Below are positions 1 to 64,000 of a stretch of 64,000 bases of DNA, in pieces (positions within the stretch are counted from its first letter, which is position 1; the number at the start of each line of letters is the position of its first letter). The stretch is from Ruminococcus sp. (lineage in GTDB: Bacteria; Bacillota; Clostridia; Oscillospirales; Ruminococcaceae). Made by a program: the position numbers and the translations under genes. The notes under the pieces were generated by a model that did not search any database, was not told where the DNA came from, and saw nothing but the letters and a program-made list of their open reading frames with translations. The stretch is taken from the NCBI GenBank assembly GCA_015066745.1, contig SVNW01000009.1:844-64843 (forward strand). The letters are read 5' to 3'.

Positions 1-736
1 TCGCAAAATCAACGTCACCGCAAAGTTTTCCGTCAGGGAGTCTGTTGATACCTACGTCTATAACTACTGCACCTTCCTTGACCATATCAGCTGTTACAAA
101 GTTTGGTCTGCCTACTGCTGCTACGAGAATATCAGCGTTACTGCATACTTCTTTAAGATTTGTTGTTTTTGAATGACATACTGTAACTGTACCGCTTCTA
201 TGGAGTAAAAGCATTGACATAGGCTTGCCTACGATGTTGCTTCTGCCGATAACAACACATGATTTACCTGAGATCTCTACACCTGTACTGTCGATAAGTT
301 CCATGATACCTGCAGGTGTGCACGGCAGGAATGCGTATTCACCTATCATTATCTTTCCTACATTGAATGGGTGAAATGCGTCAACGTCTTTATCGGGTGT
401 GATAGCGTTGATTATTGCATTTTCATCAATGTGTTTTGGTAATGGGAGCTGAACGAGTATACCGTTTACTTTTTCATCTTTGTTGAGTACATCAACCAGA
501 TCAAGAAGTTCCTGCTGTGTTGTTTCTTCGGGAAGTGCGTATTCGTATGAGTTGAAGCCTACTTCTTCGCAGGCTCTTTTCTTTGAGTTTACGTATACTC
601 TTGATGCAGGGTTATCGCCTACGATCACTACTGCAAGACCTACTTCTATTCCTTTTTCCTTGAGTTCGAGAGCTTTTTCTCTTACTTCGCCTTTTACTTT
701 GAGGGATACTGCTTTTCCGTCGATAATGTTTGCCAT
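1..736 (-). CDS. folD: Methylenetetrahydrofolate dehydrogenase/cyclohydrolase FolD (partial; C-terminus lies beyond the window edge)
   Basis: Absent from the ORF track because it runs off the edge. My reverse translation from the ATG at 736..734 reads MANIIDGKAVSLKVKGEVREKALELKEKGIEVGLAVVIVGDNPASRVYVNSKKRACEEVGF..., a typical FolD N-terminus. AAGGAGA RBS about 9 nt upstream. Confidence 0.85.
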   Translation of the reverse strand, partial: MANIIDGKAVSLKVKGEVREKALELKEKGIEVGLAVVIVGDNPASRVYVNSKKRACEEVGFNSYEYALPEETTQQELLDLVDVLNKDEKVNGILVQLPLPKHIDENAIINAITPDKDVDAFHPFNVGKIMIGEYAFLPCTPAGIMELIDSTGVEISGKSCVVIGRSNIVGKPMSMLLLHRSGTVTVCHSKTTNLKEVCSNADILVAAVGRPNFVTADMVKEGAVVIDVGINRLPDGKLCGDVDFA

Positions 737-765
737 GGTATTAATTCTCCTTGTAAATGATATTT

Positions 766-1104
766 TTACAGGGCTTTGCGGTCGCCCTGTGACCTTCGCT
801 GATGTAATTTTGTTTGGTTTTATAAGTGGCTCAGGTTTGTTTGCAGGGCTTTGCGGTCGCCCTGCACCTTCGCACTGATATACTTTGCTTTGGTTTTATA
901 AATGACTTAGGTTTGTTTGCAGGGCTTTGCGGTCGCCCTGCACCTTCGCGCTGATATACTTTGCTTTGGTTTTATAAATGACTTAGGTTTGTTTGCAGGG
1001 CTTTGCGGTCGCCCTGCACCTTCGCGCTGATATACTTTGCTTTGGTTTTATAAGTGGCTTAGGTTGGTTTGCAGGGCTTTGCGGTTGCCTTGCACCTTCG
1101 CGCT
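766..1104. repeat. Tandem array, about 4.4 copies of a 76-bp unit, each with the GC-rich hairpin GCAGGGC-N9-GCCCTGC
   Basis: The core CAGGGCTTTGCGGTCGCCCTG starts at 769, 844, 920, 996 and 1072 (period 75-76). The whole unit is conserved, including the AT-rich part. The array abuts the lgt stop codon. Confidence 0.9.
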
Positions 1105-2077
1105 ACTTCTTTTTGGTAGTTAGTGATGCTTCGGTTTCTTCCATTAGTTCTTTGGATTCTTCTGTGTTTACATAAAGGGTGTAATCTTCGCCCATGCGTT
1201 TTACTTTTGAACCTATTACGAGAAGAAGTATAAGTGCTGTTATGGAGGAAACTATTGCGAGGAGTTGTGAAACTCTGATATTTCCGAACATAAGGCTGTC
1301 TGTTCTAAGACCTTCTATTACGCTTCTGCCTATGCCGTACCATAAAACGTATGTCAGAAATATCTGACCGTCAAATTTTCTGTGTTTTGAAATGATAAAC
1401 AGTACAACAAATCCAAGCAGACACCAGATGGATTCATATAAGAAGCATGGGTGAACGGGTTTGTCGGCTGTCATTTCTATGATGTCTGAAGAAGATGATA
1501 TTGAGCTGTTATGTTGTATGATCCAGTTCTGAATTCTTCCGCTTGTCATACCCCAGGGGAGATCTGTATTGTAACCAAATGCTTCGTGATTAAAAAAGTT
1601 TCCCCATCGGCCTATTCCCTGACCTATAAGGAATCCCATGCCTGCAAGGTCAAGAAGAGGGAGCATTTTTACTTTTTTTATTTTTGCCACGACAGCACCG
1701 ACCAGAATTGCACCTATTATACCGCCGTATATCGCAAGACCGCCGTTTCGTATCATAAAGACTGATTTTATATCATCGGCATATTCTTCCCAGTTCATAA
1801 GTACAAAATAAGTTCTTGCACCTACTACACCGCCTATTATACCGCCTATTATGACATCGAACACTCTATCAGGGTGCAGACCGTATTTTTTCATCTGTGT
1901 GTTGCAGAAAATTATGGCCAGAAGCATTCCTGTAGCTATTATCACACCATACCATGCGACAGAGATACCAAAAACAGAAAATGCTTCACTTTTTACCGTA
2001 AGTTTATCTATCCCCAGTCCCGGAAAGGCTATTTCATTTTCGCCAAGATTAAGACTTGTCATAAAACTTTCCTCCAA
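1103..2077 (-). CDS. lgt: Prolipoprotein diacylglyceryl transferase
   Basis: 324-aa polytopic membrane protein with the GRWGNFFNHEAFG signature typical of Lgt. Confidence 0.9.
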   Translation of the reverse strand: MEESFMTSLNLGENEIAFPGLGIDKLTVKSEAFSVFGISVAWYGVIIATGMLLAIIFCNTQMKKYGLHPDRVFDVIIGGIIGGVVGARTYFVLMNWEEYADDIKSVFMIRNGGLAIYGGIIGAILVGAVVAKIKKVKMLPLLDLAGMGFLIGQGIGRWGNFFNHEAFGYNTDLPWGMTSGRIQNWIIQHNSSISSSSDIIEMTADKPVHPCFLYESIWCLLGFVVLFIISKHRKFDGQIFLTYVLWYGIGRSVIEGLRTDSLMFGNIRVSQLLAIVSSITALILLLVIGSKVKRMGEDYTLYVNTEESKELMEETEASLTTKKK

Positions 2078-2079
2078 AA

Positions 2080-3366
2080 CTACTTTTCAACTATCGAAAT
2101 AACGGATTTTTCTGAATCAAAACGTTCGATTATACACTTCATAACATCTTCGTATGTCATTTCTTTAAGTATCTTCATCGAATCAAATGGTGATACTCCT
2201 GCAAAATAAGTATTCAATATAACGGAACCTATTGATGTTACTCCGTTAAATTCCCTTATTACAGCACCATACATACTCTTTTTAACGTTTTCAAATATCT
2301 TTCTGTCTATGCCTTCAACCTTTACTCGTTCTACTTCTTCACATATACGTCTGTAGACCTCTCGTGAATGTTCGGATTCGCCACTGAACATGACTGAGAA
2401 AAATCCGTCTCCGCAAAATACTTCAGATGAAAATGTGGTATTTATAAGACCTTCTTCTGTCATACTTTTGTAGAGAACTGTTGAGGGATAAATAAGCGCA
2501 GTAGATGCTACAGTAGCTTCAAGCTCAGCCTTGTATCCGCTGTAACCACTGCCCGGTTCAGATTTGAAACCGATATTGAAAATCGGTATTCCGACAGACA
2601 TTTTGCTTACCATTTCCTTTTGAAAAACTGTATCAGTTTCTTTCGGGAAAACTGTTTCCAGTCCGTTATCTTCACATATTTTGAGTTTTTCATCGGCTAT
2701 TTTAAGAACTTCATCAGCTTTTACATTTCCGGCAATTATCAGAACCATGTTATTAAGATTGTAAAATGTGTTGTAGCACTTATAAAGAAGTTCTGCGTTT
2801 ATCTTTGCAATACTTTCTATTGTTCCTGCTATATTTATACGTACAGGGTGGTTGTGATACAAACATTTGAGAGTATTAAAAAATACTACATTATCGGGAT
2901 TGTCATCACACATATTTATTTCCTGTGCGATTATTCCCTGTTCTTTATCAACAGTTTCCTGTGTAAAATACGGTGACTGTACAAATTCGAGAAGTATTCT
3001 GAGAGACTCTTCATAATTTTCACTGCAATTAAATATATAACACGTTCTGTCAAATGACGTATATGCATTTGCAGAAGCCCCCGTCTTTGCATAAAGTTCA
3101 AAGACATCATTGTCTTCATTTTCAAAAAGTTTATGTTCAAGGAAATGAGCGATTCCTTCAGGAACGGTTGTATACTCTTTATCTGCCTTAGTTTTAAAAC
3201 AGGTATTTACAGAACCGTATTTTGTTCCAAAAAGTGCGTCAACTGTAGAATAGCCTTCCATCTCGCATACAAATATATCAAGACCGCTCTTGTGTTTTAC
3301 ATATATGCACTCATTTTTTGTAAGTTCATCTTTTATTATCTGTCTATTCTCCATCTTCCTGACCAC
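2080..3366 (-). CDS. M16 (pitrilysin/insulinase) family zinc peptidase, active-type subunit
   Basis: 428 aa. HFLEH (HxxEH inverted zinc motif) near the N-terminus. Paired with an upstream M16 paralog. Confidence 0.8.
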   Translation of the reverse strand: MVRKMENRQIIKDELTKNECIYVKHKSGLDIFVCEMEGYSTVDALFGTKYGSVNTCFKTKADKEYTTVPEGIAHFLEHKLFENEDNDVFELYAKTGASANAYTSFDRTCYIFNCSENYEESLRILLEFVQSPYFTQETVDKEQGIIAQEINMCDDNPDNVVFFNTLKCLYHNHPVRINIAGTIESIAKINAELLYKCYNTFYNLNNMVLIIAGNVKADEVLKIADEKLKICEDNGLETVFPKETDTVFQKEMVSKMSVGIPIFNIGFKSEPGSGYSGYKAELEATVASTALIYPSTVLYKSMTEEGLINTTFSSEVFCGDGFFSVMFSGESEHSREVYRRICEEVERVKVEGIDRKIFENVKKSMYGAVIREFNGVTSIGSVILNTYFAGVSPFDSMKILKEMTYEDVMKCIIERFDSEKSVISIVEK

Positions 3367-4648
3367 CTTCCATATTTGTTCTGTCAGCTTTCAGTGTATA
3401 TACCGTATCAAGAACAAGAGTATTTGCTACTTCTATGATCTGTTCACGTGTTACGTTCATTATCTTTTCCATACCTTCTTCAAGAGATATTATCTCACCT
3501 GAACAATATCCTGAAAAATACCACGAAGCAAGCGAACCGGGGAAGTCAGAACGTGAACGCATATTATTTACGATAAACAGCTTTGTGTTATAAAATTCTT
3601 CATCAGTAAATTCGCCTTTTCTGATAGCTTCGATCTGTTCATCTACTGCTTTTACAAGTTTTTCGCAGTTATCATTTTCAACACCGCTGACTATATATAC
3701 CGTACCTTTACTCTGTATATAACTGCTTGAACAATAATAACAAAGGCTTTGTTTTTCACGTACATTTACAAAAAGTTTTGAAAAAGCTGTTCCGCCTAAG
3801 ATACGACTGAAAAGTCCGCAGGCATCAACATTTTCATGATGTGTCTTATACGCCATTACAACCTGCGCCTGCAACATTTCACATGATTCTTCCTTGTAAA
3901 GCACTTCAGGTTTTATAGGACTTGGTGTTCTCATGATTCCTTCAACCGGTTCTCTCTCTACCTGAGAAAAAGCCTTTTTAAATCTTTCCTTTACCGGAAA
4001 TTCACCTGTAGGTGAAACATAATAAATCTCAACGTGTGAGGTCTTTATAAGCTTTTTATAAGCTTCATAAACTTCCTCCGACTTTATATTTTCAGCTGTT
4101 TCTATATCACCATAATGCGAAAATGCTGACGGTTCACCGACAAATATAGACTTACATGCCTGATTAAAAGCATAGTAACGCTTATTGTTCATCTCTGAGT
4201 TTATAATATCAATAAGCTCTTTTTTTCTGAGTCTGAACTCATCTTCATCAAATTTTCCGTCAGATACATTAGGGGAAAACAGACAATCTTCAAGTATATC
4301 AAGCAACTGTCCGAGTATATCATCATTATCAAGTGCAAACCTGTTATCTATACAACCTATTGTAAATTCAACTATCTGCGAATCTCCATATGTTACTATA
4401 CCACTGCGAAGCGTTGAATCATAAAGTGCATTAAGCACATCTGACATTTCAAAATTTGTTTTTATCCTGCTGTTTGTGGAACTAAGCAACATGGACGCAA
4501 ATGTATTTAGCGGAGCTTCCTTTTCTGAAAGCTTTGTAACAAACATTACCTTTACAACATTGGTCTTAAACTTTTTATCTATTATTTCTGTAAAAGATAC
4601 TCCATCAAGTATTTCTTCACGTTTAACCGATATCTGCATAAACACCAT
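3344..4648 (-). CDS. M16 family peptidase-like protein lacking the HxxEH motif (probable non-catalytic partner)
   Basis: 434 aa. M16-like length and organisation but no HxxEH. Overlaps the downstream M16 gene by 23 nt, suggesting translational coupling. Confidence 0.7.
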   Translation of the reverse strand: MVFMQISVKREEILDGVSFTEIIDKKFKTNVVKVMFVTKLSEKEAPLNTFASMLLSSTNSRIKTNFEMSDVLNALYDSTLRSGIVTYGDSQIVEFTIGCIDNRFALDNDDILGQLLDILEDCLFSPNVSDGKFDEDEFRLRKKELIDIINSEMNNKRYYAFNQACKSIFVGEPSAFSHYGDIETAENIKSEEVYEAYKKLIKTSHVEIYYVSPTGEFPVKERFKKAFSQVEREPVEGIMRTPSPIKPEVLYKEESCEMLQAQVVMAYKTHHENVDACGLFSRILGGTAFSKLFVNVREKQSLCYYCSSSYIQSKGTVYIVSGVENDNCEKLVKAVDEQIEAIRKGEFTDEEFYNTKLFIVNNMRSRSDFPGSLASWYFSGYCSGEIISLEEGMEKIMNVTREQIIEVANTLVLDTVYTLKADRTNMEGGQEDGE

Positions 4649-4723
4649 CCTTTTTTTATTATCACTTTTCTATTATACCACACATCATTACAAATATCTA
4701 GTGGGTAACAGTGAAAGTTATTT

Positions 4724-4768
4724 ACTAAAAAAATAATAAAGAGCCAATTTTACATGACTCTTTATTAT
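4724..4768 (-). terminator. Intrinsic terminator downstream of the EAL gene
   Basis: ATAATAAAGAG / CTCTTTATTAT stem followed by a T-run on the minus strand. Confidence 0.55.
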
Positions 4769-4778
4769 CTATAATTCT

Positions 4779-7202
4779 TTAATTTTCTTCTGTCGGTTCT
4801 TCAGTAGGTTTCTCTACACCAAATGCATATTTTTCAAAATCTTCAAGACAAAGAGGTCGTGAAAAACAATAACCTTGTATTATCTTACTTCCTGTATCCT
4901 TGAGTGCTTCTTTCTGCCACTCATTTTCAACACCCTCTATTACTATCTTTTTCTTGAGATCTTTGAGGAATGATACAACACCTCTTACAAATTCCTTATT
5001 TTCAGGAACATCGATGTGATCTATGAGTGCCTTATCTATTTTTATTACATCAAAAGGCAATGTCTGAAGTGCAAGCATAGACGAATAACCTGAAGCAAAG
5101 TCGTCCATAAGTACTTTGAAACCTTTTTCTCTGAGCCTGTCAATAACTTCTCTGAGCCTGTTTTCATTATCTTCAAGCAAAGCACTTTCAGTTATTTCTA
5201 TCTCAAGCAGACTCGGTGCGATATCATATCTCTTAACAAGCATATCAAAATAATCCACAACACCCGAATGAAAAATATTTACTCGTGATACATTGACTGA
5301 GATCGGTATCATATCATAACCTTTGTCCTTCCATTTTCTCAGGATACGACAGGATTCTTCCCAGACAAAACGATCAAGGTTTACTATAAATCCATTCTTT
5401 TCAAAAATCGGAATAAACTTTCCTGGTGATATAACTTCATTTGTATCAGGATTTTTCCATCTTACAAGAGATTCTGCACCTACAACCTCACCTGTATCTA
5501 TGTTACACTTAGGCTGAAGCATGATAAAGAAGTGACCGCTGTCAAGAGCTATCTGTTTATGACTCTCAACAAATTTTTGTGTCTTATGGTTCTCATCAAA
5601 CTTTTCGTTGTATATTGCATAAGTAACAAGCATATTGCCCTTTACAGTTTTAAGTGCAATACCGGCATGGTCGCAAACTATGCTTATATCATCATTTGCA
5701 TCTTTTATATCGCATATTCCGAAATGTGCAACTATCTGCAGTCTCTGCTCACAACTCTTTATAAGACCCGATGCTTTCAGCACTCTGGTGATAAGTACAT
5801 CTATCTCTGTATACGGTACATAGACAACAAATATATCATTTCCGAGATAACCAAATATCGCAGTTTCATCAAATGACATTTTCAATATTTTTGCAACCTT
5901 TATAAGTATCTCATCGCCGACACTCCAGTCATAGATATCATTTATAAAGCTGAAATTGTCAATATCTACACGTATGATAGCGTGACTGCTTTTCTTATCC
6001 TTTGAAACTGCTCTTTTTACCTTATTTGCAAATGCAGAACCATTATAATAATCCGTCTTCATATCATGTTCTGCCTGATATCTTAACTTTCTGATGATAC
6101 CATTTATATCGTCAACAAGCATTCCGATTTCATCATTTGATGTAATCTCAAGTTCTTTTGCATAATCGCCTTTGGAAATATTCGAAATACTGTTACGAAT
6201 GTCATTTATATGGTCTACCATCTTTTTAGTGAACATTCTTATACAGAAAACTATTATCAGTATGCTGATAATAGAGATACCAACTATCAGTATCGCAGTT
6301 ATATAATACTGTGTAAAAATCTCTTTTACCGGAACTACATACAATAAAACTGTATTGCCAAGGATATCGATCTGCTTTGTATGAATTATATAATCTTCAC
6401 CATTAAAAGTGGTTTTTGAATCATCTACATCATTACCTTTTACTGCATTTTCATGTTTCATTTTTAAAACTTCAAATGTTTTTTCATTATATCCTCTGTT
6501 ATGATGTATTATTTCTCCGTCCTGCGAAATAAGCGCCCATACCTGCTCCTTAAAATTAGTTGCAAGATTGAAAACCCCCAGTACATAGTTGTCATCAAGC
6601 CCCAATACTATCTGACCTACTATGTCATTACCATAAACTATAGGAACAATATATGTAAACATATGTTTTTCTTTATTTTCTTCTTCTGACATAGGAGAAG
6701 CAATAAAGTACGGATCTTTTCTGCCTGATTTGCTTTCATCATACCAGTAAACATTTTTATCAAATTCAACTACTCCGCGTTTTCCGGCGTATATATTATC
6801 ATCTATACTAAGAATATGTACATCTGAAAAGCAGTTAAGAACATACGATATTTCAAGAACAGCATCACACAAGACTTCTTTTCTGTCGTCTTCTGATAAA
6901 CTTTCATCTGTGATAATCTCTGCAAGCTCGGATCTTCTCTTGAATATATTGGCTTTTCTCATTTCATTATCAATATTTGTATTTGCTGTAATAACTTTTC
7001 CTTCAGCCTGACTTTTCATAGACATCTTCAAAGCTTTACACGAAATATCAGTAGTTATAGATATACTTATAAAACATAAGACTGCCATAAGTATTGCAGA
7101 AGGTATCACACACAAAACAGTGAACTTATTCCCTATCTTTTTCACTTTTGCGTTTTTTTTCTTTTTATTTTTATCTTTGTTTTCCACCTCTACACGCCCC
7201 AT
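4779..7202 (-). CDS. Membrane sensor protein with HAMP, degenerate GGDEF and EAL domains (probable c-di-GMP phosphodiesterase)
   Basis: 807 aa with two TM segments around a large extracytoplasmic domain. The GGDEF position reads LGNDIF (degenerate). EAL-domain signatures ESLVRW, DDFASGYSS, EGVE and QGYCFSRP are present. Confidence 0.8.
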   Translation of the reverse strand: MGRVEVENKDKNKKKKNAKVKKIGNKFTVLCVIPSAILMAVLCFISISITTDISCKALKMSMKSQAEGKVITANTNIDNEMRKANIFKRRSELAEIITDESLSEDDRKEVLCDAVLEISYVLNCFSDVHILSIDDNIYAGKRGVVEFDKNVYWYDESKSGRKDPYFIASPMSEEENKEKHMFTYIVPIVYGNDIVGQIVLGLDDNYVLGVFNLATNFKEQVWALISQDGEIIHHNRGYNEKTFEVLKMKHENAVKGNDVDDSKTTFNGEDYIIHTKQIDILGNTVLLYVVPVKEIFTQYYITAILIVGISIISILIIVFCIRMFTKKMVDHINDIRNSISNISKGDYAKELEITSNDEIGMLVDDINGIIRKLRYQAEHDMKTDYYNGSAFANKVKRAVSKDKKSSHAIIRVDIDNFSFINDIYDWSVGDEILIKVAKILKMSFDETAIFGYLGNDIFVVYVPYTEIDVLITRVLKASGLIKSCEQRLQIVAHFGICDIKDANDDISIVCDHAGIALKTVKGNMLVTYAIYNEKFDENHKTQKFVESHKQIALDSGHFFIMLQPKCNIDTGEVVGAESLVRWKNPDTNEVISPGKFIPIFEKNGFIVNLDRFVWEESCRILRKWKDKGYDMIPISVNVSRVNIFHSGVVDYFDMLVKRYDIAPSLLEIEITESALLEDNENRLREVIDRLREKGFKVLMDDFASGYSSMLALQTLPFDVIKIDKALIDHIDVPENKEFVRGVVSFLKDLKKKIVIEGVENEWQKEALKDTGSKIIQGYCFSRPLCLEDFEKYAFGVEKPTEEPTEEN

Positions 7203-7340
7203 CTATCATAAATTATTATGTTGTCGCCATTGTATTTTTCATATAAACTTATTATACCACTTTCTCCTTTACATTTCAAGTGTTTTAAACAATTTTATGC
7301 TTATATAATATGTTTTTTTGATTTTTTGCACAAACAAACT

Positions 7341-7379
7341 AAAAAAACAGGAGTAGTATTGAAATTCAACACTGCTCCT
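7341..7379 (-). terminator. Intrinsic terminator downstream of the solute-binding lipoprotein gene
   Basis: AGGAGCAGTGTTGAA / imperfect complement, followed by T7 on the minus strand. Confidence 0.55.
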
Positions 7380-7388
7380 AAGCTACTG

Positions 7389-9008
7389 TCAATCAAAATA
7401 TTTTGCATAACGAAAATCTATATGCTGTGCAAAAGCATCAAATATTATATCTTTTACATCATTTTTATAAGTGAGAAAATTATTTTTATAAAAAACAGGT
7501 ATATAGCTGACATCTGATATAATATCCGATTCAACTTCATTGTAAATATCGGAATATCCTGCTTCTGAAGAACTAAATGCAGAGTCAAGCATAGTATATA
7601 ACGTTTCTTTATTGGTTACGGATATTGTATCAACTACATTTTTCAGAAAATAATAAGGTGAATTGTCATCTGATGTAATCTCAACCAATGCCATGATATA
7701 ATCACCACTGTCGAGTCGTTCATAATAACTGTCACTGTCTGCATAGTCAATTCCTATATAAATTCCCGGATCATCCTGCCAGTGAGTAATAACCTGAGTC
7801 ATAAGACCATCATCATATTCGTTCTTCACGAGTATCTTTAACCCATCAGGATATAACGAATAAAGTTCATCAATATCACTTTCTGAAATCATATAATCCG
7901 AGCTTTCGGTTTCAAAAATATCACTAAAATCTCTTTTTGTAAAATTTTCATCCGAATAATTTACACTTTCAGGTACAATTCCATAAGCAACTTCAAAATT
8001 ATCAGTGACTATCTCCTGCAACATAGCTCTGTCAAGGTTTACAGCCATTGATTTTTTTATATTATCACTTATTCCGCATGATTCATTAAATATTATTCCG
8101 ACTGATCCGACCTGATATTTCTGAGTTTTATAGCCACCAAATGAAGATTTTTTCATTCTGTTTTCTGTTACTATACAGTCAGAATACTCTGATTCAAAAT
8201 TTTCAACAACTTCATTTTTATCTCGTTCAATAACAAAAGTTATCATATAAGGATATATTCTGTCATATGCTGTATTATCATAGTTTCTTTTCATATAGAT
8301 AAGATTATCATTTCCGTACGGGTCATATGACCACTGTGTCATATAAAAAGCTCCGTTTGATATTACAGATTCATCATCAAGTCCGTATCTTGCTTTTGTA
8401 CCTTCAAAAAACTGTTTGTTGCACGGCATCGCAGGTGCTGTTGTAAGCAGATATAAAAATTCGGTACAGGGTCTGTCAAGTTCAAACACAAGTTCTGTAT
8501 TGTTTATAGCATAAACTCCAAGCTGAGAATAATCTGTTACACCATCAATTATAGACCTGGCATTTTTAATAAAACTGAATTTTTCTTTATACGGAGATTG
8601 AGTAACAGGATTGTATATCCTCTTAAAAGCATACACAAAGTCATGAGCCGTTACTATTCCCTCTGTCCCGTCTTCACTATACCAGTGACAATCATCACGA
8701 AGTACAAAACTATATTTCAGACCATCATCGGAGATATCATACGAAACAGCAACATTACCTGCAAGATTTCCCTCATTGTCATATCTCATAAGCCCTGAAA
8801 ACATATTTTTTATGATCATAAGCGAAGATTTGTCAGTGGCAAGCTGAGGATCGAGATTTTGGGGATTTCCATGCAATGTATATGTAAAAGAATATCCTGC
8901 TCCGTCTTTTTCCTCATCATTATTACAACTGATACAAGAAAATATCAGACTTAATATCAAAAGAATCAATAAACTTTTTTTACTTTTTTCTTTGCCAATC
9001 TTTTTCAC
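7389..9008 (-). CDS. Family-5 (peptide/oligosaccharide type) ABC substrate-binding lipoprotein, orphan
   Basis: 539 aa. Lipobox LIFSCISC. Length and composition fit SBP family 5. No cognate permease or ATPase genes adjacent. Confidence 0.65.
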   Translation of the reverse strand: MKKIGKEKSKKSLLILLILSLIFSCISCNNDEEKDGAGYSFTYTLHGNPQNLDPQLATDKSSLMIIKNMFSGLMRYDNEGNLAGNVAVSYDISDDGLKYSFVLRDDCHWYSEDGTEGIVTAHDFVYAFKRIYNPVTQSPYKEKFSFIKNARSIIDGVTDYSQLGVYAINNTELVFELDRPCTEFLYLLTTAPAMPCNKQFFEGTKARYGLDDESVISNGAFYMTQWSYDPYGNDNLIYMKRNYDNTAYDRIYPYMITFVIERDKNEVVENFESEYSDCIVTENRMKKSSFGGYKTQKYQVGSVGIIFNESCGISDNIKKSMAVNLDRAMLQEIVTDNFEVAYGIVPESVNYSDENFTKRDFSDIFETESSDYMISESDIDELYSLYPDGLKILVKNEYDDGLMTQVITHWQDDPGIYIGIDYADSDSYYERLDSGDYIMALVEITSDDNSPYYFLKNVVDTISVTNKETLYTMLDSAFSSSEAGYSDIYNEVESDIISDVSYIPVFYKNNFLTYKNDVKDIIFDAFAQHIDFRYAKYFD

Positions 9009-9024
9009 GCTGATCCTTTCTTAA

Positions 9025-9537
9025 CTAAAAATATTCCTCATTCCAACTAACTGCTTTATGCAGTTTCAGACTTTTTTTGCAATCTATCAGTCTCTGATTT
9101 GCACTGCCTCTGAACGCTTCATCAAGCGTCCGCTGTTCAAGTACAAATCTGCCGTCTATCAGTATATCTGTCAAAGAAAGAAGTTTCTTTATAAAAACAT
9201 CATTCTCCGCTTTATCTAAGATCTGCTCAAATGTATATCCGGTATATGTTACAATATCAAGCCCCGCATCAACGGCAGCCTGTGCTATCTCGCAAAGTTG
9301 CTGAGGTTGGCAGAAAGGCTCACCGCCACTGAAAGTAACACCGTCAAGCAAAGGATTTTTTTTAAATTCATCTATAAGCTCTTCTGTATCTACTTTCTTA
9401 CCACCGTTAATATCATGTGTCTGTGGATTGTGACATCCCTTACACTTGTGCGGACAGCCTTGTGTAAATATTACATAACGCAGACCCGGACCGTCTACTA
9501 TTGAGTCATTTACAGTTCCCGAAATACGTATATCCAT
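9025..9537 (-). CDS. nrdG: Anaerobic ribonucleoside-triphosphate reductase activating protein
   Basis: 170 aa. Radical-SAM cluster CPHKCKGCHNP. Immediately downstream of nrdD. Confidence 0.9.
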   Translation of the reverse strand: MDIRISGTVNDSIVDGPGLRYVIFTQGCPHKCKGCHNPQTHDINGGKKVDTEELIDEFKKNPLLDGVTFSGGEPFCQPQQLCEIAQAAVDAGLDIVTYTGYTFEQILDKAENDVFIKKLLSLTDILIDGRFVLEQRTLDEAFRGSANQRLIDCKKSLKLHKAVSWNEEYF

Positions 9538-9539
9538 AT

Positions 9540-11876
9540 TTATTTTTCTCCGGCATCATGCTTTACTCTGTCATTTACCTCTGCTTTTTTTGCATTGTTA
9601 AATCTGTCAACAGTTCCTACAAGATAACCTGTTATTCTTCTTATACGGTCAAATGCCTGAACGTGCTCTTCTTCACGTCTTCCGCACTTAGGACATACGT
9701 CGCCTATTATTCCTGTATAACCGCAGACAGGGTCACGGTCAACAGGGTGATTTATTGAACCATATCCTACGCCTGATTCTTTCATACATCTTACAACTTT
9801 TTCAAACGCAGAAAGATTTTTCAAAGGATCACCATCAAGTTCAACGTAACTGATGTGTCCTGCGTTTGTAAGCTTATGATAAGGAGCTTCGATTTTTATT
9901 TTTTCAAAAGCATTTATCTTATAATAAACAGGAACATGGAAAGAGTTTGTATAATATTCTCTGTCTGTTACACCCTTTATTATACCATACTTCTTAGCGT
10001 CCATCTTTACAAATCTTCCCGAAAGTCCTTCAGCAGGTGTAGCAAGAAGTGTAAAGTTAAGACCTGTACGTTTACTTTCTTCATCAAGTCTTTCACGCAT
10101 ACGTGTAACTATTTCCATACCGAGTTTTCTTGCATCCTCATCTTCACCATGATGTTTACCGGTAAGAGCAACAAGAGTTTCAGCAAGTCCGATAAATCCG
10201 ACTGACATAGTACCATGTTTGAGAACTTCTCCGACAGTATCATTTTCATCAAGCTTTTCAGAATCGATCCATACACCCTGACCCATAAGGAAAGGATAGT
10301 TCTTCACTGTTTTCTGTGACTGTATTCCAAATCTGTGTACAAGCTGTTCCATGGCAAGTTCCATATATTCATCAAGTGAATCAAAAAATGCGCCTATATT
10401 TCTGTCAGCTTCTATAGCAAGACGCGGAAGGTTTATGGAAGTAAAGCTGAGATTTCCTCTGCCTGTAACTATTTCTCTTGATTTATCATAGGTGTTTCCT
10501 ATAACTCTTGTACGACAACCCATATATGCAACTTCTGTATTATAGTCACCTTCTTTGTAATAAGGAAGATTAAACGGTGCATCTATAAATGAGAAGTTAG
10601 GGAAAAGTCTCTTTGCAGAAACTCTGCATGCAAGCTTGAAAAGGTCATAGTTTATATCTTCAGGATTGTAGTTTATACCTTCTTTTATCTTGAAGATGTG
10701 GATAGGGAAAATCGGAGTTTCGCCATTTCCAAGACCTGCTTCATTTGCAAGAAGAATATTTTCTATTACCATTCTTCCTTCAGGAGATGTATCAGTACCG
10801 TAGTTTATTGAACTAAACGGTGTCTGGGCACCTGCACGGCTGTTCATGGTATTGAGGTTATGGATAAGTGCTTCCATAGCCTGATAAGTTGCTCTGTTTG
10901 TTTCCTTAAAGCTTGCTTTTGCTGTAAAGTCCTGAATCTTATCAGCTGTTTCTTCATCTGCATACAAGAGAAGTTCCTTCTTTTCAGCTTCCTGATAACC
11001 ATTATTATTTGCAAGTACAGGTTCAAGACCTGTCTTTTCTTTTACATCAGCAAGTATTTTCTTAGCAGTTTCTGCCGGATTTTCAACGTCTGTAAAGAGT
11101 TCAAGACATCTTTCGATATTCTGTCTGTATCTGCTTATATAAGTCTTCTTTACACCGCCTGACATCGCATAGTCAAAGTTCGGAACACTCTGACCGCCAT
11201 GCTGATCATTTTGATTTGACTGAATAGCTATACAGGCAAGTGCTGAATAACTTGATATGTCATTTGGCTCTCTTAAAAATCCATGACCTGTTGAAAAACC
11301 GTTTTTAAAGAGTTTTATAAGATCGATCTGACAGCAGGTTGTTGTAAGTGTAAGAAAGTCAAGGTCATGAATATGTATATATCCGTCAGCGTGTGCTTTG
11401 GCATGTCTTTCATCAAGTACATACATCTCATAAAATTCCTTTGCACTTACAGAACCATACTTTAGCATAGTTCCCATTGCAGTATCGCCGTCTATATTTG
11501 CATTTTCTCTTTTTATGTCACTGTCTTTGGCAGACTTAAAGGTAAGATCTCTGAAAACTTTCATAAGATTTGTTTTCATTTCTCTTGAACGTGTTCTTTC
11601 ATAACGATACAAAATATATGCCTTAGCTGTCTGAGCATGTCCTTCGTTTATAAGTGTCTTTTCTACTACATCCTGTATCTGCTCAACTGTAGGAGTCTGA
11701 CCTGCATACAGTTTTTCTGCTGTTTCACAGGCACGAAATGCTATCTGCATTGCTTCATCATAATTATGCCCGCCAATAGACTGAGCTGCTTTAAAAATAG
11801 CATTTGCTATTTTCTCAGCATTAAATGGTACCAATCTTCCATCTCTTTTTAATATCTGCTGTATCATTATAAACAC
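9540..11876 (-). CDS. nrdD: Anaerobic ribonucleoside-triphosphate reductase
   Basis: 778 aa. N-terminal ATP-cone-like region. C-terminal zinc ribbon CPKCG and glycyl-radical motif RRITGYLVG. Confidence 0.95.
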   Translation of the reverse strand: MFIMIQQILKRDGRLVPFNAEKIANAIFKAAQSIGGHNYDEAMQIAFRACETAEKLYAGQTPTVEQIQDVVEKTLINEGHAQTAKAYILYRYERTRSREMKTNLMKVFRDLTFKSAKDSDIKRENANIDGDTAMGTMLKYGSVSAKEFYEMYVLDERHAKAHADGYIHIHDLDFLTLTTTCCQIDLIKLFKNGFSTGHGFLREPNDISSYSALACIAIQSNQNDQHGGQSVPNFDYAMSGGVKKTYISRYRQNIERCLELFTDVENPAETAKKILADVKEKTGLEPVLANNNGYQEAEKKELLLYADEETADKIQDFTAKASFKETNRATYQAMEALIHNLNTMNSRAGAQTPFSSINYGTDTSPEGRMVIENILLANEAGLGNGETPIFPIHIFKIKEGINYNPEDINYDLFKLACRVSAKRLFPNFSFIDAPFNLPYYKEGDYNTEVAYMGCRTRVIGNTYDKSREIVTGRGNLSFTSINLPRLAIEADRNIGAFFDSLDEYMELAMEQLVHRFGIQSQKTVKNYPFLMGQGVWIDSEKLDENDTVGEVLKHGTMSVGFIGLAETLVALTGKHHGEDEDARKLGMEIVTRMRERLDEESKRTGLNFTLLATPAEGLSGRFVKMDAKKYGIIKGVTDREYYTNSFHVPVYYKINAFEKIKIEAPYHKLTNAGHISYVELDGDPLKNLSAFEKVVRCMKESGVGYGSINHPVDRDPVCGYTGIIGDVCPKCGRREEEHVQAFDRIRRITGYLVGTVDRFNNAKKAEVNDRVKHDAGEK

Positions 11877-11940
11877 TCTCCCGATTACACTTTTTTCAAA
11901 ACATTACCGGACTTAAATCTTGTATCCGGCACAAGTGATT

Positions 11941-12411
11941 TTAAAACAATTTTTCCAGTGCTTTCTCTGCTTTTTTCGTATCACTTCCGACAACGAGATA
12001 AACATAATCGCCTTCTGTCTTTACCTTGCTTTCGCTAAGCTTATCATATTCAACCGGTGCGTAACTCTGAAGTACTTTTTTTCTTTCTTCGATTCTTCCA
12101 TTCAAAGCATTTTGTATATTTTTAAGACTATCACTGTCAGCAGCCTTAACTACAATAACTTCATCGGCAAATGCAGGATTTCCGGCTGCCTGTGCTGCAA
12201 ATTCTTCATACCAGCTTTCTTCGATGTCATAATTGAATTTTATGTATTCACCCTCAACTGATTCCATTTCTTCAAACTTAGCTCCGCTTTCAAGCGCAGC
12301 AGACAAAAGTTTCTGAGCTGAAACATCAGTTTTTTCATCTCCGCCACTACATGAACAAAACATCATTGCAGATGCTGCGAGTGCAATAAACCCTTTAAAT
12401 AACTTTTTCAT
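11941..12411 (-). CDS. DUF4358-like lipoprotein
   Basis: 156 aa. Lipobox MFCSCSGG. C-terminal ...ADEVIVVKA...YVYLVVGSD pattern recalled from DUF4358 proteins. Confidence 0.6.
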   Translation of the reverse strand: MKKLFKGFIALAASAMMFCSCSGGDEKTDVSAQKLLSAALESGAKFEEMESVEGEYIKFNYDIEESWYEEFAAQAAGNPAFADEVIVVKAADSDSLKNIQNALNGRIEERKKVLQSYAPVEYDKLSESKVKTEGDYVYLVVGSDTKKAEKALEKLF

Positions 12412-12434
12412 TTTTATATTTCCCTTTCTGTTAA

Positions 12435-13475
12435 TTATTCAACCACATGGTTTAAAATATATTCTTTAAAAGTACTGTACAAATTTTTGGACATATGAAC
12501 ACCATCTGTAGATGACGATAAATGACCATTTGAATCTTTTATTCCCGGACAAACATCAAGATAATACCAGTTATTTCTTGATGCCATATCAAGAAGCTTA
12601 CTGTTATAAGAATTTATATCAGAATTAAGATATTTTCCGCTTGCAACATCAGCTCTTGATTCTCTTTCGGCTGTTACCGGAGGAATGCCCATTATATATA
12701 TATTGGCTGAGGGCAGAGATTTTTTTAAAGACAATACAAATTCTTCATACATTTCTATCATTGTATCTTTATCTGTCCACATAACGCCATTTGTACCCAT
12801 CATTATATATACATTTTCCGGTGCAATAGATGCAACAGAACTTATATCTATATTTTCGTTTATATGAGCAAGACTAATCCCATTTTTAGCAAACACTCTT
12901 TTCTTATCAACAATTTCGTATCCGCCCAGTCCATTAATGTGAGAATCACCTAAAAAAGCACACTTTTCAAAATAATCATCACCGTACACCGAAGACTGCG
13001 GTACAGGACTGCTGTAATCATATCCTAAGGAAACGACCGGTGGTTCTGTAACAACAGGAATCGTAGTCTGCTCGGCAGTTGTTGCTGTAGTTGTTACTGT
13101 AGTGGTCTGAACAGTTGTAGTGGTAATCGCAGTTGTTGTAGTTACTGAAGATGTAGCTGAAACCGTTGTAGCAGAAGTTGATGTTTCAGCAGATGTTCCG
13201 GTTATAGTCGTTACTGAAGTCGCAACTGTTGTAACATCGCTATTTGTTGTGACACCGGTACTCTCTTTGCCTTTAGTAATTTCGGTTTCTTTTGGAGCTG
13301 TTGTTGTCACTGTTGTTATGTGCTCTATGCTTTTATCTGATTCTTCAACTGATATATCCTCTTTTTCCTTAGCAATATATGTATCCAGTTCACTACGTAC
13401 CACACACGATATATAACTTCCGGCAAACACTACAGAAAGTACTGCAGCTGCTATCCTCATTTTCATATTATCCAT
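12435..13475 (-). CDS. Membrane-anchored SGNH/GDSL-type hydrolase with a Thr/Val-rich linker
   Basis: 346 aa. N-terminal TM, roughly 90-aa T/V/S/A low-complexity linker, GDS block FLGDSHINGL, C-terminal DGVHM. Confidence 0.65.
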   Translation of the reverse strand: MDNMKMRIAAAVLSVVFAGSYISCVVRSELDTYIAKEKEDISVEESDKSIEHITTVTTTAPKETEITKGKESTGVTTNSDVTTVATSVTTITGTSAETSTSATTVSATSSVTTTTAITTTTVQTTTVTTTATTAEQTTIPVVTEPPVVSLGYDYSSPVPQSSVYGDDYFEKCAFLGDSHINGLGGYEIVDKKRVFAKNGISLAHINENIDISSVASIAPENVYIMMGTNGVMWTDKDTMIEMYEEFVLSLKKSLPSANIYIMGIPPVTAERESRADVASGKYLNSDINSYNSKLLDMASRNNWYYLDVCPGIKDSNGHLSSSTDGVHMSKNLYSTFKEYILNHVVE

Positions 13476-13501
13476 TATATGTACACGATCCGCCTTTCAA
13501 A

Positions 13502-14404
13502 CTATGCAGTATGAGTAAGAATATATTCGATAAACTCTCCATATACATCTTTTACAAAATGCATTCCGTCTGTTGTATCTTCGTCGGAAAGTTTTCCGTT
13601 ACTGTCTTTAAGTGCAGTATTTACATCAACATAATATACTGATTTTTCATTTGCAAGTGCAAGAAGTTTTTCATTAAATACATCTATTTCTGTATTAAGT
13701 ACACGACCTTTTTCTGCTGTTTCGATCTGTTCTTTCTTTGTTCCTACAGGAGTAAGGGAAATAATATAGATGTCAGTTTCTGGAAGTTTCTCCCTTATGC
13801 TGTCTATAAATGCTGAATACTCATCAATCATTTTTTTATTTCCGTTCTGAACATCATACCATGCCACACCATTCATTCCAAGCATAATATATACATTTTC
13901 AGGTTTGATCTGTTCAAGTGCATCAAGCACAAGAGTTTTTCCACGCAAAGGAGTTTCTACCTGTTCTGTTGCTACATTATCAAGTCTGAGTCCGATAGAT
14001 GCCAGAACATTTTCAGGGGAAACAAACTTATATCCTGAAAGTCCTGATGTTATAGAATCGCCTACAAATACACTCTTTTCAAGATAAGAATCATCTTTTC
14101 TTTCACTCTGTGCAACAGGGTTTACAGCATCGCCTGGTACAACCGGAGATTGTACATCCGGTTCAGATGATGCTTCTTCGGATACTTTATTTTTATTTTC
14201 ATCGGTAATTATAGACATTCCGGGATTTTTGTTATCCGGAACAGGCATATTTTCAATTGGTTTTGAACTTATATCAAACTTCAAAGCATATATAATAAAA
14301 CTTATTAAAATACTTAAAATAAAAAACAACAATATAACAGATAATCTGAATGTATTTCTAAGTTGTTTTCTTTTTCTTGGTTTTCCCGGTCTTGCTTCTG
14401 CCAT
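13502..14404 (-). CDS. Membrane-anchored SGNH/GDSL-type hydrolase (paralog of the upstream gene)
   Basis: 300 aa. N-terminal TM, GDS block FVGDSITSGL, C-terminal DGMHF. Confidence 0.65.
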   Translation of the reverse strand: MAEARPGKPRKRKQLRNTFRLSVILLFFILSILISFIIYALKFDISSKPIENMPVPDNKNPGMSIITDENKNKVSEEASSEPDVQSPVVPGDAVNPVAQSERKDDSYLEKSVFVGDSITSGLSGYKFVSPENVLASIGLRLDNVATEQVETPLRGKTLVLDALEQIKPENVYIMLGMNGVAWYDVQNGNKKMIDEYSAFIDSIREKLPETDIYIISLTPVGTKKEQIETAEKGRVLNTEIDVFNEKLLALANEKSVYYVDVNTALKDSNGKLSDEDTTDGMHFVKDVYGEFIEYILTHTA

Positions 14405-14672
14405 ATTTTCTCTTCCTTCCTCTAATAAAAAAGCTTTACATTATCAATTCACAGCCATTAATCATTATACAACAAACATCAAAGTTTTTCAAGAGATTCA
14501 CGATGCCATTATGTTCCTTAAAACGTCTAACTCACGTTATTCTCTAAAAAATTATATTTATAAATTTTTCTTTAAGGAAACAAAAGGATAATCAATCTGT
14601 AAAATACATACTGACTATCCTTCAATGCTATTTAAAAGAAAAATATTTTTTTCATTTACTATAATATATCTT

Positions 14673-16349
14673 TCAGGCGAGTTTAAGAACCATTGTCTTT
14701 GAAATTTCTTCTGTAACAGGTTTATTCCATACATATCCCTGTATGTAATCACAACCTATATCATTAAGAATTGACAGCTGTTCATCATCTTCAACACCTT
14801 CGGCAATTATCTCCATCTTCATAGTATGTCCCATTGAAATAATAGCACGGACAAATTCGTCAGCACCATCATCAAGAGCTATTCTGTCTATGAATGATTT
14901 GTCAATTTTAAGGAGCTGAACAGGTAACTTTGCAAGATAATTCAAAGAAGCATATCCTGTCCCGAAATCATCTATTGCAAGTGATATTCCCATATCACGA
15001 AGCTTATTAAGAACAACCACTGCATGTTCCACAGATGCAAGACATACTGACTCTGTAACTTCTATCTCAAGACATCTTGGCGGAAATCCTGTTTCTTCGA
15101 GAGCACGTCTGAGATCAGGAAGAAAACATTTGTCAAGCAGATGTGACGCTGAGATATTTATAGAAATAAGAATCTCTGAACCACATTTTTTTAACACTTC
15201 AGAAAAACTTTCCATTACATTTTTTATAACCCATTTGTCTATGTTAAGTATCATTCTGCTCTTTTCTGCGATGCTTATGAACTCACCGGGATACACAACA
15301 CGTCCGTATCGGTTTATACGTATAAGTGATTCAAACCCTCGTAATTTTCTTGTACGTAAATCATACTGTGGCTGAAACATCATAAAAAAACTGTCGTTTT
15401 CCAGAGCATCTCTTACAAGCTGTTCCTGCTCATGGCTTATACGAAGTCTGTTCATCATGCCTTCTCTGTATTCTGTGATCTTAGCTTTACCAAGTTCTTT
15501 TGAATGATACATCGCTGTATCTGCACAACTAAGCAGAGTAGCATAATCACGTCCGTCATGCGGATAGAATGCCACACCGAAACTAGCTGTTACTCTGAAC
15601 ATCTGAAACGGTAATCCCAGATTTTCATTTGTCATTCCGGAAATATCATTTATATGCCTTATAACATCTTGTTTACTACCGGTTGCTGGAATGATAAGTG
15701 CAAATTCATCTCCGCCTATTCTCACAAGATAATCATCAGGTGACAACTTCTTTTTCAATTCTTCCGCTACAAATTTCAGAGCATCATCTCCGATATTGTG
15801 ACCGGAAATATCATTTATCATCTTGAAGTCATCAAGATCAATAAATACAAGCGCAAACTCCTCATATTTTCTCATATATTCAATGATGACTTTCTGAAGA
15901 GCACGCATATTAGGCAAATCTGTCAATGCATCAGTATCAGCCTGAACCTGCAGTTTTTCGTTTATCTTTTCCATTTTGGTTATATATGAATACATAAAAC
16001 ACAGTGTAATAAAATTTACAATTACGACTGACATACCTGAAATCACCGTTGTCCGCCCATAACGTACAAGTGGCATACTCAGATGTATCATATGTATGGC
16101 ACATAAAACTCCAGCCATATAAAAACCACGTTTTTTATATGCTACAACCATCCATAGAAGCTGAAGACAATTTATTGTTGTTATCAATCCACAGATAGAA
16201 TTATAGTTGACCCCTGCAATCTGAATTTGCTTTGAGTCTATTACAGATGTTACTAAAAGAAGAATAAAGTATAAGCTAACATCAAATATCAAAATTAATC
16301 TATTAATTTTTGAAGAATTACTTACAGATATATACTTCATACAAACCAT
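14673..16349 (-). CDS. Membrane GGDEF-EAL protein (diguanylate cyclase/phosphodiesterase)
   Basis: 558 aa. About 5 N-terminal TM helices. Intact RIGGDEF. EAL signatures ESLIRI, DDFGTGYASL, EGVEDDEQ and QGYVWNKP. Confidence 0.8.
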   Translation of the reverse strand: MVCMKYISVSNSSKINRLILIFDVSLYFILLLVTSVIDSKQIQIAGVNYNSICGLITTINCLQLLWMVVAYKKRGFYMAGVLCAIHMIHLSMPLVRYGRTTVISGMSVVIVNFITLCFMYSYITKMEKINEKLQVQADTDALTDLPNMRALQKVIIEYMRKYEEFALVFIDLDDFKMINDISGHNIGDDALKFVAEELKKKLSPDDYLVRIGGDEFALIIPATGSKQDVIRHINDISGMTNENLGLPFQMFRVTASFGVAFYPHDGRDYATLLSCADTAMYHSKELGKAKITEYREGMMNRLRISHEQEQLVRDALENDSFFMMFQPQYDLRTRKLRGFESLIRINRYGRVVYPGEFISIAEKSRMILNIDKWVIKNVMESFSEVLKKCGSEILISINISASHLLDKCFLPDLRRALEETGFPPRCLEIEVTESVCLASVEHAVVVLNKLRDMGISLAIDDFGTGYASLNYLAKLPVQLLKIDKSFIDRIALDDGADEFVRAIISMGHTMKMEIIAEGVEDDEQLSILNDIGCDYIQGYVWNKPVTEEISKTMVLKLA

Positions 16350-16434
16350 CCTTTATAATGTCTGCTCATTTGTCGTCCTTTACTCATGTACACAGACACC
16401 GACACGTCAAAAAGCAATCCTCACTTATATTGAC

Positions 16435-17811
16435 TTATTCAAAATCGCTTTCAGCAAGTCTGGCAACCTTCATCATTATAGCACATTCAAGTCTCTTTTT
16501 CTGCAACTGACATGAAAGCTTGTGTGCATTATGAATATCACCGGCATACTGATAGTTATTGGCGTTACATCCGCCACTGCAATAAAACTTTGCCCAGCAC
16601 TTCTTGCATTCCGGTTTTGTATAAATATTTGCATGAGCAAATTCATCTTTTATAGAAAGATCGAACGTACCTTCATCAAGATTTCCCATTTTAAATTTCT
16701 GTTCTCCGACAAACTGATGACAAGGATAAATATCACCATCTGGGGTAACAGCTACATATTCATTACCACAGCCACAGCCTCTTAAACGCTTTATAGCACA
16801 AGGTCCCTGATCAAGATCAAGCATAAAGTGGAAGAAATTGAACTTGTCTCCCTTTTTCTCTGCCTCAAGAATACGCAAAGCAAGATTTTCATATTCTTTG
16901 AATGTCTGTGGAAGATCGCCTTCTGTTATTGCATATGATTCACTTGGCTTACATACTACAGGTTCAACTGAGATCTGTTCAAATCCTGCCTCATAAAGAC
17001 TGAATACGTCATCAGCAAAGTCAAGGTTATACTTTGTAAATGTACCTCTTACATAGTAATCCTTATCGCCTCTTGCATCTACAAGCTTTTTGAACTTCGG
17101 AGCTATTATATCATAGCTTCCTCCGCCGTCAACTCTCTTACGTACCTTGTCATTTACATTCTTTCTTCCGTCAAGTGAAAGAACTACATTTGACATTTCC
17201 TGATTTATAAACTCGGTGTTGCTGTCGTTGAGAAGTATACCGTTTGTAGTTATTGTAAATCTGAAGTTTTTTCCGCACTCTTTTTCACGCATACGTGCAT
17301 ACTTTACTATTTCTTTAACAACTTCAAAGTTCATAAGTGGCTCGCCACCAAAGAAGTCGAGTTCAAGATTTTCCCTGTCTGCAGACTGCTTGATAAGGAA
17401 ATCAATAGCTTTCTTTCCTGTTTCAAGTGGCATAAGCTTTCTGCCTTCACCAAAATCACCTGTTGACGCAAAACAGTACTCACATCTGAGATTACAGTCA
17501 TGTGCAATATGCAGACACATAGCCTTTACAGGAGATGCAACAGAATACTTTGCAAACTTTTCATAGTCATCTTCACTGAAAAGTATCTTTTCGTTGTAAA
17601 GCTCAACTATCTCATCATAACAACTTTCTATATCATCTTTTTCATAAAATTTCAAAAGTTTTTCAACAACATTTTCCGGACATTTTTCTGAAAAAGGAGG
17701 TTCAACATTATCAAGAAGATCATATGTCAGATCGTCTACAACATGTACACCGCCACTGTTTACATCAAGTACGATATTATATCCGGCAAGTTTATATTTA
17801 TGTATCATCAA
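16435..17811 (-). CDS. scfB: Radical SAM/SPASM maturase of the SCIFF peptide
   Basis: 458 aa. N-terminus MIHKYKLAGYNIVLDVNSGGVHVVDDLTYDLL, CxxxCxxC (CNLRCEYC) and a C-terminal Cys-rich SPASM region. Directly downstream of the SCIFF precursor gene. Confidence 0.9.
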   Translation of the reverse strand: MMIHKYKLAGYNIVLDVNSGGVHVVDDLTYDLLDNVEPPFSEKCPENVVEKLLKFYEKDDIESCYDEIVELYNEKILFSEDDYEKFAKYSVASPVKAMCLHIAHDCNLRCEYCFASTGDFGEGRKLMPLETGKKAIDFLIKQSADRENLELDFFGGEPLMNFEVVKEIVKYARMREKECGKNFRFTITTNGILLNDSNTEFINQEMSNVVLSLDGRKNVNDKVRKRVDGGGSYDIIAPKFKKLVDARGDKDYYVRGTFTKYNLDFADDVFSLYEAGFEQISVEPVVCKPSESYAITEGDLPQTFKEYENLALRILEAEKKGDKFNFFHFMLDLDQGPCAIKRLRGCGCGNEYVAVTPDGDIYPCHQFVGEQKFKMGNLDEGTFDLSIKDEFAHANIYTKPECKKCWAKFYCSGGCNANNYQYAGDIHNAHKLSCQLQKKRLECAIMMKVARLAESDFE

Positions 17812-17850
17812 AATTTCAATCCTTCCATATTATAAAAACAAAAACGACAT

Positions 17851-17881
17851 ATAAAAAGGGACAACAATAAATTGTCCCTCT
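17851..17881 (-). terminator. Hairpin plus U-tract between scfA and scfB (probable partial terminator/attenuator)
   Basis: Minus strand AGGGACAA-tttattg-TTGTCCCT followed by TTTTAT: 8-bp stem, 7-nt loop. Confidence 0.5.
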
Positions 17882-17906
17882 CTATCGATTCAGAAAAAAT
17901 CAGAAA

Positions 17907-18050
17907 TTATTTTGAGTTTTCGCACTTCTGATTAGCTACTGTACAAGATGTCTTACAAGCTGACTGACATGATGCCTGGCACTTACCGCATCCGCCCTTC
18001 TTAGCTGTTTCCTTAAGATTTGCCTTGTTTATAGTTCTGATATGTTTCAT
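17907..18050 (-). CDS. scfA: SCIFF (six-cysteines-in-forty-five) ribosomal peptide precursor
   Basis: MKHIRTINKANLKETAKKGGCGKCQASCQSACKTSCTVANQKCENSK, 47 aa with six Cys. GGAGG RBS 8 nt upstream of this ATG. The 70-aa ORF-track call over-extends at the 5' end. Confidence 0.9.
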   Translation of the reverse strand: MKHIRTINKANLKETAKKGGCGKCQASCQSACKTSCTVANQKCENSK

Positions 18051-18219
18051 AATCTTCCATCCTCCAGAATAAATTTTTAACTCATAATTGATTATATCAT
18101 ATAAAACCGTATTTTTCAAGCCTTTTTCCTTGATAATAACAGCAACATCAAATATAACGTCATTTACAACAGTTAGACTATGATATTTATGAATTAATAG
18201 TGCATTTTAACAAATTTAT

Positions 18220-18296
18220 CACACACTTATTATTCCTTTTAAGGAAGATAATACCCCTTCATGTACTCTTTTGTTTACACCGATAACTCCGCCGAT
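18220..18296. repeat. Left copy of a 77-bp direct repeat (displaced 3' end of the TIGR04086-like gene)
   Basis: Identical to 24431..24507 except for one mismatch (18228 T versus 24439 C). Homology stops abruptly at 18297. Confidence 0.9.
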
Positions 18297-18307
18297 TACA
18301 CCATATA

Positions 18308-21106
18308 TCATTCTTTTTCATTTAAATAAAGCTTTATTCTATTGTTTAAAATATCAATAAGATCATCTTCAACCAAGTAACTATCTGAAAAATAACGTTC
18401 CAATTCCTCTTTTATGATTTTGGTAATATTTGAATCCATATACATATTAAAATCAGAATTCATATACAAATCTTCAAAGTTCTCTTTTGATTTATTATTT
18501 TCATACAGTAAATCATATACAGGAAAACACTCAGACTGAGACTGACACTTCTCAGATAAAGCAACTTTTATAAATTCCCATGCCTCATTTTTGTTTTTAG
18601 AATTTTTAGATATCATCATTGAATATTCAGGCTTTATTGAAGAAATATATTCTCCGGATTTTAGACCTGATAAAATCATACTTTCCGGATCAACGCTACA
18701 AAAATTTTCTATACTATACAAAATATTTTTTTCTACAGTACATATATCTTTTTCAGCTGTTTTTTCTTTAAAATTTTCTTTAAGATATTTCAGACATTTA
18801 ATTAAATTATCATTATTAAAATTAACTTCAGATGTATTAAAATCAATATACATATCAATATTTCTTATTATCATTTCAGATGCAAATTCTGAACAAGTAG
18901 TATTGCAGATAAATTCTTTTGTATTTTTATTTTCTACATACTCATCAAATCCATCATCAATATCTATACCGGCAATCACTTCTAATGCAAATTCAGAAAA
19001 AACAGAATACATTGCTCCATTAACTATTTGTCTTTCAAATATATTATCAAGATAATTTTCCTTGTTAAATGTCTTATCATTTTCCATATACAACAAAATA
19101 TCTTCTGCTATATCTGAAATATCATATTTATAAATATCAAATTCATTATTACTTACTACTATATCGCATTTACCATCTCTCATAAGAGCATTTACATCTG
19201 CATTCTCATCAACTTGCAAAAGCGTTACCATTTCATCATCATGAGATTGGTTATATATTCTGACAGCGTTATTTAAAGATTCATAGTTAATATTTATTCC
19301 ACATATTATAATATTTTCTTTTATCTCTGATTTTGATGGTTTAAAAATTGCAATATCACCCTCCAGGCTTGAAATATCGCTTAAAACACATATAAACTCA
19401 TCTGACGATACTGAATATACTTCATCTGTAGGCTCTTGCGGAAAAATAGTGGTGTATTCATGCTTTTTCATATCGATTGTTATTAAACTCATATCTTCTT
19501 TATAAACAGAAAAATCACTTTTAATAATATCATTATTTTGACTAAGAACATATTTCTTCTTAGAACTTACATCATAAATACATTTTTCAGTATTACTTTC
19601 TCCAAATAAAAATACATCTCCAATATCATCTGAATAAATATCAGTATACGAAATATCATTATTTTCATCTTCTTCTATAAACACTTGCTCTGATACTGTC
19701 TTATCAGATATATTGATATCCTGAATGAAATATCTGCCATCTCCCGAAAATGAAAGAACTATTAATTTTTCATTGTATATAACAATATCTTTTATATACA
19801 CACCAGATATATCAAAAAAATCATAAATCATATATTCAGAAGTTGTTTTATCAAACTCACAAATCTTATAGTTCTGAGAACTTGTAACAAATCCTTCCGA
19901 AACGCCTACTAAACCATAAAAACTATCTGATGCACTTATTATTTTTTTTACATCAAATATCTCATTATTTTCATAAACAAACTCCTCTGTTAAAGATAAT
20001 GATTTATCATATCTGTTTATTACTACTTTATCATTAGCATAGCGCTTTTTTTCTATGACAAGATTTTCAAAATCCCCACCCAATACATCGTAGTCAAAAT
20101 TTTCATCAAAAGAATAAATGTTATTTGAACAATTGTTTTGCATATCATACATTTTTATATCACTCGAAGTACAACACAATATACTTTTATTCTGATTTGC
20201 AGGATATAAAGATATACTTCCATTCTCTTCAAATTCGCATCTTGAAATAATTTGTCCTGTATTTGCATCAAATGTATTTATATATACATCATTCATTCCA
20301 TCATCATTTTTTTCAACACTGCCAACTATTATCACATCTTCAGAAGAATTTTCTAACATAAGAGGTATATATCCGGGCATATCAGAAAATTCTTGCAGTG
20401 TATATATAAGCTTGTTTTCATGCGAATATCTGGATATTTTTATATTTTCATAAATATTTTCTTCATCAGAAATTGTTTGAATAGTATAATTTCCTTTTCT
20501 GTCGCAAAATGCATTTAATACCTTCTCGCCATCTTCTCCGGTCAAAATTATTTCAGAAATTTTTGAAAATTGATAATCATATATCATTAACAGATCTTCT
20601 TTTCCATTATTCACAAAGACACCAATACTATCTTCCATTCCTGAAACCGATATAACCGATATAGTCTTATCCAATCTCAATTTATTCTGTTGATGCCCAT
20701 TAGTATCTGTAACACAAATATATGTGTTATCATCTTCACCACAATAAACTAAAATACATTTATCATCTACAACAATCATGTCGATAATATAACCAACAAA
20801 AAAATCCGGCTTATAAGATAACACTTCTCCGCTATTTACATTCAATATTTCATATTCGATCTTGTCATATACAGGATTAGATATTCCGGCAACATAATAA
20901 CTTTCATCATCCGCTGTAATAGTGTGAATCAAATCAACATTATCCACGTTAATTGAATTATCATAAACTAATCTTATTTTCTCTGAAACATCTGTATAGT
21001 TTTTTGATCCTGTATCCCCATAATCATCAATCTTATCAGCATTACATGACACCAAAGACAAAATGATCATAATAATAAAAGTTATTTTCTCCATTTTATT
21101 TATCAT
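18308..21106 (-). CDS. Large lipoprotein; the C-terminal half resembles an extracellular solute-binding domain
   Basis: 932 aa. Lipobox LSLVSCNAD. N-terminal half is repetitive and beta-rich. Starts immediately after the stop of the ABC ATPase gene. Confidence 0.55.
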   Translation of the reverse strand: MINKMEKITFIIMIILSLVSCNADKIDDYGDTGSKNYTDVSEKIRLVYDNSINVDNVDLIHTITADDESYYVAGISNPVYDKIEYEILNVNSGEVLSYKPDFFVGYIIDMIVVDDKCILVYCGEDDNTYICVTDTNGHQQNKLRLDKTISVISVSGMEDSIGVFVNNGKEDLLMIYDYQFSKISEIILTGEDGEKVLNAFCDRKGNYTIQTISDEENIYENIKISRYSHENKLIYTLQEFSDMPGYIPLMLENSSEDVIIVGSVEKNDDGMNDVYINTFDANTGQIISRCEFEENGSISLYPANQNKSILCCTSSDIKMYDMQNNCSNNIYSFDENFDYDVLGGDFENLVIEKKRYANDKVVINRYDKSLSLTEEFVYENNEIFDVKKIISASDSFYGLVGVSEGFVTSSQNYKICEFDKTTSEYMIYDFFDISGVYIKDIVIYNEKLIVLSFSGDGRYFIQDINISDKTVSEQVFIEEDENNDISYTDIYSDDIGDVFLFGESNTEKCIYDVSSKKKYVLSQNNDIIKSDFSVYKEDMSLITIDMKKHEYTTIFPQEPTDEVYSVSSDEFICVLSDISSLEGDIAIFKPSKSEIKENIIICGININYESLNNAVRIYNQSHDDEMVTLLQVDENADVNALMRDGKCDIVVSNNEFDIYKYDISDIAEDILLYMENDKTFNKENYLDNIFERQIVNGAMYSVFSEFALEVIAGIDIDDGFDEYVENKNTKEFICNTTCSEFASEMIIRNIDMYIDFNTSEVNFNNDNLIKCLKYLKENFKEKTAEKDICTVEKNILYSIENFCSVDPESMILSGLKSGEYISSIKPEYSMMISKNSKNKNEAWEFIKVALSEKCQSQSECFPVYDLLYENNKSKENFEDLYMNSDFNMYMDSNITKIIKEELERYFSDSYLVEDDLIDILNNRIKLYLNEKE

Positions 21107-21730
21107 TTATAAGCTTACTCTCCTCTCCAGATTAATAATCCTGCTACCTATTTTTTTTATGTCATCATCATGAGTAACCAATATGACTGTTTTGCCCTCA
21201 TCATTTAAAGATCTCAATATATCAACTACCATAGATGCATTTTTTTTATCAAGTGAACCTGTTGGCTCGTCTGCAAGAATTATATCACACTTTTTCAATA
21301 TAAGTCTTGCTAAAGCTACTCTTTGTTGTTCTCCGCCTGAAAGTTTATAAACTTTCTTATTCCCATAATTTTTTAAACCAACTCTGCAAAGTACATCATC
21401 AATTAACTGCCTGTCTTTTATTCCTTTTACAATTTTCAGATTTTCTTCAACTGTCTCCTCTTCAACCAAAGCAAAGTTCTGAAACAAAAATCCTACTTTA
21501 TCTCTGAAATACTTAATCTTATTTTTCCGTCTGCCTATGTCAATACCATCAACTAATATACACCCTTTGTCTGCATTTTCAATAGCTCCGATCATATTAA
21601 GAAGCGTTGTTTTTCCACAACCGCTTTCTCCGTTAAAAACAATAAATTCACCATCTTTGATTGTTTCGCTAAAATTCTCAAAAATCATTTGACCATCAAA
21701 AGATTTATAAATTCCTTTTAACTCTATCAT
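21107..21730 (-). CDS. ABC transporter ATP-binding protein (MacB/LolD-like)
   Basis: 207 aa. Walker A GESGCGKTT, signature LSGGEQQR, Walker B ILADEPTGSLD. Start overlaps the stop of the upstream permease gene by 4 nt. Confidence 0.9.
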   Translation of the reverse strand: MIELKGIYKSFDGQMIFENFSETIKDGEFIVFNGESGCGKTTLLNMIGAIENADKGCILVDGIDIGRRKNKIKYFRDKVGFLFQNFALVEEETVEENLKIVKGIKDRQLIDDVLCRVGLKNYGNKKVYKLSGGEQQRVALARLILKKCDIILADEPTGSLDKKNASMVVDILRSLNDEGKTVILVTHDDDIKKIGSRIINLERRVSL

Positions 21731-23652
21731 AACGCTCCACCTTTTAATATTTTCTGTATATTTGTATTTTCGATTTTAGTTATATTCACCATTATCACAA
21801 TAATATCTGTCACAAGTAAACCACATGTCTCTATAATAAAAAAACTATAATTAATGTCCGGAAGCGAATTTGTAACAATTTTACAACTCACAATAACTGA
21901 CAAAATTTTAGTGAATACAGAAAATAAAAAAATACCTAAATGTTTTTTTATAAGAGAATAACCATGTATTTTTAGCAGACTATATTTTAATGCATTTACA
22001 CTATATTCTATCTTCACAATCGAAAATATTGTCAGGATATTGACTATTACAGTTAAAAAAGCTATCGCTGATATTCCTGCTAAAATCATTATTTCAGTAC
22101 GTTTCCTTTCGTTAAAAGAATTAAGAATATTATCTTTATAACATCTGGAACTGTCATATGAAAATTCCTGAACTATTTTTTCAAACTTATCATCATCAAG
22201 TTGATATAAAATATTATCTTTTGCCATTGAACTTGTTCCGCAATATAGTGATGTTGTCAAACTAGAAGGATTTATAGTGTTATATACAACAATCGGATTC
22301 TTTTTAAAACCACATTTTAAAGTTTCAGTTACATCAAAGTATGCAACTTCTATATCAGTTTCATATGTAATTATATCATAAGTAAAATTAAAATCATTAC
22401 CTTCTAACTCATAAATACGTTTTAAAACACTGTCTATAATATTTGTTTTCTCGACATCATCCGGAATACAGATATAAATATCTTCTTTTTTGTCTTTTCT
22501 TCTCAGCGGTTCTATATGCTCTGCAATATATCTATAAGAATTACTATTGGCATATATTATATCATCAGAAACCTTATTTAACATAACGGCTTTAGAATCT
22601 AAAAAATTTTCACGATATATTTTTTCATAAGTCATAATTCTTGTCTTATATGAAAAATCATTGATTTCCGGAAAACATTCAATTTTTATTGAATAATATC
22701 CGGGAAACTTACTTATTAATTTTTCAGCTTTAATTAAATCACTGAAGTTCTCTCCCATTACCATACAAAAAGATAACGTGATAGTGCAAAAAAGTGATAT
22801 TCCAAACCACATTATATAATTAAAATTCAGAATTTTCCTATTACTTTGCGCTGAGTTTATTGCTATTTTAAAATCGGGATTAAGATATTTTAAATATATA
22901 ATTGAATTCAATACACAAATAATAACCATCGAAATAATTATATACTTTATAGCAATAGTGATTGTTGATATCAAACTTACCACAAATGTGGCAATTAAAA
23001 ACTCCACCAAAACAATTAAAATATCTTTCAATATATATTTCAAAGTTATGTTTATTGATGAATATCCAAGTGATATACTTATTACAACTTTTTTCAAATC
23101 TAACTTCATACAGTAGTATGTAAATGATAAAATTATACCTGAAATCAAACACCATATTCCAAATATTATCATATCATTATTTGTTTTTTCAGTATAACGA
23201 AAAACATCAAATTCATCATATATATAATCTTTTACATATCCTATTTGCTCTGATGAACATATCGGATAAAAAGTTATATACCCGGATGTTAATTTTGTAT
23301 CATCAAGTGAGTAATATTTTATTTCACTTTCATAAAATAAAAGACTTTTAACTTTTTTATTTGGTATCTCAACTATTTTTTCTACTTTTTCCTGAATATC
23401 ATCTGAACAAATGAATTTTATTTCTCTGTTAGTATTATCTTTTATTTGAGCATCACAAACGCATATTCCCAGATTATATTTTTCAGATAATTTTTTTATT
23501 TTTAACGAGAAATCATTATTATTTTTTACGATAAACTCAGGATAATATTCTATCAAAGTATTTTTCAAAAATCCTGATATACATATTTCGTTTGTAATGA
23601 CTATCCCAAATAAAATCAAAAAAAATGATATAAGACATTTTATTTTTCTCAT
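21727..23652 (-). CDS. Large FtsX-like membrane protein. Size and topology resemble the bacteriocin-associated (lactococcin-972-type, DUF1430) membrane proteins.
   Basis: 641 aa. N-terminal TM, about 150-aa exposed domain, TM cluster, about 200-aa second loop, then a C-terminal 3-TM FtsX-like bundle ending ...IQKILKGGAL. Partnered with the ABC ATPase. Confidence 0.55.
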   Translation of the reverse strand: MRKIKCLISFFLILFGIVITNEICISGFLKNTLIEYYPEFIVKNNNDFSLKIKKLSEKYNLGICVCDAQIKDNTNREIKFICSDDIQEKVEKIVEIPNKKVKSLLFYESEIKYYSLDDTKLTSGYITFYPICSSEQIGYVKDYIYDEFDVFRYTEKTNNDMIIFGIWCLISGIILSFTYYCMKLDLKKVVISISLGYSSINITLKYILKDILIVLVEFLIATFVVSLISTITIAIKYIIISMVIICVLNSIIYLKYLNPDFKIAINSAQSNRKILNFNYIMWFGISLFCTITLSFCMVMGENFSDLIKAEKLISKFPGYYSIKIECFPEINDFSYKTRIMTYEKIYRENFLDSKAVMLNKVSDDIIYANSNSYRYIAEHIEPLRRKDKKEDIYICIPDDVEKTNIIDSVLKRIYELEGNDFNFTYDIITYETDIEVAYFDVTETLKCGFKKNPIVVYNTINPSSLTTSLYCGTSSMAKDNILYQLDDDKFEKIVQEFSYDSSRCYKDNILNSFNERKRTEIMILAGISAIAFLTVIVNILTIFSIVKIEYSVNALKYSLLKIHGYSLIKKHLGIFLFSVFTKILSVIVSCKIVTNSLPDINYSFFIIETCGLLVTDIIVIMVNITKIENTNIQKILKGGAL

Positions 23653-23743
23653 ATACTTCTCCTGTATCTTTAAAATATTTTAATATACACAAAAAGCAAC
23701 AGTTAAAAACTGATGCTTTTTTTAAGTTATATAGGATATTTTT

Positions 23744-24295
23744 TTAATTGCACTGATAATCAAAAAAATCTGTAAATACCTTGTAATTTTTACGTGCTTC
23801 ATCTATACATTCATTATAAATCTGTTGTTCTTCAGGCGAATAAGTTACATCTGATAAAAGTTCAAGATTTTCATCAACTCTGATTTCTATAAGTCGAAAT
23901 TCATTTGAATCATTAGAAAAAACTCTTATAAAAAGCTTATCCTTCTTAAAAATTTTAGGGTAACAAACTATATCAACGTTACGTCCGGTATCCAAAAAAC
24001 CACCTGTTTCAGACATGATCATAGAATGACTCATTTGCAAACAGCCCCAAAATTTCAGATATTTTGGAGATTTCAAAAAAAATCCATATTCTCTGGTGTT
24101 TTCCGTATCAAATGAATAAGAATAACATTTACTACTCTCAGAATCGTCTAATACTATTTTGGGATTGTTCAAAATAGGCTTATATATACTTATATACATA
24201 TAAAACCACATAATATTCACTACAACAAACACTGTTACAATAACAATCATCATTATAACTATACGTCTTAAAACCGGCATTTTTTTCATTCTCAT
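23744..24295 (-). CDS. Membrane-anchored hypothetical protein, first gene of the cassette
   Basis: 183 aa. One N-terminal TM (IVIMMIVIVTVFVVVNIMWFYMYI), then a Cys-containing soluble domain. No recognisable motif. Confidence 0.45.
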   Translation of the reverse strand: MRMKKMPVLRRIVIMMIVIVTVFVVVNIMWFYMYISIYKPILNNPKIVLDDSESSKCYSYSFDTENTREYGFFLKSPKYLKFWGCLQMSHSMIMSETGGFLDTGRNVDIVCYPKIFKKDKLFIRVFSNDSNEFRLIEIRVDENLELLSDVTYSPEEQQIYNECIDEARKNYKVFTDFFDYQCN

Positions 24296-24429
24296 AATAC
24301 TCCTTTATAAAATACAATTACATTATAATTATACATTGTATTTCACTTCATGTCAACATCTCAAGCATTTAAATAATATAAACAATATATATATGTATAT
24401 TATAACAACAAATCTATGACTTACACTCA

Positions 24430-24870
24430 TCACACACTCATTATTCCTTTTAAGGAAGATAATACCCCTTCATGTACTCTTTTGTTTACACCGATAACTC
24501 CGCCGATACTTCCTGATATTATACACAGTAAAAATTTTAAAAAAACCGCAGTCTTTACAAACTCAAATGACAGTATAAGATTTATTACAAACATACATAC
24601 ACACACAATTGCTCCGCAAAGCCCGCCTGTTGCCATTCCTTTTTTTCTTGTAAAAAAGCCACCTGAAAATCCGGAAAAAAAAGCTCCCGAAAAAAGTACC
24701 AGACACGATATCAAAGCACATATTCTATCACTTACGTCTATAAACTGCATAATAAACGCTGTCGGGACAAGCAATACAAAAATAAACAGCAAACCGCATA
24801 CTTCTGATATGGCTAATATCCTCAAAAATTTTTTTCTTTTATCATTCATAAAAAACACACCCCAATACAA
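24430..24870 (-). CDS. Small 4-TM membrane protein, TIGR04086-like
   Basis: 146 aa (the true start may be MNDKRKK). Gly-rich TM helices (GGLCGAIV, SGSIGGVIG). Lies between yajC and the SCIFF genes, as I recall for this family. Confidence 0.5.
   Translation of the reverse strand: MYWGVFFMNDKRKKFLRILAISEVCGLLFIFVLLVPTAFIMQFIDVSDRICALISCLVLFSGAFFSGFSGGFFTRKKGMATGGLCGAIVCVCMFVINLILSFEFVKTAVFLKFLLCIISGSIGGVIGVNKRVHEGVLSSLKGIMSV
24431..24507. repeat. Right copy of the 77-bp direct repeat (functional 3' end of the TIGR04086-like gene)
   Basis: Matches 18220..18296. Covers the last 25 codons of the 24430..24870 gene. Confidence 0.9.
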
Positions 24871-24935
24871 TTTAAAGTTCTACTCTAAAATTATATTGGG
24901 GTAAAAGAAGTTATATTACTTTAATAAAAAAACTT

Positions 24936-25367
24936 TTATTTCTTGTTTTTCTTTTCTTTGACAGGTTCCTGTGAATCAGAAGCTTTTGCTGTTGCAAGAG
25001 GTGAAGCAGCTTTTTGTGCAGCCTTTTCTGCCTGCATTCTTTCCTTAGCAGTGATATTTTCTCTTACAGCTGTCTTCTGAACACGAAGCTTACTTCTGTC
25101 ACCGCCTGTTTCGATAACGATAGTATCTTCATTCTGACGTACTACTATCCCTATGATACCGCCTATAGTAACTATCTCGTCACCTATAGCAAGTGTCTCT
25201 CTCATTGCTTTGTCTTCTTTGTCACGTTTTTTCTGAGGTCTGATTATAAAAAGATAGAAAATCAGAATAACAGGTACAAATGTAATAAGCATAGAAACCA
25301 TTGCATCTGCGCCACTCATAGTCTGTTGCTGAGCCTGCGCTGCCATCATAAAAACATTTTGATACAT
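24936..25367 (-). CDS. yajC: Preprotein translocase subunit YajC
   Basis: 143 aa. ...IFYLFIIRPQKKRDKE...LAIGDEIVTIGGIIGIV... is a typical YajC core. Extended charged C-terminus. Confidence 0.85.
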   Translation of the reverse strand: MYQNVFMMAAQAQQQTMSGADAMVSMLITFVPVILIFYLFIIRPQKKRDKEDKAMRETLAIGDEIVTIGGIIGIVVRQNEDTIVIETGGDRSKLRVQKTAVRENITAKERMQAEKAAQKAASPLATAKASDSQEPVKEKKNKK

Positions 25368-25403
25368 TAAAAAGCCTCCATCAAATAAATTTGGTAAAAA
25401 ACA

Positions 25404-26789
25404 CTATTTACCGGATATATACTTATCTATTGATGCCGCCGCTTTCTTACCTGCCCCCATAGCAAGAATAACAGTTGCAGCGCCTGTAACAGCGTCGCCT
25501 CCGGCATAAATGCCTTCTTTTGTTGTCATCATATCTTCATCAACTATAAGACAACCACGCTTGTTTGCTTCCAGACCGCTTGTAGTTCTTCTTATAAGAG
25601 GATTAGGAGATGTACCTATAGACATGATAACCGTATCAACTTCAACTTCAAACTCTGAACCTGCTACTTCGATCGGCGCTCTTCTTCCGCTCGCATCAGG
25701 TTCACCAAGTTCCATTCTGATACATTCTATAGATTTTACTCTGCCGTTCTCATCACCGTTTATTTTTGTAGGATTATTGAGGAGCATAAACTCTACGCCC
25801 TCTTCCTTAGCGTGATGAACTTCTTCTTTTCTTGCAGGAAGTTCATCTTCAGAACGTCTGTAAATTATATATACGTGTTCTGCACCCATTCTCATTGCAC
25901 TTCTTGCTGCATCCATAGCAACGTTTCCGCCACCTACAACAGCAACGCTCTTTGATTTTATAACAGGTGTATCGTATTCTTCAAGATAACCTTTCATAAG
26001 GTTTATACGTGTAAGATATTCATTTGCAGAACATACACCTATAAGTGATTCGCCTTCTATCCCCATAAAATTCGGAAGTCCTGCACCTGAACCGATAAAC
26101 ATAGCCTCATAACCCATATCATAAATATCATCAAGTGAAAGAACCTTTCCTATAACCATATTGGTCATTATCTCAACGCCAAGTTCCCTGAGTGCGTTTA
26201 CTTCTTTCTGAACTATATTTTTAGGAAGTCTGAACTCCGGTATTCCATACATCAGAACGCCACCTGCAACGTGAAATGCTTCGAATATTGTTACACTGTA
26301 TCCCATACGTGCAAGATCTCCCGCACATGTAAGACCTGCAGGTCCTGCACCTATAACAGCAACTTTTCTTCCGTTTGACTGAGGTTTTGTTACCTTGACA
26401 GGTTCATTATTCATAACGAAATCTGCTACAAATCTTTCAAGTCTGCCTATAGCAACAGGTTCACCCTTTATTCCTCTTACGCATTTGCCCTCACACTGAT
26501 TTTCCTGAGGACAAACTCGTCCGCATACTGCAGGAAGTGCATTTGTAGATTTTATTATTTCATAAGCAGCATGAAAATCTCCGGCTGCAACTTTTTCTAT
26601 AAATTCAGGAATTCTTACGCTTACAGGACAACCTGTCACACAGGGCTTTGTCTTGCAGTTAAGGCATCTTCCTGCCTCTTTCATTGCCATTTCAGGTGTA
26701 TATCCAAGTGTAACTTCATCAAAATTTCTTGCTCTTACTTTCGGATCCTGTTCAGGCATCTGTACTTTATTTAATGACATATCAGCCAT
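25404..26789 (-). CDS. nfnB: NADH-dependent reduced ferredoxin:NADP oxidoreductase large subunit (GltD/SudA-like)
   Basis: 461 aa. N-terminal Cys clusters CLNCKTKPCVTGCP and CPQENQCEGKC. Two dinucleotide folds: VIGAGPAGL and VVGGGNVAMD. Confidence 0.85.
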   Translation of the reverse strand: MADMSLNKVQMPEQDPKVRARNFDEVTLGYTPEMAMKEAGRCLNCKTKPCVTGCPVSVRIPEFIEKVAAGDFHAAYEIIKSTNALPAVCGRVCPQENQCEGKCVRGIKGEPVAIGRLERFVADFVMNNEPVKVTKPQSNGRKVAVIGAGPAGLTCAGDLARMGYSVTIFEAFHVAGGVLMYGIPEFRLPKNIVQKEVNALRELGVEIMTNMVIGKVLSLDDIYDMGYEAMFIGSGAGLPNFMGIEGESLIGVCSANEYLTRINLMKGYLEEYDTPVIKSKSVAVVGGGNVAMDAARSAMRMGAEHVYIIYRRSEDELPARKEEVHHAKEEGVEFMLLNNPTKINGDENGRVKSIECIRMELGEPDASGRRAPIEVAGSEFEVEVDTVIMSIGTSPNPLIRRTTSGLEANKRGCLIVDEDMMTTKEGIYAGGDAVTGAATVILAMGAGKKAAASIDKYISGK

Positions 26790-26817
26790 TTCTTATAATC
26801 CTCCTAAAAATCAGCAT

Positions 26818-27654
26818 CTATTTTAAATTATCTGCTTGTTTCATCATTCTGCAATCATGTTCATGTTCTCTGTATGTGGAATTTCTCTTCATAAGTTCAT
26901 CAAAGTCAACAGCATGTCCGTCAAAATCAGGACCGTCAACACAGGCATACTTTATCTGACCGCCCACAGTAACACGACATCCTCCACACATACCTGTTCC
27001 GTCAATCATTATCGGATTTAAAGAAACCATAGTCTTTATATCATATTTTTTAGTAACATCACATACAAACTTCATCATAGGTACAGGTCCTATAGCTATT
27101 ACTTCATCAAACTTTTCACCGCTCTGAATAAGTTCATCAAGCGCTGTAGTAACAAAACCTTTCTGACCATAAGAACCATCGTCTGTTGTAATAATAAATT
27201 TATTTGTAACTGCCTTAAACTCATCTTCAAGTATAACTATATCCTTGCTTCTGAAACCGGCAATAACAGTTACATCAATACCTCTGTTAAAAAGCCCTTT
27301 AGCCTGCGGATAAGCTATAGCACAGCCAACACCACCGCCGATAACACATACTTTCTTTGTATCTTCGCCTATATGGGTCGGTACACCAAGAGGACCGACA
27401 AAGTCAAGAATTGAATCATTTTCTTCTAAAGCTGCAAGCTGCTGTGTAGATTTTCCGACTACCTGGAATATTATAGTTACTGTTCCCTTATCCCTGTCAT
27501 AATCGGCAATAGTAAGAGGTACTCTCTCACCAAATTCGTTTACTCTGAAAATGATAAACTGCCCCGGCTGAGCCTTTTTCGCTATAAACGGAGCTTCGAT
27601 TTCCATTAAAATCACTGCTTCGTTCAGAACTTTCTTTTGAACGATTCTAAACAT
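26818..27654 (-). CDS. nfnA: NfnA / sulfide dehydrogenase-like FAD/NAD-binding subunit
   Basis: 278 aa. PyrK-like ferredoxin-reductase fold with the C-terminal cluster motif MIDGTGMCGGCRV. Directly upstream of nfnB. Confidence 0.85.
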   Translation of the reverse strand: MFRIVQKKVLNEAVILMEIEAPFIAKKAQPGQFIIFRVNEFGERVPLTIADYDRDKGTVTIIFQVVGKSTQQLAALEENDSILDFVGPLGVPTHIGEDTKKVCVIGGGVGCAIAYPQAKGLFNRGIDVTVIAGFRSKDIVILEDEFKAVTNKFIITTDDGSYGQKGFVTTALDELIQSGEKFDEVIAIGPVPMMKFVCDVTKKYDIKTMVSLNPIMIDGTGMCGGCRVTVGGQIKYACVDGPDFDGHAVDFDELMKRNSTYREHEHDCRMMKQADNLK

Positions 27655-27840
27655 TTTAAAGATCTCTCCTTTTGTATTGGCTGATTGGTTTCAAGTTTGT
27701 TTAAGCCGTAAACGAACTAAAAATTTTACAAGCTTTACTTACCATTCTAACATAATTCAACTTAACTTGCAATACTTTTTTGAAAGTTTGCTCTTTATAT
27801 CCTTCAAAAAACAGAGTTTCTTAAAATGTTACTATATTTT

Positions 27841-29073
27841 CTATCTATAATTCTGAAAATTTTCACGAATTTGCTGAACCTGTCCTGATGCCATAACCGC
27901 AGAACTCACTTCATCTTCAAAAGTAGATGAATAACTGTACAGGGCTATACCGTCAACTTCCGGATCATCTGTGCAATCTGTCACCTGTCTTGAAGTTACA
28001 TCATCATTTATTATCCATTCATCTGCCCCTTTTCCTGCCCATTTGTCCTCTGTTCCGTTTTTGTATGTACACAAACCTATTATAAGAGCTGTATTACCGT
28101 CTGAGATACTTTTCCACCCGTCGAGTGTTTCTTCAAAAGGACATTCTGAATTTTCATATCCGTAATATATCTGAGGAACTATATAATCGCAATAACCACC
28201 CTCTGATAACCATTTTTCCACATCAGCGTATTGCTTTTCATAATCTGTTTCTATATTTCCCTGTGGACTTATTCCGAAAAGTATACCTTTATTTATTGAC
28301 TTGACAGTATTATACAGTGACCTTACCAAAACATTTATATTTTCCCGTCTCCAGTCAGCAATATTATCTTTTCCCGATTTTTTAAACTCATCAGCGTCAC
28401 TTACTTCCTGCGACGGATAAAAATAATCATCTATGTGTATCCCGTCAACATTATAGTTTCTAACTATTTCTTCTATTCCCCTGCACACAATATCAGCCGT
28501 ATCACTGTATGACGGATCAAGATAATATCTGCCTTCATACTCAAATATAAAGTTCTCCTGAGCAACACATACACGTTCTATTTCCGATTTTGGCTGTGAT
28601 GAGATCTCATCTTTTTTCATAAGACGCATCGGATTTATCCATGCATGAAAAGAAAGACCGCACGAATGTGCTTTATCTATCATGATCTGCAAAGGATCAA
28701 AGCTTTCATCGGTATAAAACTTCCCCTTACTGAAAATCTCTGATGGATAATATGCATCACCAAAAGCTCTGATCTGCACATATACAGTATTTATACCAAG
28801 TTCTGACGCATTTTCAAATCTCTCTGATATTATCTCTGAAAACTCCTCCTCGCTCTTCTGACTAAGTATATTTTCATAGTCCATATATGTAAACCACATT
28901 GCTTTCTGCTTATGAAAATTAAGAGGTCTGTAAAGTTCATTTCCGAATATGCCGTTCATTGATACTGCGTCAACACTCATCGGCTGTTTGCATGTACTTT
29001 CCTTTTCAGATCGGTTTACTGCCCATACCAAAGCAACTATCACAACACATAAACACACAACAAATTTTTTCAA
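27841..29073 (-). CDS. Secreted glycoside-hydrolase-like protein (GHL10/DUF187-like)
   Basis: 410 aa. Signal/anchor sequence. Motifs ...HAWINPMR... and ...DGIHIDDYFYP... recalled from the YngK/GHL10 family. Confidence 0.6.
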   Translation of the reverse strand: MKKFVVCLCVVIVALVWAVNRSEKESTCKQPMSVDAVSMNGIFGNELYRPLNFHKQKAMWFTYMDYENILSQKSEEEFSEIISERFENASELGINTVYVQIRAFGDAYYPSEIFSKGKFYTDESFDPLQIMIDKAHSCGLSFHAWINPMRLMKKDEISSQPKSEIERVCVAQENFIFEYEGRYYLDPSYSDTADIVCRGIEEIVRNYNVDGIHIDDYFYPSQEVSDADEFKKSGKDNIADWRRENINVLVRSLYNTVKSINKGILFGISPQGNIETDYEKQYADVEKWLSEGGYCDYIVPQIYYGYENSECPFEETLDGWKSISDGNTALIIGLCTYKNGTEDKWAGKGADEWIINDDVTSRQVTDCTDDPEVDGIALYSYSSTFEDEVSSAVMASGQVQQIRENFQNYR

Positions 29074-29126
29074 ATCTTATCATCTCCGTTTTTTTGTACA
29101 TCTTACATCAATATATATTTATCTGT

Positions 29127-29172
29127 AAAAAAAATTATGCCCTCTGTTTTTCACAAAGAGCATAATTTTTTT
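29127..29172. terminator. Bidirectional intrinsic terminator downstream of metK
   Basis: A8 - AATTATGCCCTCTG ... CAAAGAGCATAATT - T7. Confidence 0.6.
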
Positions 29173-29184
29173 ATTTAACTGATT

Positions 29185-30363
29185 TTATTTTACGGCTTCT
29201 TTAAGAGCATCAACCATATCTGTCTTTTCCCATGCAACGTTAAGATCTTCACGTCCCATATGTCCATAAGCAGCAAGCTTTCTGTACTGAGGTTTTCTAA
29301 GGTCAAGCTTTTCGATTATAGCTGCAGGTCTGAGATCAAATACCTTTGAAACTGCTTCTGATATCTTTTCTTCTGATACCTTTCCTGTTCCGAATGTATC
29401 AACAAGAACTGATACAGGTTTTGCGACACCTATCGCATATGCAAGCTGTACTTCACACTTATCTGCAAGTCCTGCTGCTACAACATTCTTTGCAACATAA
29501 CGTGCTGCGTATGCTGCTGAACGGTCAACCTTGGTCGGATCCTTTCCTGAGAATGCACCGCCGCCATGTCTTGAATATCCGCCATAAGTATCAACTATTA
29601 TCTTTCTTCCTGTAAGACCACTGTCACCCTGAGGACCGCCTATTACAAATCTGCCTGTCGGATTGATATAGTATTTTGTATTTTCATCAAGAAGTTCTGC
29701 AGGAATTACAGGCTTTATTACAAATTCCATAACATCTTTTCTTACATCTTCAAGTGAAACAGCAGCCGAGTGCTGTGTAGAAATTACAACTGCATCCACT
29801 CTTACAGGCTTGTCTCCGTCATATTCAACTGTAACCTGTGATTTTCCGTCAGGTCTGAGATATACCAGTGTACCGTTCTTTCTTACTTCTGTAAGACGCA
29901 TTGTAAGCTTGTGAGCAAGTGAGATAGGCATAGGCATAAGTTCTTTGGTTTCATTACAAGCGTAACCAAACATCATACCCTGGTCGCCTGCACCGATAGC
30001 ATCTGCGTTGTTAGCACTTCCGTCTTTTGATTCAAGTGCTTCATTTACGCCCATTGCTATATCGCCTGACTGCTCGTCTATTGATGTGATAACAGAACAT
30101 GTATTTCCGTCAAATCCGAATTTAGCTCTGTCATAACCGATATCATTTACAACATCACGTGCAATTTTCGGAATGTCAACATATGATTTTGTTGTGATTT
30201 CTCCCATGCAGAAAATCATACCTGTAGTAACAGTAGTTTCACAAGCAACTCTTGCTGTACTGTCCTTTTCAAGTATGGCATCAAGGATAGCGTCAGAGAT
30301 CTGATCGCATATTTTATCCGGATGTCCCTCTGTTACAGATTCGGAAGTAAAAAACTTTCTCAT
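29185..30363 (-). CDS. metK: S-adenosylmethionine synthase
   Basis: 392 aa. Motifs [24 protein letters not shown] and GGGAFSGKD. Confidence 0.95.
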
Positions 30364-30417
30364 TATAAATATCCTCCATATACATATATTTATTTGAAAA
30401 TTATCGCTAAGTCTTAT

Positions 30418-30600
30418 AAAAAAGAAAACGTCCGGAAATTTTTTTAAAATCTCCGAACGTATGAATTCATCACATGAATAAATTCCTCATCTTTCGGACT
30501 TTTTCCGCAGGATTTAGCACCTTCACCGGATATATGATCCGATCAGGTTGCCGGGCTTCAAAGGACCTGGTTCCTCCACCACTCTTGATAAGGCGATTCT
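30418..30600 (-). promoter_or_regulatory. SAM-I (S-box) riboswitch with its terminator, metK leader
   Basis: Minus strand reads CCTTATCAAGAGTGGTGGAGGAACCAGGTCCTTTGAAGCCCGGCAACCTGATCGG...GGTGAAGGTGCTAAATCCTGCGGAAAAAGTCCGAAAGATGAGGAA, matching the S-box core. It is followed by ACGTTCGGA...TCCGGACGT and a U-run (30418..30460). Confidence 0.9.
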
Positions 30601-30613
30601 ATTTTCATGTATT

Positions 30614-30643
30614 ATTTTATCATAGTAACTATAAGTTTGTCAA
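30614..30643 (-). promoter_or_regulatory. Sigma-A type promoter for the S-box/metK transcript
   Basis: Minus strand TTGACA-N18-TAAAAT just upstream of the riboswitch. Confidence 0.6.
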
Positions 30644-30658
30644 GGGATATTTTATTTT

Positions 30659-31789
30659 TTAATTTATGGAAAAACTCTGCTCATTCAAAACAGGTTCTGT
30701 CTGCTCCGGCGCTTCAGTAACACGATATTCATCAGGAACGCCAAGAGAATCTATATCTGTTTTTTCAGCAGAAACTTTTTCAATTTTCAGCAGTCCGTTC
30801 TGATTTTTCTTCATCGCTATTTCAATAACAGCAGCATTTTCCGAATGAACATATGTTCCGTCCCATTCTATTTCCTCAGGTGAAACATACAGTATCTTTA
30901 CTTCACATGCATATTCGATCATTCCGTTACTTCCCCGTGATACAGAAGGTACTACTCTGCTTGTGTACAAAAGTCTGGCACCACGAAAATCCATATTTTC
31001 AATCTGAAGTTTTCTGTAATCTGAATCATATGAAAGTTCTTTCATCACAGAAGCATCATTTTCAAACAGAGCCGAAACATATGATACGGCGTTGTCAATA
31101 ATCTCATTATACGTAGTATGCGTATTGCCAATATTAAGTATAGTTCCAAGATTGTTGATTTTCAGATCTAATTTCTGATCCTGTATCTTTTTGTTTAGCT
31201 CAAGGTAATACATTTTCATACCACCGTTACCTGTGATCCTTACTTTGTAAATATCATCGTTTTTTTCGAGCTGCATATAATTTTCAACTGAATTAATGGT
31301 TTGGTTTTCATATTTTTTGAAGCACTTGTCCCATTCTTCATCAATAAGAACTTCACCATCGGTATCAAGAATTATATATCCCGGTTCTTCATTGCCATTA
31401 TCTATTTCACCGACAAGATATTCACCGTTTTTATTAACTATAGAACTGTATATAAAAGGAACTACAGTATTTTCATTTATATCTATGATACCATATCTTA
31501 TTTTTTGATCATCGTATCTGGAAACTATAAATTTTTCAGCGCTTATACTATCGATATCACGCCATACTGCTTCTATCTTTATACGTCCCTGATTGTCCTT
31601 GACTCCATAAAAACCTTTTTCATTTTTAAAGCTGTATAAACCTTCATGAAGAATTTTTATAGTATTGGTTTCAGGTTCATCTTTCAGATGTGTTGTGTTT
31701 ACATTAAAATAATACCTGAATATCATAGACAAAAATACTATAAGCACAAGTACAAGTACCGCAGATACAATGCGTATATTACGACTCAA
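30659..31789 (-). CDS. Membrane-anchored hypothetical protein (possible WG/KWG-type repeats)
   Basis: 376 aa. N-terminal TM. Segments such as YGVKDNQGRIKIEAVWRDI and RYGIIDINENTVVPFIY resemble WG-containing repeats. Confidence 0.4.
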   Translation of the reverse strand: MSRNIRIVSAVLVLVLIVFLSMIFRYYFNVNTTHLKDEPETNTIKILHEGLYSFKNEKGFYGVKDNQGRIKIEAVWRDIDSISAEKFIVSRYDDQKIRYGIIDINENTVVPFIYSSIVNKNGEYLVGEIDNGNEEPGYIILDTDGEVLIDEEWDKCFKKYENQTINSVENYMQLEKNDDIYKVRITGNGGMKMYYLELNKKIQDQKLDLKINNLGTILNIGNTHTTYNEIIDNAVSYVSALFENDASVMKELSYDSDYRKLQIENMDFRGARLLYTSRVVPSVSRGSNGMIEYACEVKILYVSPEEIEWDGTYVHSENAAVIEIAMKKNQNGLLKIEKVSAEKTDIDSLGVPDEYRVTEAPEQTEPVLNEQSFSIN

Positions 31790-31792
31790 AAC

Positions 31793-32761
31793 TTACTGCT
31801 CCGGCAAATTTTTTCTTACATCTTCTTCAGTTTCCTGAACAAGATATACAGGACGGCGTTTACACTCCATATATGTCTTTGCGAGATACTGTCCAAGTAT
31901 TCCGATAGTAAAAAGCTGAATACCACCTATGAGAAGAATAAGGCATACTATTGTGGGATAACCCGGTTCTGCTATACCGACTGTAAGCTTTTGAACAATG
32001 ATAACTATTGCCATTATAAAAGCTATAAGACATGAGATCACACCGAGAAGAGAAGCAATTGCCAGAGGTGCAGTGGAAAAAGCAACTATACCCTCGATCG
32101 AGTATTTGAAGAGTCCCCAGAAAGACCACGCAGTTGTTCCTGCAGCACGTTCAACGTTTTTATACTCAATATACTTTACACGATATCCTACCCATGAAAA
32201 AATACCCTTTGAAAATCTGTTGTATTCTCTCATGGAAAGTATGGAATCAACCATCTGTCTTGTCATAAATCTGTAATCCTGTGCGCCGTCAACTATCTCA
32301 GTCTGTGAAATCTTATTCATTATAGAATAAAATTTTCTCGCAAACCAGCTTCTTATCTTTGATTCACCTTCACGACTAACACGTCTTGTAGTAGCACAAT
32401 CATATTCACCACTTGAAACATATTCATACATCTGTGGCAAAAACTCAGGCGGATGCTGAAGGTCTGCGTCCATTACAACCACATAATCCCCCTTGGCTGC
32501 TTCAAGACCTGCAAACATACCTGCTTCTTTTCCAAAATTTCTTGTAAATGATATATATCTTATACGCTCGTCCATAGCTGCGTATTTTCTTAACCCCTGT
32601 AATGTAGCATCTTTTGAACCGTCATTTATGAAAATAACCTCATATGTCAGTTCACTGTGCTTCTCCATCATTTGTCCCATAACTTCTGTTATCTTATCAT
32701 AAAACATTGGTAATACTTCCTGTTCATTATAACAAGGAACTACTATCGATAAAAGCTTCAT
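31793..32761 (-). CDS. GT2 polyprenol-phosphate glycosyltransferase (GtrB/CsbB-like)
   Basis: 322 aa. LSIVVPCYNEQE, DGSKD and DADLQHPP motifs, plus two C-terminal TM helices. Confidence 0.85.
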   Translation of the reverse strand: MKLLSIVVPCYNEQEVLPMFYDKITEVMGQMMEKHSELTYEVIFINDGSKDATLQGLRKYAAMDERIRYISFTRNFGKEAGMFAGLEAAKGDYVVVMDADLQHPPEFLPQMYEYVSSGEYDCATTRRVSREGESKIRSWFARKFYSIMNKISQTEIVDGAQDYRFMTRQMVDSILSMREYNRFSKGIFSWVGYRVKYIEYKNVERAAGTTAWSFWGLFKYSIEGIVAFSTAPLAIASLLGVISCLIAFIMAIVIIVQKLTVGIAEPGYPTIVCLILLIGGIQLFTIGILGQYLAKTYMECKRRPVYLVQETEEDVRKNLPEQ

Positions 32762-32951
32762 TATTTACTCCTCCTTAGAGCTATATAAACACCTATATCT
32801 ATCTTACTATAAATCGTGATTTTTTTCAAGATGAAATTTTTATTTTATCATTTTTTTAAAATAGTTTGCACAAACTAAAACATCCCCACAAAAGTCAAAG
32901 CTTTCATGGGGATACTGAGGAAACTATGGTTTGTAATAATATAAAAAAATA

Positions 32952-33803
32952 TCAGCACATAATATCTTTGATATTTGCGTTTGAAATAATCATTCCTGCA
33001 TTATTTTTTATCTGCTTATATTTTCCGAGCGGCAGGTGATATCTCATAATTCTTATAGCATCTGCATACTGAGGTGACGGAGCTATTGTTTCAGAAACAT
33101 TTGCTGTAATATCAGTTTTAAGAACGTCCATAGCAACTTCAAGCTTGGTTCTTGTGCTGTCCTGAGTTGTGATGTCGTTTTTTCCGCCGACAATTTTTGT
33201 GATATCATTTGAGCCTATGATCTGAACAACATTTCTTGAAAGCAATTCGAGTGCATCTTTTCTGGTAGCTCTGTTTATTATAGCGTCACAACTAAGCTGC
33301 ATAATAACACCGAGTGATGAGATTTTTTCGATCTGTTCCATTGTGTAAAATTCAAGATACTTTTCAATATGTGCAATAATCGGGCAAAGGTTTCTGGAAA
33401 TAATTATCTTCTGGAGAGTTTCGAGAACGATTTCACTGTACTCCTGATAAGGCAAGGCCAGCATTATGTAATTAGTATCACCAACGCATAATTTACTTAC
33501 ACCTTTTGTGTCGAGCAACGATGTAGTAAACAGGACCTCTGAACCGAGTATTACTCTTGGAAGAGAAAGACCTTTAATTTTTTCTGAAAGAAGCTTATAG
33601 GCTTCTTCACGTTTTGCAAGAAATGAAGGAACATTGTCATCAACAGAATTGAAATATGGCGTAGCAACAACAGTTTTAATTTTAGCTTTATGCAGAATTT
33701 TTAAAATTTCAACTGACTTTTCTACTTCCGCTTCTAAATCTTCAGCGTCCATTCTGGGCAGAACACCTGAGTGAAAATCAACGTAACCATTCATAAATTG
33801 CAC
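32952..33803 (-). CDS. CpsB/YwqE-like PHP-fold protein with degenerate metal-binding motifs
   Basis: 283 aa. The layout VDFHSGVLPRMD ... VVATPYFN ... PIIAHIEKY parallels DIHCHILPGIDDG ... ATPH ... AHPER of CpsB tyrosine phosphatases, but several His residues are replaced. Confidence 0.5.
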   Translation of the reverse strand: MQFMNGYVDFHSGVLPRMDAEDLEAEVEKSVEILKILHKAKIKTVVATPYFNSVDDNVPSFLAKREEAYKLLSEKIKGLSLPRVILGSEVLFTTSLLDTKGVSKLCVGDTNYIMLALPYQEYSEIVLETLQKIIISRNLCPIIAHIEKYLEFYTMEQIEKISSLGVIMQLSCDAIINRATRKDALELLSRNVVQIIGSNDITKIVGGKNDITTQDSTRTKLEVAMDVLKTDITANVSETIAPSPQYADAIRIMRYHLPLGKYKQIKNNAGMIISNANIKDIMC

Positions 33804-34130
33804 ACCTCCTTAATAATTTAGACGTTTTAGACCTTACAATTAACCCTTACATATACTTAATATTTTAATTTATTTTATCGATTTTGTCAAGTTCGTGTTA
33901 AAGTAAATATAAGTTATTTCCACCTTTTTATTGCTTATTTTCCCTTGAATTATATCAAAAAACACGTTTTTTTAGTACAAAAAACATAATATTCAGCAAA
34001 ATAAATTATGCATAAAAACAAATTTGCATAAATCAGGTTTATTAAACACTTTATTTTATTTTAAAGTAATTTTCATAAAAAACATCAAAAACAAGACAAA
34101 TTTCTGAAAACATGATTTATCATCATAACT

Positions 34131-34175
34131 AAAAAAAGCAGAAAATGTAAGACTATAAAAGCCTCATTTTCTGCT
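34131..34175 (-). terminator. Intrinsic terminator downstream of the LtaS-like gene
   Basis: AGCAGAAAATG ... CATTTTCTGCT followed by T7 on the minus strand. Confidence 0.6.
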
Positions 34176-34185
34176 TTAATTATTT

Positions 34186-35973
34186 TTATCCAGAAATATT
34201 TGAGCCTATGACTCTGTCATAAGTGAGAAGATCTATTTCTTCATCATTAGGAATAGCCGGATCATATGATGTTGAGTAAACAGGAAGCTGTTCCATTTTT
34301 TCGAGCATAGTCTGAACAAATGTATCTTTTGGAGCGCCTATAGTATCAAGTATGATATATGGAATATAGAATACTGAAAACTTTTCATCTGTGATATCTG
34401 AAAAATCTTCTCCGTAATTGCTCCACATGTAATATGACTGTTCAAAAACAACACTGCAGTTTGTACTGTCTATTCCAAGTTTCTCATAAACATTACTTTC
34501 ATCATTTATAAATGACGGAAAATGATCGCCTACAATAAATAACAATGTCGGCTCATCAAGCTTCTCAAGATTGTTTAGAAGATCGTTTAAAGCATCTGAA
34601 GTTATCTTTACATTTTCAAGATAATTATCAAGTTCATTATCATGTATGCCTGTATTGTATGGCTGATGATTCTGCATTGTTGTAGTATGAACATACAATG
34701 GCTCTTCGGAATCTTCTATGAGTTTTTCAAGCTGATCGAATACTGTCTTGTCACTTATATAAGTACCGCTGTATTCAACAGGAACAGTCATATTGTGATC
34801 AAATATGAGTTCCTTGAATCCGAATGTAGGATATACTCTTTCTCTGCTATAGAAAAAGCTTCCGAAAGGATGAACATATGCTGTATTGTATCCCATATCG
34901 TTATAATATCTTATAATAGACGGCTGATCTCTCTGAGCCAGCATTCTCTGTGGCATACTCGGATCTTTAAGAGACTTTACAGGAAGCCCGAAAAGAAGTT
35001 CAAACTCTGTTCTTACTGTATAACTTGCAAATGTAGGAACTACAAGCTTACCCTTATGACCTTCCTTAGCCATTCTGTCAAATGCATAATAAGGTTCATC
35101 AGCTACATCAAGCTCATCAAACACTCTGAAATCAGCAAGTGCTTCTGACATAACAACTATAACATTTGGCTTTTTAAAATCACTGTCTGCTTTTGTAACT
35201 TCCTGTGCAAGACAATCATCTATAACATCTTCTGTATAGTTTTCAGGTTCTCTTAACTTATTTGCAATATTTTCACTTGCAGTCTGAACAAAGAAAGCAA
35301 GAAAACTGTTATTTTCAAACTTTTCATTGAGTAAAAATGCGTTATCTGACTCTGTAGTATCAATATCGAAGAATGAATAAACCGGAGTTGAAAAACCCGG
35401 AATGAAAAACAGTGATAAAACAGCTCCTGTACACGCTGCAGCCGGAGCAATACGTCTTGACATACTGAGTTTGACCTGAGGATTAAACCAGAATACAGCT
35501 ATTATATACGCAAGAACTATAAGTGTGTATATCACCAGAATAGGAGTTATCTTTATATATGCAAAAGATGTAAGACTTTTAACACTCTTAAAAAGCTTCA
35601 TATCGGTCATAATTAGGTGATTTCCGTTAGTACCGAACTTGAAAAGCTCTGTTATACTGAGCGCAAAATAAACAAATCCCTGTACTGCAACCGCACGCCA
35701 TATCTTTTTGAACAAAAGACAAAGCACTGAAAATACTGCTGCCGAAACAATGATATTAAAAAACATTATTGACGGCTTATTTACAATAAACATTATAAGT
35801 TTGCTTGGATATTTTCCCTGGTTCAACTCTGCCATGAGTACAATGAATACAGGAAAAAGGAATGTAAGAAAAATATTTGTCATCTTATATTTTTCTGTGT
35901 TTTTTTCTCTTTTCTCATTGACTCTCCTGCAAAAACCGGTAAACTTTGAAAATTGTGATTTTAAAAAATTCAT
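34186..35973 (-). CDS. LTA synthase family protein (membrane sulfatase-fold phosphoglycerol transferase)
   Basis: Multi-TM N-terminus plus an extracellular sulfatase-like domain. I place the start at MNFLKSQ (ATG 35973) because an AAAGGTGGA RBS lies 9 nt upstream. The ORF-track start at 36063 has none. Confidence 0.75.
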   Translation of the reverse strand: MNFLKSQFSKFTGFCRRVNEKREKNTEKYKMTNIFLTFLFPVFIVLMAELNQGKYPSKLIMFIVNKPSIMFFNIIVSAAVFSVLCLLFKKIWRAVAVQGFVYFALSITELFKFGTNGNHLIMTDMKLFKSVKSLTSFAYIKITPILVIYTLIVLAYIIAVFWFNPQVKLSMSRRIAPAAACTGAVLSLFFIPGFSTPVYSFFDIDTTESDNAFLLNEKFENNSFLAFFVQTASENIANKLREPENYTEDVIDDCLAQEVTKADSDFKKPNVIVVMSEALADFRVFDELDVADEPYYAFDRMAKEGHKGKLVVPTFASYTVRTEFELLFGLPVKSLKDPSMPQRMLAQRDQPSIIRYYNDMGYNTAYVHPFGSFFYSRERVYPTFGFKELIFDHNMTVPVEYSGTYISDKTVFDQLEKLIEDSEEPLYVHTTTMQNHQPYNTGIHDNELDNYLENVKITSDALNDLLNNLEKLDEPTLLFIVGDHFPSFINDESNVYEKLGIDSTNCSVVFEQSYYMWSNYGEDFSDITDEKFSVFYIPYIILDTIGAPKDTFVQTMLEKMEQLPVYSTSYDPAIPNDEEIDLLTYDRVIGSNISG

Positions 35974-36130
35974 CGTTATCATTCCACCTTTGTTTACACC
36001 CATTACGTATTTTTGATTGTAATTTACATTATCTAATATATCACAATGTCTTAAAAATTTCAATAGAACTAATTTTTTTTGTTAATTCTTTTTTACAATG
36101 CATAACTTATAATATGCACATTTGTAGAGT

Positions 36131-36859
36131 TTATACAATCATTCCGCCATTTATGCCCAGAACCTGCCCTGTTATGTATGCAGCCTGTTCTGAAGCAAGA
36201 TAAAATACAGCCTGAGCTACTTCATAAGGACTTCCTGTTCTGCCGACAGGTATTTCTTCACATATAGCATTTACCTCTTCTTTAGTGTAACAAGCTGTCA
36301 TATCTGTTGAAATAAATCCCGGAGAAACACAATTAACAGTTATTCCGCTCGGTCCGACTTCTTTTGCAAGAGCTTTTGTAAATCCTATCACCGCTGCTTT
36401 TGAAGCTGAATAATGCACTTCACACGAAGCTCCCACCTGTCCCCACATAGATGACACATTTATTATCTTTCCGTATTTTCTGCGTAACATATGAGGAAGA
36501 ACAAGTTTGGTGCAATTGAACGTGCCAAATATATTTACATCAAAAAGTCTTCTTGCATCTTCATCGGAAATACTGTCAAATGTGCCTGTCACTGATATTC
36601 CTGCATTATTGACAAGTACATCTATTTTTCCGTATTCGGAAATGATACTGTCTATCATTTTCTCTGTCTGAGCTATATCAGACACATCAGCCTGTATCAG
36701 ATTTCCACCCGTTTTTGATGCTATCTGCTTAGCACGCTCATGATTTTTATTGTAATTTATAATAACATTATAACCATTATCCGCAAAAATTTCTGCTGTC
36801 GCCGCTCCTATACCTCTTGATGCTCCTGTAATAAGTACAGTTTTAACCAACCAAATCAC
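36131..36859 (-). CDS. SDR family oxidoreductase (FabG-like)
   Basis: 242 aa. TGASRGIG, NNAG and the YSASKAA catalytic YxxxK. Confidence 0.85.
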   Translation of the reverse strand: MIWLVKTVLITGASRGIGAATAEIFADNGYNVIINYNKNHERAKQIASKTGGNLIQADVSDIAQTEKMIDSIISEYGKIDVLVNNAGISVTGTFDSISDEDARRLFDVNIFGTFNCTKLVLPHMLRRKYGKIINVSSMWGQVGASCEVHYSASKAAVIGFTKALAKEVGPSGITVNCVSPGFISTDMTACYTKEEVNAICEEIPVGRTGSPYEVAQAVFYLASEQAAYITGQVLGINGGMIV

Positions 36860-36949
36860 TCCTTGAAAAAATACACTGTATATGATAAAATATATGTGGT
36901 TTTAATTTTTTTTATCTTTAATATTCTGAAAATGAAAGGAAAATCAAAT

Positions 36950-37156
36950 ATGTCTGATGAAAAAATCAAAAGAATAAATGAACTTGCCAAAAAATCAAAA
37001 ACTCCCGAAGGTCTTACAGACGCAGAAAAAGAAGAACAGCGTCAGTTACGTGACGAATACCGTAAAAGCATTGTATCAAACCTCAGTATGCAACTTGAAA
37101 ATTGCGTTATTGAAGATGCTGACGGAAACAGAAGAAAAGTTCAGAAAGTTAAATAA
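36950..37156 (+). CDS. DUF896/UPF0291 (YnzC-like) small protein
   Basis: 68 aa. MSDEKIKRINELAKKSKTPEGLTDAEKEEQRQLRDEYRKS... is a typical family signature. The ORF-track start is over-extended. Confidence 0.7.
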   Translation: MSDEKIKRINELAKKSKTPEGLTDAEKEEQRQLRDEYRKSIVSNLSMQLENCVIEDADGNRRKVQKVK

Positions 37157-37166
37157 CAACAACTTA

Positions 37167-37194
37167 CCTCTGCTAAAAAAGCAGAGGTTTTTTT
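37167..37194. terminator. Bidirectional terminator between the DUF896 gene and cdd
   Basis: CCTCTGC-taaaaaa-GCAGAGG followed by T7. Confidence 0.7.
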
Positions 37195-37597
37195 AAAACT
37201 CAGAAGAAAAAACATTTGGCATAAGTTCGCAGAACTTAAAAACTTTTATTTTTCCTTCTTTACACAGTATCACTTCAAAATCATCATCACAAAATTCACT
37301 CATGACCTGCAGACACGCACCACACGGAAAGCAAAAATCTTCGTCATATTTTTTAACGTCAGGTGCACCAACAACAGCGATTGCTTTAAATTTACGGTTT
37401 CCTTTTGAAACAGCCTTGAATATCGCTGTCCTCTCTGCACAGTTTGTAAGCGAATACGATAAATTTTCAATATTACATCCGGTAAAAACTTTACCGTCTT
37501 CACACAACAAAGCAGCACCTACCATAAACCCCGAATACTTTGCATATGCATTTTCTCTTGCTTTTACGGCTATATCAATAAGTTTTCGGTAATTCAT
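37193..37597 (-). CDS. cdd: Cytidine deaminase
   Basis: 134 aa. CAERTAIF and PCGACLQ zinc motifs. Confidence 0.9.
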   Translation of the reverse strand: MNYRKLIDIAVKARENAYAKYSGFMVGAALLCEDGKVFTGCNIENLSYSLTNCAERTAIFKAVSKGNRKFKAIAVVGAPDVKKYDEDFCFPCGACLQVMSEFCDDDFEVILCKEGKIKVFKFCELMPNVFSSEF

Positions 37598-37693
37598 TAA
37601 TAATCCCCCGTTTCAATCTTTTCTGACTTTATGTAAAGTCAAACTTTACCATTATCATAATAACTATAAAGTACATTGTAATTTTTTAAATCA

Positions 37694-38584
37694 TCAGCTT
37701 ATTATCGCTTCGACCTGTTCTTCTGGCATTTCAACTTTTTTTGCAATCTGCTGTATATTGTACCCTTGAATGAAAAGCTTGAAAATAGTTCTTGTCTTCT
37801 CTATGCCTTCTTCTCGCCCTTCTTCTCGCCCTTCTTCCCTTGTCTCTCTGAGCGTTCTCTCTTCATCATATTCAGTAATACACATACGTTTCACCTCTGC
37901 TTTATTATTTGTAAGAAATGACTTTATTACAGAATTTTCAGGTAAATTGTCAAGTGCTTTATCTACCGCATCTTCAAGATTATCTGAATTTTTCTGATAT
38001 ACACGTACCCTGTCTATAAAATATGCATATTCCTCCAGTGGTTTACAAGCATCCATCAATTCTTTATTATGCCCATAATTTACATTTATCATGGTAACTG
38101 TAACTTCAATGTCAGATTTTGAGCTGAAAGAATCACTTAACTTCAATATTGTTTTATCTTCTTTTTCACTTGTTCCGTTATAAAAACAAATACATTTTGG
38201 AGTTGGAGCTTTTTGTTGTTTGGAACTATATTTCCGATACTCCAGACTTGTTTCTATAAATCTGCTATACACCATACCTGCATAAACCAAAAATCTCATC
38301 GGCATATTTGGATTAAAAGATGACTGCTGTTCGTAAAAACTCATTGTATCTGAAATTAAAAAAGATACATCATTTTTCATATTCATATATACAGCATCTT
38401 CAAGCGTTGTAAGTTTTATATCATCCGGGTTTGTATATTTTGAACCATTTACAGCATTATATAAGCTTAATGTCCACTCTTTATTTTCAGGATTTCCAAA
38501 AATAAATTTGAACAATCTGTCTTTGTATTCACGATTCATTCCCATATAAGCTGTATCATCACTTTTAATTTTTTCATATGTCAT
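37694..38584 (-). CDS. Rpn family recombination-promoting nuclease / putative PD-(D/E)XK transposase
   Basis: 296 aa. N-terminal ...DRLFKFIFGNPENKEW... and a C-terminal charged repeat REEGREEGREEG typical of this family. Confidence 0.65.
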   Translation of the reverse strand: MTYEKIKSDDTAYMGMNREYKDRLFKFIFGNPENKEWTLSLYNAVNGSKYTNPDDIKLTTLEDAVYMNMKNDVSFLISDTMSFYEQQSSFNPNMPMRFLVYAGMVYSRFIETSLEYRKYSSKQQKAPTPKCICFYNGTSEKEDKTILKLSDSFSSKSDIEVTVTMINVNYGHNKELMDACKPLEEYAYFIDRVRVYQKNSDNLEDAVDKALDNLPENSVIKSFLTNNKAEVKRMCITEYDEERTLRETREEGREEGREEGIEKTRTIFKLFIQGYNIQQIAKKVEMPEEQVEAIIS

Positions 38585-38721
38585 AAAATCACACTCCTGA
38601 TAATAGTCATTTCTCCTTATTTTGATTTTAACACATTTATGTTATCTTTTCAATAAAAATCGTAAAAACAACTATATTATATGATTTTAATATACGGTTA
38701 CAAAATTATCGAACTTAATTA

Positions 38722-38750
38722 TTGCATATAAATCAACTTTATAGTATAAT
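38722..38750 (+). promoter_or_regulatory. Sigma-A type promoter for asnB
   Basis: TTGCAT-N17-TATAAT. Confidence 0.5.
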
Positions 38751-38821
38751 TAATAGAGTATATGCAGATAACAATTCTGTTAAAAAAATTTTTTTATACT
38801 ATACACCGGAGGCATTTGTAT

Positions 38822-40708
38822 ATGTGCGGATATGCAGGTTTTACAAATTTTATAAGTGACGCCCAAAAAATAATAAAAGACATGACCGACAAAATAAAGC
38901 ATCGTGGTCCTGATGATGAAGGATACTATGTTGATGATGATATCGCACTCGGACACAGAAGACTGAGTATTATTGATATAGACAGCGGTAAACAGCCGAT
39001 GTATAACGAAGACAGTTCAATGGTTATTGTTTTTAACGGTGAAATATATAACTACAAATCAATCAGAGAAAAACTCATAGAAAAAGGTCATACTTTCAGA
39101 ACAAATTCTGATACTGAAGTTCTCATTCACGGATATGAGCAGTATGGAACACATATCCTTGATATGCTCAGAGGTATGTTTTCCTTTGTAATATGGGATA
39201 AAAATAAAAAAGAACTTTTTGGTGCAAGGGACTTTTTCGGTATAAAACCGCTCTACTACGCTTCTATGAATGAAACTTTCATGTTTGGTTCGGAAATAAA
39301 AAGTTTTCTTTCGCACCCTCATTTTAAAAAACAGCTAAATCAGAGAGCTCTTGAAAATTATATGACATTTCAGTATTCGCCTGAAAACGAAACATTTTTT
39401 AAAAATGTATTCAAACTTCCGCCCGCTCACTATTTTATAAAAAACAGCAACGGATTTGTATGTGAGCGTTACTGGGAAATAAATTTTGAAAGTGATGAAG
39501 ATACTGTTCTTTCGCAGTGGACTGAAAAAATATCAGATGTTATGAAAGACTCGGTTGAGGCTCATAAAATAAGTGATGTTGAAGTCGGAAGCTTTCTTTC
39601 GAGCGGAGTTGATTCAAGTTATGTTGCCGCTATTGCCGATGTAGACAAAACTTTTACAGTAGGATTTGGCAGTGATGAAAAATATAACGAAATAGGATGG
39701 GCAAAAAATTTTTCATCTGCTATAAGAAAACAAAATCACAGCAAAATAATTACACCCGAAGAATACTGGAGTAATTTTCCTAAGATACAATATCATATGG
39801 ACGAACCCCTCGCTGACCCTTCGGCTGTTGCTCTTTATTTTGTATGCAATATAGCTTCACAAAAACTAAAAGTTGTTCTGTCAGGAGAAGGCGCTGACGA
39901 AATATTTGGCGGATATAACGTCTACAGTGAGCCTAACAGTACATTCTATGACAAATTTCCGATTAGTATAAGACGTGGTATAGGAAATCTCTGTAGCAGA
40001 CTGCCTGCAAAGAGAGGGCTTAATTTCTTTGTACGAAAAGGAAAAACACTTGAAGAAAGATTTATCGGAAACGCATATATATTTACCCCCGAAGAAAGAA
40101 AATCCATTCTTAAAATAAGGACAGACGCACCTATGCCACAGGAAATAACAGCACCATTCTACAGCAAGGTAAAAAACAAAGATGATGTAACCAAAATGCA
40201 GTATCTTGACCTTCATATGTGGATGGCAGGCGATATTCTTCTCAAAGCCGATAAAATGAGCATGGCAAATTCCCTTGAACTGCGTGTTCCTTTTCTTGAT
40301 AAGGAAGTAATGAAAGTCGCTTCAGGGATACCGACAAGGTACAGAGTGACCAGAAAAGAAGTAACCGACAGCAAAACTCCTTATATAACAAAATATGCAA
40401 TGAGAACAGCGGCAAAAAAAGATACACCACCACAGACTGCTAAAACCGCTGCAAAGAAAAAACTCGGATTTCCTGTCCCTATCAGAGTATGGTTAAGAGA
40501 AGAAAAATATTATCAAATAGTAAAAGAAAAATTTACAAACAAAAATTCATCGCAGTTCTTCAATACAGAACTTCTTGTAAAATTGCTTGATGACCACAAA
40601 AATCAGATATGTGACAACAGCCGTAAAATATGGACTGTATTCACTTTTCTTATATGGTATGACATTTATTTTGACAATAATAGGGAGGTCTTAAAATGGC
40701 AAGCTTAG
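38822..40708 (+). CDS. asnB: Asparagine synthase (glutamine-hydrolysing)
   Basis: Start placed at MCGYAGF (Cys2 nucleophile; GGAGG RBS upstream). PP-loop SSGVDSS. About 628 aa. Confidence 0.9.
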   Translation: MCGYAGFTNFISDAQKIIKDMTDKIKHRGPDDEGYYVDDDIALGHRRLSIIDIDSGKQPMYNEDSSMVIVFNGEIYNYKSIREKLIEKGHTFRTNSDTEVLIHGYEQYGTHILDMLRGMFSFVIWDKNKKELFGARDFFGIKPLYYASMNETFMFGSEIKSFLSHPHFKKQLNQRALENYMTFQYSPENETFFKNVFKLPPAHYFIKNSNGFVCERYWEINFESDEDTVLSQWTEKISDVMKDSVEAHKISDVEVGSFLSSGVDSSYVAAIADVDKTFTVGFGSDEKYNEIGWAKNFSSAIRKQNHSKIITPEEYWSNFPKIQYHMDEPLADPSAVALYFVCNIASQKLKVVLSGEGADEIFGGYNVYSEPNSTFYDKFPISIRRGIGNLCSRLPAKRGLNFFVRKGKTLEERFIGNAYIFTPEERKSILKIRTDAPMPQEITAPFYSKVKNKDDVTKMQYLDLHMWMAGDILLKADKMSMANSLELRVPFLDKEVMKVASGIPTRYRVTRKEVTDSKTPYITKYAMRTAAKKDTPPQTAKTAAKKKLGFPVPIRVWLREEKYYQIVKEKFTNKNSSQFFNTELLVKLLDDHKNQICDNSRKIWTVFTFLIWYDIYFDNNREVLKWQA

Positions 40709-41364
40709 TAACTTACAAATATATCAAACAAAACCCGGCTATAATGACATATATCAGACGGGCTGACAAGGTGCTGGAAGCTATCGGTTATACAGAACAT
40801 TCATTTGCTCATGTAGAAAGAGTAGCTCAGACTGCAAGTATGATACTTTCAGAACTTAATTATCCCGAAAGACAAGTCGAACTTGTAAAAATAGCCGGAA
40901 TGATGCACGACATAGGAAATGTAATAAACAGGGCTGACCACGCACAGAGCGGTGCGGTAATGGCATTTCGCTTACTTGACAATCTCAGTATGCCTGCCGA
41001 AGAAATATGCTCGATAATCTCAGCTATAGGAAACCACGATGAAGGCACAGCCGCTCCTATTGATGAAATATCAGCAGCACTCATAATAGCTGACAAAACA
41101 GATGTAAGACGTTCAAGAGTAAGAAATCATGACCTTATTACTTTTGATATCCACGATCGTGTAAACTATGCTGTTGAAGAATCAAATGTATGCTTTAACG
41201 AAAACAAGACATCACTTATACTTGAACTGAAAATCGATACAAATATTTCATCTGTTATGGAATACTTTGAGATCTTCCTTCAAAGAATGATCCTCTGCAA
41301 AAAAGCAGCACAATTTTTCGGATTAAAATTTGAAATGATAATAAACGGAACAACTGTTCTGTAA
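40696..41364 (+). CDS. HD-domain phosphohydrolase
   Basis: 222 aa. H...HDIGN...HD motifs. Start overlaps the asnB stop by 13 nt. Confidence 0.7.
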   Translation: MASLVTYKYIKQNPAIMTYIRRADKVLEAIGYTEHSFAHVERVAQTASMILSELNYPERQVELVKIAGMMHDIGNVINRADHAQSGAVMAFRLLDNLSMPAEEICSIISAIGNHDEGTAAPIDEISAALIIADKTDVRRSRVRNHDLITFDIHDRVNYAVEESNVCFNENKTSLILELKIDTNISSVMEYFEIFLQRMILCKKAAQFFGLKFEMIINGTTVL

Positions 41365-41405
41365 ATATAATAAAACGCCATTTTTTTAAAGGAGCTAAAA
41401 AAAAT

Positions 41406-42485
41406 ATGACTTCTGAATATCAACATCTGATTGATCTGAACGATTACCCGGTTTCATGGTGGAACAAACTTATAACACTCGGAAAAGATATCTATCGTTA
41501 TCCCGAAAGATATAAGGGTGCTTGTAGCGGAAAGGTAATGGCAACACTTTTCTATGAGCCGTCAACACGTACACAGATGTCCTTCCAGACTGCAATGTTA
41601 AGACTCGGCGGTTCTCTCATCGGTTTTGACAATCCTTCCACTTCATCTGTATCAAAAGGTGAAAATCTCAAGGATACCACTAAGGTAGTAAGCAGTTACG
41701 CAGATATCATGGTAATACGCCACCCTGTTGAAGGTGCGGCAAAGGCTGCGGCAATTTCTGCTGAATGTCCTGTAATAAATGCAGGTGACGGCGGTCATCT
41801 TCACCCCACACAGACTCTTACCGATATGCTGACTCTTACACTTGAAAAAGGAACACTTGAAGGTCTTACAATAGGTCTTTGCGGTGACCTTATGAACGGA
41901 AGAACCGTACATTCACTCTGCAAAGCACTTTCATGCTATAAAAACAACAAGTTTGTCCTCATCTCTACAAAAGAACTGACACTTCCTTCATACATAAAGG
42001 ATATACTCAACGTTCACAATTGTGAGTATACAGAGATCTCATCACTTGAAGATGCTATTTCCAAACTTGACGTACTTTATATGACAAGAATACAGCGTGA
42101 AAGATTTGCAAGTGAAGAAGAATATCTGGCTCAGAAAAATGTATATGTCCTTGACAAGCAGAAAATGAAAAATGCAAGAAAAGATCTCATAGTGATGCAC
42201 CCTCTGCCAAGAGTTGACGAAATAGAGATCGATGTTGACGATGATGAACGTGCCCTCTACTTCAAACAGGCAAAATACGGCGTATATATCCGCATGGCGC
42301 TTATCTTAAAAATGCTTGAAAACAAAAATCCAAGCCCGGTTCTCAAAGGAACTACCCTCAAAGATATATGTTGCCACAATCCAAAATGCATATCAAACCG
42401 TGAGCTTTATCTCCCTAAGAGCTTTGTAAAATCAGGAGATATCGCAGAATGCGAATATTGTGATGAAAGAATTTTACTAAAATAA
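41406..42485 (+). CDS. pyrB: Aspartate carbamoyltransferase catalytic chain fused to a PyrI-type zinc domain
   Basis: 359 aa. STRTQMSF, HPTQ and HPLPR motifs. The extra ~50-aa C-terminus CCHNPKCISNRE...CEYCDERI resembles the 4-Cys zinc domain of PyrI. Confidence 0.85.
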   Translation: MTSEYQHLIDLNDYPVSWWNKLITLGKDIYRYPERYKGACSGKVMATLFYEPSTRTQMSFQTAMLRLGGSLIGFDNPSTSSVSKGENLKDTTKVVSSYADIMVIRHPVEGAAKAAAISAECPVINAGDGGHLHPTQTLTDMLTLTLEKGTLEGLTIGLCGDLMNGRTVHSLCKALSCYKNNKFVLISTKELTLPSYIKDILNVHNCEYTEISSLEDAISKLDVLYMTRIQRERFASEEEYLAQKNVYVLDKQKMKNARKDLIVMHPLPRVDEIEIDVDDDERALYFKQAKYGVYIRMALILKMLENKNPSPVLKGTTLKDICCHNPKCISNRELYLPKSFVKSGDIAECEYCDERILLK

Positions 42486-42486
42486 C

Positions 42487-42531
42487 AAAAATCCGATGAG
42501 TTCTTTACGCTCATCGGATTTTATTTTTTAA
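42487..42531. terminator. Bidirectional terminator hairpin, copy A of a 45-bp direct repeat
   Basis: AAAAATCCGATGAG-ttctttacg-CTCATCGGATTTTATTTTTT. Identical to 46171..46215 except for one base in the loop. Confidence 0.85.
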
Positions 42532-42538
42532 ATTAACA

Positions 42539-43207
42539 TCAGGAATTTATTTTACCGTCAGATACTTCAACAATTCTTTTGCAGCTTTTAGCAACTTCAG
42601 GATCATGAGTAACGATTATTATTGTTTTTCCAAGTTCATTAAGCATAGAAAACAGCTTTATTATCTCTGCACTGTTTTCTGTATCAAGTGCACCTGTAGG
42701 TTCATCTGCAAAAATTACAGAAGGATCATTTACGATAGCTCTGGCAATCGCAACACGTTGTTTCTGACCACCGGACAAAAATTTTACAGGTTTATTTAAC
42801 ATAGAATGCATATCTACTTTTTTTAATGCTTCTTTGGCGAGTTCTTTTTTGTTGTTTTTCTTTTCAAGTGAAAGATTTAGCGGAAGAAGTACATTTTCAA
42901 TAACGCTGAAATCTTCAATCAATGCAAAATCCTGCATAACAATACCTATCTTTTTATTTCTTATTTCGGCAAGTTTTTTTTCTGAAAAATCTTTTATAAG
43001 AGTATCGTCTATAAAGTATCTGCCATCTTCATAAGAATCTATACAAGCCATAACATGAAGTAATGTAGACTTTCCAGCACCGGACTTGCCTATTAAAGCA
43101 ATCATTTCTCCATCTTCGACTTCAAGATTTACGCCTTCAAGTGCCGTAAACTCATTCACTTTACCTGCATTATATACTTTTTTTATATTTTCTAATTTTA
43201 ACATCAT
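42539..43207 (-). CDS. ABC transporter ATP-binding protein (MacB/LolD-like)
   Basis: 222 aa. GKSGAGKST, LSGGQKQR and IFADEPTGALD motifs. Confidence 0.9.
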   Translation of the reverse strand: MMLKLENIKKVYNAGKVNEFTALEGVNLEVEDGEMIALIGKSGAGKSTLLHVMACIDSYEDGRYFIDDTLIKDFSEKKLAEIRNKKIGIVMQDFALIEDFSVIENVLLPLNLSLEKKNNKKELAKEALKKVDMHSMLNKPVKFLSGGQKQRVAIARAIVNDPSVIFADEPTGALDTENSAEIIKLFSMLNELGKTIIIVTHDPEVAKSCKRIVEVSDGKINS

Positions 43208-44385
43208 TATCCTCCATGATTTGCTTTAAACACCTGAACAGGACTTGTTCTGTTTATTATTATTCGTAACATAATTGCTGATAAAATAAGGTTCAATCCA
43301 ATAATAACAGTGATGATTAAATACGTATAAAAATTTATTGTAATAAAAAACATGTTATTTATATTTGTAGAATATAATATTTTTATTGCAATCACAACTA
43401 ATATAACAGAAACTAACGATGTTATCAAAGTCCTTACAAGATTAAAATGCGTACATCTTCTCCATTGTGCACCGCACATATACATTATCGAATAATCACG
43501 TAACTGTTTTTTTACTGCTAAAACCGAATTACTTATTGTAGTTATAAAACATAACAATAATAGTGAAATTAATATCGGTACTAAAGTTGACAAATCTTTT
43601 CTCATCACCTTTTTACTCTGTGTTGATATATCTCTCATATCCTGAACTTTCAGACACCCAAGCGAATATAACTTTTCTTCATTCATAAGTATTTCTTCTT
43701 CTGTAATACTTTCATTATAACGTATAAGCGTCTGATATCCAAGTACTTTATAATAATCACCTTTTGATAAAATCATCATCGGTCTTTCTTCAAATTCATG
43801 ATTATATGCATAATAAAAATCTTTATACGAATATTCACCGTTTTGCTTGCTTGTAAAATATCCGGGTATAGGTGTATTTTGTTTTAATATCCCTACTATT
43901 TTGTATTTACTTTCACCATAATCATCTATAATTGTAAGTTCATCTCCTACACTCAGATTATAATTATTTTGGGTTATAACAGCTTCGTTAACACTTTCTT
44001 TAGTAAGCCATCTTCCGGAACTTAATACAGGCTGATAATTTTCAAATATTTCATCATCATATGTTATAGTCGAAAACTCATACTCTTTACACGACGCATA
44101 TGTCATATATGTTCCTACCATACTTTCTGATTTTATCAAACTTTCACTTACATACTGAGCAAAATCTTTACCAAAATCTATTCTGGACGAATCCCATACA
44201 CAAAACGCACCCTTATTTTCAAAATAATTTTTAAAAGGATAATAATTTCTTATTCTTGCATTTACCGTCGATACTGCCAACACAGCAAGAACCATTATAA
44301 CTGTAAGTTGTAGAACAAAACATATATTGATAAGCTTATTTTTTTTTATATCCGTAAAACATAATTTTAAAAACATCTCACTCAC
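43207..44385 (-). CDS. FtsX-family ABC permease
   Basis: 392 aa. TM1, about 220-aa exposed domain, then 3 C-terminal TMs. AGGGAG RBS. Overlaps both neighbours. Confidence 0.7.
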   Translation of the reverse strand: MSEMFLKLCFTDIKKNKLINICFVLQLTVIMVLAVLAVSTVNARIRNYYPFKNYFENKGAFCVWDSSRIDFGKDFAQYVSESLIKSESMVGTYMTYASCKEYEFSTITYDDEIFENYQPVLSSGRWLTKESVNEAVITQNNYNLSVGDELTIIDDYGESKYKIVGILKQNTPIPGYFTSKQNGEYSYKDFYYAYNHEFEERPMMILSKGDYYKVLGYQTLIRYNESITEEEILMNEEKLYSLGCLKVQDMRDISTQSKKVMRKDLSTLVPILISLLLLCFITTISNSVLAVKKQLRDYSIMYMCGAQWRRCTHFNLVRTLITSLVSVILVVIAIKILYSTNINNMFFITINFYTYLIITVIIGLNLILSAIMLRIIINRTSPVQVFKANHGG

Positions 44386-45529
44386 TCCCTGTCAGCATAG
44401 AATTTATAGGTTTGTTTACTTCTTTTACAATCGAAATCATTAAGATAATTATAAACAAAATGATATATAAAAAGAATATAAACAAATATACTTTCAGATT
44501 ATAGGCTTGTGAGATGTATTCGAATATATTTGAAAAAATATTTTTAACAAATATCTCATATACACAAGTTGATAATATATATACAGGCATTGTTATTAAT
44601 ATACATTCAGCTATATACATAACTACTGCCTTACAAACCGAGCATCCACACATTCTGAATACTGCAAGTGATTTTTTTCTTTTTATCAGTATATATTTAT
44701 ATAATACAGTAAAATTTATTGCTGCTATCGCCGATATGAAAAATGATATCAATATAAGATTATTATTTATCATTATTTCCCCTGAATCAGACATTTCAAA
44801 ATCATACTCTATAAGTCCGGTAGCTTTATTTACTATTTCTTTATATGCAGTTGATGTAAGTCCGTCATGTGGATATATATTCAATCCGATAATCTTTACA
44901 TCATCATCTACAGTTGTCAGCGGTATTTCAGGTGATTCTTCGATAGATTTATATCCTATAATTTTATATTCTTTGCCATCTACTACAACCGTTTCTTCAT
45001 CTTTTAACGCTCTTTTGGTTTCTTCGTTTATGTAATCTTTTATATCTCCGTCCGGAACCCCCATTATTACACGAGGCTGATCAGTTTCAATAAGTGCTAC
45101 CATCGCTCCGCTACTGTATTCCTCATCAGTCATAAATCTGCCGCCAAGAAGAATACCATGTTTTTTCCCGTTTTCTATTACAGTTTCATTAGTAATGAAT
45201 TTATCTCCATTCCTTCTGAAATGGAAAATAAACGGTTCTGTAAAAGGTTCTATTTTTCCATATGCAATAAATGATCTTATTTGTTCATCTGTCTTATCAC
45301 TTAAAGAAAAAATATACTCACATAATTTCTTTTTATTAAGTTCATCCGTACCTTTCCCAATTATCTCCATTGGTATATATTCAAAATCTTTTTTCTCCTG
45401 TTGAGAATTATAAAATATACCATACGAAAAATTCATTACAAAAGCTGAAACAAAAACCGTAAGAACCGTAATCAAAAATATCATCTTATCATTTTTAACA
45501 AAAGATAACATATTCTTTAATATATACAT
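44378..45529 (-). CDS. FtsX-family ABC permease
   Basis: Same topology as its neighbour. Start placed at MYILKNMLSF (GAGGAAAAC RBS) rather than the ORF-track start at 45565. Confidence 0.7.
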   Translation of the reverse strand: MYILKNMLSFVKNDKMIFLITVLTVFVSAFVMNFSYGIFYNSQQEKKDFEYIPMEIIGKGTDELNKKKLCEYIFSLSDKTDEQIRSFIAYGKIEPFTEPFIFHFRRNGDKFITNETVIENGKKHGILLGGRFMTDEEYSSGAMVALIETDQPRVIMGVPDGDIKDYINEETKRALKDEETVVVDGKEYKIIGYKSIEESPEIPLTTVDDDVKIIGLNIYPHDGLTSTAYKEIVNKATGLIEYDFEMSDSGEIMINNNLILISFFISAIAAINFTVLYKYILIKRKKSLAVFRMCGCSVCKAVVMYIAECILITMPVYILSTCVYEIFVKNIFSNIFEYISQAYNLKVYLFIFFLYIILFIIILMISIVKEVNKPINSMLTGSE

Positions 45530-45604
45530 GTTTTCCTCACTTTTATATTTTTTAGTATACAACACAAACCAGTACCCTTTTACGATACTGGTTTGCGTTA
45601 TTAA

Positions 45605-46000
45605 TTATCTTTCTGCGTAAACATTTGCCTCCGGAGCACTGTATGGCGAACTTGAAGTATACAAAGTTGCAGATGCTTTCGCATGTGAACCACCGGATAT
45701 ATTGGCAAAAATTGCAGTATCTCCGCCTGACTGAAGATATTTGCTGTCACCGGTATGATTTATATACTGCCATTCTGCATTTAAAACAGTTGCGTTACAC
45801 ACTGCGTACTTACGTGCACTGCCCCAATAAGTAACTTCTGAAGAGGAGCTGTTGCCATATGACACCGCTACAAGATGACACTGGTTACCTTCATAAATTT
45901 CAGCAGGAGCTGCTGCATTAGCAGAAAAAGTTACTGAACCTAAAACCGTAGCACAAGCCAATACTGACAAGATTCTTTTTTTCATTCTCATAATAGACAT
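45605..46000 (-). CDS. Secreted small protein of unknown function (candidate bacteriocin-like product of the cassette)
   Basis: 131 aa. Signal peptide ...VTFSANA|AAP. About 100-aa Ser/Ala/Tyr-rich mature part with 2 Cys. First gene of the ABC operon. Confidence 0.5.
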   Translation of the reverse strand: MSIMRMKKRILSVLACATVLGSVTFSANAAAPAEIYEGNQCHLVAVSYGNSSSSEVTYWGSARKYAVCNATVLNAEWQYINHTGDSKYLQSGGDTAIFANISGGSHAKASATLYTSSSPYSAPEANVYAER

Positions 46001-46073
46001 CCGTTTTTGTTTTTCTTAAACTTCCTTTTTAAATGAATTCATTTAATTTAACAATAAATATATTTATATTAAT

Positions 46074-46104
46074 ATTATATCAAAAAAAAAAAAAAAAAAA
46101 TCAA
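46074..46104 (-). promoter_or_regulatory. Candidate promoter with a T19 homopolymer as spacer
   Basis: Minus strand TTGATT(T17)GA-TATAAT, with TGA giving an extended -10. The A19 run on the plus strand is 46082..46100, 82-100 nt upstream of the 131-aa ORF. Confidence 0.5.
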
Positions 46105-46170
46105 TATGCATATCAACTAATATTTAAACAAAAAAACTATTTAAAAGAACAACAATTCTTGTATAATATT

Positions 46171-46215
46171 AAAAATCCGATGAGTTTTTTACGCTCATCG
46201 GATTTTATTTTTTAA
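46171..46215. terminator. Bidirectional terminator hairpin, copy B of the 45-bp direct repeat
   Basis: AAAAATCCGATGAG-ttttttacg-CTCATCGGATTTTATTTTTT. Lies just downstream of the 85-aa gene. Confidence 0.85.
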
Positions 46216-46226
46216 TATTATTTAAA

Positions 46227-46484
46227 TTAGTCCTTAGACATAAATCCGGCTGCCATATCCTTTACTTTTGACATATCCAGATCATCAGGGATCATATCCT
46301 TTAACTTTGACATATCCATATCTTTAAGCATTGACATATCAAAACCATCAGGGAGCATGTCCTTTATCTTTGACAAATCAAGCTTTGACAAATCAAAATC
46401 ATCAGGGAGCATATCCTTTATCTTTGAAATATCAAGATCGTCTCCCTTGCCTTTGAGCATTCCTGCGATATCATTAAAATCCAT
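46227..46484 (-). CDS. Small acidic repeat protein (D-[LM]-S-K-[IL]-K-D-M-[LI]-P-D repeats)
   Basis: 85 aa with no signal peptide. Five or six degenerate ~11-14-aa repeats, also visible at the DNA level. Confidence 0.5.
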   Translation of the reverse strand: MDFNDIAGMLKGKGDDLDISKIKDMLPDDFDLSKLDLSKIKDMLPDGFDMSMLKDMDMSKLKDMIPDDLDMSKVKDMAAGFMSKD

Positions 46485-46570
46485 TGATAATCACCTTTAC
46501 CTTTCGGAGTAATTTTTAAATTTTAATTAATTATAACATATTTTCCGTCAAAAAACAAGGGATTTTTAGA

Positions 46571-47296
46571 TTAATTATAAACTACATTTATATCTAAAAG
46601 GTCTGCATTCTTAAAATCATCTTTTGAGGCAATTGCATACATTATCCAGTTTCCGATATCACATGTATATGTTCCCGGCTTGTATACCTCAACATTCATT
46701 GTTACTTTTCCTTTCTGGTCAATCTCAAATGATGTGATGGTATCTCTGATACTGCCTGACTGGTAGTTGATTTTGGTATGCAGGAAGATAATATTATCTT
46801 CAAAAAAGTTCTCACTCTCATTTACTCTTGTTGCGAGTCCTTCAAGATATCCATCTGATTTTCCGGCATATTCATCAAATTTTTCTTTAGAATCAATTAC
46901 CACACCTTCAAAACTGATTTCATTGATAGCCATACGAATTGATTCAAATTCAAACATATCTGCTGATATAACCTGATTTGAATTTGTATCATCAGCTTTT
47001 CCGAGCACAACATTTTCTTTGTTTATATACTGCTTAAAATGAGCCAAATCTGCAATATTTACCTTCCCATCGTACATCACATCTGCGAGAGCAACCTGTT
47101 CATCAGTAAAGTCCTGATCTCCTACCAGATGTAATGACAACAACGACAAATCTGTAAGATCACGAGCACCATCACCATTGATATCACCGTACATCAACTG
47201 CTGAGTTTTTGTTTCCTCTGCTTCTACCATAAACATATTTGCCACTGAAGCACACATAACACATGCACATACCACACCTATAACTTTTTTCAACAT
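46571..47296 (-). CDS. Secreted dockerin-containing protein
   Basis: 241 aa. Signal peptide, then a type-I dockerin pair GDINGDGARDLTDLSLLSLHL / DVMYDGKVNIADLAHFKQYI, then an unknown C-terminal domain. Confidence 0.75.
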   Translation of the reverse strand: MLKKVIGVVCACVMCASVANMFMVEAEETKTQQLMYGDINGDGARDLTDLSLLSLHLVGDQDFTDEQVALADVMYDGKVNIADLAHFKQYINKENVVLGKADDTNSNQVISADMFEFESIRMAINEISFEGVVIDSKEKFDEYAGKSDGYLEGLATRVNESENFFEDNIIFLHTKINYQSGSIRDTITSFEIDQKGKVTMNVEVYKPGTYTCDIGNWIMYAIASKDDFKNADLLDINVVYN

Positions 47297-47334
47297 AATA
47301 AGTTCCTCCTTTAGAGCATTAAAAAATTTGTTTT

Positions 47335-47610
47335 CATAAATAATACTTTTCTTCTTTAAAAAAAGCTACAATATTTTTTATTTTCTCAAAAAAATATATA
47401 ATAAGCATTTTCAGGCTTTTTTATATCCATAAAATCAGCCTTCATAAATAATACTTTTCTTCTTTTAAAAAAGCTACAATATTTTTTATTTTTTCAAAAA
47501 ATATATAACAAGCATTTTCAGGCTTTTTTATATCCATAAAATCAACCTTCATAAATAATACTTTTCTTCCTTTAAAAAAGCTACAATATTTTTTAATTTT
47601 TTATTTATGA
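47335..47610. repeat. Tandem array, about 2.6 copies of a 107-108-bp AT-rich unit
   Basis: Units start at 47335, 47443 and 47550 (CATAAATAATACTTTTCTTC...), with a few substitutions and 1-nt homopolymer differences. Confidence 0.9.
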
Positions 47611-47680
47611 TAGTAAAAAACCGATACCATAACTAATTATGATACCGGTTTTTTATATTTACAAATTAGCTTATTTTATA

Positions 47681-50600
47681 TTATTTACAATAATCAGCTG
47701 AAAGATTATACAGTATTTTACCTGGGGTACTTGCTTGTTTATTGACACAATTTTTTATTTCGTTTATATCGCTATCTGTTATTTTTCCATCAAAATTTAT
47801 ATCTCCACAAGAAAGAATATTTATATCAATTGTTTTATTATTTTTATAATTTTTTAATGTAGTATAATCTGCTGAAGTAATCCTATGATCTTGATTTACA
47901 TCTCCTATGAACTTATATATACAATCTTTCTGTCCACCATTGCCTGTTTTATCTTCCCAATATTTATCAAAATGAGTACAGTATATTGATTTTCTTATTA
48001 ATTTTGCTATATCAGGATATGCACTACAAAGCGTTGATATACTTCCGCTTTTTGTTCGACTAACAAGATAATTATAGCACAATAACACTTTTTGAGCATG
48101 ATCTTTCAATGAATCAAATTTAATATTGCTTTCTGGGAACAAACTTTTCAACTGTTCGTTTATTTTTGAAGTATTAGTCGATGTTCCGCTCATTAATTCA
48201 GAAAACACCTCAACGCCTTTTCCTTTATATTCTTTTTCCAAAAGTTTATATAAAGAAAGATATACATCAAAAGACAAATCATGAATATATCCTTCGTTTA
48301 CATCTTCTTTATATATAAACCATGCATCATAAGAATTTAACGTTCTCACACCTTCAAGTAAATTTGAATTGCTATCATAAACCATATCTGAATAGAATAT
48401 TTTTCCGTTATCATTATACAATGGAACATTTCTATATACAAATCCAACTTCTCTTGCTAAAAATGATCTCATATTTACTTCACTGTCATCTGCATTATGA
48501 CAATAATTATTATCAAACTTATCATTTACATAGCAATGTGACAGTTCATGTGATACTCCAAAGAACAAAGATTGGTTTTTTACACTTTTCAAATACTGAG
48601 AAATAGCATTTGATGAATAGTTCATTTTTCTTATACCATCATCAAAAGAAACTCGTGTTGTACTCATATAATATGGATGATTTTTATCGTATACAATATA
48701 CAATCCTTTTGCATCATAATTTGAAACTTGCTTATATGCGTTTGATAAAAAATGCATGCTTGAAATATTAAATATAAGATTACTTCTGTCAATATCATTA
48801 TTCATATCAAAATCTTGCATATTATCTAAAAGTAAAGCAGTAATTTTAGGTCTATCTCCAACTTCTACTTTCACCCCTGATTTCTCCAACAATATTTCTG
48901 TAATCTCGACTGTTGTTTCTTTAGAAAGAGTATTGGTGTTTCTACCTAATCTTACCTGCAAACCACAATTTGTTCCAGATGAAATATCAACCAATGTTTC
49001 CAGATTTGCCTCATATAAGTTTGAACTTATTTTTTTTATCTCACCATTAAGAGCTGTCTTTTCATAGGCTTCTTTAAATCCGCTTGTACTTGGATTTCCA
49101 CTATAATACCCCGCATATATCTTTTCTAATGCCTCTATATTACTACTTCTGGCTTTGATTTTTATCTTAGCTGATACTATATCTTCTGTAACAGGAAAAT
49201 CTGTACTTCCATATGCTGTTGCATATCCACCGCTTTTAGCTGTTAATGATATCGATTTTTCTTTTACACTTACAACTGAGCCATTATCATCGCTCCAGTC
49301 TTTATGATACCAATTTAAAAAGTTAGTTTTGATTAAAGGTGTTTCAACCTTAAAAGAAATAATACTAACACTACCGCTTACAGAATCATCATTTTTACCA
49401 AATCTAATCTGATATAAATAATCACCAACAAAGTCCAGAGCAAAATCATATTCAATTATTGCATTATATACTCCATTATTTTCATACGATTCAACCACAT
49501 TACCTAACTTGTAATGAAATTGATTATTACTATAATAGTCATTTTCATTTCCATTTGCATCAATACTTACAAATCCAGAATATATATGATTTAAATTTTC
49601 TTTTACATTACTCTGTGCTTTTATAGTTATTTTTATTTTATTGTTTTTAATGTTATTATTGTGAATAACTGTATTATAAGCAGTGACATATGATTTTTTT
49701 CCTGAAGCAATCTCCATTTTCAATAAATTATTATATCTCTCCACCTTATTATCAGTTGAATCACTCCACTTTTTCATGCCCCAATTATTTATATTTGAAG
49801 ACTTATAACTAATCATCTTATCTTTTAATGCGGTTGTTGAAAATGAATCATAATCAAGTAATTTATATGTATTTTCTCCATATAAAACAGGGAAAAATTC
49901 AATACCCCTATCGTTGCACCATTTTTTTACATAATTGCTTTCACTATACACTTTTAATTTACTATTATCTAAACCATAAAAACTATTGTTAGCAATTGTT
50001 TTTACAGATAATGGAATGTAGATATAACCTAAAGGACATTCGCTAAAAGCATACGCCATTATATCTGTTACACCATCTACTAATGATACTGCACTTAATT
50101 TTGAACAATTATAAAAAGCGTTCTGTCCTATTTTCGTTATTTTATCTGTAAAAAAAACCTGTCTCAGATTAGACATATTACTTAAAGAATAATTACTTAC
50201 AGCTGTAACATTATCCTCAAATTCAACTCTCCATATAATATCACTATAAATCTCCCATGGTCTTTGTGTATATGTAAGACTACTATAGTTACTCATATTC
50301 TTTTTTATCTTCAACACACCACTGTTTATAGACCAACTATCATTATCAACTGATATAGTATTTAAATTTACAATATCAGTACCACTTATACGCATTTCAG
50401 TTACATCAATCTGACCACTTACTCTGTCATTATTTTTTCCAAGTCTGATTTGCAAGAAAAAATTTCCGACAGATTTTATGTTTGTTGTTAATTGCATTGT
50501 AGCATATGTATAGTCACCTGTAGTCTTTTTGTTTTTTACTGTAGCCTTATAATAATATATATCATCTTCTTTTTCTCCATTTTTTAAAACATATCCGCAA

Positions 50601-50947
50601 TATATATGATCTAAAAGTGAAGACTTTGTTGTAACAACATCAAAAATCATTGTCATATTATTAGAAGATTTCTCGTTTCTATAAATGTCACCGCCATATG
50701 ATGTTACATATGAATTATTGGCTTTTATTTGCATGAAGTTATCATAATTAATATTAACCTCACAGTCTCCGCCTTCATCTCCCCATAATTTTATACCCCA
50801 TCCCTGAAAATCAGTATACGTTTCAATATCTGAAGCATATATATGATTGTGATTATTTTCAACCACAAAGTTAATTTCTTCAAACCAATTAAACATTAAA
50901 ACAAATACCAAAAATAAAATAATTTTTTTAAAATTAATCTTTTTCAT
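47681..50947 (-). CDS. Large secreted multidomain dockerin protein (3 repeated beta-sandwich-like modules, BspA-type LRR, HExxH module, C-terminal dockerin)
   Basis: 1088 aa with a signal peptide. Three paralogous modules end in ...QIRLGKNNDRVSG / QIRFGKNDDSVSG / QVRLGRNTNTLS. LRR_5-like segment IGQNAFYNCSKLSAVSL...AYAFSEC. HELSH motif. Dockerin GDVNQDHRITSADY...GDINFDGKITDSDI. Confidence 0.7.
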   Translation of the reverse strand: MKKINFKKIILFLVFVLMFNWFEEINFVVENNHNHIYASDIETYTDFQGWGIKLWGDEGGDCEVNINYDNFMQIKANNSYVTSYGGDIYRNEKSSNNMTMIFDVVTTKSSLLDHIYCGYVLKNGEKEDDIYYYKATVKNKKTTGDYTYATMQLTTNIKSVGNFFLQIRLGKNNDRVSGQIDVTEMRISGTDIVNLNTISVDNDSWSINSGVLKIKKNMSNYSSLTYTQRPWEIYSDIIWRVEFEDNVTAVSNYSLSNMSNLRQVFFTDKITKIGQNAFYNCSKLSAVSLVDGVTDIMAYAFSECPLGYIYIPLSVKTIANNSFYGLDNSKLKVYSESNYVKKWCNDRGIEFFPVLYGENTYKLLDYDSFSTTALKDKMISYKSSNINNWGMKKWSDSTDNKVERYNNLLKMEIASGKKSYVTAYNTVIHNNNIKNNKIKITIKAQSNVKENLNHIYSGFVSIDANGNENDYYSNNQFHYKLGNVVESYENNGVYNAIIEYDFALDFVGDYLYQIRFGKNDDSVSGSVSIISFKVETPLIKTNFLNWYHKDWSDDNGSVVSVKEKSISLTAKSGGYATAYGSTDFPVTEDIVSAKIKIKARSSNIEALEKIYAGYYSGNPSTSGFKEAYEKTALNGEIKKISSNLYEANLETLVDISSGTNCGLQVRLGRNTNTLSKETTVEITEILLEKSGVKVEVGDRPKITALLLDNMQDFDMNNDIDRSNLIFNISSMHFLSNAYKQVSNYDAKGLYIVYDKNHPYYMSTTRVSFDDGIRKMNYSSNAISQYLKSVKNQSLFFGVSHELSHCYVNDKFDNNYCHNADDSEVNMRSFLAREVGFVYRNVPLYNDNGKIFYSDMVYDSNSNLLEGVRTLNSYDAWFIYKEDVNEGYIHDLSFDVYLSLYKLLEKEYKGKGVEVFSELMSGTSTNTSKINEQLKSLFPESNIKFDSLKDHAQKVLLCYNYLVSRTKSGSISTLCSAYPDIAKLIRKSIYCTHFDKYWEDKTGNGGQKDCIYKFIGDVNQDHRITSADYTTLKNYKNNKTIDINILSCGDINFDGKITDSDINEIKNCVNKQASTPGKILYNLSADYCK

Positions 50948-51166
50948 AAATTACTCCTTATATTTTTATAAATTTAACAACCAACTTATATATTATACTT
51001 ATTCAATTATATTTTGTCAATAATGAGCTAAAAAATTATATTAAAAATTTTAAATACAATATCCAAAAAAATATATTAATTTCAACTAAAAATATATAAT
51101 TAACAAAAAAATAAAACAGATTGACTGATTTTTACTACAAACAATCTGTTTTATTAAAATTATTAT

Positions 51167-52120
51167 TTAATTTATTTCATCATCAAGATACTTTTCAACT
51201 ATAAATTTAGGACGATTTTTAGTTTCAAGATATACCTTTCCGACATATTCACCTATAACACCTATTGCAAAAAGCTGTAATCCGCCTATGGTCCATATAG
51301 ATAACATTGTTGATGTCCAGCCTGCCACTGTATGACCTGTAAAATGTCTTATCAAAGAATAAATAAGCATTATTATACTGATTGCAAAGATCGCTATTCC
51401 TAAAGCACTTATCCATTTAATAGGCTTCATAGACAATGATGTTATGCCTTCCCAGGCAAAAGCAAGCATTTTTTTCAAAGGATACTTTGATTCTCCTGCA
51501 AGTCGCTCACGACGTTCATAGTATACTGTATCACTTTTATACCCTATCATCGGAACTATTCCTCTTAAAAAGAGATTTACTTCTCCGAATTCCTCCAACC
51601 TGTTCAAAGCTCTGCTACTCATCAGACGATAATCCGCATGATTGAAAACAACATCTGCGCCCATTGCTTTCATAATCTTGTAAAAACTTTCTGCTGTAAA
51701 CTTTTTAAAAAATGTATCTGTATCCCTTGCACTTCTGACACCGTAAACGACATCACAGCCTTCATCGTAACATTTTACCATTTCATCAATTGCATTTATA
51801 TCGTCCTGCAAATCGGCGTCAAGAGAAATCGTAATATCACATTTATCCTTTACTGTCATAAGACCTGCCAGCAGTGCATTCTGATGCCCTCTGTTACGTG
51901 AAAGTTTTACCCCCTGAAAAATCTTATCTTCATTATGCAAAGAAGATATTATAGTCCATGTAGTATCTCTGGAACCATCATCTACAAAAACAATGCGACT
52001 ATCAGAAGAAATAATATTTTTTTCAATCAGATCTTTCATTTTCTTTTTTAACTGTTTTGAAGTGTCCGCCAACACTTCCTGTTCATTATAACATGGAACT
52101 ACCAGATAAAGTGTACTCAT
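51167..52120 (-). CDS. GT2 polyprenol-phosphate glycosyltransferase (GtrB/CsbB-like)
   Basis: 317 aa. LVVPCYNEQE, DDGSRD and DADLQDD motifs, plus two C-terminal TMs. Paralog of 31793..32761. Confidence 0.85.
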   Translation of the reverse strand: MSTLYLVVPCYNEQEVLADTSKQLKKKMKDLIEKNIISSDSRIVFVDDGSRDTTWTIISSLHNEDKIFQGVKLSRNRGHQNALLAGLMTVKDKCDITISLDADLQDDINAIDEMVKCYDEGCDVVYGVRSARDTDTFFKKFTAESFYKIMKAMGADVVFNHADYRLMSSRALNRLEEFGEVNLFLRGIVPMIGYKSDTVYYERRERLAGESKYPLKKMLAFAWEGITSLSMKPIKWISALGIAIFAISIIMLIYSLIRHFTGHTVAGWTSTMLSIWTIGGLQLFAIGVIGEYVGKVYLETKNRPKFIVEKYLDDEIN

Positions 52121-52132
52121 TTTAAACCTCCA

Positions 52133-54793
52133 TTATTTCCAGAACGCAAATATATGCTCTGTTATATAGCACAAGCGGGCATATTCTTCCTGAGAAAACG
52201 TAAAATTAAAAATTTGAAAACCATTAACAAAAATAGCATATACAGACGACAACACCATAAATTTATAAAGCAAATCTTTTTTTGTTTTATCTTCAGAAGC
52301 AATATATAATGAGAATAATATTGCATAAGCACCTAATATTACCTGCCATGAGAAGTCAGCTGTATATCTTACAGCATAGCCACTTTCCCAAACTGAAAAC
52401 AGTATTATCAACGGCATAACAACGCAAGGTATACCAACAATCAGCAAGCTCTTGATTTTGCTCTTTTTATCAGGAAGCTTGTCAAGTGCTTTTTTTGAAA
52501 GCAGATATCCAAATACCGGTAAAGCAAGAAATACTATACCTGACGTATTTCCACTATCCGAAAAATAATAACCATTTGCATCAAATCTTGAAAATTCTGT
52601 AGTTACAAAAGGATACTGAGGAATAAAAGAAGGTACTGCAAACAAATAATTAAAAACACCTATCATAACAAATATAAAATGGTACTGAGAATGTGTAAAA
52701 TCATTTATAGTGAGCGAGTACTGTATTCCAAAATCCAAAGGCGAACCAAATCTCGCCATGTTGTACCACATTTGAAAGCCACCGAATACAACGTACGGTA
52801 ATACCGCACAGAACGTATAAATAACCTTATTTACATGTTTTGGTTTTTTCTGACTTTCTGTTTCTATAACAGGTTCTTTTTTCAAAAATCCGTATATTAT
52901 ATAAATGCACGCACATATACAATAAACAGCCAGCGTCGGACGACACAATACAGCTATTGCAAGAAAAAGAGATGATAAAAATATCTTTACACAAGATACT
53001 TTTCCTTTTCCGATAACATTTGAACTAAACAGGAAAAATGTACCCATAGTTACAAACATAAAACCGCATGATATAGAAATTTCATAGAAAATATTTCTCG
53101 CAACAGAGAACCATATACCATTAGCACACATCAGTATAAGATGCCCTGCTATCGCCATTCCTGCAGGAATTGTACTATAATATTTTTTCAATATAACGTT
53201 GTAGGTCAACGTAAGAAATATTAAACCTACTATAGAAAAAAGCAAAATCGATATATGCGTAGAACAATAGTATCCTGTAATGAGATTGTATGGTAGATAA
53301 AAAAGTAAAACAGGTGCTACTCCGTAATAAGAATAATATTTTCCGTCATACAGCAGATGATCCCATTCATACTGTGCATTTGCAGTTCCTCTTTGACCCC
53401 AGTCATATGGATTTTCAACATTAAGAATAGATTCGTCCGGTTCCATCATCAGTGACAACTGTTTGTTTTTAAAAGCTTCTACAAGTTCCTCGGTGATCTG
53501 ATTTCCGTAATTCAGTTTCATCTCACTTTTAAAAGTTTTATCATCACCCATTTTCTCATCAACTATACAAAATGCGATAAAACAGAACAATATTGTAGTA
53601 ACAGCCAAATGCATACCACACAATTTTTTCTTTTTTTCAAAAGGTTCTTTGTATTCGGAAACCGATAACAGAGAATATGCAAACAACAAAATCACAAAGA
53701 ACAGTAATACTCTTAAATATGATACCTCAAACGGAATAGGTTTGTTTATAATTATATCAGAAACTACTATTTTATGATTATCATCATAACCTGTAAACTT
53801 AATTCTAAAATCTCCGACATTCCCTGAAAATGCACAACTTATATATTTTGAAGAATCAATATCAGGCAAAACATCTGCTTTGGCAACATCATATCTGTAC
53901 TCCTGATGTGTTTCATCACCCATATCAACAACTACCTTAGTTATTTCAGTATCATTTTCAAACAATATATTTGTACATATCGAACCTATTTTTTTATTTA
54001 AATCATTAAAAGTTACTACTACTTCATTTTTTCCGTCTATCAAAATACAGTTATTTTCAAGGTCTATATCTGCTACACCTATTTCAATATACGCATTTTC
54101 AAGATCAAGACATTCTTCCTTATAGTCCAGTAAAAACATCTGATACGACATAAAATTAAAAACTGTCAGTTCCAGAAAAGAAACAGCGAATAAAACCTTT
54201 GATACAGCCTTTAAAAGCTCACTGTTAAATTTACAATAAATTTTACTTATCAAAAATTCTGCAACAACAACAATTGTCATTAATTTATAAGCAGATTTGT
54301 ATGTTTCTAAATCTGAAAACAACGAAATAATCAGCAAAATCAAAGTTACGATAAAAAGTATTGCATTTTTACTGATTTTTTTTCTTGGTTTATTTTCATT
54401 AACTGACGCATTCTCATTTTCAGTGACACTTTCAATACTTTCACCGATCTCATCAGGAATATTATTATCAGCAACAATGTCATTTATATTGTTATCAGAA
54501 ATAACATCAGATATGTTATTATCAGTAACATCAGCAATATTGTTATAAGAAACATCAGGTATGTTATTATCAGTAACATCATCAGTATCGTTATAAGAAA
54601 CATCAGGTATGTTATTATCAGTAACATCATCAATATTGTTATAAGAAACATCAGATATGTTATTATCAGTAACATCATCAGTATCGTTATCGACATTATC
54701 ACCAGCTTTATTTGTTACTTTCATTGATTTTATGAAAACAACCGTTGATATCACCATCAATATCAACATTAAAATATACCATATTTTATCCAC
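52133..54793 (-). CDS. Polytopic membrane protein, probable GT-C type glycosyltransferase (YfhO-like role), with an Asp/Asn-rich N-terminal repeat region
   Basis: 886 aa with more than 12 predicted TM segments. Immediately upstream of, and co-directional with, the GT2 gene. Confidence 0.5.
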   Translation of the reverse strand: MDKIWYILMLILMVISTVVFIKSMKVTNKAGDNVDNDTDDVTDNNISDVSYNNIDDVTDNNIPDVSYNDTDDVTDNNIPDVSYNNIADVTDNNISDVISDNNINDIVADNNIPDEIGESIESVTENENASVNENKPRKKISKNAILFIVTLILLIISLFSDLETYKSAYKLMTIVVVAEFLISKIYCKFNSELLKAVSKVLFAVSFLELTVFNFMSYQMFLLDYKEECLDLENAYIEIGVADIDLENNCILIDGKNEVVVTFNDLNKKIGSICTNILFENDTEITKVVVDMGDETHQEYRYDVAKADVLPDIDSSKYISCAFSGNVGDFRIKFTGYDDNHKIVVSDIIINKPIPFEVSYLRVLLFFVILLFAYSLLSVSEYKEPFEKKKKLCGMHLAVTTILFCFIAFCIVDEKMGDDKTFKSEMKLNYGNQITEELVEAFKNKQLSLMMEPDESILNVENPYDWGQRGTANAQYEWDHLLYDGKYYSYYGVAPVLLFYLPYNLITGYYCSTHISILLFSIVGLIFLTLTYNVILKKYYSTIPAGMAIAGHLILMCANGIWFSVARNIFYEISISCGFMFVTMGTFFLFSSNVIGKGKVSCVKIFLSSLFLAIAVLCRPTLAVYCICACIYIIYGFLKKEPVIETESQKKPKHVNKVIYTFCAVLPYVVFGGFQMWYNMARFGSPLDFGIQYSLTINDFTHSQYHFIFVMIGVFNYLFAVPSFIPQYPFVTTEFSRFDANGYYFSDSGNTSGIVFLALPVFGYLLSKKALDKLPDKKSKIKSLLIVGIPCVVMPLIILFSVWESGYAVRYTADFSWQVILGAYAILFSLYIASEDKTKKDLLYKFMVLSSVYAIFVNGFQIFNFTFSQEEYARLCYITEHIFAFWK
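54491..54694. repeat. In-frame 48-bp tandem repeat (about 4.2 copies) inside the 886-aa gene
   Basis: Units begin at 54491 (a 51-bp variant), 54542, 54590 and 54638. They encode DDVTDNNI(P/S)DVSYN(N/D)(I/T). Confidence 0.9.
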
Positions 54794-55170
54794 TTACAAG
54801 CACCTCTTAATATTTCAATTTAAAAAAACATACATACGTTTTATTATAACACACATTTTCAGTGATTACAATATATTTTAACTAAATTTAATATTATATC
54901 CCCTATTACACTATACCATTATTCACCACTTATCATGTTTTGTATTCAATATTTTTACAAAAAGGTTTTACTAAAACCTCCTATATACAATACTTTTTAT
55001 CACGATAAAAAGCTACAAAAAATTTTAAAAAATTTTTCTCTACTCTATTTATTCGTATCAACTCCACAAAATGTGACACTTAATAAAAAATATTTTTTTC
55101 ATATTGACTATTTTCGCTTTCTGAATTATTATAGTAGTATAAAAAATTTATGATAAAGGGGGATTTTTTT

Positions 55171-56238
55171 ATGAATGCAGTACTTGCACCATTTTTTACA
55201 GCACTTTCCCTGTTTTCCTCCCAACCCTCAGACACTGACAGTCTGCCTGACGGCTTTCTTATGTACCATTCGTACTCGTCATACGAAGCCCGTGACAGCA
55301 GGCTCTATGTGTACAATACAGGGAACAGCGAAAAAATCTGTATAAACGACTGCGTTGAAAACATCTATAATCTCATGAACGGTGACTTCGGTTCCTCACC
55401 TTATGACATTGTTTTTATGGGAATGACCGCAAATAATGAAAATGCGGGCTGGGACATATTTCGCTTCAATATCATAACAAAAGAGCTTATAAATCTCACA
55501 AACCAGAGTGATCTGCGTGAAGAGGACGTAAAATTTTCACCATCAGGAAACAGCGTTGTTTTCAAAAGAGGAAAATGGAATCATCAGTATGACACCATGC
55601 AGTATGATATACATATATTAGACTTAAAAAGCGGTCAGATTTCTCAGATAACAGATGATATCCCGGAAGATTCCATGCCGTATTTTTCTGATGACGGCAA
55701 CAAATTGTACTATATGAAAGGAACAGGAAAAGGAGCAGGGATATACAGTTATGATATTTCTTCAAAAAAAGAAACACCGATATATATTGACGAAACTGTC
55801 ATGTCGTACTACCCTGTAGTATACAAAAATTTTCTCTTTTTTACCCGTCATGTATCAGAGGAAAATATGAACGACTGCATATACCGCATAGATACAGATA
55901 CTATGAAAGCAGATATTATGGATTTTTGTACACCCGATACAAATTTTTCAGACCCTGCACCGATAGATGAAAACAACATTATATACAGTTCTACTACAAA
56001 CGGCTCATACGACCTTTTTGTAAGACAGGATAATACCGTATCAGAACTAAGTATGCTAAATACACCTTTCCACGAACTTGGAGCGGTATTTTACAACGGA
56101 CGTACCACACTTATAGAAAACTTTACTTCCATGATGCTTGCAAAAACAGATGACACTAAAGAATACTATGATATAAATTCAGACGGAATAATCAATATAT
56201 CTGATTATTGTCTTATGAAAAATTATATATACTACTGA
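55171..56238 (+). CDS. TolB-like beta-propeller (PD40 repeat) protein with a single C-terminal dockerin-like repeat
   Basis: Start placed at MNAVLAPFF (AAAGGGGGA RBS). PD40-like segments (FSPSGNSVVF, YFSDDGNKLYY). C-terminal DINSDGIINISDYCLMKNYI. Confidence 0.6.
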   Translation: MNAVLAPFFTALSLFSSQPSDTDSLPDGFLMYHSYSSYEARDSRLYVYNTGNSEKICINDCVENIYNLMNGDFGSSPYDIVFMGMTANNENAGWDIFRFNIITKELINLTNQSDLREEDVKFSPSGNSVVFKRGKWNHQYDTMQYDIHILDLKSGQISQITDDIPEDSMPYFSDDGNKLYYMKGTGKGAGIYSYDISSKKETPIYIDETVMSYYPVVYKNFLFFTRHVSEENMNDCIYRIDTDTMKADIMDFCTPDTNFSDPAPIDENNIIYSSTTNGSYDLFVRQDNTVSELSMLNTPFHELGAVFYNGRTTLIENFTSMMLAKTDDTKEYYDINSDGIINISDYCLMKNYIYY

Positions 56239-56254
56239 AAGAAGGATTGTAAAA

Positions 56255-58444
56255 ATGATAAAGTATAACGAAAAAAACAGACTTTTCAAACTCTCTACCG
56301 CTGATATGACATACGCTATAAAGATAGCACCGGGAAATTATGTTGCACATGTCTACTTTGGCAAAGAAATCCCTGACGAAGACCTAACCTGGCTTCTCAG
56401 ACTTGACGAAAACCCTTTCACACCCGAAACAAATGCACGTGATAAAGCAGTCTATATGGATACGCTTCCTTTTGAATATCCGTGTCTTGGTACAGGAGAT
56501 TTTCGTGAACACGCATTTTCTGTTCTTGACAAGGACGGTATGTCAACTGTTGACCTCAGATACAAGTCACATATCATATATAACGGCAAACCGAAGCTAA
56601 AAGGCCTCCCTGCAACATTTGCCGATGAAAACAAGGCACAGACCCTTGAAATAACCTGTGTTGACGAATATTGCGGTATCGAAGTTGTCCTCATATACAG
56701 CGTAATAGAAAACTACAGCTCAGTAATCAGAAGTGTCCGCATAAAAAATAACAGCACAAACCCTGTAAACATAACAAGAGCAATGTCAATGGCACTGCAA
56801 CTTGACTCTGACAAATATGATATGCATACTTTCTACGGTTCATGGGCAAGAGAAAGGCACTTGGAACGCTCAAAACTTCACCACGGAAAACAGAGCATAG
56901 ACAGTTTAAGAGGTGAAAGCTCACATCAGCACAATCCGTTTTTTATGCTAGTCAGCCATACAGCCGATGAAAAGCAAGGGGAAGCATACGGTTTTTCACT
57001 TGTTTATTCGGGAAATTTCTTTGCGCAGGCAGAAGTTACACAGCACTCAAAAACAGGTGTAACTATGGGTATAAACTATGTTGATTTTAACTGGCTTCTT
57101 GAAGAAGGCGAAGAATTTCAGACTCCCGAAGTTGTGATGGTTTACTCCTCATCGGGTATAGGAAATATGTCACGTACATACCATGACCTTTACAGAAACC
57201 ACCTTATCAGAAGCAAATTTAAAAATACACGCAGACCCGTACTTATAAACAACTGGGAAGCAACATACTTTGACTTTAACTATGAAAAACTCCTTAACAT
57301 AGCCAGAGATGCCTCCGAACTCGGTATAGAAATGCTTGTTATGGACGACGGTTGGTTCGGACATCGTGACAGCGACAACTCTAGCCTCGGCGACTGGTTT
57401 GTTTATGAAAAGAAACTTTCACCGGGTCTTCCTCAGCTTGTATCAGAGGTAAACAAACTCGGACTCAAGTTCGGTATATGGTTTGAACCTGAAATGATCT
57501 CTCCTGACAGTGAACTCTATAAAAAACACCCCGAATGGGCAATACAGGTAAAAGGCAGACCGCTTACCCTCTGTCGTGAGCAGTATGTACTCGACTACTC
57601 ACAAAAAGAAGTACGTGACTATATATACGAAATGCTCAGAAAAATACTGACAAGTGCAAATATCGAATATGTAAAATGGGACATGAACCGTCAGCTTACA
57701 GAAGCAGGTTCCTGTTTCCTCAGAGCAGACAGACAGCGTGAAATATGGCATCGCTATGTACTCGGCGTATATGAGATGATGGAACGCTTCACAACAGACT
57801 TCCCTGATATACTTCTTGAAAACTGTTCGGGAGGCGGTGCAAGATTTGACCCGGGTATGCTCTACTACAGCCCTCAGATATGGTGTTCTGACGATACTGA
57901 CGCAATAGAAAGACTGAAAATACAGTACGGAACTTCCATGTGCTATCCGCCGTCTGCAATAGGCGCACACGTAAGCGATTGTCCAAACCATTCCTGCGGT
58001 CGTATCACACCTTTTGAAACACGAGGCCATGTAGCCATGAGCGGAACATTCGGCTATGAACTTGATACCACTCGCATATCGGAAAATGACAGACAGATGA
58101 TAAAAGAACAGATAAAACAGTACAAAAAATACTGTCATCTCATCATTAACGGTGACCAGTACCGTTTGGGAAATGTATTTTCGGATATCTCATATGACGC
58201 ATGGCTTTTTATATCAAAAGATAAGACACAGGCGCTTCTCACCTATGTACAGGTACTTGCCAAAGCTAATGAACGCAGTAAGCGCATAAAACTTGACGGA
58301 CTAAATCCTGACTGGTACTATAAAAACGATGTAAATGACCTTGTTTTATCAGGTTCTGCACTTATGAACGGAGGTTTTAATTTTGAAAATCTCTGGGGTG
58401 ATTTTAAGAGCAAACAGGTTTATTTTACAAGGGTAGAAAAATAA
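56255..58444 (+). CDS. Alpha-galactosidase, GH36
   Basis: 729 aa. KWDMNR and ENCSGGGARFD catalytic-region signatures. Typical GH36 length. Confidence 0.9.
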   Translation: MIKYNEKNRLFKLSTADMTYAIKIAPGNYVAHVYFGKEIPDEDLTWLLRLDENPFTPETNARDKAVYMDTLPFEYPCLGTGDFREHAFSVLDKDGMSTVDLRYKSHIIYNGKPKLKGLPATFADENKAQTLEITCVDEYCGIEVVLIYSVIENYSSVIRSVRIKNNSTNPVNITRAMSMALQLDSDKYDMHTFYGSWARERHLERSKLHHGKQSIDSLRGESSHQHNPFFMLVSHTADEKQGEAYGFSLVYSGNFFAQAEVTQHSKTGVTMGINYVDFNWLLEEGEEFQTPEVVMVYSSSGIGNMSRTYHDLYRNHLIRSKFKNTRRPVLINNWEATYFDFNYEKLLNIARDASELGIEMLVMDDGWFGHRDSDNSSLGDWFVYEKKLSPGLPQLVSEVNKLGLKFGIWFEPEMISPDSELYKKHPEWAIQVKGRPLTLCREQYVLDYSQKEVRDYIYEMLRKILTSANIEYVKWDMNRQLTEAGSCFLRADRQREIWHRYVLGVYEMMERFTTDFPDILLENCSGGGARFDPGMLYYSPQIWCSDDTDAIERLKIQYGTSMCYPPSAIGAHVSDCPNHSCGRITPFETRGHVAMSGTFGYELDTTRISENDRQMIKEQIKQYKKYCHLIINGDQYRLGNVFSDISYDAWLFISKDKTQALLTYVQVLAKANERSKRIKLDGLNPDWYYKNDVNDLVLSGSALMNGGFNFENLWGDFKSKQVYFTRVEK

Positions 58445-58471
58445 ATATTTGTGCAAAACGTATTAAAAATG

Positions 58472-58512
58472 ATATAAATTCGTGTATAAACTATACGAAT
58501 TTATATTTTTTT
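58472..58512 (+). terminator. Intrinsic terminator of the GH36 gene
   Basis: ATATAAATTCGTGTATA ... TATACGAATTTATAT followed by T7. Confidence 0.7.
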
Positions 58513-58524
58513 GATAAAATACTA

Positions 58525-58553
58525 TTGACTTTGTTTTGATTACATGGTATACT
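58525..58553 (+). promoter_or_regulatory. Near-consensus sigma-A promoter with an extended -10
   Basis: TTGACT-N17 (ending TGG)-TATACT. Predicted TSS around 58560. Confidence 0.65.
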
Positions 58554-58571
58554 AACATCAATGAAGGAAAT

Positions 58572-58661
58572 GAAACGTTTGAATAACGGCAAAGCTGCTG
58601 AAAGGTAGTGACGCAAAACTAAAGGGACTAAACTGAACGCAGTCTTAATAATGAACGTTTT
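58572..58661 (+). promoter_or_regulatory. c-di-GMP-I (GEMM-I) riboswitch aptamer
   Basis: GAAACGUU...GGCAAA-GCUGCU-GAAA-GGUAGU-GACGCAAAACUAAAGGGACUAAACUGAACGCAGUCUU...AACGUUU. This shows the diagnostic GGCAAA, a GAAA tetraloop hairpin, GACGCAAA, a P2 with a CUAAAC receptor-like bulge as in Vc2, and a closing P1 (AAACGUU/AACGUUU). Confidence 0.75.
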
Positions 58662-58985
58662 TCTAAAGTTCAGCAAATGTCAGCCAGTTGCCTGCTTTCG
58701 TGTCCGTACTGTTGAAGAACGGGTGTACAACCGTTCGGTAGATACAGATACAGGTTTAAAACAGTTTCTCTTCACAGCAAAAATGTTTTAATGAGGTTAT
58801 GAGCTCAGACTTTACATGAAAGTTTACGGTTTGTTTCCCCGAACGTTATGTCGTGGATGTTTCGAATCCTTTTTAAAATAATTTTCATTTGTCGCTAGTT
58901 TGACTATGACAGGATGGAGAGAATCCGGTTTATCTTCACAAATTTTTATTTACCGAAGAATAAGTCGGGTTCGGCTAAGGACCAT
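58662..58985 (+). ncRNA. ORF-less structured RNA body downstream of the riboswitch; possible group I intron-like core (unverified)
   Basis: No ORF of 60 aa or more on either strand, and no RBS-preceded small ORF. Many local hairpins. Strings resemble group I R/S elements: CUCAGACUUUACA at 58804..58816 and GAAGAAUAAGUCGG at 58955..58968. Confidence 0.35.
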
Positions 58986-59151
58986 CAAAAAAATCAATTC
59001 AAATTCCATTTAAAATCAAAAATTTTCCTTTCAAATTGACACAAACTTAATATTAATCAATTCCATTACAAACTTTTAAAAAATACTTTAATCTAAAAAT
59101 TCTACTTTCATTTTTAATTTTCCTAATATTATTTACCTGAAAAAAATAATG

Positions 59152-59195
59152 CAGACGGCTACGGATATTCCGTATGTCGTCTGTATTATTTTTAT
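59152..59195 (+). terminator. Intrinsic terminator ending the riboswitch-led transcript
   Basis: CAGACGGCTACGG-atatt-CCGTATGTCGTCTG followed by TATTATTTTTATT. Confidence 0.6.
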
Positions 59196-59223
59196 TGACT
59201 TTTACGCTGTTATATGATAAAAT
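59195..59223 (+). promoter_or_regulatory. Near-consensus sigma-A promoter for manA and the ROK kinase gene
   Basis: TTGACT-N17 (ending TGA)-TAAAAT, 30 nt upstream of the manA TTG start. Confidence 0.6.
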
Positions 59224-59253
59224 TATAGCAGATTTATGTAAAGGAGCGATTGC

Positions 59254-60216
59254 TTGAATATTCCATTATTGCTTACGCCCGCTTTTAAGGACTATATATG
59301 GGGCGGTACAAAGCTTCGTGACATTTTCAATAAAAAATGTAACTACGAAAAGATAGCAGAAAGCTGGGAGCTATCCTGTCACAAAGATGGAAACTCCATA
59401 ATTTCAAACGGCGAAGATGCAGGAAAAACACTTTCACAGTATATTGAAAAGTACGGAAAATCAGTACTTGGTACCAACTGCGAACGATTTGAAAACTTTC
59501 CTGTCCTCATAAAACTAATCGACGCAAGAGATAATCTTTCTGTACAGGTTCACCCCGATAACGAATATGCTCTTCGTGTTGAAGGTGAATACGGTAAAAC
59601 TGAAATGTGGTATATTGTTGATTGTGAAGAAGATGCTTCACTTTTGTATGGTTTTAAAAAAGAAATCTCAAAAGAAGAATTTTCTCAGCGTATAAAAAAC
59701 AACACTTTACTTGAAGTTACAAACAGCGTAAAAGTTAAAAAAGGTGATGTATTTTTTATAGAATCAGGAACGCTTCATGCGATAGGAAAAGGTATCCTGA
59801 TTGCAGAAATACAGCAAAACTCAAACACAACTTATCGTATATATGACTATAACAGAAAAGACAAGGACGGAAAGAGCCGTGAACTTCACATTGACAAAGC
59901 CTGCGAAGTAACAACTCTCTCTCCTGCTGCACCACCTGTAAATAACGAATTTACTGAATATAAAGGATATCGCACAAAACAACTTTCATCATGCGAATAC
60001 TTTACAACAGATATTGTTGAAACTGAAAGCTATGCATCGTTTTGTGTTTTGGAAAGTTCTTTTGAACATATACTGATACTTGACGGTAACTGCGTACTCG
60101 GAAGTGACCAGTACAAAGATATGCGTCTTGAAAAAGGCGACAGTGTATTTTTACCTGCAGGATACGGTGATTTTTATATCGATGGAAAATGCACATTTAT
60201 AAAAACAAAAATCTGA
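59254..60216 (+). CDS. manA: Mannose-6-phosphate isomerase, class I
   Basis: 320 aa. TTG start with an AAAGGAG RBS. LSVQVHPD, GKTEMWYIV and GTLHAIGKG...YRIYDYNR motifs. Confidence 0.85.
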   Translation: MNIPLLLTPAFKDYIWGGTKLRDIFNKKCNYEKIAESWELSCHKDGNSIISNGEDAGKTLSQYIEKYGKSVLGTNCERFENFPVLIKLIDARDNLSVQVHPDNEYALRVEGEYGKTEMWYIVDCEEDASLLYGFKKEISKEEFSQRIKNNTLLEVTNSVKVKKGDVFFIESGTLHAIGKGILIAEIQQNSNTTYRIYDYNRKDKDGKSRELHIDKACEVTTLSPAAPPVNNEFTEYKGYRTKQLSSCEYFTTDIVETESYASFCVLESSFEHILILDGNCVLGSDQYKDMRLEKGDSVFLPAGYGDFYIDGKCTFIKTKI

Positions 60217-60256
60217 TTTTTTACAAATAAAAAATTTTTTTGGAGGTATTTTTATT

Positions 60257-61219
60257 ATGAAATATTATGTTGGAATTGACCTTGGCGGTACAAACATCTC
60301 AGCGGGTGTAGTAAACGAAAACTACGAAATAATAGCAAAGGCTTCTACAAAAACTAACTGTCCGAGACCTGCAAGTGAAATAGCAGAAGATATGGCAAAG
60401 ACAGCTATAGAAGCAGTTAAAAAAGCTGAACTCTCTATGAATGACATTGAATGGATCGGCATAGGTACTCCGGGTATCGCTGATAATGCAAACGGTAAGA
60501 TCGTTTATTCAAACAATCTTGGTTTTAACGATGTTCCTGTTGCAGACTACATTCACAAGCTTATTGACAAACCTGTATTTATCGAAAACGATGCAAATGC
60601 AGCTGCATACGGTGAATTTGTAGCCGGTGCTGCAAAGGGTGCTGTAAACGCTGTATGTATCACACTTGGAACAGGTGTAGGCGGTGGAATTATAATCGAC
60701 GGAAAAATATACTCAGGTTCAAACATGGCAGGTGCAGAACTCGGCCACACAATAATCGAGATGGACGGTCCACAGTGTACATGCGGACGTAAAGGCTGTT
60801 TTGAAGTTTATTCATCAGCTACAGGTCTTATCCGTATGACAAAGGAAGCAATGGAAACTGATAAAAACAGCATCATGTGGAAAATATCTGCTGAAAGAAA
60901 TAATAAGATAACTGCAAGAACATCATTTGACGCTATGCGTTCAGGCGATAAGACAGCTACAGAAGTAGTAAACAAATATATCAAATATCTCGCAGCAGGT
61001 ATCACAAACATAATAAACATATTCCAGCCTGATGTTCTCTGTATCGGTGGCGGTGTATGCAACGAAGGCGATCCGCTTCTTCTCCCTGTAAAAGACCTTG
61101 TAAAGAAAGAAGTTTACACAAGAACACTTGATAAAAATACTGAAATAGTGATCGCAAAACTCGGAAATGATGCCGGAATAATCGGTGCTGCATTCCTTGG
61201 AAACGCTTTGAGCAAATAA
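60257..61219 (+). CDS. glcK: ROK family glucokinase
   Basis: 320 aa. GIDLGGTN, ENDANAAAYGE and the ROK zinc motif CTCGRKGCFE. Confidence 0.85.
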   Translation: MKYYVGIDLGGTNISAGVVNENYEIIAKASTKTNCPRPASEIAEDMAKTAIEAVKKAELSMNDIEWIGIGTPGIADNANGKIVYSNNLGFNDVPVADYIHKLIDKPVFIENDANAAAYGEFVAGAAKGAVNAVCITLGTGVGGGIIIDGKIYSGSNMAGAELGHTIIEMDGPQCTCGRKGCFEVYSSATGLIRMTKEAMETDKNSIMWKISAERNNKITARTSFDAMRSGDKTATEVVNKYIKYLAAGITNIINIFQPDVLCIGGGVCNEGDPLLLPVKDLVKKEVYTRTLDKNTEIVIAKLGNDAGIIGAAFLGNALSK

Positions 61220-61244
61220 TAATAAACTAAAAATAACTCAAAAA

Positions 61245-61316
61245 AATATCCTGCCTGATTTAAAATAAGGCAGGATATTTTTTCAGGCTACTTTTTTTAA
61301 AGTAGCCTGATTTTTT
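61245..61316. terminator. Two tandem hairpin terminators between convergent genes
   Basis: AATATCCTGCC...GGCAGGATATT followed by T-run, then CAGGCTACT...AGTAGCCTG followed by T-run. Confidence 0.7.
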
Positions 61317-61350
61317 ATTTTAAATGAAAAAATTTTAAGAAAACTCGTTA

Positions 61351-63582
61351 TTATTTTCCTCTGCGCTGACTTCTCATTTCAGCAGGAGTAAATCCTCTGT
61401 CTTTAAGATCTTTATAGAATTTTGCATCTATCTTTGCAAGTTTCTTTGCTTCTCTTGCTGACAAAACTCTCTTTGAAGATGTACTTGTAAGATCGTTTAC
61501 CGGAGGTTTACTGTAAAGTGCCTTACTTGAAGAAGGAACATAAGCAATAAAGTCCGGAATGATTTCTTCCTTCTCAGCCTTTGCTACTTCTTCAGGTGTC
61601 TTTATTCCTTCAGCGCCAAGCTGTCTTAATGCTTCTTCTATTGAGTCAATAGTTCCATGCTGTGCAGAATTAAATATAGATACAGGTTTTACGCTGTTAT
61701 TTGAAGGTGCTGTAGCAAATGAATTTTGCTGTTGTACAGGATTTACAAATGACTGAGGCTGAACCTGCGGTTTTACTGTATTGATAAATCCATTCTGCAT
61801 TGGCTGTGCTGACTGTGGTGTTACAGTGCCATATCCATTTTGCACCGGCTGTACAGGTGGTGTTACTGTACCATATCCGTTCTGCACCGGCTGTACAGGT
61901 GGTGTTACTGTACCATATCCGTTCTGCATCGGCTGTACAGGTGGTGTTACTGTACCATATCCGTTCTGCATCGGCTGTACTGGTGGTGTGATTGTATCAA
62001 ATCCACTCTGCATCGGCTGTACAGGTGATGTGATTGTATCAAATCCATTCTGCATCGGCTGTACTGGTGGTGTGATTGTATCAAATCCGTTCTGCACTGG
62101 CTGTACAGGTGGTGTGATTGTATCAAATCCACTCTGCATCGACTGTACAGGTGGTGTGATTGTATCAAATCCACTCTGCATCGGCTGTACTGGTGGTGTG
62201 ATTGTATCAAATCCACTCTGCATTGACTGTACAGGTGGCGGTGTAATTGTATCAAATCCACTGCCTATATTCTGTGCAGATGGTGGTGTAACTGTCTGGA
62301 AGCCATTTACTGTAGGTTCAAGCACACTTACAGATTCAAAAGAACTTACTGACGGAGTTACATCATCTGAAACAAGCTCATCAAATACAGATGGTGTAGA
62401 TGCATAACTGCCTATTGTATCTATAGAAGGTGTACTTGGTGTCTCAGGTATACTGAGTGTACCAAATTCATTTGAAAATCCTTCGTTGTTTATATCACTT
62501 ATAGACTTTGAACCTGATGTTGACACATCAACAAGCGGTATCTGATTTGAATAGAAAGATGAAGCATCTCCCATAAAAGCATTTGCCTGCTGTTGTACTT
62601 CTTCTTTCTTCTCTTCGATATCACTTATACTGTTATTGAACTGTGCAAGAATATCATTTGCAGCAGATAAGATATCTCCGGCTGTAGCTGTATTCTGTAC
62701 GTTGTTTGTCTGTTCCACAACAGGAGCAACGTCTTCTTTCTTCACCATAAACTGTGAAAGGAAATCATCATCTGATGACTTAGTAGCCACTGTACCGGCC
62801 TTACTTTCAGTTGGTTCCTGATTCATGTAATTCTGAGGCTGATACTGAGTATACTGTGGTACAACCTCCTGTACAGTTTCAGTTACAGGTGACTGATAAA
62901 CAGGTGCAGATTCCTGAACATTTTCTGCAGGTGACTGCGGTGTTGAACCATTGATACCATTTATATAACTTTCGTATGACGGAGCATATGAAAGTTTGAT
63001 ATCCGGATTTATCTGTTCCTGTGGGAATGTAAATGCCGACTTTACTACCGGCTGTACCGGTGGTGGTGTTATAGTAGCAGCTGGCTGTACCGGTTGCTGT
63101 GGCTGTGCCGGTTGCTGATATACCGACTGCTGTGGTGCCTGATATGACGGCTGTGTTGTCTGTTCCTGGGGACTCTGATAATTCTGGTAGTTCTGATAGC
63201 TCTGATAATTATTATTAATCGGTGCATTAGCTTCACCATTGTTCTTTGCTTCATAAGAAGCACGCTTTGAAGAAGCCTCTGATTCGCGATTTAAAACATA
63301 TTCTTCATATGTAGATTCTGAAACTATTCCCTGTTTCTTGGCACGTAAGAAGCGTTTCTTTTCTTCTTTTGCCATTCTTGCATCTTCACGATTACTTTCT
63401 CTTATCAACTTTGTTGCAAATACTTCCTTGCAACGATCACAGGTCAGATCAACTATGTCCTTCATTTCACCTTCTCTCGTGCAGTTCATGCCTTGCAGTC
63501 TAATTCTGCATCCAGTCGTTCTTTCATTGTCTGTGCCATGCACTACATTGTCTTTGTTTGAGCGAATTAATGTTATCGGCAT
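61351..63582 (-). CDS. Repeat-rich protein of unknown function (N-terminal Cys-containing region, Q/P/Y-rich linker, 14-aa tandem repeats, basic C-terminus)
   Basis: 743 aa with no signal peptide or TM. N-terminus has C...C...CDRC spacing. About 13 copies of (Q/N)(S/N)G(F/Y)(D/G)T(I/V)TPPVQP(M/V). Confidence 0.55.
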   Translation of the reverse strand: MPITLIRSNKDNVVHGTDNERTTGCRIRLQGMNCTREGEMKDIVDLTCDRCKEVFATKLIRESNREDARMAKEEKKRFLRAKKQGIVSESTYEEYVLNRESEASSKRASYEAKNNGEANAPINNNYQSYQNYQNYQSPQEQTTQPSYQAPQQSVYQQPAQPQQPVQPAATITPPPVQPVVKSAFTFPQEQINPDIKLSYAPSYESYINGINGSTPQSPAENVQESAPVYQSPVTETVQEVVPQYTQYQPQNYMNQEPTESKAGTVATKSSDDDFLSQFMVKKEDVAPVVEQTNNVQNTATAGDILSAANDILAQFNNSISDIEEKKEEVQQQANAFMGDASSFYSNQIPLVDVSTSGSKSISDINNEGFSNEFGTLSIPETPSTPSIDTIGSYASTPSVFDELVSDDVTPSVSSFESVSVLEPTVNGFQTVTPPSAQNIGSGFDTITPPPVQSMQSGFDTITPPVQPMQSGFDTITPPVQSMQSGFDTITPPVQPVQNGFDTITPPVQPMQNGFDTITSPVQPMQSGFDTITPPVQPMQNGYGTVTPPVQPMQNGYGTVTPPVQPVQNGYGTVTPPVQPVQNGYGTVTPQSAQPMQNGFINTVKPQVQPQSFVNPVQQQNSFATAPSNNSVKPVSIFNSAQHGTIDSIEEALRQLGAEGIKTPEEVAKAEKEEIIPDFIAYVPSSSKALYSKPPVNDLTSTSSKRVLSAREAKKLAKIDAKFYKDLKDRGFTPAEMRSQRRGK
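61787..62306. repeat. In-frame 42-bp tandem repeat, about 12-13 copies in two subfamilies
   Basis: Period-42 units visible directly. The GFDTITPPVQ(P/S)MQS subfamily has about 7 copies, the GYGTVTPPVQP(M/V)QN subfamily about 4, plus degenerate end copies. Confidence 0.9.
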
Positions 63583-63875
63583 AATTTACCTCCTATTTTA
63601 TTTCATTCATTATATATATTATAAAACAAACTCAAGAAAATTGCAACTGATTTTATAAAAATTGCGAGAATTGTCTTTAATTTTTTACTTATCCGACAAC
63701 TTTGAATTATTAAAGTCCATGTTTCAAATAAAAAATCAACAAAAATAATTCTAGTCAAGAAAAAAATTTGGATAATATTTTAGTTAAATTGTATGCAGTA
63801 TAAGGACAATACTTGTTTTTATGGACTTTTCATGGTATAATGACTATAGAACAAAATAAGAAAGACGGTGATTGA

Positions 63876-64000
63876 TTGACTATCTTTGACAACAATATTG
63901 ATCAGAAGATACTTCGTAATATTGAAAAATTTCGTCCCATAGATGATGCATTTATGAGAGAACTTTTTCGCAATGACATTCCTCTCGTTCAAAGAATCCT
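63876..64000 (+). CDS. Partial ORF, possibly the N-terminus of a second Rpn / PD-(D/E)XK nuclease-family protein
   Basis: TTG start after an in-frame TGA. Reads (M)TIFDNNIDQKILRNIEKFRPIDDAFMRELFRNDIPLVQRI. The IDDxFMRxxF(R/K)xN...PL pattern is recalled from this family. Runs off the window. Confidence 0.3.
   Translation, partial: MTIFDNNIDQKILRNIEKFRPIDDAFMRELFRNDIPLVQRI

Follow-up and report, generated by a model that had tools for sequence, protein, structure and literature searches.

The analysed window, 64,000 nucleotides of a Ruminococcus sp. assembly, contains the yajC / TIGR04086 / scfA / scfB block, interrupted between the TIGR04086 gene and scfA by an island that is filled almost completely by four co-oriented open reading frames (ORFs; Table 1). 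The island is inserted directly behind the TIGR04086 stop codon and leaves that gene intact; its ends are invariable, with TGAT followed across the junction by GAGTGTAAGTC on the left and AAAAAGAATGATATATGGTGTA followed by ATCGG on the right. Many relatives show a distance of 76-250 nt from the end of the TIGR04086 gene to scfA downstream, and there yajC precedes and scfB follows the pair, in agreement with the adjacency of these genes in Clostridia that a preliminary description of this DNA had given as normal. For the annotation of this genome, the island accounts for the split block. The conserved scfA promoter (TTGAAA-17-TATAAT, 18091-18119) is untouched and is located downstream of the orphan copy of a repeat that flanks the island; the real start of scfA is probably the ATG at 18047.

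Table 1. Features of the island and its surroundings, in window coordinates.
Feature	Position	Strand	Description
scfB, SCIFF radical-SAM maturase	16435..17811	-	TIGR03974, 719 bits
scfA (SCIFF peptide)	17907..18119	-	profile match
Orphan repeat copy	18218..18296	-	same as native empty-site sequence (L004); native scfA upstream region next to it
30-aa ORF MIYGVIGGVIGVNKRVHEGVLSSLKGIISV	18219..18311	-	orphan TIGR04086 C-terminus; overlaps p932 stop (ATGA)
Island	18297..24428	-	6,132 bp, 26.4% GC; present/absent polymorphism in two species
p932	18308..21106	-	932-aa lipoprotein, lipobox LVSC
p207	21107..21730	-	ABC ATPase; best model TIGR03608
p641	21727..23652	-	polytopic permease; C-terminus DUF1430-like
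p183	23744..24295	-	183 aa, one N-terminal membrane anchor, no family match
Putative p183 promoter	24328..24356	-	TTGACA, 17 nt, TATAAT; read from sequence
Gene-attached repeat copy	24429..24507	-	last 25 codons and stop of TIGR04086 gene, plus 1 nt
TIGR04086/DUF3792 membrane protein, target gene	24430..24870	-	146 aa; profile match
yajC	24936..25367	-	upstream neighbour

An AT-rich island between duplicated gene ends

The GC content of the island, 26.4% against 35.8% for the genome, places it at approximately the 0.1st to 1st percentile among 6-kb windows, which bears out the earlier description of the insert as more AT-rich than its flanks. None of its four ORFs matches a Pfam or NCBIfam model of a recombinase, transposase or relaxase, as had also been noted before, and no terminal inverted repeats are present at the island. 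It is bounded by a direct repeat with a single mismatch between the copies (18228 T against 24439 C on the plus strand). The preliminary description gave this repeat as 77 bp with one differing base; the repeat and its mismatch stand, while the length is 79 nt. The expected number of matches for such a repeat is 0 in dinucleotide-preserving shuffles, and the whole 3.48-Mb assembly holds just two copies (blastn), ruling out a dispersed repeat family, a possibility raised earlier, as its origin.

The duplicated TIGR04086 end completes the target gene at one repeat copy, in an att-like geometry. The right copy had been recognised as the end of the 146-aa gene and the left copy as an orphan; both assignments hold, with one further base in the right copy. 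The gene-attached copy carries a private G, 10 nt before the end of the repeat, which makes an ATG (Met) codon where the orphan copy and the empty-site alleles described below have ATA (Ile). A faint likeness to the gene extends into the 15 nt upstream of the orphan repeat (94 nt at 91% overall). The 30-aa ORF at the orphan copy is probably non-functional. The unusual C-terminal tail of the TIGR04086 gene, common to the window species and a sister species, aligns to the 3' flank of the nearest outgroup (L008), and the duplicated segment is therefore sequence of the host lineage that was not imported.

The same arrangement was recovered in independent JGI, ENA and Logan assemblies, which argues against an assembly artefact. 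A transposon-like element with a long target-site duplication would be consistent with the derivation of both repeat copies from the target; however, a transposase and terminal inverted repeats are absent, and the length of the duplication varies by host and cassette (53, 65, 79, 127, 148, 156 and 284 nt, including the sister-species and sibling cases below), unlike that produced by a fixed staggered cut. We regard an element of this type, or an artefact, as extremely improbable and effectively refuted.

A toxin-less ABC module as cargo

The ATPase p207 scores 235.5 bits against TIGR03608 ('putative bacteriocin export ABC transporter', lactococcin 972 group), below the cut-off of 254.85, and the permease p641 matches PF07242 (DUF1430) with E=9e-4 and 19.9 bits, below the cut-off of 28.2 and over its C-terminal 100 residues only. 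DUF1430 is the permease family of lactococcin-972-type ABC systems. The island resembles the ABC transporter of the lcn972 operon in these best family matches and in the adjacency of the two genes; it differs in that both matches fall below the curated cut-offs, in that the island holds no Lactococcin_972 peptide, and in that neither the 932-aa lipoprotein nor p183 has a counterpart in the operon.

The N-terminal ~550 aa of p932 are near-orphan and its C-terminal domain resembles a solute-binding protein; full-length homologues number only 2 among 1.84 billion representatives. Its gene contains an A8 run at ~19949, and the sister-species copy has A7 and is frameshifted. The most variable gene of the island is that of p183, in which 35 of 552 nt differ from the sister species, and the TTGACA-17-TATAAT motif that we read as its putative island promoter is retained in the sister-species copy. 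No small secreted ORF or Lactococcin_972 peptide gene is found within the island. Since the toxin gene is missing, we infer that the cargo most likely represents an orphan module for bacteriocin immunity or export.

Occupied and empty sites in two species

The preliminary description had set an empty site with a single repeat copy as a test of insertion, and such sites were found in two species. In the window species (W), four independent metagenome contigs (L001-L004, 98% identity) join the TIGR04086 gene directly to scfA via a single repeat copy, and a contig from run X8 is likewise an empty site, with 18215 joined to 24427. The sister species (S) has the island too, at an identical site and with identical ends. 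S is likewise polymorphic, and its empty sites (L089-L096) again have a single repeat copy. Not all relatives share the arrangement; its presence in all of them, with diverged repeats, had earlier been named as the outcome that would speak against the interpretation. In outgroups scfA directly neighbours the TIGR04086 gene; the empty state is therefore ancestral, and the island is an insertion. This insertion is genuine and strain-variable, and its position at the TIGR04086 3' end and its attL/attR-like geometry are as first described.

All 23 of the occupied contigs that were read have the same neighbourhood (the protein is indexed in 27 blocks). In run X1, the likely source sample, sequencing depth is flat and the occupied form alone is present. 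Occupied and empty alleles of the window species differ by ~2% in the left flank; the polymorphism is therefore one between lineages and need not mean frequent flipping.

Comparison of the two species reveals that the repeats are matched to their hosts. The native sites of W and S differ at 15 of the 79 repeat positions, and the gene-attached copy in S is S-type at 15/15 of these. In the orphan copy of S, the 8 sites within positions 1-24 are island/W-type and those within positions 27-79 are S-type (7/7), with the consequence that the last 53 nt are sister-type at 7/7 informative sites in both copies. The switch of type falls exactly at the start of contiguous identity with the host: the repeat is shorter in S than in W, and it begins at the onset of contiguous identity with the island end, with no fixed core. 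The S left junction was seen again in the independent run X15. One reciprocal crossover with a window-type junction cannot yield the repeat structure of the sister species. Within a genome the two copies differ at 1/79 positions in W (position 69) and at 1/55 in S (position 38), whereas between the species the same 53 nt differ at 7 positions and the whole TIGR04086 gene by 33%; the copies were therefore generated or homogenised recently.

The island interior is 99.3-99.7% identical across the two species, against 67-88% in the flanks. A core tract at 25900-29300 is likewise 98-100% identical between them, and near-identity of the island alone is therefore not evidence of mobility. In the left 550 nt of the island, identity varies in mosaic fashion (83-100%) and there is an indel of 127 nt, and in run X12 the island lies between a left flank of W type and a right flank of S type; in these patterns recombination within the island is visible.

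These observations bear on a static ancient insertion, in which one illegitimate event with target duplication would have occurred in the common ancestor, the empty alleles would be old and never occupied or rare one-off deletions, and the alleles would have spread only by ordinary allelic replacement via flanking homology, the island never moving as a unit. The site and island ends shared by both species, the single neighbourhood of the occupied contigs and the different haplotypes of occupied and empty alleles are all compatible with this account, as is the homologous exchange between species that is demonstrably common here; the diverged blocks in the left 550 nt (83-92%) also resemble background interspecies divergence. 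An old unselected orphan copy, however, should have drifted, and yet it differs from the gene at one position in either species against 7/53 between species, so that some ongoing copy-to-copy recombination is required even under a static insertion. Both states are also kept in both species, and each of three sibling cassettes elsewhere in the genome is missing from certain strains, in two cases with a clean single-copy joint. We therefore consider a static insertion unlikely. Were the cassettes static, they would still provide a well-documented case of concerted evolution of a duplicated gene end, with interspecies gene flow confined to the island.

Sibling cassettes and a proposed route of movement

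At least four further low-GC ABC cassettes in this genome have duplicated host sequence at both ends. The duplicated segments include the end of carB (284 nt), the end of a 411-aa gene (156 nt) and the end of a pyrB-like gene with its terminator (65 nt); further cassette repeats measure 127 nt and 148 nt. Two of these siblings have clear empty sites, both clean single-copy joints (2916 joined to 7040 in X15 and X7, and 3146 joined to 7148 in X8), and the C86 cassette is missing from some strains. Because repeat lengths and targets differ between cassettes, one integrase cannot explain the recurrence.

The preliminary description attributed the insertion to site-specific integration, and the geometry is the classical one for integrases that insert at the 3' end of a gene and replace that end, with the repeat stopping exactly at the stop codon. 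A former integrative element at the TIGR04086 3' end might have lost its tyrosine or serine integrase module, or an integrase acting in trans might still excise and integrate the island at the two repeats; elements of this kind are already a described class, the CIMEs of streptococci, which are decayed ICEs or IMEs with attL and attR retained (Guedon et al. 2017, PMC5704250). The single mismatches between repeat copies (position 69 in W, position 38 in S) sit where a difference between the host and an arm brought by the element would be expected, and a small inverted repeat, TTCCTT-AA-AAGGAA, lies in the 79-nt repeat within a 29-nt stretch that is identical in both species. At the carB cassette, only synonymous changes and another stop codon separate the last five codons of the gene-attached copy from the orphan, as if these codons came from another host. 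The genome also holds at least three tyrosine recombinases, as counted by a crude regular-expression scan of the incomplete 123-contig assembly.

Against this, no integrase remnant is found in the island, whose four genes fill it and whose p932 gene ends on the orphan repeat. The suggestion of a trans-acting recombinase tied to the same repeat found no support, as blastn and the crude scan place no further repeat copy beside any recombinase in the assembly, and no larger element occupies the TIGR04086-scfA site among the loci of 80 relatives. Arms that are host-matched at 7/7 sites in both copies would require extra gene conversion under conservative single-core recombination with a common attP, and each of at least five cassettes, with their different targets and repeats of 53-284 nt, would need an integrase of its own. 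The island shares with CIMEs the att-like flanking repeats that include the target gene end and the absence of integration and transfer genes. By definition, however, a CIME descends from a cognate integrase-bearing element that uses its site and is mobilised by it; no such element was found here in the incomplete assembly and the 80 relatives' loci, and the host-matched repeats argue against a fixed core. SGI1 (trmE) and the Dehalococcoides ssrA islands (PMC3146451) likewise target a gene 3' end, keep the gene intact by means of the duplicated end and leave an orphan copy on the far side, but they carry their own integrase beside one att site and the islet has none. With no recombinase in cis, host-matched repeats and a shorter sister-species repeat that lacks a fixed core, the attribution to site-specific integration is not upheld, and we think a CIME-like element, whether decayed or still serviced in trans, improbable.

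Homology-driven recombination via the duplicated target fits these data better than a dedicated integrase. Our favoured reading, which we hold with about even confidence, is that of a recombinase-less, strain-variable islet that is not self-mobile and owes its movement to recombination by the host across the duplicated gene end. Foreign AT-rich DNA would have been placed immediately after the TIGR04086 stop codon, with duplication of at least the last 79 nt of the target, leaving the gene intact and an orphan copy ahead of the unchanged scfA promoter. Recombination between the two repeat copies would then remove the islet and restore a perfect single-copy site, and regain could proceed either by Campbell-type recombination of an excised circle with the single copy or by allelic replacement. 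Host functions would serve both loss and regain, namely RecA or a RecA-independent short-repeat pathway as in the H47 island of E. coli. The same recombination would keep the two copies near-identical and matched to each host, while the near-identical interior would be swapped between the sister species by homologous recombination inside the island. We infer the recombination pathway and any circular intermediate; Logan contigs are built from 31-letter words and the 79-nt repeat is longer, so a circle junction would contain no unique word. Speaking against this reading, neither an excised circle nor a within-strain empty site was seen in the contigs, and integration by recombination over 53-79 nt would be inefficient.

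A precedent, and one of the closest known parallels, is the H47 island (microcin H47), which has extensive imperfect flanking repeats with several crossover stretches, lacks a recombinase and has a recA-independent mobility shown by PCR (Azpiroz, Bascuas & Lavina 2011, PMC3191183; Azpiroz & Lavina 2017, PMC5426353). Both are small chromosomal islands with bacteriocin-related cargo, imperfect direct repeats and no recombinase of their own, and both have empty sites in other strains, these being hybrid in H47. By contrast, the mobility of H47 was demonstrated experimentally whereas the islet is known from sequence comparison, and the H47 repeats are not a gene 3' end whereas those of the islet are. 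H47 spans 13 kb and includes a toxin gene, while the islet is 6.1 kb, toxin-less and resident in a Gram-positive gut anaerobe, with repeats matched to each of two host species. This matching, and repeat lengths that differ between the two hosts, would fit crossovers at several positions within the islet's repeats.

The locus offers a clean natural experiment: in two sister species an integrase-less module occupies one exact site in some strains and is missing from it in others, with host-matched repeats. Island finders key on integrases, tRNA genes and transposases, and cassettes of this type are invisible to them. If the repeats drive the coming and going, short duplicated gene ends would be a simple and general handle for accessory-gene turnover in gut Clostridia. 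A more speculative extension, to which we attach a low probability, is that gut Oscillospiraceae have a family of recombinase-less 'Campbell cassettes': small bacteriocin/immunity-type ABC modules, each with a short copy of a host gene 3' end, promoter or terminator, that would recombine through this copy, move as units between strains and sister species and regenerate host-matched repeats each time. A dedicated, unrecognised host function, rather than plain RecA, might catalyse these events, and such a family, if real, would constitute a general route of accessory-gene traffic unseen by integrase-based island finders.

Paralogues of p641 occur in the C86 and C43 cassettes. The p183 paralogue of the C86 cassette shares 25% identity with p183 (blastp), and that of the C43 cassette was judged by size and N-terminal anchor only. 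Adjoining the p183-like gene, the paralogous cassettes have an extra gene for a small secreted protein; these proteins have no Pfam match and include no recognisable Lactococcin_972 peptide. The accessory genes of these cassettes probably provide bacteriocin immunity or export functions.

Structure and content of the repeat-flanked island

The 77-bp direct repeat of the preliminary description is real and slightly longer, extending to 79 nt with one mismatch between the gene-attached (right) and orphan (left) copies; shuffled sequence gave no match like it. A blastn search of the whole assembly, which is incomplete at 3.48 Mb in 123 contigs, returned these two copies and no third, which rules out a dispersed repeat family. 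The intervening 6,132 bp are AT-rich, as had been noted, with a GC content of 26.4% vs 35.8% for the genome, and lie within the lowest 1% of the genome's 6-kb windows. Four genes, named here by the length of their products in amino acids (p183, p641, p207 and p932), leave no space for a recombinase between the repeats and none of them matches one, in line with the earlier reading. All genes of the region are on the minus strand. Beside the repeat, the island reads ...GGTGTA at its right end and GAGTGTAAG at its left end.

Features of the island locus and of related cassettes in the same assembly. W, species of the window; S, its sister species; C, contigs of the assembly; L, compared loci.
Feature	Position	Strand	nt differing, W vs S	Remarks
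Core tract beside the locus	25900-29300			gltD-like, DHOD-electron-transfer-like and GHL10 genes
yajC	24936-25367	-	99/432	First in transcription order
TIGR04086/DUF3792 gene	24430-24870	-	147/441	Right repeat copy is its last 25 codons and stop
Gene-attached repeat copy	24429-24507
Island	18297-24428
p183	23744-24295	-	35/552	Membrane-anchored protein, 183 aa
p641	21727-23652	-	14/1926	Permease, 641 aa; weak DUF1430 C-terminus
p207	21107-21730	-	2/624	ABC ATPase, 207 aa; closest to TIGR03608 'lactococcin 972 group'
p932	18308-21106	-	10/2799	Lipoprotein, 932 aa
Orphan repeat copy	18218-18296	-
scfA with its promoter	17907-18119	-		After orphan repeat copy
scfB	16435-17811	-	167/1377	After scfA
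C86 cassette (L105)	12014/19824 (12014-19970)			Repeat 148 nt, 90%, duplicating promoter region of GH26-dockerin gene; cargo an island paralogue (ATPase 45% identity, permease 27%, p183-like 25%, 904-aa lipoprotein, 133-aa secreted protein)
C67 cassette (L104)	22068/26069 (22068-26224)			Repeat 156 nt, 97%, duplicating last 147 nt of 411-aa gene; three membrane proteins, ABC ATPase, 194-aa protein
C58 carB cassette (L103)	7746/10490 (7746-10773)			Repeat 284 nt, 96%, duplicating carB 3' end, at carB stop codon; ABC ATPase and ABC-2 permease
Second C58 cassette (L103)	2932/7040 (2932-7164)			Repeat 127 nt, 90%, duplicating flanking host sequence; secreted 137-aa protein, two FtsX-like permeases, ATPase
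pyrB-side cassette (window)	42467/46151 (42467-46215)			Repeat 65 nt, 88%, end of pyrB-like gene and terminator; low-GC cargo of secreted 131-aa protein, two FtsX-like permeases, ABC ATPase
C43 paralogue of island gene set	~10000-17600			No flanking repeat

The products of p207 and p641 resemble an ABC pair of the lactococcin-972 type, both scoring below curated cut-offs. No gene for a small secreted peptide was found in the island, and such genes are present in the C86 and C43 paralogues, so that by its gene content the island resembles an orphan module for immunity or export. In both paralogues the small secreted protein (133 aa in C86, 159 aa in C43) lies beside a p183-like gene, a likeness shown for C86 by blastp and for C43 just by the size and N-terminal anchor of the product. 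The p932 protein is nearly an orphan: among 1.84 billion representatives it has two full-length homologues, at 35% and 25% identity. About 370 residues at its C-terminus are similar to solute-binding lipoproteins, a class with about 20 members in this genome. Plasmid and phage collections contained no island-like DNA, the only matches being to the ABC ATPase, distant and covering 3-10% of the island.

Occupied and empty sites in two sister species

The TIGR04086 protein has a single close relative in a set of 5.8 billion proteins, and the C-terminus of this relative (...GIISV) is the version carried by the orphan copy; the gene-attached copy encodes GIMSV. The relative is encoded on four contigs, three from SRA runs and one from an ENA assembly, and these match the window at 98% from 25850 to 24429 and then from 18296 to ~17940. 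They are perfect empty sites of W with a single repeat copy, the state for which the preliminary description had proposed a search. A contig in sequencing run X8 carries the same joint (18215 to 24427). Occupied sites are common as well: 27 blocks of the collection index the exact p932 protein, and the same occupied neighbourhood was present on all 23 contigs read, from JGI and ENA assemblies.

At 80 loci from related Oscillospiraceae and Ruminococcus genomes, gathered with ScfB as query, the TIGR04086 homologue, wherever recognisable, ends 76-250 nt before scfA. As these homologues directly precede scfA, the empty state is ancestral. The two observations that the preliminary description had set against itself, an arrangement common to all relatives and a repeat belonging to a dispersed family, were thus not made. 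Five of the Ruminococcus relatives (L031, L033, L046, L065 and L075) have scfA and scfB ~1.7 kb apart vs the usual ~100 nt, so the gene for the SCIFF peptide and that for its maturase are separated there by an insertion of some kind.

The sister species S holds the same island at the same site, with ends common to both species (TGAT followed by GAGTGTAAGTC at the left, ...GAATGATATATGGTGTA followed by ATCGG at the right). In its water-deer caecum MAG (L007, identical to L088), ScfB shows 96% amino acid identity to that of the window and the TIGR04086 protein 54%, marking the latter gene as fast-evolving. S is polymorphic too, with two loci occupied (L087, L088) and eight empty (L089-L096); the empty contigs L089 and L090 are 62 and 41 kb long, and one of them comes from a second MAG. 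Flanks of occupied and empty S loci are 97-100% identical, and the S left junction recurs in the independent run X15.

Direct searches with the cargo and target proteins returned little. The TIGR04086 protein matched no genome contig, because its gene evolves too fast, and p932 matched no metagenome contig; a word-based protein search recovered only the query's own cluster for either protein. An exact-sequence look-up of p183 found no match because the called start codon differs.

We rejected the near-identity of the island between W and S as proof of mobility, since the neighbouring core tract is equally similar, at 98-100% identity. Across the remainder of ~24 kb of flanks identity is 55-97%, mostly 65-92%, and in the DNA around the core tract it is 55-92%. 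Judged by this pattern, the core tract is a recent recombination tract between the two species, and W and S therefore exchange DNA by homologous recombination anyway. The left 550 nt of the island form a mosaic of 100% and 83-92% identical blocks with a 127-nt indel, and in run X12 a W-type left flank, the island and an S-type right flank are joined. An A8 run in p932 (~19949) is A7 in the S copies (L007, L087), where the gene is split into parts of 388 and 507 aa, and a second 1-nt deletion at 20566 occurs in runs X8 and X20; pseudogenisation, phase variation and homopolymer error are all possible causes.

Repeat copies and a proposed route of loss and regain

The native W and S sites differ at 15 of the 79 repeat positions. 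In W both copies match the W type, except for a single private change in the gene-attached copy, at position 69. The S gene-attached copy is S-type at all 15, and the S orphan copy is identical to the island end of the window at the eight sites in positions 1-24 and S-type at all seven sites in positions 27-79, with one private change at position 38. What was duplicated in each species is therefore sequence of that host itself. Near-perfect identity between the S copies starts at position 25, the very point from which the island end and the host gene are contiguously identical; in W the repeat reaches an apparent 79 nt only because the last 26 nt of the island happen to equal the W gene.

Two simple routes of transfer into S were rejected on these grounds. 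A single reciprocal crossover, site-specific or homologous, between a W-type junction and an S site predicts W bases at seven sites of the gene copy, and all seven are S-type. Import by a double crossover in the flanks is excluded, since the last S-specific base lies just 6 shared nt from the left end of the island. Derivation of the 53-nt tail of the TIGR04086 gene from the island was likewise rejected: in the nearest outgroup (L008, ~9559), whose gene stops earlier, the W/S tail aligns with 3'-flanking sequence, and the segment is thus native to the lineage. The tail so arose by loss of the old stop codon, a lineage-specific read-through; as protein (VHEGVLSSLKGIISV, window 24430-24485) it is ~9 residues longer than that of relatives, which end in ...KIKRPPF or similar.

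Within one genome the copies differ at one position, and the same 53 nt differ at seven between species; the copies were therefore generated or homogenised recently in each species. Either event requires recombination between the copies or through them. A static ancient insertion, which would accord with the site and ends common to W and S, is in our estimate improbable when set beside the recent date of the copies and the empty sites of both species. The interpretation in the preliminary description is thus supported in part: the insertion and the empty sites are real, and a dedicated site-specific recombinase is unsupported. The best explanation, to which we give about an even chance, is that host recombination drives loss and regain of the island via the duplicated gene end. 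In the simplest history the island would have been resident in both species, its interior and the first 24-26 nt of the S orphan repeat having been replaced recently by homologous exchange.

Sibling cassettes, known islands and candidate recombinases

Pairs of direct repeats 40-400 nt long and separated by 1.5-20 kb were collected from the assembly and ranked by the GC content of the DNA that they enclose. The island is third in this low-GC ranking, with several siblings close by (see table); the C86 cassette has the lowest GC in the genome. As in the island, the repeats of the C67 and carB cassettes end within a few bases of the host gene stop codon. At carB, the gene-attached copy departs from the orphan in its final five codons only through synonymous changes and the stop codon used (TGA vs TAA), and the pyrB-side repeat, which spans the terminator hairpin of the pyrB-like gene, starts 19 nt short of that gene's stop. 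Clear and precise empty-site joints were recovered for two siblings (C58 2932-7164 and C67 22068-26224), namely 2916 to 7040 in runs X15 and X7 and 3146 to 7148 in run X8, which contains the occupied form beside the empty one. Strains in runs X12, X15 and X7 lack the C86 island. Exact-protein look-ups for the pyrB-side and GH26-side (C86) cassettes returned occupied contexts only.

No single integrase, and no single staggered cut of the transposase type, can account for targets so varied and for repeat lengths from 53 to 284 nt. A transposon with a long target duplication was rejected, as neither a transposase nor terminal inverted repeats were found and the duplication length varies. By analogy, the closest precedent is the H47 genomic island of E. 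coli, a small bacteriocin island with extensive imperfect flanking repeats and without a recombinase, which excises and integrates in recA-deficient cells with crossovers in four different stretches of identity (PMC3191183; PMC5426353). Classical islands at gene 3' ends have the same geometry as the window island, but with an integrase of their own. CIMEs share with it the state of 'att sites without integrase', but are defined by a cognate integrase-bearing element (PMC5704250), and none was found for the window island in the incomplete assembly or at the 80 compared loci. Set beside these systems, the island is therefore filed with recombinase-less, repeat-flanked islands.

An integrase acting in trans, or a CIME, is an unlikely source of the arrangement, for all its resemblance to att sites. 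A crude regular-expression scan of the incomplete assembly, followed by Pfam, identified three tyrosine recombinases, on C38, on C111 and, Xer-like, on C58, and none of the three lies near a repeat copy. A 296-aa ORF at 37694-38584 was dismissed as an Rpn-type PD-(D/E)XK nuclease and candidate catalyst, since Pfam assigns it no family at E<=0.001 and the gene tables of L100-L102 give it no Pfam entry. At locus L097, an IS200/IS605-type Y1 transposase gene (12095-12496) lies a short way downstream of the GH26-dockerin gene at the border of the C86 island.

Follow-up and report, generated by a model that had tools for sequence, protein, structure and literature searches.

The locus examined here raises the question of what a c-di-GMP riboswitch controls when it lies between a promoter and a terminator that enclose no recognizable protein-coding gene. 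To our knowledge, nearly all known c-di-GMP riboswitches act on their own mRNA. A free-standing RNA gene as the reader of c-di-GMP is known from very few cases, namely merRNA, with a function still to be proven, and some loci of C. difficile, several of which proved to encode small proteins. The original prediction held that this riboswitch controls a noncoding RNA (ncRNA) rather than an mRNA, and that reading was supported by the recurrence of the unit in related genomes, the lack of an open reading frame (ORF) conserved in frame, and the independence of the downstream gene manA. Because the RNA gene of ~635 bases encodes no protein, c-di-GMP probably acts here through a regulatory RNA and not by switching a neighbouring gene. 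In uncultured Oscillospiraceae of rumen and gut, the locus provides an example that is conserved and has clear limits.

Sequences and comparison set

The DNA was taken from Ruminococcus sp. (assembly GCA_015066745.1, contig SVNW01000009.1, positions 844 to 64,843 of the forward strand), and this whole stretch of 64,000 nt is referred to as the window. The comparison set consisted of the window and eight homologous sequences (n = 9, roughly seven independent lineages) from rumen and gut Oscillospiraceae/Ruminococcus assemblies. Every locus was retrieved by using ManA as bait, and the linkage of the RNA to manA and its apparent single copy are therefore open to ascertainment bias.

The core of the unit is nearly identical between the window and one homologue, L082. 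This was rejected as a sign of selection: the aga coding sequence beside it is just as similar (98.4% identity) and the agreement falls off at ~58881, and the similarity was therefore attributed to a recombination mosaic. Conservation was assessed instead against L086 and more distant sequences. Identity to L086 was 90% for the leader and aptamer, 86% for the post-aptamer core, 69% for the tail, 60% for the terminator and 69% for the manA coding sequence.

Promoter, leader and terminator

The whole unit was found again in all eight other sequences (nhmmer E values of 1e-47 to 1e-188), and the promoter, aptamer and terminator are kept in 9/9. Its parts follow one another in the order promoter, aptamer, approximately 185 nt of conserved structured RNA, G-poor tail and strong terminator. 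The elements that delimit it are as follows:

58525..58553, + strand: promoter, -35 TTGACT, 17-nt spacer, extended -10 TGgTATACT (consensus scan)
58560..58587, + strand: 5' leader AAUGAAGGAAAUGAAACGUUUGAAUAAC, 5' strand of the long-range helix H-0
59140..59196, + strand: intrinsic bidirectional-type terminator with A-tract, G+C-rich stem (59151..59184) and U-tract
59195..59223, + strand: manA promoter, TTGACT(59195)-17-TAAAAT(59223) with TG; right boundary of the RNA unit

Transcription is predicted to start at ~58560. The near-consensus extended -10 promoter that had been proposed, TTGACT(58525)-17-TATACT(58553), does carry the upstream TG, and TTGAC[AT]-N17-TGnTATACT stands at the same position in 9/9 homologues. 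Promoter-like matches were no more frequent in the scan than expected by chance (6 found, 4.9 expected), so the significance of the promoter lies in this positional conservation and not in the match count. Within the 28-nt leader, the first 23 nt are almost invariant in the alignments.

At the other end of the unit, the hairpin at 59140..59200 has a predicted folding energy of -31.2 kcal/mol (z -9.2). In the corresponding position, every homologue has a U-run preceded by a hairpin of different sequence (-13 to -26 kcal/mol), and the intrinsic terminator described earlier at 59152..59195 thus has an equivalent in all nine sequences.

The c-di-GMP-I aptamer

The aptamer was located with a covariance model, the first check proposed alongside the original prediction:

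58578..58695, + strand: c-di-GMP-I (GEMM-I) aptamer, Rfam RF01051, 56.0 bits against a gathering score of 35

This match (E 3e-8 for the whole window) is the sole RF01051 match in the 64 kb, and the eight homologues score 51.8-58.5 bits against the same model. No second Rfam family was found in 58400..59300 at E <= 10, where noise reached at most 22 bits against cut-offs of 56-175, and no ribozyme or other Rfam family was found in 58696..59140.

The aptamer core extends from 58588 (GGCAAA) to 58692 (GCC). All of the motifs first noticed in the sequence are present, namely GGCAAA (58588), a GAAA-capped P2 (58594..58609), GACGCAAA (58610) and the CUAAAC receptor side of P3. Both the GNRA-capped P2 (GCUGCU-GAAA-GGUAGU), which shows two compensatory pairs across the homologues, and the P3 tetraloop-receptor strands GGGACUAAAC...AUGUCAGCC align to the consensus at a posterior probability of ~1. 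P3 carries a distal extension, an insert of 44 nt versus 13 in the consensus; because of it the range first given for the aptamer, 58572..58661, loses the 3' strand of P3, and while the assignment to GEMM-I was upheld, the 3' end had to be moved to ~58692/58695. The ligand-contacting junction nucleotides, which we take to be G20, A47 and C92 in Vc2 numbering, match the invariant consensus at three points, which are the G left unpaired in GGCAAA (58588), the A that follows GACGC and the leading C of GCC (58691). An A replaces the first G of GGCAAA in L001. Judged by sequence and architecture, the RNA contains a bona fide c-di-GMP-I aptamer.

Long-range helices and the folded core

A closing P1 had also been described, and this did not hold: the AAUAAC of the 5' flank and the CUGCUU of the 3' flank are unable to pair with each other, and they pair instead with distant segments (58844..58849 and 58814..58823, respectively). 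By comparison of the nine sequences, the aptamer is without a local P1 and has two predicted long-range helices, H-A and H-0, in its place. Downstream of the aptamer, the following elements were distinguished:

58694..58703, + strand: 5' strand of helix H-A, GCUUUCGUGU, the aptamer's immediate 3' flank; partner 58814..58823
58704..58754, + strand: variable hairpin region inside H-A, its sequence and length varying by species
58755..58791, + strand: conserved hairpin UUUAAAACA...UGUUUUAA (RNAalifold helix 9)
58793..58813, + strand: hairpin GAGGUU/GACUUU (helix 10, 96% of cells paired)
58814..58823, + strand: 3' strand of helix H-A, ACAUGAAAGU (comparative alignment)
58827..58841, + strand: small hairpin CGG...CCG between H-A and H-0 (helix 11, 100% of cells paired)
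58843..58874, + strand: 3' strand of helix H-0, ACGUUAUGUCGUGGAUGUUUCGAAUCC, running into the U-tract 58870..58874
58888..58913, + strand: poorly conserved hairpin UUUGUCGCUAGUUUGACUAUGACAGG (MFE and centroid fold of the window sequence)
58921..58972, + strand: hairpin H-C with conserved loop AAAUUUUUAUUU (RNAalifold on seven sequences)

All ten pairs of H-A are kept in 9/9 sequences, three of them changed on both sides, with compensatory changes in window/L082, L073/L078 and L066. Inside H-A, single-sequence folds of 58704..58754 give a hairpin in each species tested. Helix 9 has eight pairs (82% of cells paired, one pair changed on both sides), the loop of helix 10 holds an invariant AGCUC (GAGCUC at 58801..58806, palindromic), and helix 11 is uninformative because it is essentially invariant.

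H-0 (~24 bp) joins the leader and aptamer 5' flank to 58843..58874 and ends exactly at the U-tract. Its duplex energy is -17.7 to -25.2 kcal/mol in 9/9 sequences versus -10 +/- 2.8 for shuffled sequences, of which 0-3 in 300 were as good. It corresponds to helices 1 and 2, with 92-96% of cells paired. No H-0 pair is changed on both sides in the automatic alignment because the leader is invariant; compensations read directly from the sequences lie beside the aptamer (AUAAC/GUUAU in the window, UUAAC/GUUAA in L087, AUAC/GUAU in L066, GAUAUAA/UUAUGUC in L001). The H-0 and H-A pairings thereby place the ligand pocket in a junction of several helices, where the two ends of a compact domain of ~315 nt are closed.

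At least three U follow CC or UC at the end of H-0 in 9/9 sequences. The U-tract 58870..58874 is a candidate internal termination point, which would form the 3' end of a compact ~315-nt form; it is short (3-6 U), and the last segment of H-0 before it has only two G-C pairs. A local terminator formed by GGAUGUUUCGAAUCC and U5 at 58855..58874 was rejected, because its stem has only 3-4 bp in most species and the 3' segment, folded locally, gives weak structures that do not agree (-4.6 to -11.2 kcal/mol). With no consistent local hairpin next to the U-tract, H-0 is the one helix that could act as a terminator stem at this point.

Beyond the U-tract, the region 58888..58913 has an identity of just 72-74% to L082 and L086. 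H-C is found in 7/9 homologues, with a shorter hairpin instead in L073/L078, and 9 of its 20 pairs are changed on both sides in at least one sequence. Altogether the comparative structure comprises 71 pairs with 94.6% of cells paired, versus 37-45% with slid partners. The folding energy of the core is unexceptional (z -1.16), so the structure is argued from the comparative evidence alone. Conservation and covariation in related genomes had been suggested as a further check on the unit, and both were seen, the unit recurring in eight sequences and its helices covarying.

The G-depleted tail

The last segment before the terminator is conserved in composition and not in sequence:

58976..59139, + strand: G-depleted tail (A/U/C), unstructured

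Across 150 nt of it (58984..59133) there are one G and 26 C, and a tract of 78-170 nt with no more than two G, ending 0-12 nt before the terminator, is present in 9/9 sequences. The predicted MFE is -3.0 kcal/mol for 164 nt (z +1.1). Owing to the depletion of G, the start codons AUG, GUG and UUG are almost missing from the tail, and a Shine-Dalgarno motif is missing altogether. It resembles a rut site in composition only; such sites are unstructured stretches of ~80 nt or more in untranslated RNA that contain far more C than G. When compared by RNAduplex with 42 translation-initiation regions of the window, the tail gave no convincing outlier; its best duplex (-24.4 versus a mean of -14.1 +/- 4.0) has long loops.

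Coding potential

A conserved, translated small ORF would have argued for an mRNA. ORFs were compared across the nine sequences (on the + strand, all those of at least 12 aa), and none is conserved in frame on either strand. The statement that neither strand has an ORF of 60 aa or more needs correction in its letter, given that a TTG-initiated ORF of 61 aa runs antisense to the promoter and aptamer (58491..58676, - strand); its start and length are not conserved among the homologues (26-78 aa), and the absence of any conserved ORF stands. The small ORFs had been described as lacking a plausible ribosome-binding site, and no convincing Shine-Dalgarno motif was found.

Two regions resembling conserved peptides were rejected as translations of the aptamer and of hairpin H-C, that is, of covarying RNA helices. 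An antisense ORF or type I toxin of the RCd11/RCd12 type was likewise rejected: minus-strand ORFs vary in start, stop and length, and the sole shared minus-strand peptide is the antisense translation of the aptamer. No ORF of ~58 aa, as in small membrane proteins of the CD1980.2 family, is shared in frame among the nine sequences.

The unit therefore shows what is expected of a riboswitch-gated ncRNA, having its own promoter and terminator, no conserved coding potential and conservation across species. From these sequence features, it probably represents an autonomous c-di-GMP-sensing ncRNA.

The manA neighbourhood

Two genes follow the terminator:

59254..60216, + strand: manA, TTG start (PMI_typeI_cat Pfam on the orthologous gene)
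60257..61219, + strand: ROK kinase gene (ROK Pfam on the orthologous gene)

The second promoter, which had been assigned to manA and the ROK kinase gene, matches the consensus and is conserved in the homologues; a promoter of its own precedes manA in all genomes examined, relatives without the RNA among them. On the other side of the RNA the neighbours differ, being a GH36 alpha-galactosidase, a DUF2079 protein, a Pyr_redox_2 (thioredoxin-reductase-like) protein or a 554-aa ORF. The arrangement of a cis-regulatory 5' UTR was not found, as no conserved ORF precedes the terminator at 59140..59196 and no platform adjoins the aptamer.

Proposed mechanism

On the proposed mechanism, c-di-GMP bound at the junction would stabilize the pocket-side part of H-0, which would stand in for P1. 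H-0 would then zip to form a long-range terminator at 58870..58878 and give the compact form. Without ligand, the leader would be tied up in a competing helix (AUGAAGG paired with CUUUCGU) or local folding would take up the 3' strand, and without closure of H-0 the polymerase would continue through the tail to the strong terminator, giving the ~635-nt form. The G-free tail, found in the long form only, would be the effector, by offering a seed in single-stranded form, a platform to which proteins bind or a site where Rho loads. The polarity may also be the reverse, as ligand may favour either of the two forms.

When the RNA is folded only as far as the 3' flank of the aptamer, AUGAAGG pairs with CUUUCGU in the MFE structure of 5/6 species, and at full core length this alternative costs 6.6-15.5 kcal/mol. 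A Kd of ~1 nM is quoted in PMC3627812, and by an estimate from this value such a cost lies within the binding energy of a pM-nM ligand. The ligand may pick between the compact ~315-nt and the full ~635-nt form. Isoform switching specifically at the internal U-tract is put forward tentatively, as somewhat short of an even chance; a terminator with a loop of ~270 nt would be unusual. In the most detailed version, which we regard as speculative and rather unlikely in full, the aptamer would be an allosteric module of a larger RNA, with its pocket completed only after a conserved 150-nt insert has been transcribed and a ligand-closed helix of ~24 bp deciding between ~315 and ~635 nt; the G-free tail might then pair with Shine-Dalgarno-like targets as a seed, take up an RNA-binding protein as a sponge or let Rho enter. 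For the locus as a whole, we lean slightly towards an autonomous ncRNA gene of ~635 nt (58560..~59194), the front half of which would be a c-di-GMP sensor within a larger fold, with forms chosen by the ligand.

This architecture is open to test: the aptamer lacks a local P1, the helix that closes the 5' and 3' ends stops at a U-tract, and the G-free tail resembles an effector. Isoform switching, if true, would show a riboswitch gating a trans-acting RNA by means of a very long-range terminator and would offer a direct handle on c-di-GMP control in fibre-degrading gut bacteria. If the allosteric-module version is true, gut and rumen Firmicutes would have a trans-acting RNA gated by a second messenger, and its terminator stem would span ~285 nt.

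Alternative explanations

As an ordinary long leader, the RNA would regulate the manA-ROK kinase operon in cis via read-through of the terminator at 59140..59196 and would link c-di-GMP to mannose supply for exopolysaccharide synthesis. It does lie directly upstream of manA, in the same orientation, in 8/9 sequences while the upstream neighbours differ, and the U-tail of its terminator abuts the manA -35 element. However, this adjacency is inflated by the ManA-based retrieval, and the terminator hairpin (-13 to -26 kcal/mol) with its U-run is conserved in 9/9 sequences. The separate extended -10 promoter of manA is conserved as well, even in genomes that lack the RNA. A convergent HMGL-like gene (463 aa) intervenes between the RNA terminator and manA in L087, as do a further 250-300 nt with another promoter in L001 and L066, and no direct expression-platform coupling is possible because the aptamer is more than 450 nt from the terminator. 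We consider a long leader quite unlikely. Still less probable, and in our view very improbable, is an unannotated small-protein gene under riboswitch control, for which the C. difficile "orphans" provide a precedent (10.64898/2026.06.10.731418). Four sequences have ORFs of 39-51 aa with ..F(T/M)NFYLPK.., L066 has a related ..FVTDFYQK.. ORF, and gene callers placed ORFs of 46-78 aa in the region, which were judged spurious. Yet the shared peptide is the translation of H-C with its nine compensatory pairs. Neither frame nor start is constant between species: the window and L082 differ by a 2-nt indel, and L087 and L041 are out of frame. L073/L078 lack the region altogether, and the C-terminal halves show no relationship. 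The conserved stretch is equally invariant at all three codon positions, there is no convincing Shine-Dalgarno motif, and the tail is nearly without start codons. As for the leader ORF (MKEMKRL..), which overlaps the aptamer, L073/L078 have no ATG for it and L087 and L001 retain just 6-8 aa.

A static c-di-GMP-binding RNA would always be full length, its aptamer buffering or sponging the ligand or altering the activity of the RNA and H-0 being merely a closing stem. Paired 5' and 3' ends of the core are found in many stable ncRNAs, the internal U-tract is short and partly paired with GAA of the leader, and merRNA is a precedent (PMC3627812), but this reading would account neither for the conservation of pairings that exclude each other nor for the conserved G-free tail with the second terminator, and a sponge would need very high expression. 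We hold a static RNA to be unlikely, though worth keeping in mind; it would be a second candidate c-di-GMP-binding structural RNA. A decaying remnant, that is, a riboswitch followed by neutral sequence after the loss of its downstream gene, could be read from the poor conservation of the tail (69% versus L086). Against this, the post-aptamer core is nearly as conserved as the aptamer (86% versus 90%), both exceed the manA coding sequence (69%), the helices covary, and strand-specific G depletion and the terminator are upheld in every lineage despite turnover of the sequence, which makes a remnant extremely improbable.

Comparison with known RNAs

The mode of working proposed for the present ncRNA resembles, by description, that of EutX of Enterococcus and Rli55 of Listeria, which are reportedly ncRNAs regulated by B12 riboswitches (DebRoy and Mellin, both in 2014). 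There, a 5' riboswitch in an ORF-less transcript is said to choose between a short terminated and a long form, with the effector in the 3' part of the long form, reportedly an ANTAR-binding dual hairpin that sequesters EutV. The present RNA has another ligand and another class of aptamer, its 3' part is an unstructured G-free tract, and where EutX and Rli55 have a local terminator hairpin beside the aptamer, the candidate here is a helix spanning ~285 nt. A tandem of a c-di-GMP-II aptamer and a group I ribozyme is also said to exist in C. difficile (reportedly the work of Lee et al. in 2010); it shares with the present RNA an aptamer set inside a much larger conserved RNA, with flanks engaged in long-range alternative pairings. 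That aptamer is of class II and accompanied by a recognizable group I intron, whereas the present one is of class I, with no ribozyme found by Rfam in 58696..59140. The canonical RF01051 riboswitch of 5' UTRs has the same aptamer sequence and the same P2 and P3 architecture; unlike it, the present RNA has no local P1, no adjacent terminator or RBS-sequestering platform and no regulated ORF before its terminator.

merRNA, the 445-nt "massively expressed riboswitch RNA" of Bdellovibrio bacteriovorus, has extreme expression as its defining trait, and a ligand reservoir has been proposed as its role (Karunker et al. 2013, PMC3627812). Compared by description, it too is an ncRNA of several hundred nucleotides with a c-di-GMP riboswitch, no conserved downstream ORF and a narrow lineage. 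It belongs to another phylum than the present Firmicute RNA, and in its published account (PMC3627812) there is no mention of a closing helix over a long range, of a tail free of G or of a U-tract inside the RNA, all of which are seen or predicted here. In C. difficile, c-di-GMP-I riboswitches precede the antitoxin RNAs RCd11 and RCd12, and an orphan lies between CD2517 and CD2517.1 (PMC11477304, Table 1); several such "orphans" precede 58-aa membrane proteins (10.64898/2026.06.10.731418). These loci share with ours the aptamer class, the Firmicute host and a position ahead of ncRNAs or of nothing annotated. RCd11 and RCd12 are antisense to type I toxin genes, whereas the present RNA has no conserved ORF on the opposite strand, nor does it have an ORF like those of the 58-aa proteins. 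With merRNA and EutX/Rli55 as precedents, a riboswitch-bearing ncRNA is already known, and the present RNA is a variant of it.

Distribution and further observations in the window

No further copies were found at the other 75 ManA loci (GEMM-I core regular expression and nhmmer), and none elsewhere in the 64-kb window. A scan of viral contigs returned no copy, and an exact-pattern scan of metagenome contigs returned one match, in the same species as L078. Separately, a 60-nt same-sense similarity was noticed between the RNA unit and 51670..51724. The window was also said to encode two c-di-GMP turnover enzymes, and this proved correct, with GGDEF+EAL proteins encoded at 14673..16349 and 4779..7202, both on the minus strand.

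Sensor and boundaries of the RNA unit

The c-di-GMP-I aptamer of the original prediction was significant in Rfam: RF01051 matched 58578..58695 on the forward strand with 56.0 bits (curated cut-off 35; E 3e-8 for the window), the sole c-di-GMP-I match within the 64-kb window. The same cut-off was passed by all eight homologues (51.8-58.5 bits). By sequence, the sensor of the RNA unit, a predicted ORF-less gene of ~635 nt upstream of manA, belongs to this family. The predicted motifs GGCAAA, GAAA-capped P2, GACGCAAA and the CUAAAC receptor side were all present. A 44-nt insert in P3 moves the aptamer's end to ~58692, beyond the 58661 first proposed, and instead of the predicted closing P1 the aptamer flanks pair with distant segments. 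The RNA unit departs from a canonical cis riboswitch in two respects, having no local P1 and no regulated ORF. A permissive Rfam search of 58400..59300 returned no other credible RNA family, and no family matched the unit outside the aptamer.

In locus L001 (3075..3082) the aptamer reads AGCAAA instead of GGCAAA, the A being aligned with the unpaired ligand-contacting G. The equivalent G20A change is a mark of cGAMP-selective GEMM-Ib riboswitches, and ligand specificity may differ within this RNA family.

Both predicted promoters were located by consensus scan:

58525..58553, + strand: promoter of the RNA unit, TTGACT-17-TATACT with TG upstream
59195..59223, + strand: second promoter, TTGACT-17-TAAAAT with TG

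The scan yielded 6 matches where 4.9 were expected, which alone is not above chance, so the weight of the promoter matches comes from conservation: TTGAC[AT]-N17-TGnTATACT occupied the identical position before the aptamer in all nine sequences (the window and its homologues). The terminator proposed to close the unit folded within 59140..59200 at -31.2 kcal/mol (z -9.2). An equivalent hairpin followed by a U-run was found in 9/9, differing in sequence (-13 to -26 kcal/mol), and unit length ranged from 524 to 633 nt.

Homologues and conservation

Homologues were searched for with ManA as bait in one genome per GTDB species, giving 80 loci; the neighbours were uncultured Ruminococcus and Oscillospiraceae of rumen and gut. 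At 72% identity for the best relative, the GTDB representatives do not include the window's own species. An intergenic query (blastn, nhmmer) detected the RNA at five of these 80 loci (L001, L041, L073, L078 and L066; E 1e-47 to 1e-65), and a protein search followed by exact-protein look-ups added L082 (identical in the RNA region to L083, L084 and L085), L086 and L087 (identical to L088). Among metagenome contigs, a DNA-pattern scan matched a single one, longer and of the L078 type; a scan of viral contigs matched none. The total was nine distinct sequences from about seven independent lineages. The feature is real and conserved; its recurrence in eight further sequences, with compensatory changes in its helices, bears out the original prediction.

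Identity of segments of the window to homologous locus L086

Leader plus aptamer: 90%
Next 185 nt (58696..58880): 86%
58881..58985: 74%
Tail: 69%
Terminator: 60%
manA CDS: 69%

Conservation of the RNA 3' of the aptamer is thus similar to that of the aptamer itself and exceeds that of the adjoining CDS. Near-identity with L082 was rejected as a sign of selection (window 56255..59253 against L082 1002..4000): the core, from the leader to ~58880, was 98-99% identical, but so was the upstream aga CDS, and identity dropped abruptly at ~58881 to 72-85% on the right (manA 81.7%), as in a recombination mosaic. This breakpoint falls where the compact core of the RNA ends.

Coding potential and relation to manA

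Several 'orphan' C. difficile c-di-GMP-I riboswitches were recently shown to lie upstream of unannotated 58-aa proteins (10.64898/2026.06.10.731418), and ORFs therefore had to be compared. Among the ORFs of the nine sequences (forward strand, ≥12 aa), no counterpart of these proteins was found in the RNA unit. The MKEMKRL.. ORF, which runs across leader and aptamer, has lost its ATG in L073/L078 and has only 6-8 aa in L087 and L001; a 46-aa ORF shared only CQPVACFR, the translated P3 3' strand plus aptamer 3' flank. The candidate peptides ..FTNFYLPK.. and ..SGLSSQIFIYR.. were rejected as two reading frames of one hairpin (H-C, 58921..58972): the window and L082 differ by a frame-shifting 2-nt indel, the frame is not kept in L087 and L041, and the C-terminal portions show no relationship. 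The minus-strand ORFs (26-78 aa) had nothing in common beyond the aptamer translated in antisense. Public gene callers placed ORFs of 78 aa (L082 3659..3895) and 46 aa (L085 3392..3532) inside the unit, in frames that are not conserved; these are likely false calls from the stop-poor G-free tract and the aptamer.

In eight of nine sequences, manA and the ROK kinase gene immediately follow the RNA, an adjacency that is partly ascertainment because all loci were retrieved through ManA; further copies may exist elsewhere in the same genomes. The gene upstream varies (GH36 alpha-galactosidase, DUF2079 protein, thioredoxin-reductase-like Pyr_redox_2 protein, 554-aa ORF). In L001 and L066, 250-300 nt more, including another promoter, precede manA. 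In L087, a convergent 463-aa HMGL-like gene separates the RNA terminator from manA, whose promoter is unchanged both there and in relatives without the RNA upstream of manA. With no ORF kept in frame, a terminator of its own and this intervening gene, the comparison supports the original proposal that the riboswitch controls a non-coding RNA and not an mRNA. In the window, as in at least four relatives, manA (59254) has a TTG start codon with AAAGGAG ahead of it.

Folded core

RNAalifold predicted 71 pairs on the nine sequences, with standard pairs in 94.6% of cells versus 37-45% when partners were slid by 1-3 columns. In helix H-A, the immediate 3' flank of the aptamer, GCUUUCGUGU (58694..58703), pairs with ACAUGAAAGU (58814..58823); all 10 pairs were kept in 9/9 sequences, three with changes on both sides. 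In helix H-0, the 28-nt leader, including the five bases immediately 5' of the aptamer, pairs with 58843..58874, ending in CC and then a U-tract (58870..58874). The H-0 duplex reached -17.7 to -25.2 kcal/mol in 9/9 sequences (shuffles -10 +/- 2.8; 0-3 of 300 as good). Double changes were absent from the automatic alignment because the leader is almost invariant; on comparing sequences, the segment adjoining the aptamer compensates, with AUAAC/GUUAU in the window, UUAAC/GUUAA in L087, AUAC/GUAU in L066 and a re-registered GAUAUAA/UUAUGUC in L001. Together, H-A and H-0 place the pocket nucleotides at a multi-helix junction that closes a ~315-nt domain at its 5' and 3' ends. Between them lie:

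58704..58754: variable hairpin
58755..58791: conserved hairpin
58801..58806: invariant palindromic AGCUC, in a hairpin loop
58827..58841: small CGG/CCG hairpin

Beyond the core, H-C has 20 pairs, nine with compensatory changes, and is absent from L073/L078. The folding energy of the core was unremarkable (z -1.16), so the case for structure is comparative only.

The leader octamer GAAACGUU (58572..58579) and internal CGAACGUU (58840..58847) are near-copies, and both can pair with GAUGUUUCG (58856..58864); by sequence, such mimicry is of the kind expected for strand exchange in a switch. A 60-nt same-sense similarity (~74-80% identity, blastn E 3e-4) links 58741..58802 (+) to 51670..51724 (-), inside minus-strand ORF 51167..52120, and may reflect chance or a small duplication.

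G-poor tail

From ~58976 to 59139 the tail is almost G-free (1 G versus 26 C in 150 nt) and essentially unstructured (-3.0 kcal/mol over 164 nt). Its composition is conserved but its sequence is not: a tract of 78-170 nt with ≤2 G ends 0-12 nt upstream of its own terminator in 9/9 sequences. A tract without any G can hold no AUG, GUG, UUG or GGAGG, and UAA is its sole possible stop codon. Only three forward-strand tracts in the window are equally G-poor; the other two (50873..51020 and 46011..46137) lie upstream of minus-strand genes and are thus C-free in the sense of those genes.

Proposed switching

When folding stopped at the aptamer 3' flank, the leader start AUGAAGG paired with CUUUCGU in five of six species, a P1-like closure. 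With the next 120 nt added, the flank was taken by H-A, and with 58843..58874 added, the leader was taken by H-0. Imposing the early helix on the complete core cost 6.6-15.5 kcal/mol, an amount within reach of a pM-nM ligand. No consistent local hairpin abuts the U-tract in the 3' segment, leaving H-0 as the sole candidate terminator stem there.

In the simplest model, c-di-GMP at the junction would stabilise the H-0 segment that substitutes for P1. If H-0 zips, transcription would halt at 58870..58878, giving a putative short form; otherwise polymerase would run through the tail to 59190. The G-free tail, which only this long form would carry, would be the presumed effector, possibly as a single-stranded seed, protein-binding platform or Rho entry site. 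The leading alternative is an RNA that binds the ligand but is static, and the short U-tract and ~270-nt 'loop' are grounds for caution on H-0 as a terminator. Isoform switching at the internal U-tract is thus a possible reading of these folds, in which the ligand may favour either the putative short form or the long one.

Comparison with known RNAs

Such RNAs are rare but already known. Closest in logic is EutX/Rli55, in which a B12 riboswitch selects a short or long ncRNA with the effector in the long form; the ligand, aptamer class and effector element differ. The c-di-GMP-II riboswitch with a group I ribozyme likewise has its aptamer inside a large RNA that forms alternative long-range pairings, but there the aptamer is of class II and the ribozyme is recognisable. 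The 445-nt merRNA of Bdellovibrio is also ORF-less with a c-di-GMP riboswitch inside, but was proposed as a ligand reservoir (PMC3627812). In C. difficile, also a Firmicute, c-di-GMP-I riboswitches of the same aptamer class precede antitoxin RNAs, with one orphan (PMC11477304); those RNAs have antisense toxin partners, whereas the RNA unit has none. What the present RNA adds is an aptamer that forms part of a larger conserved fold, with a tail of constrained composition downstream.

Other features of the window

The two c-di-GMP turnover enzymes noted originally correspond to two GGDEF+EAL proteins. A SAM-I riboswitch (RF00162) at 30484..30594 (-) scored 74.5 bits against a cut-off of 44.4, upstream of minus-strand ORF 29185..30363. 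In the 743-aa ORF at 61351..63582 (-), a unit of 13-14 aa, GFDTITPPVQPMQS or a variant of it, is repeated ~14 times in tandem; orthologues of this ORF have no recorded Pfam family. A 1088-aa protein (47681..50947, -) combines a Pfam Dockerin_1 domain with BspA-type LRR repeats, and the C-terminus encoded by 55150..56238 (+) is dockerin-like by eye; both fit a cellulosome-type Ruminococcus-like organism.
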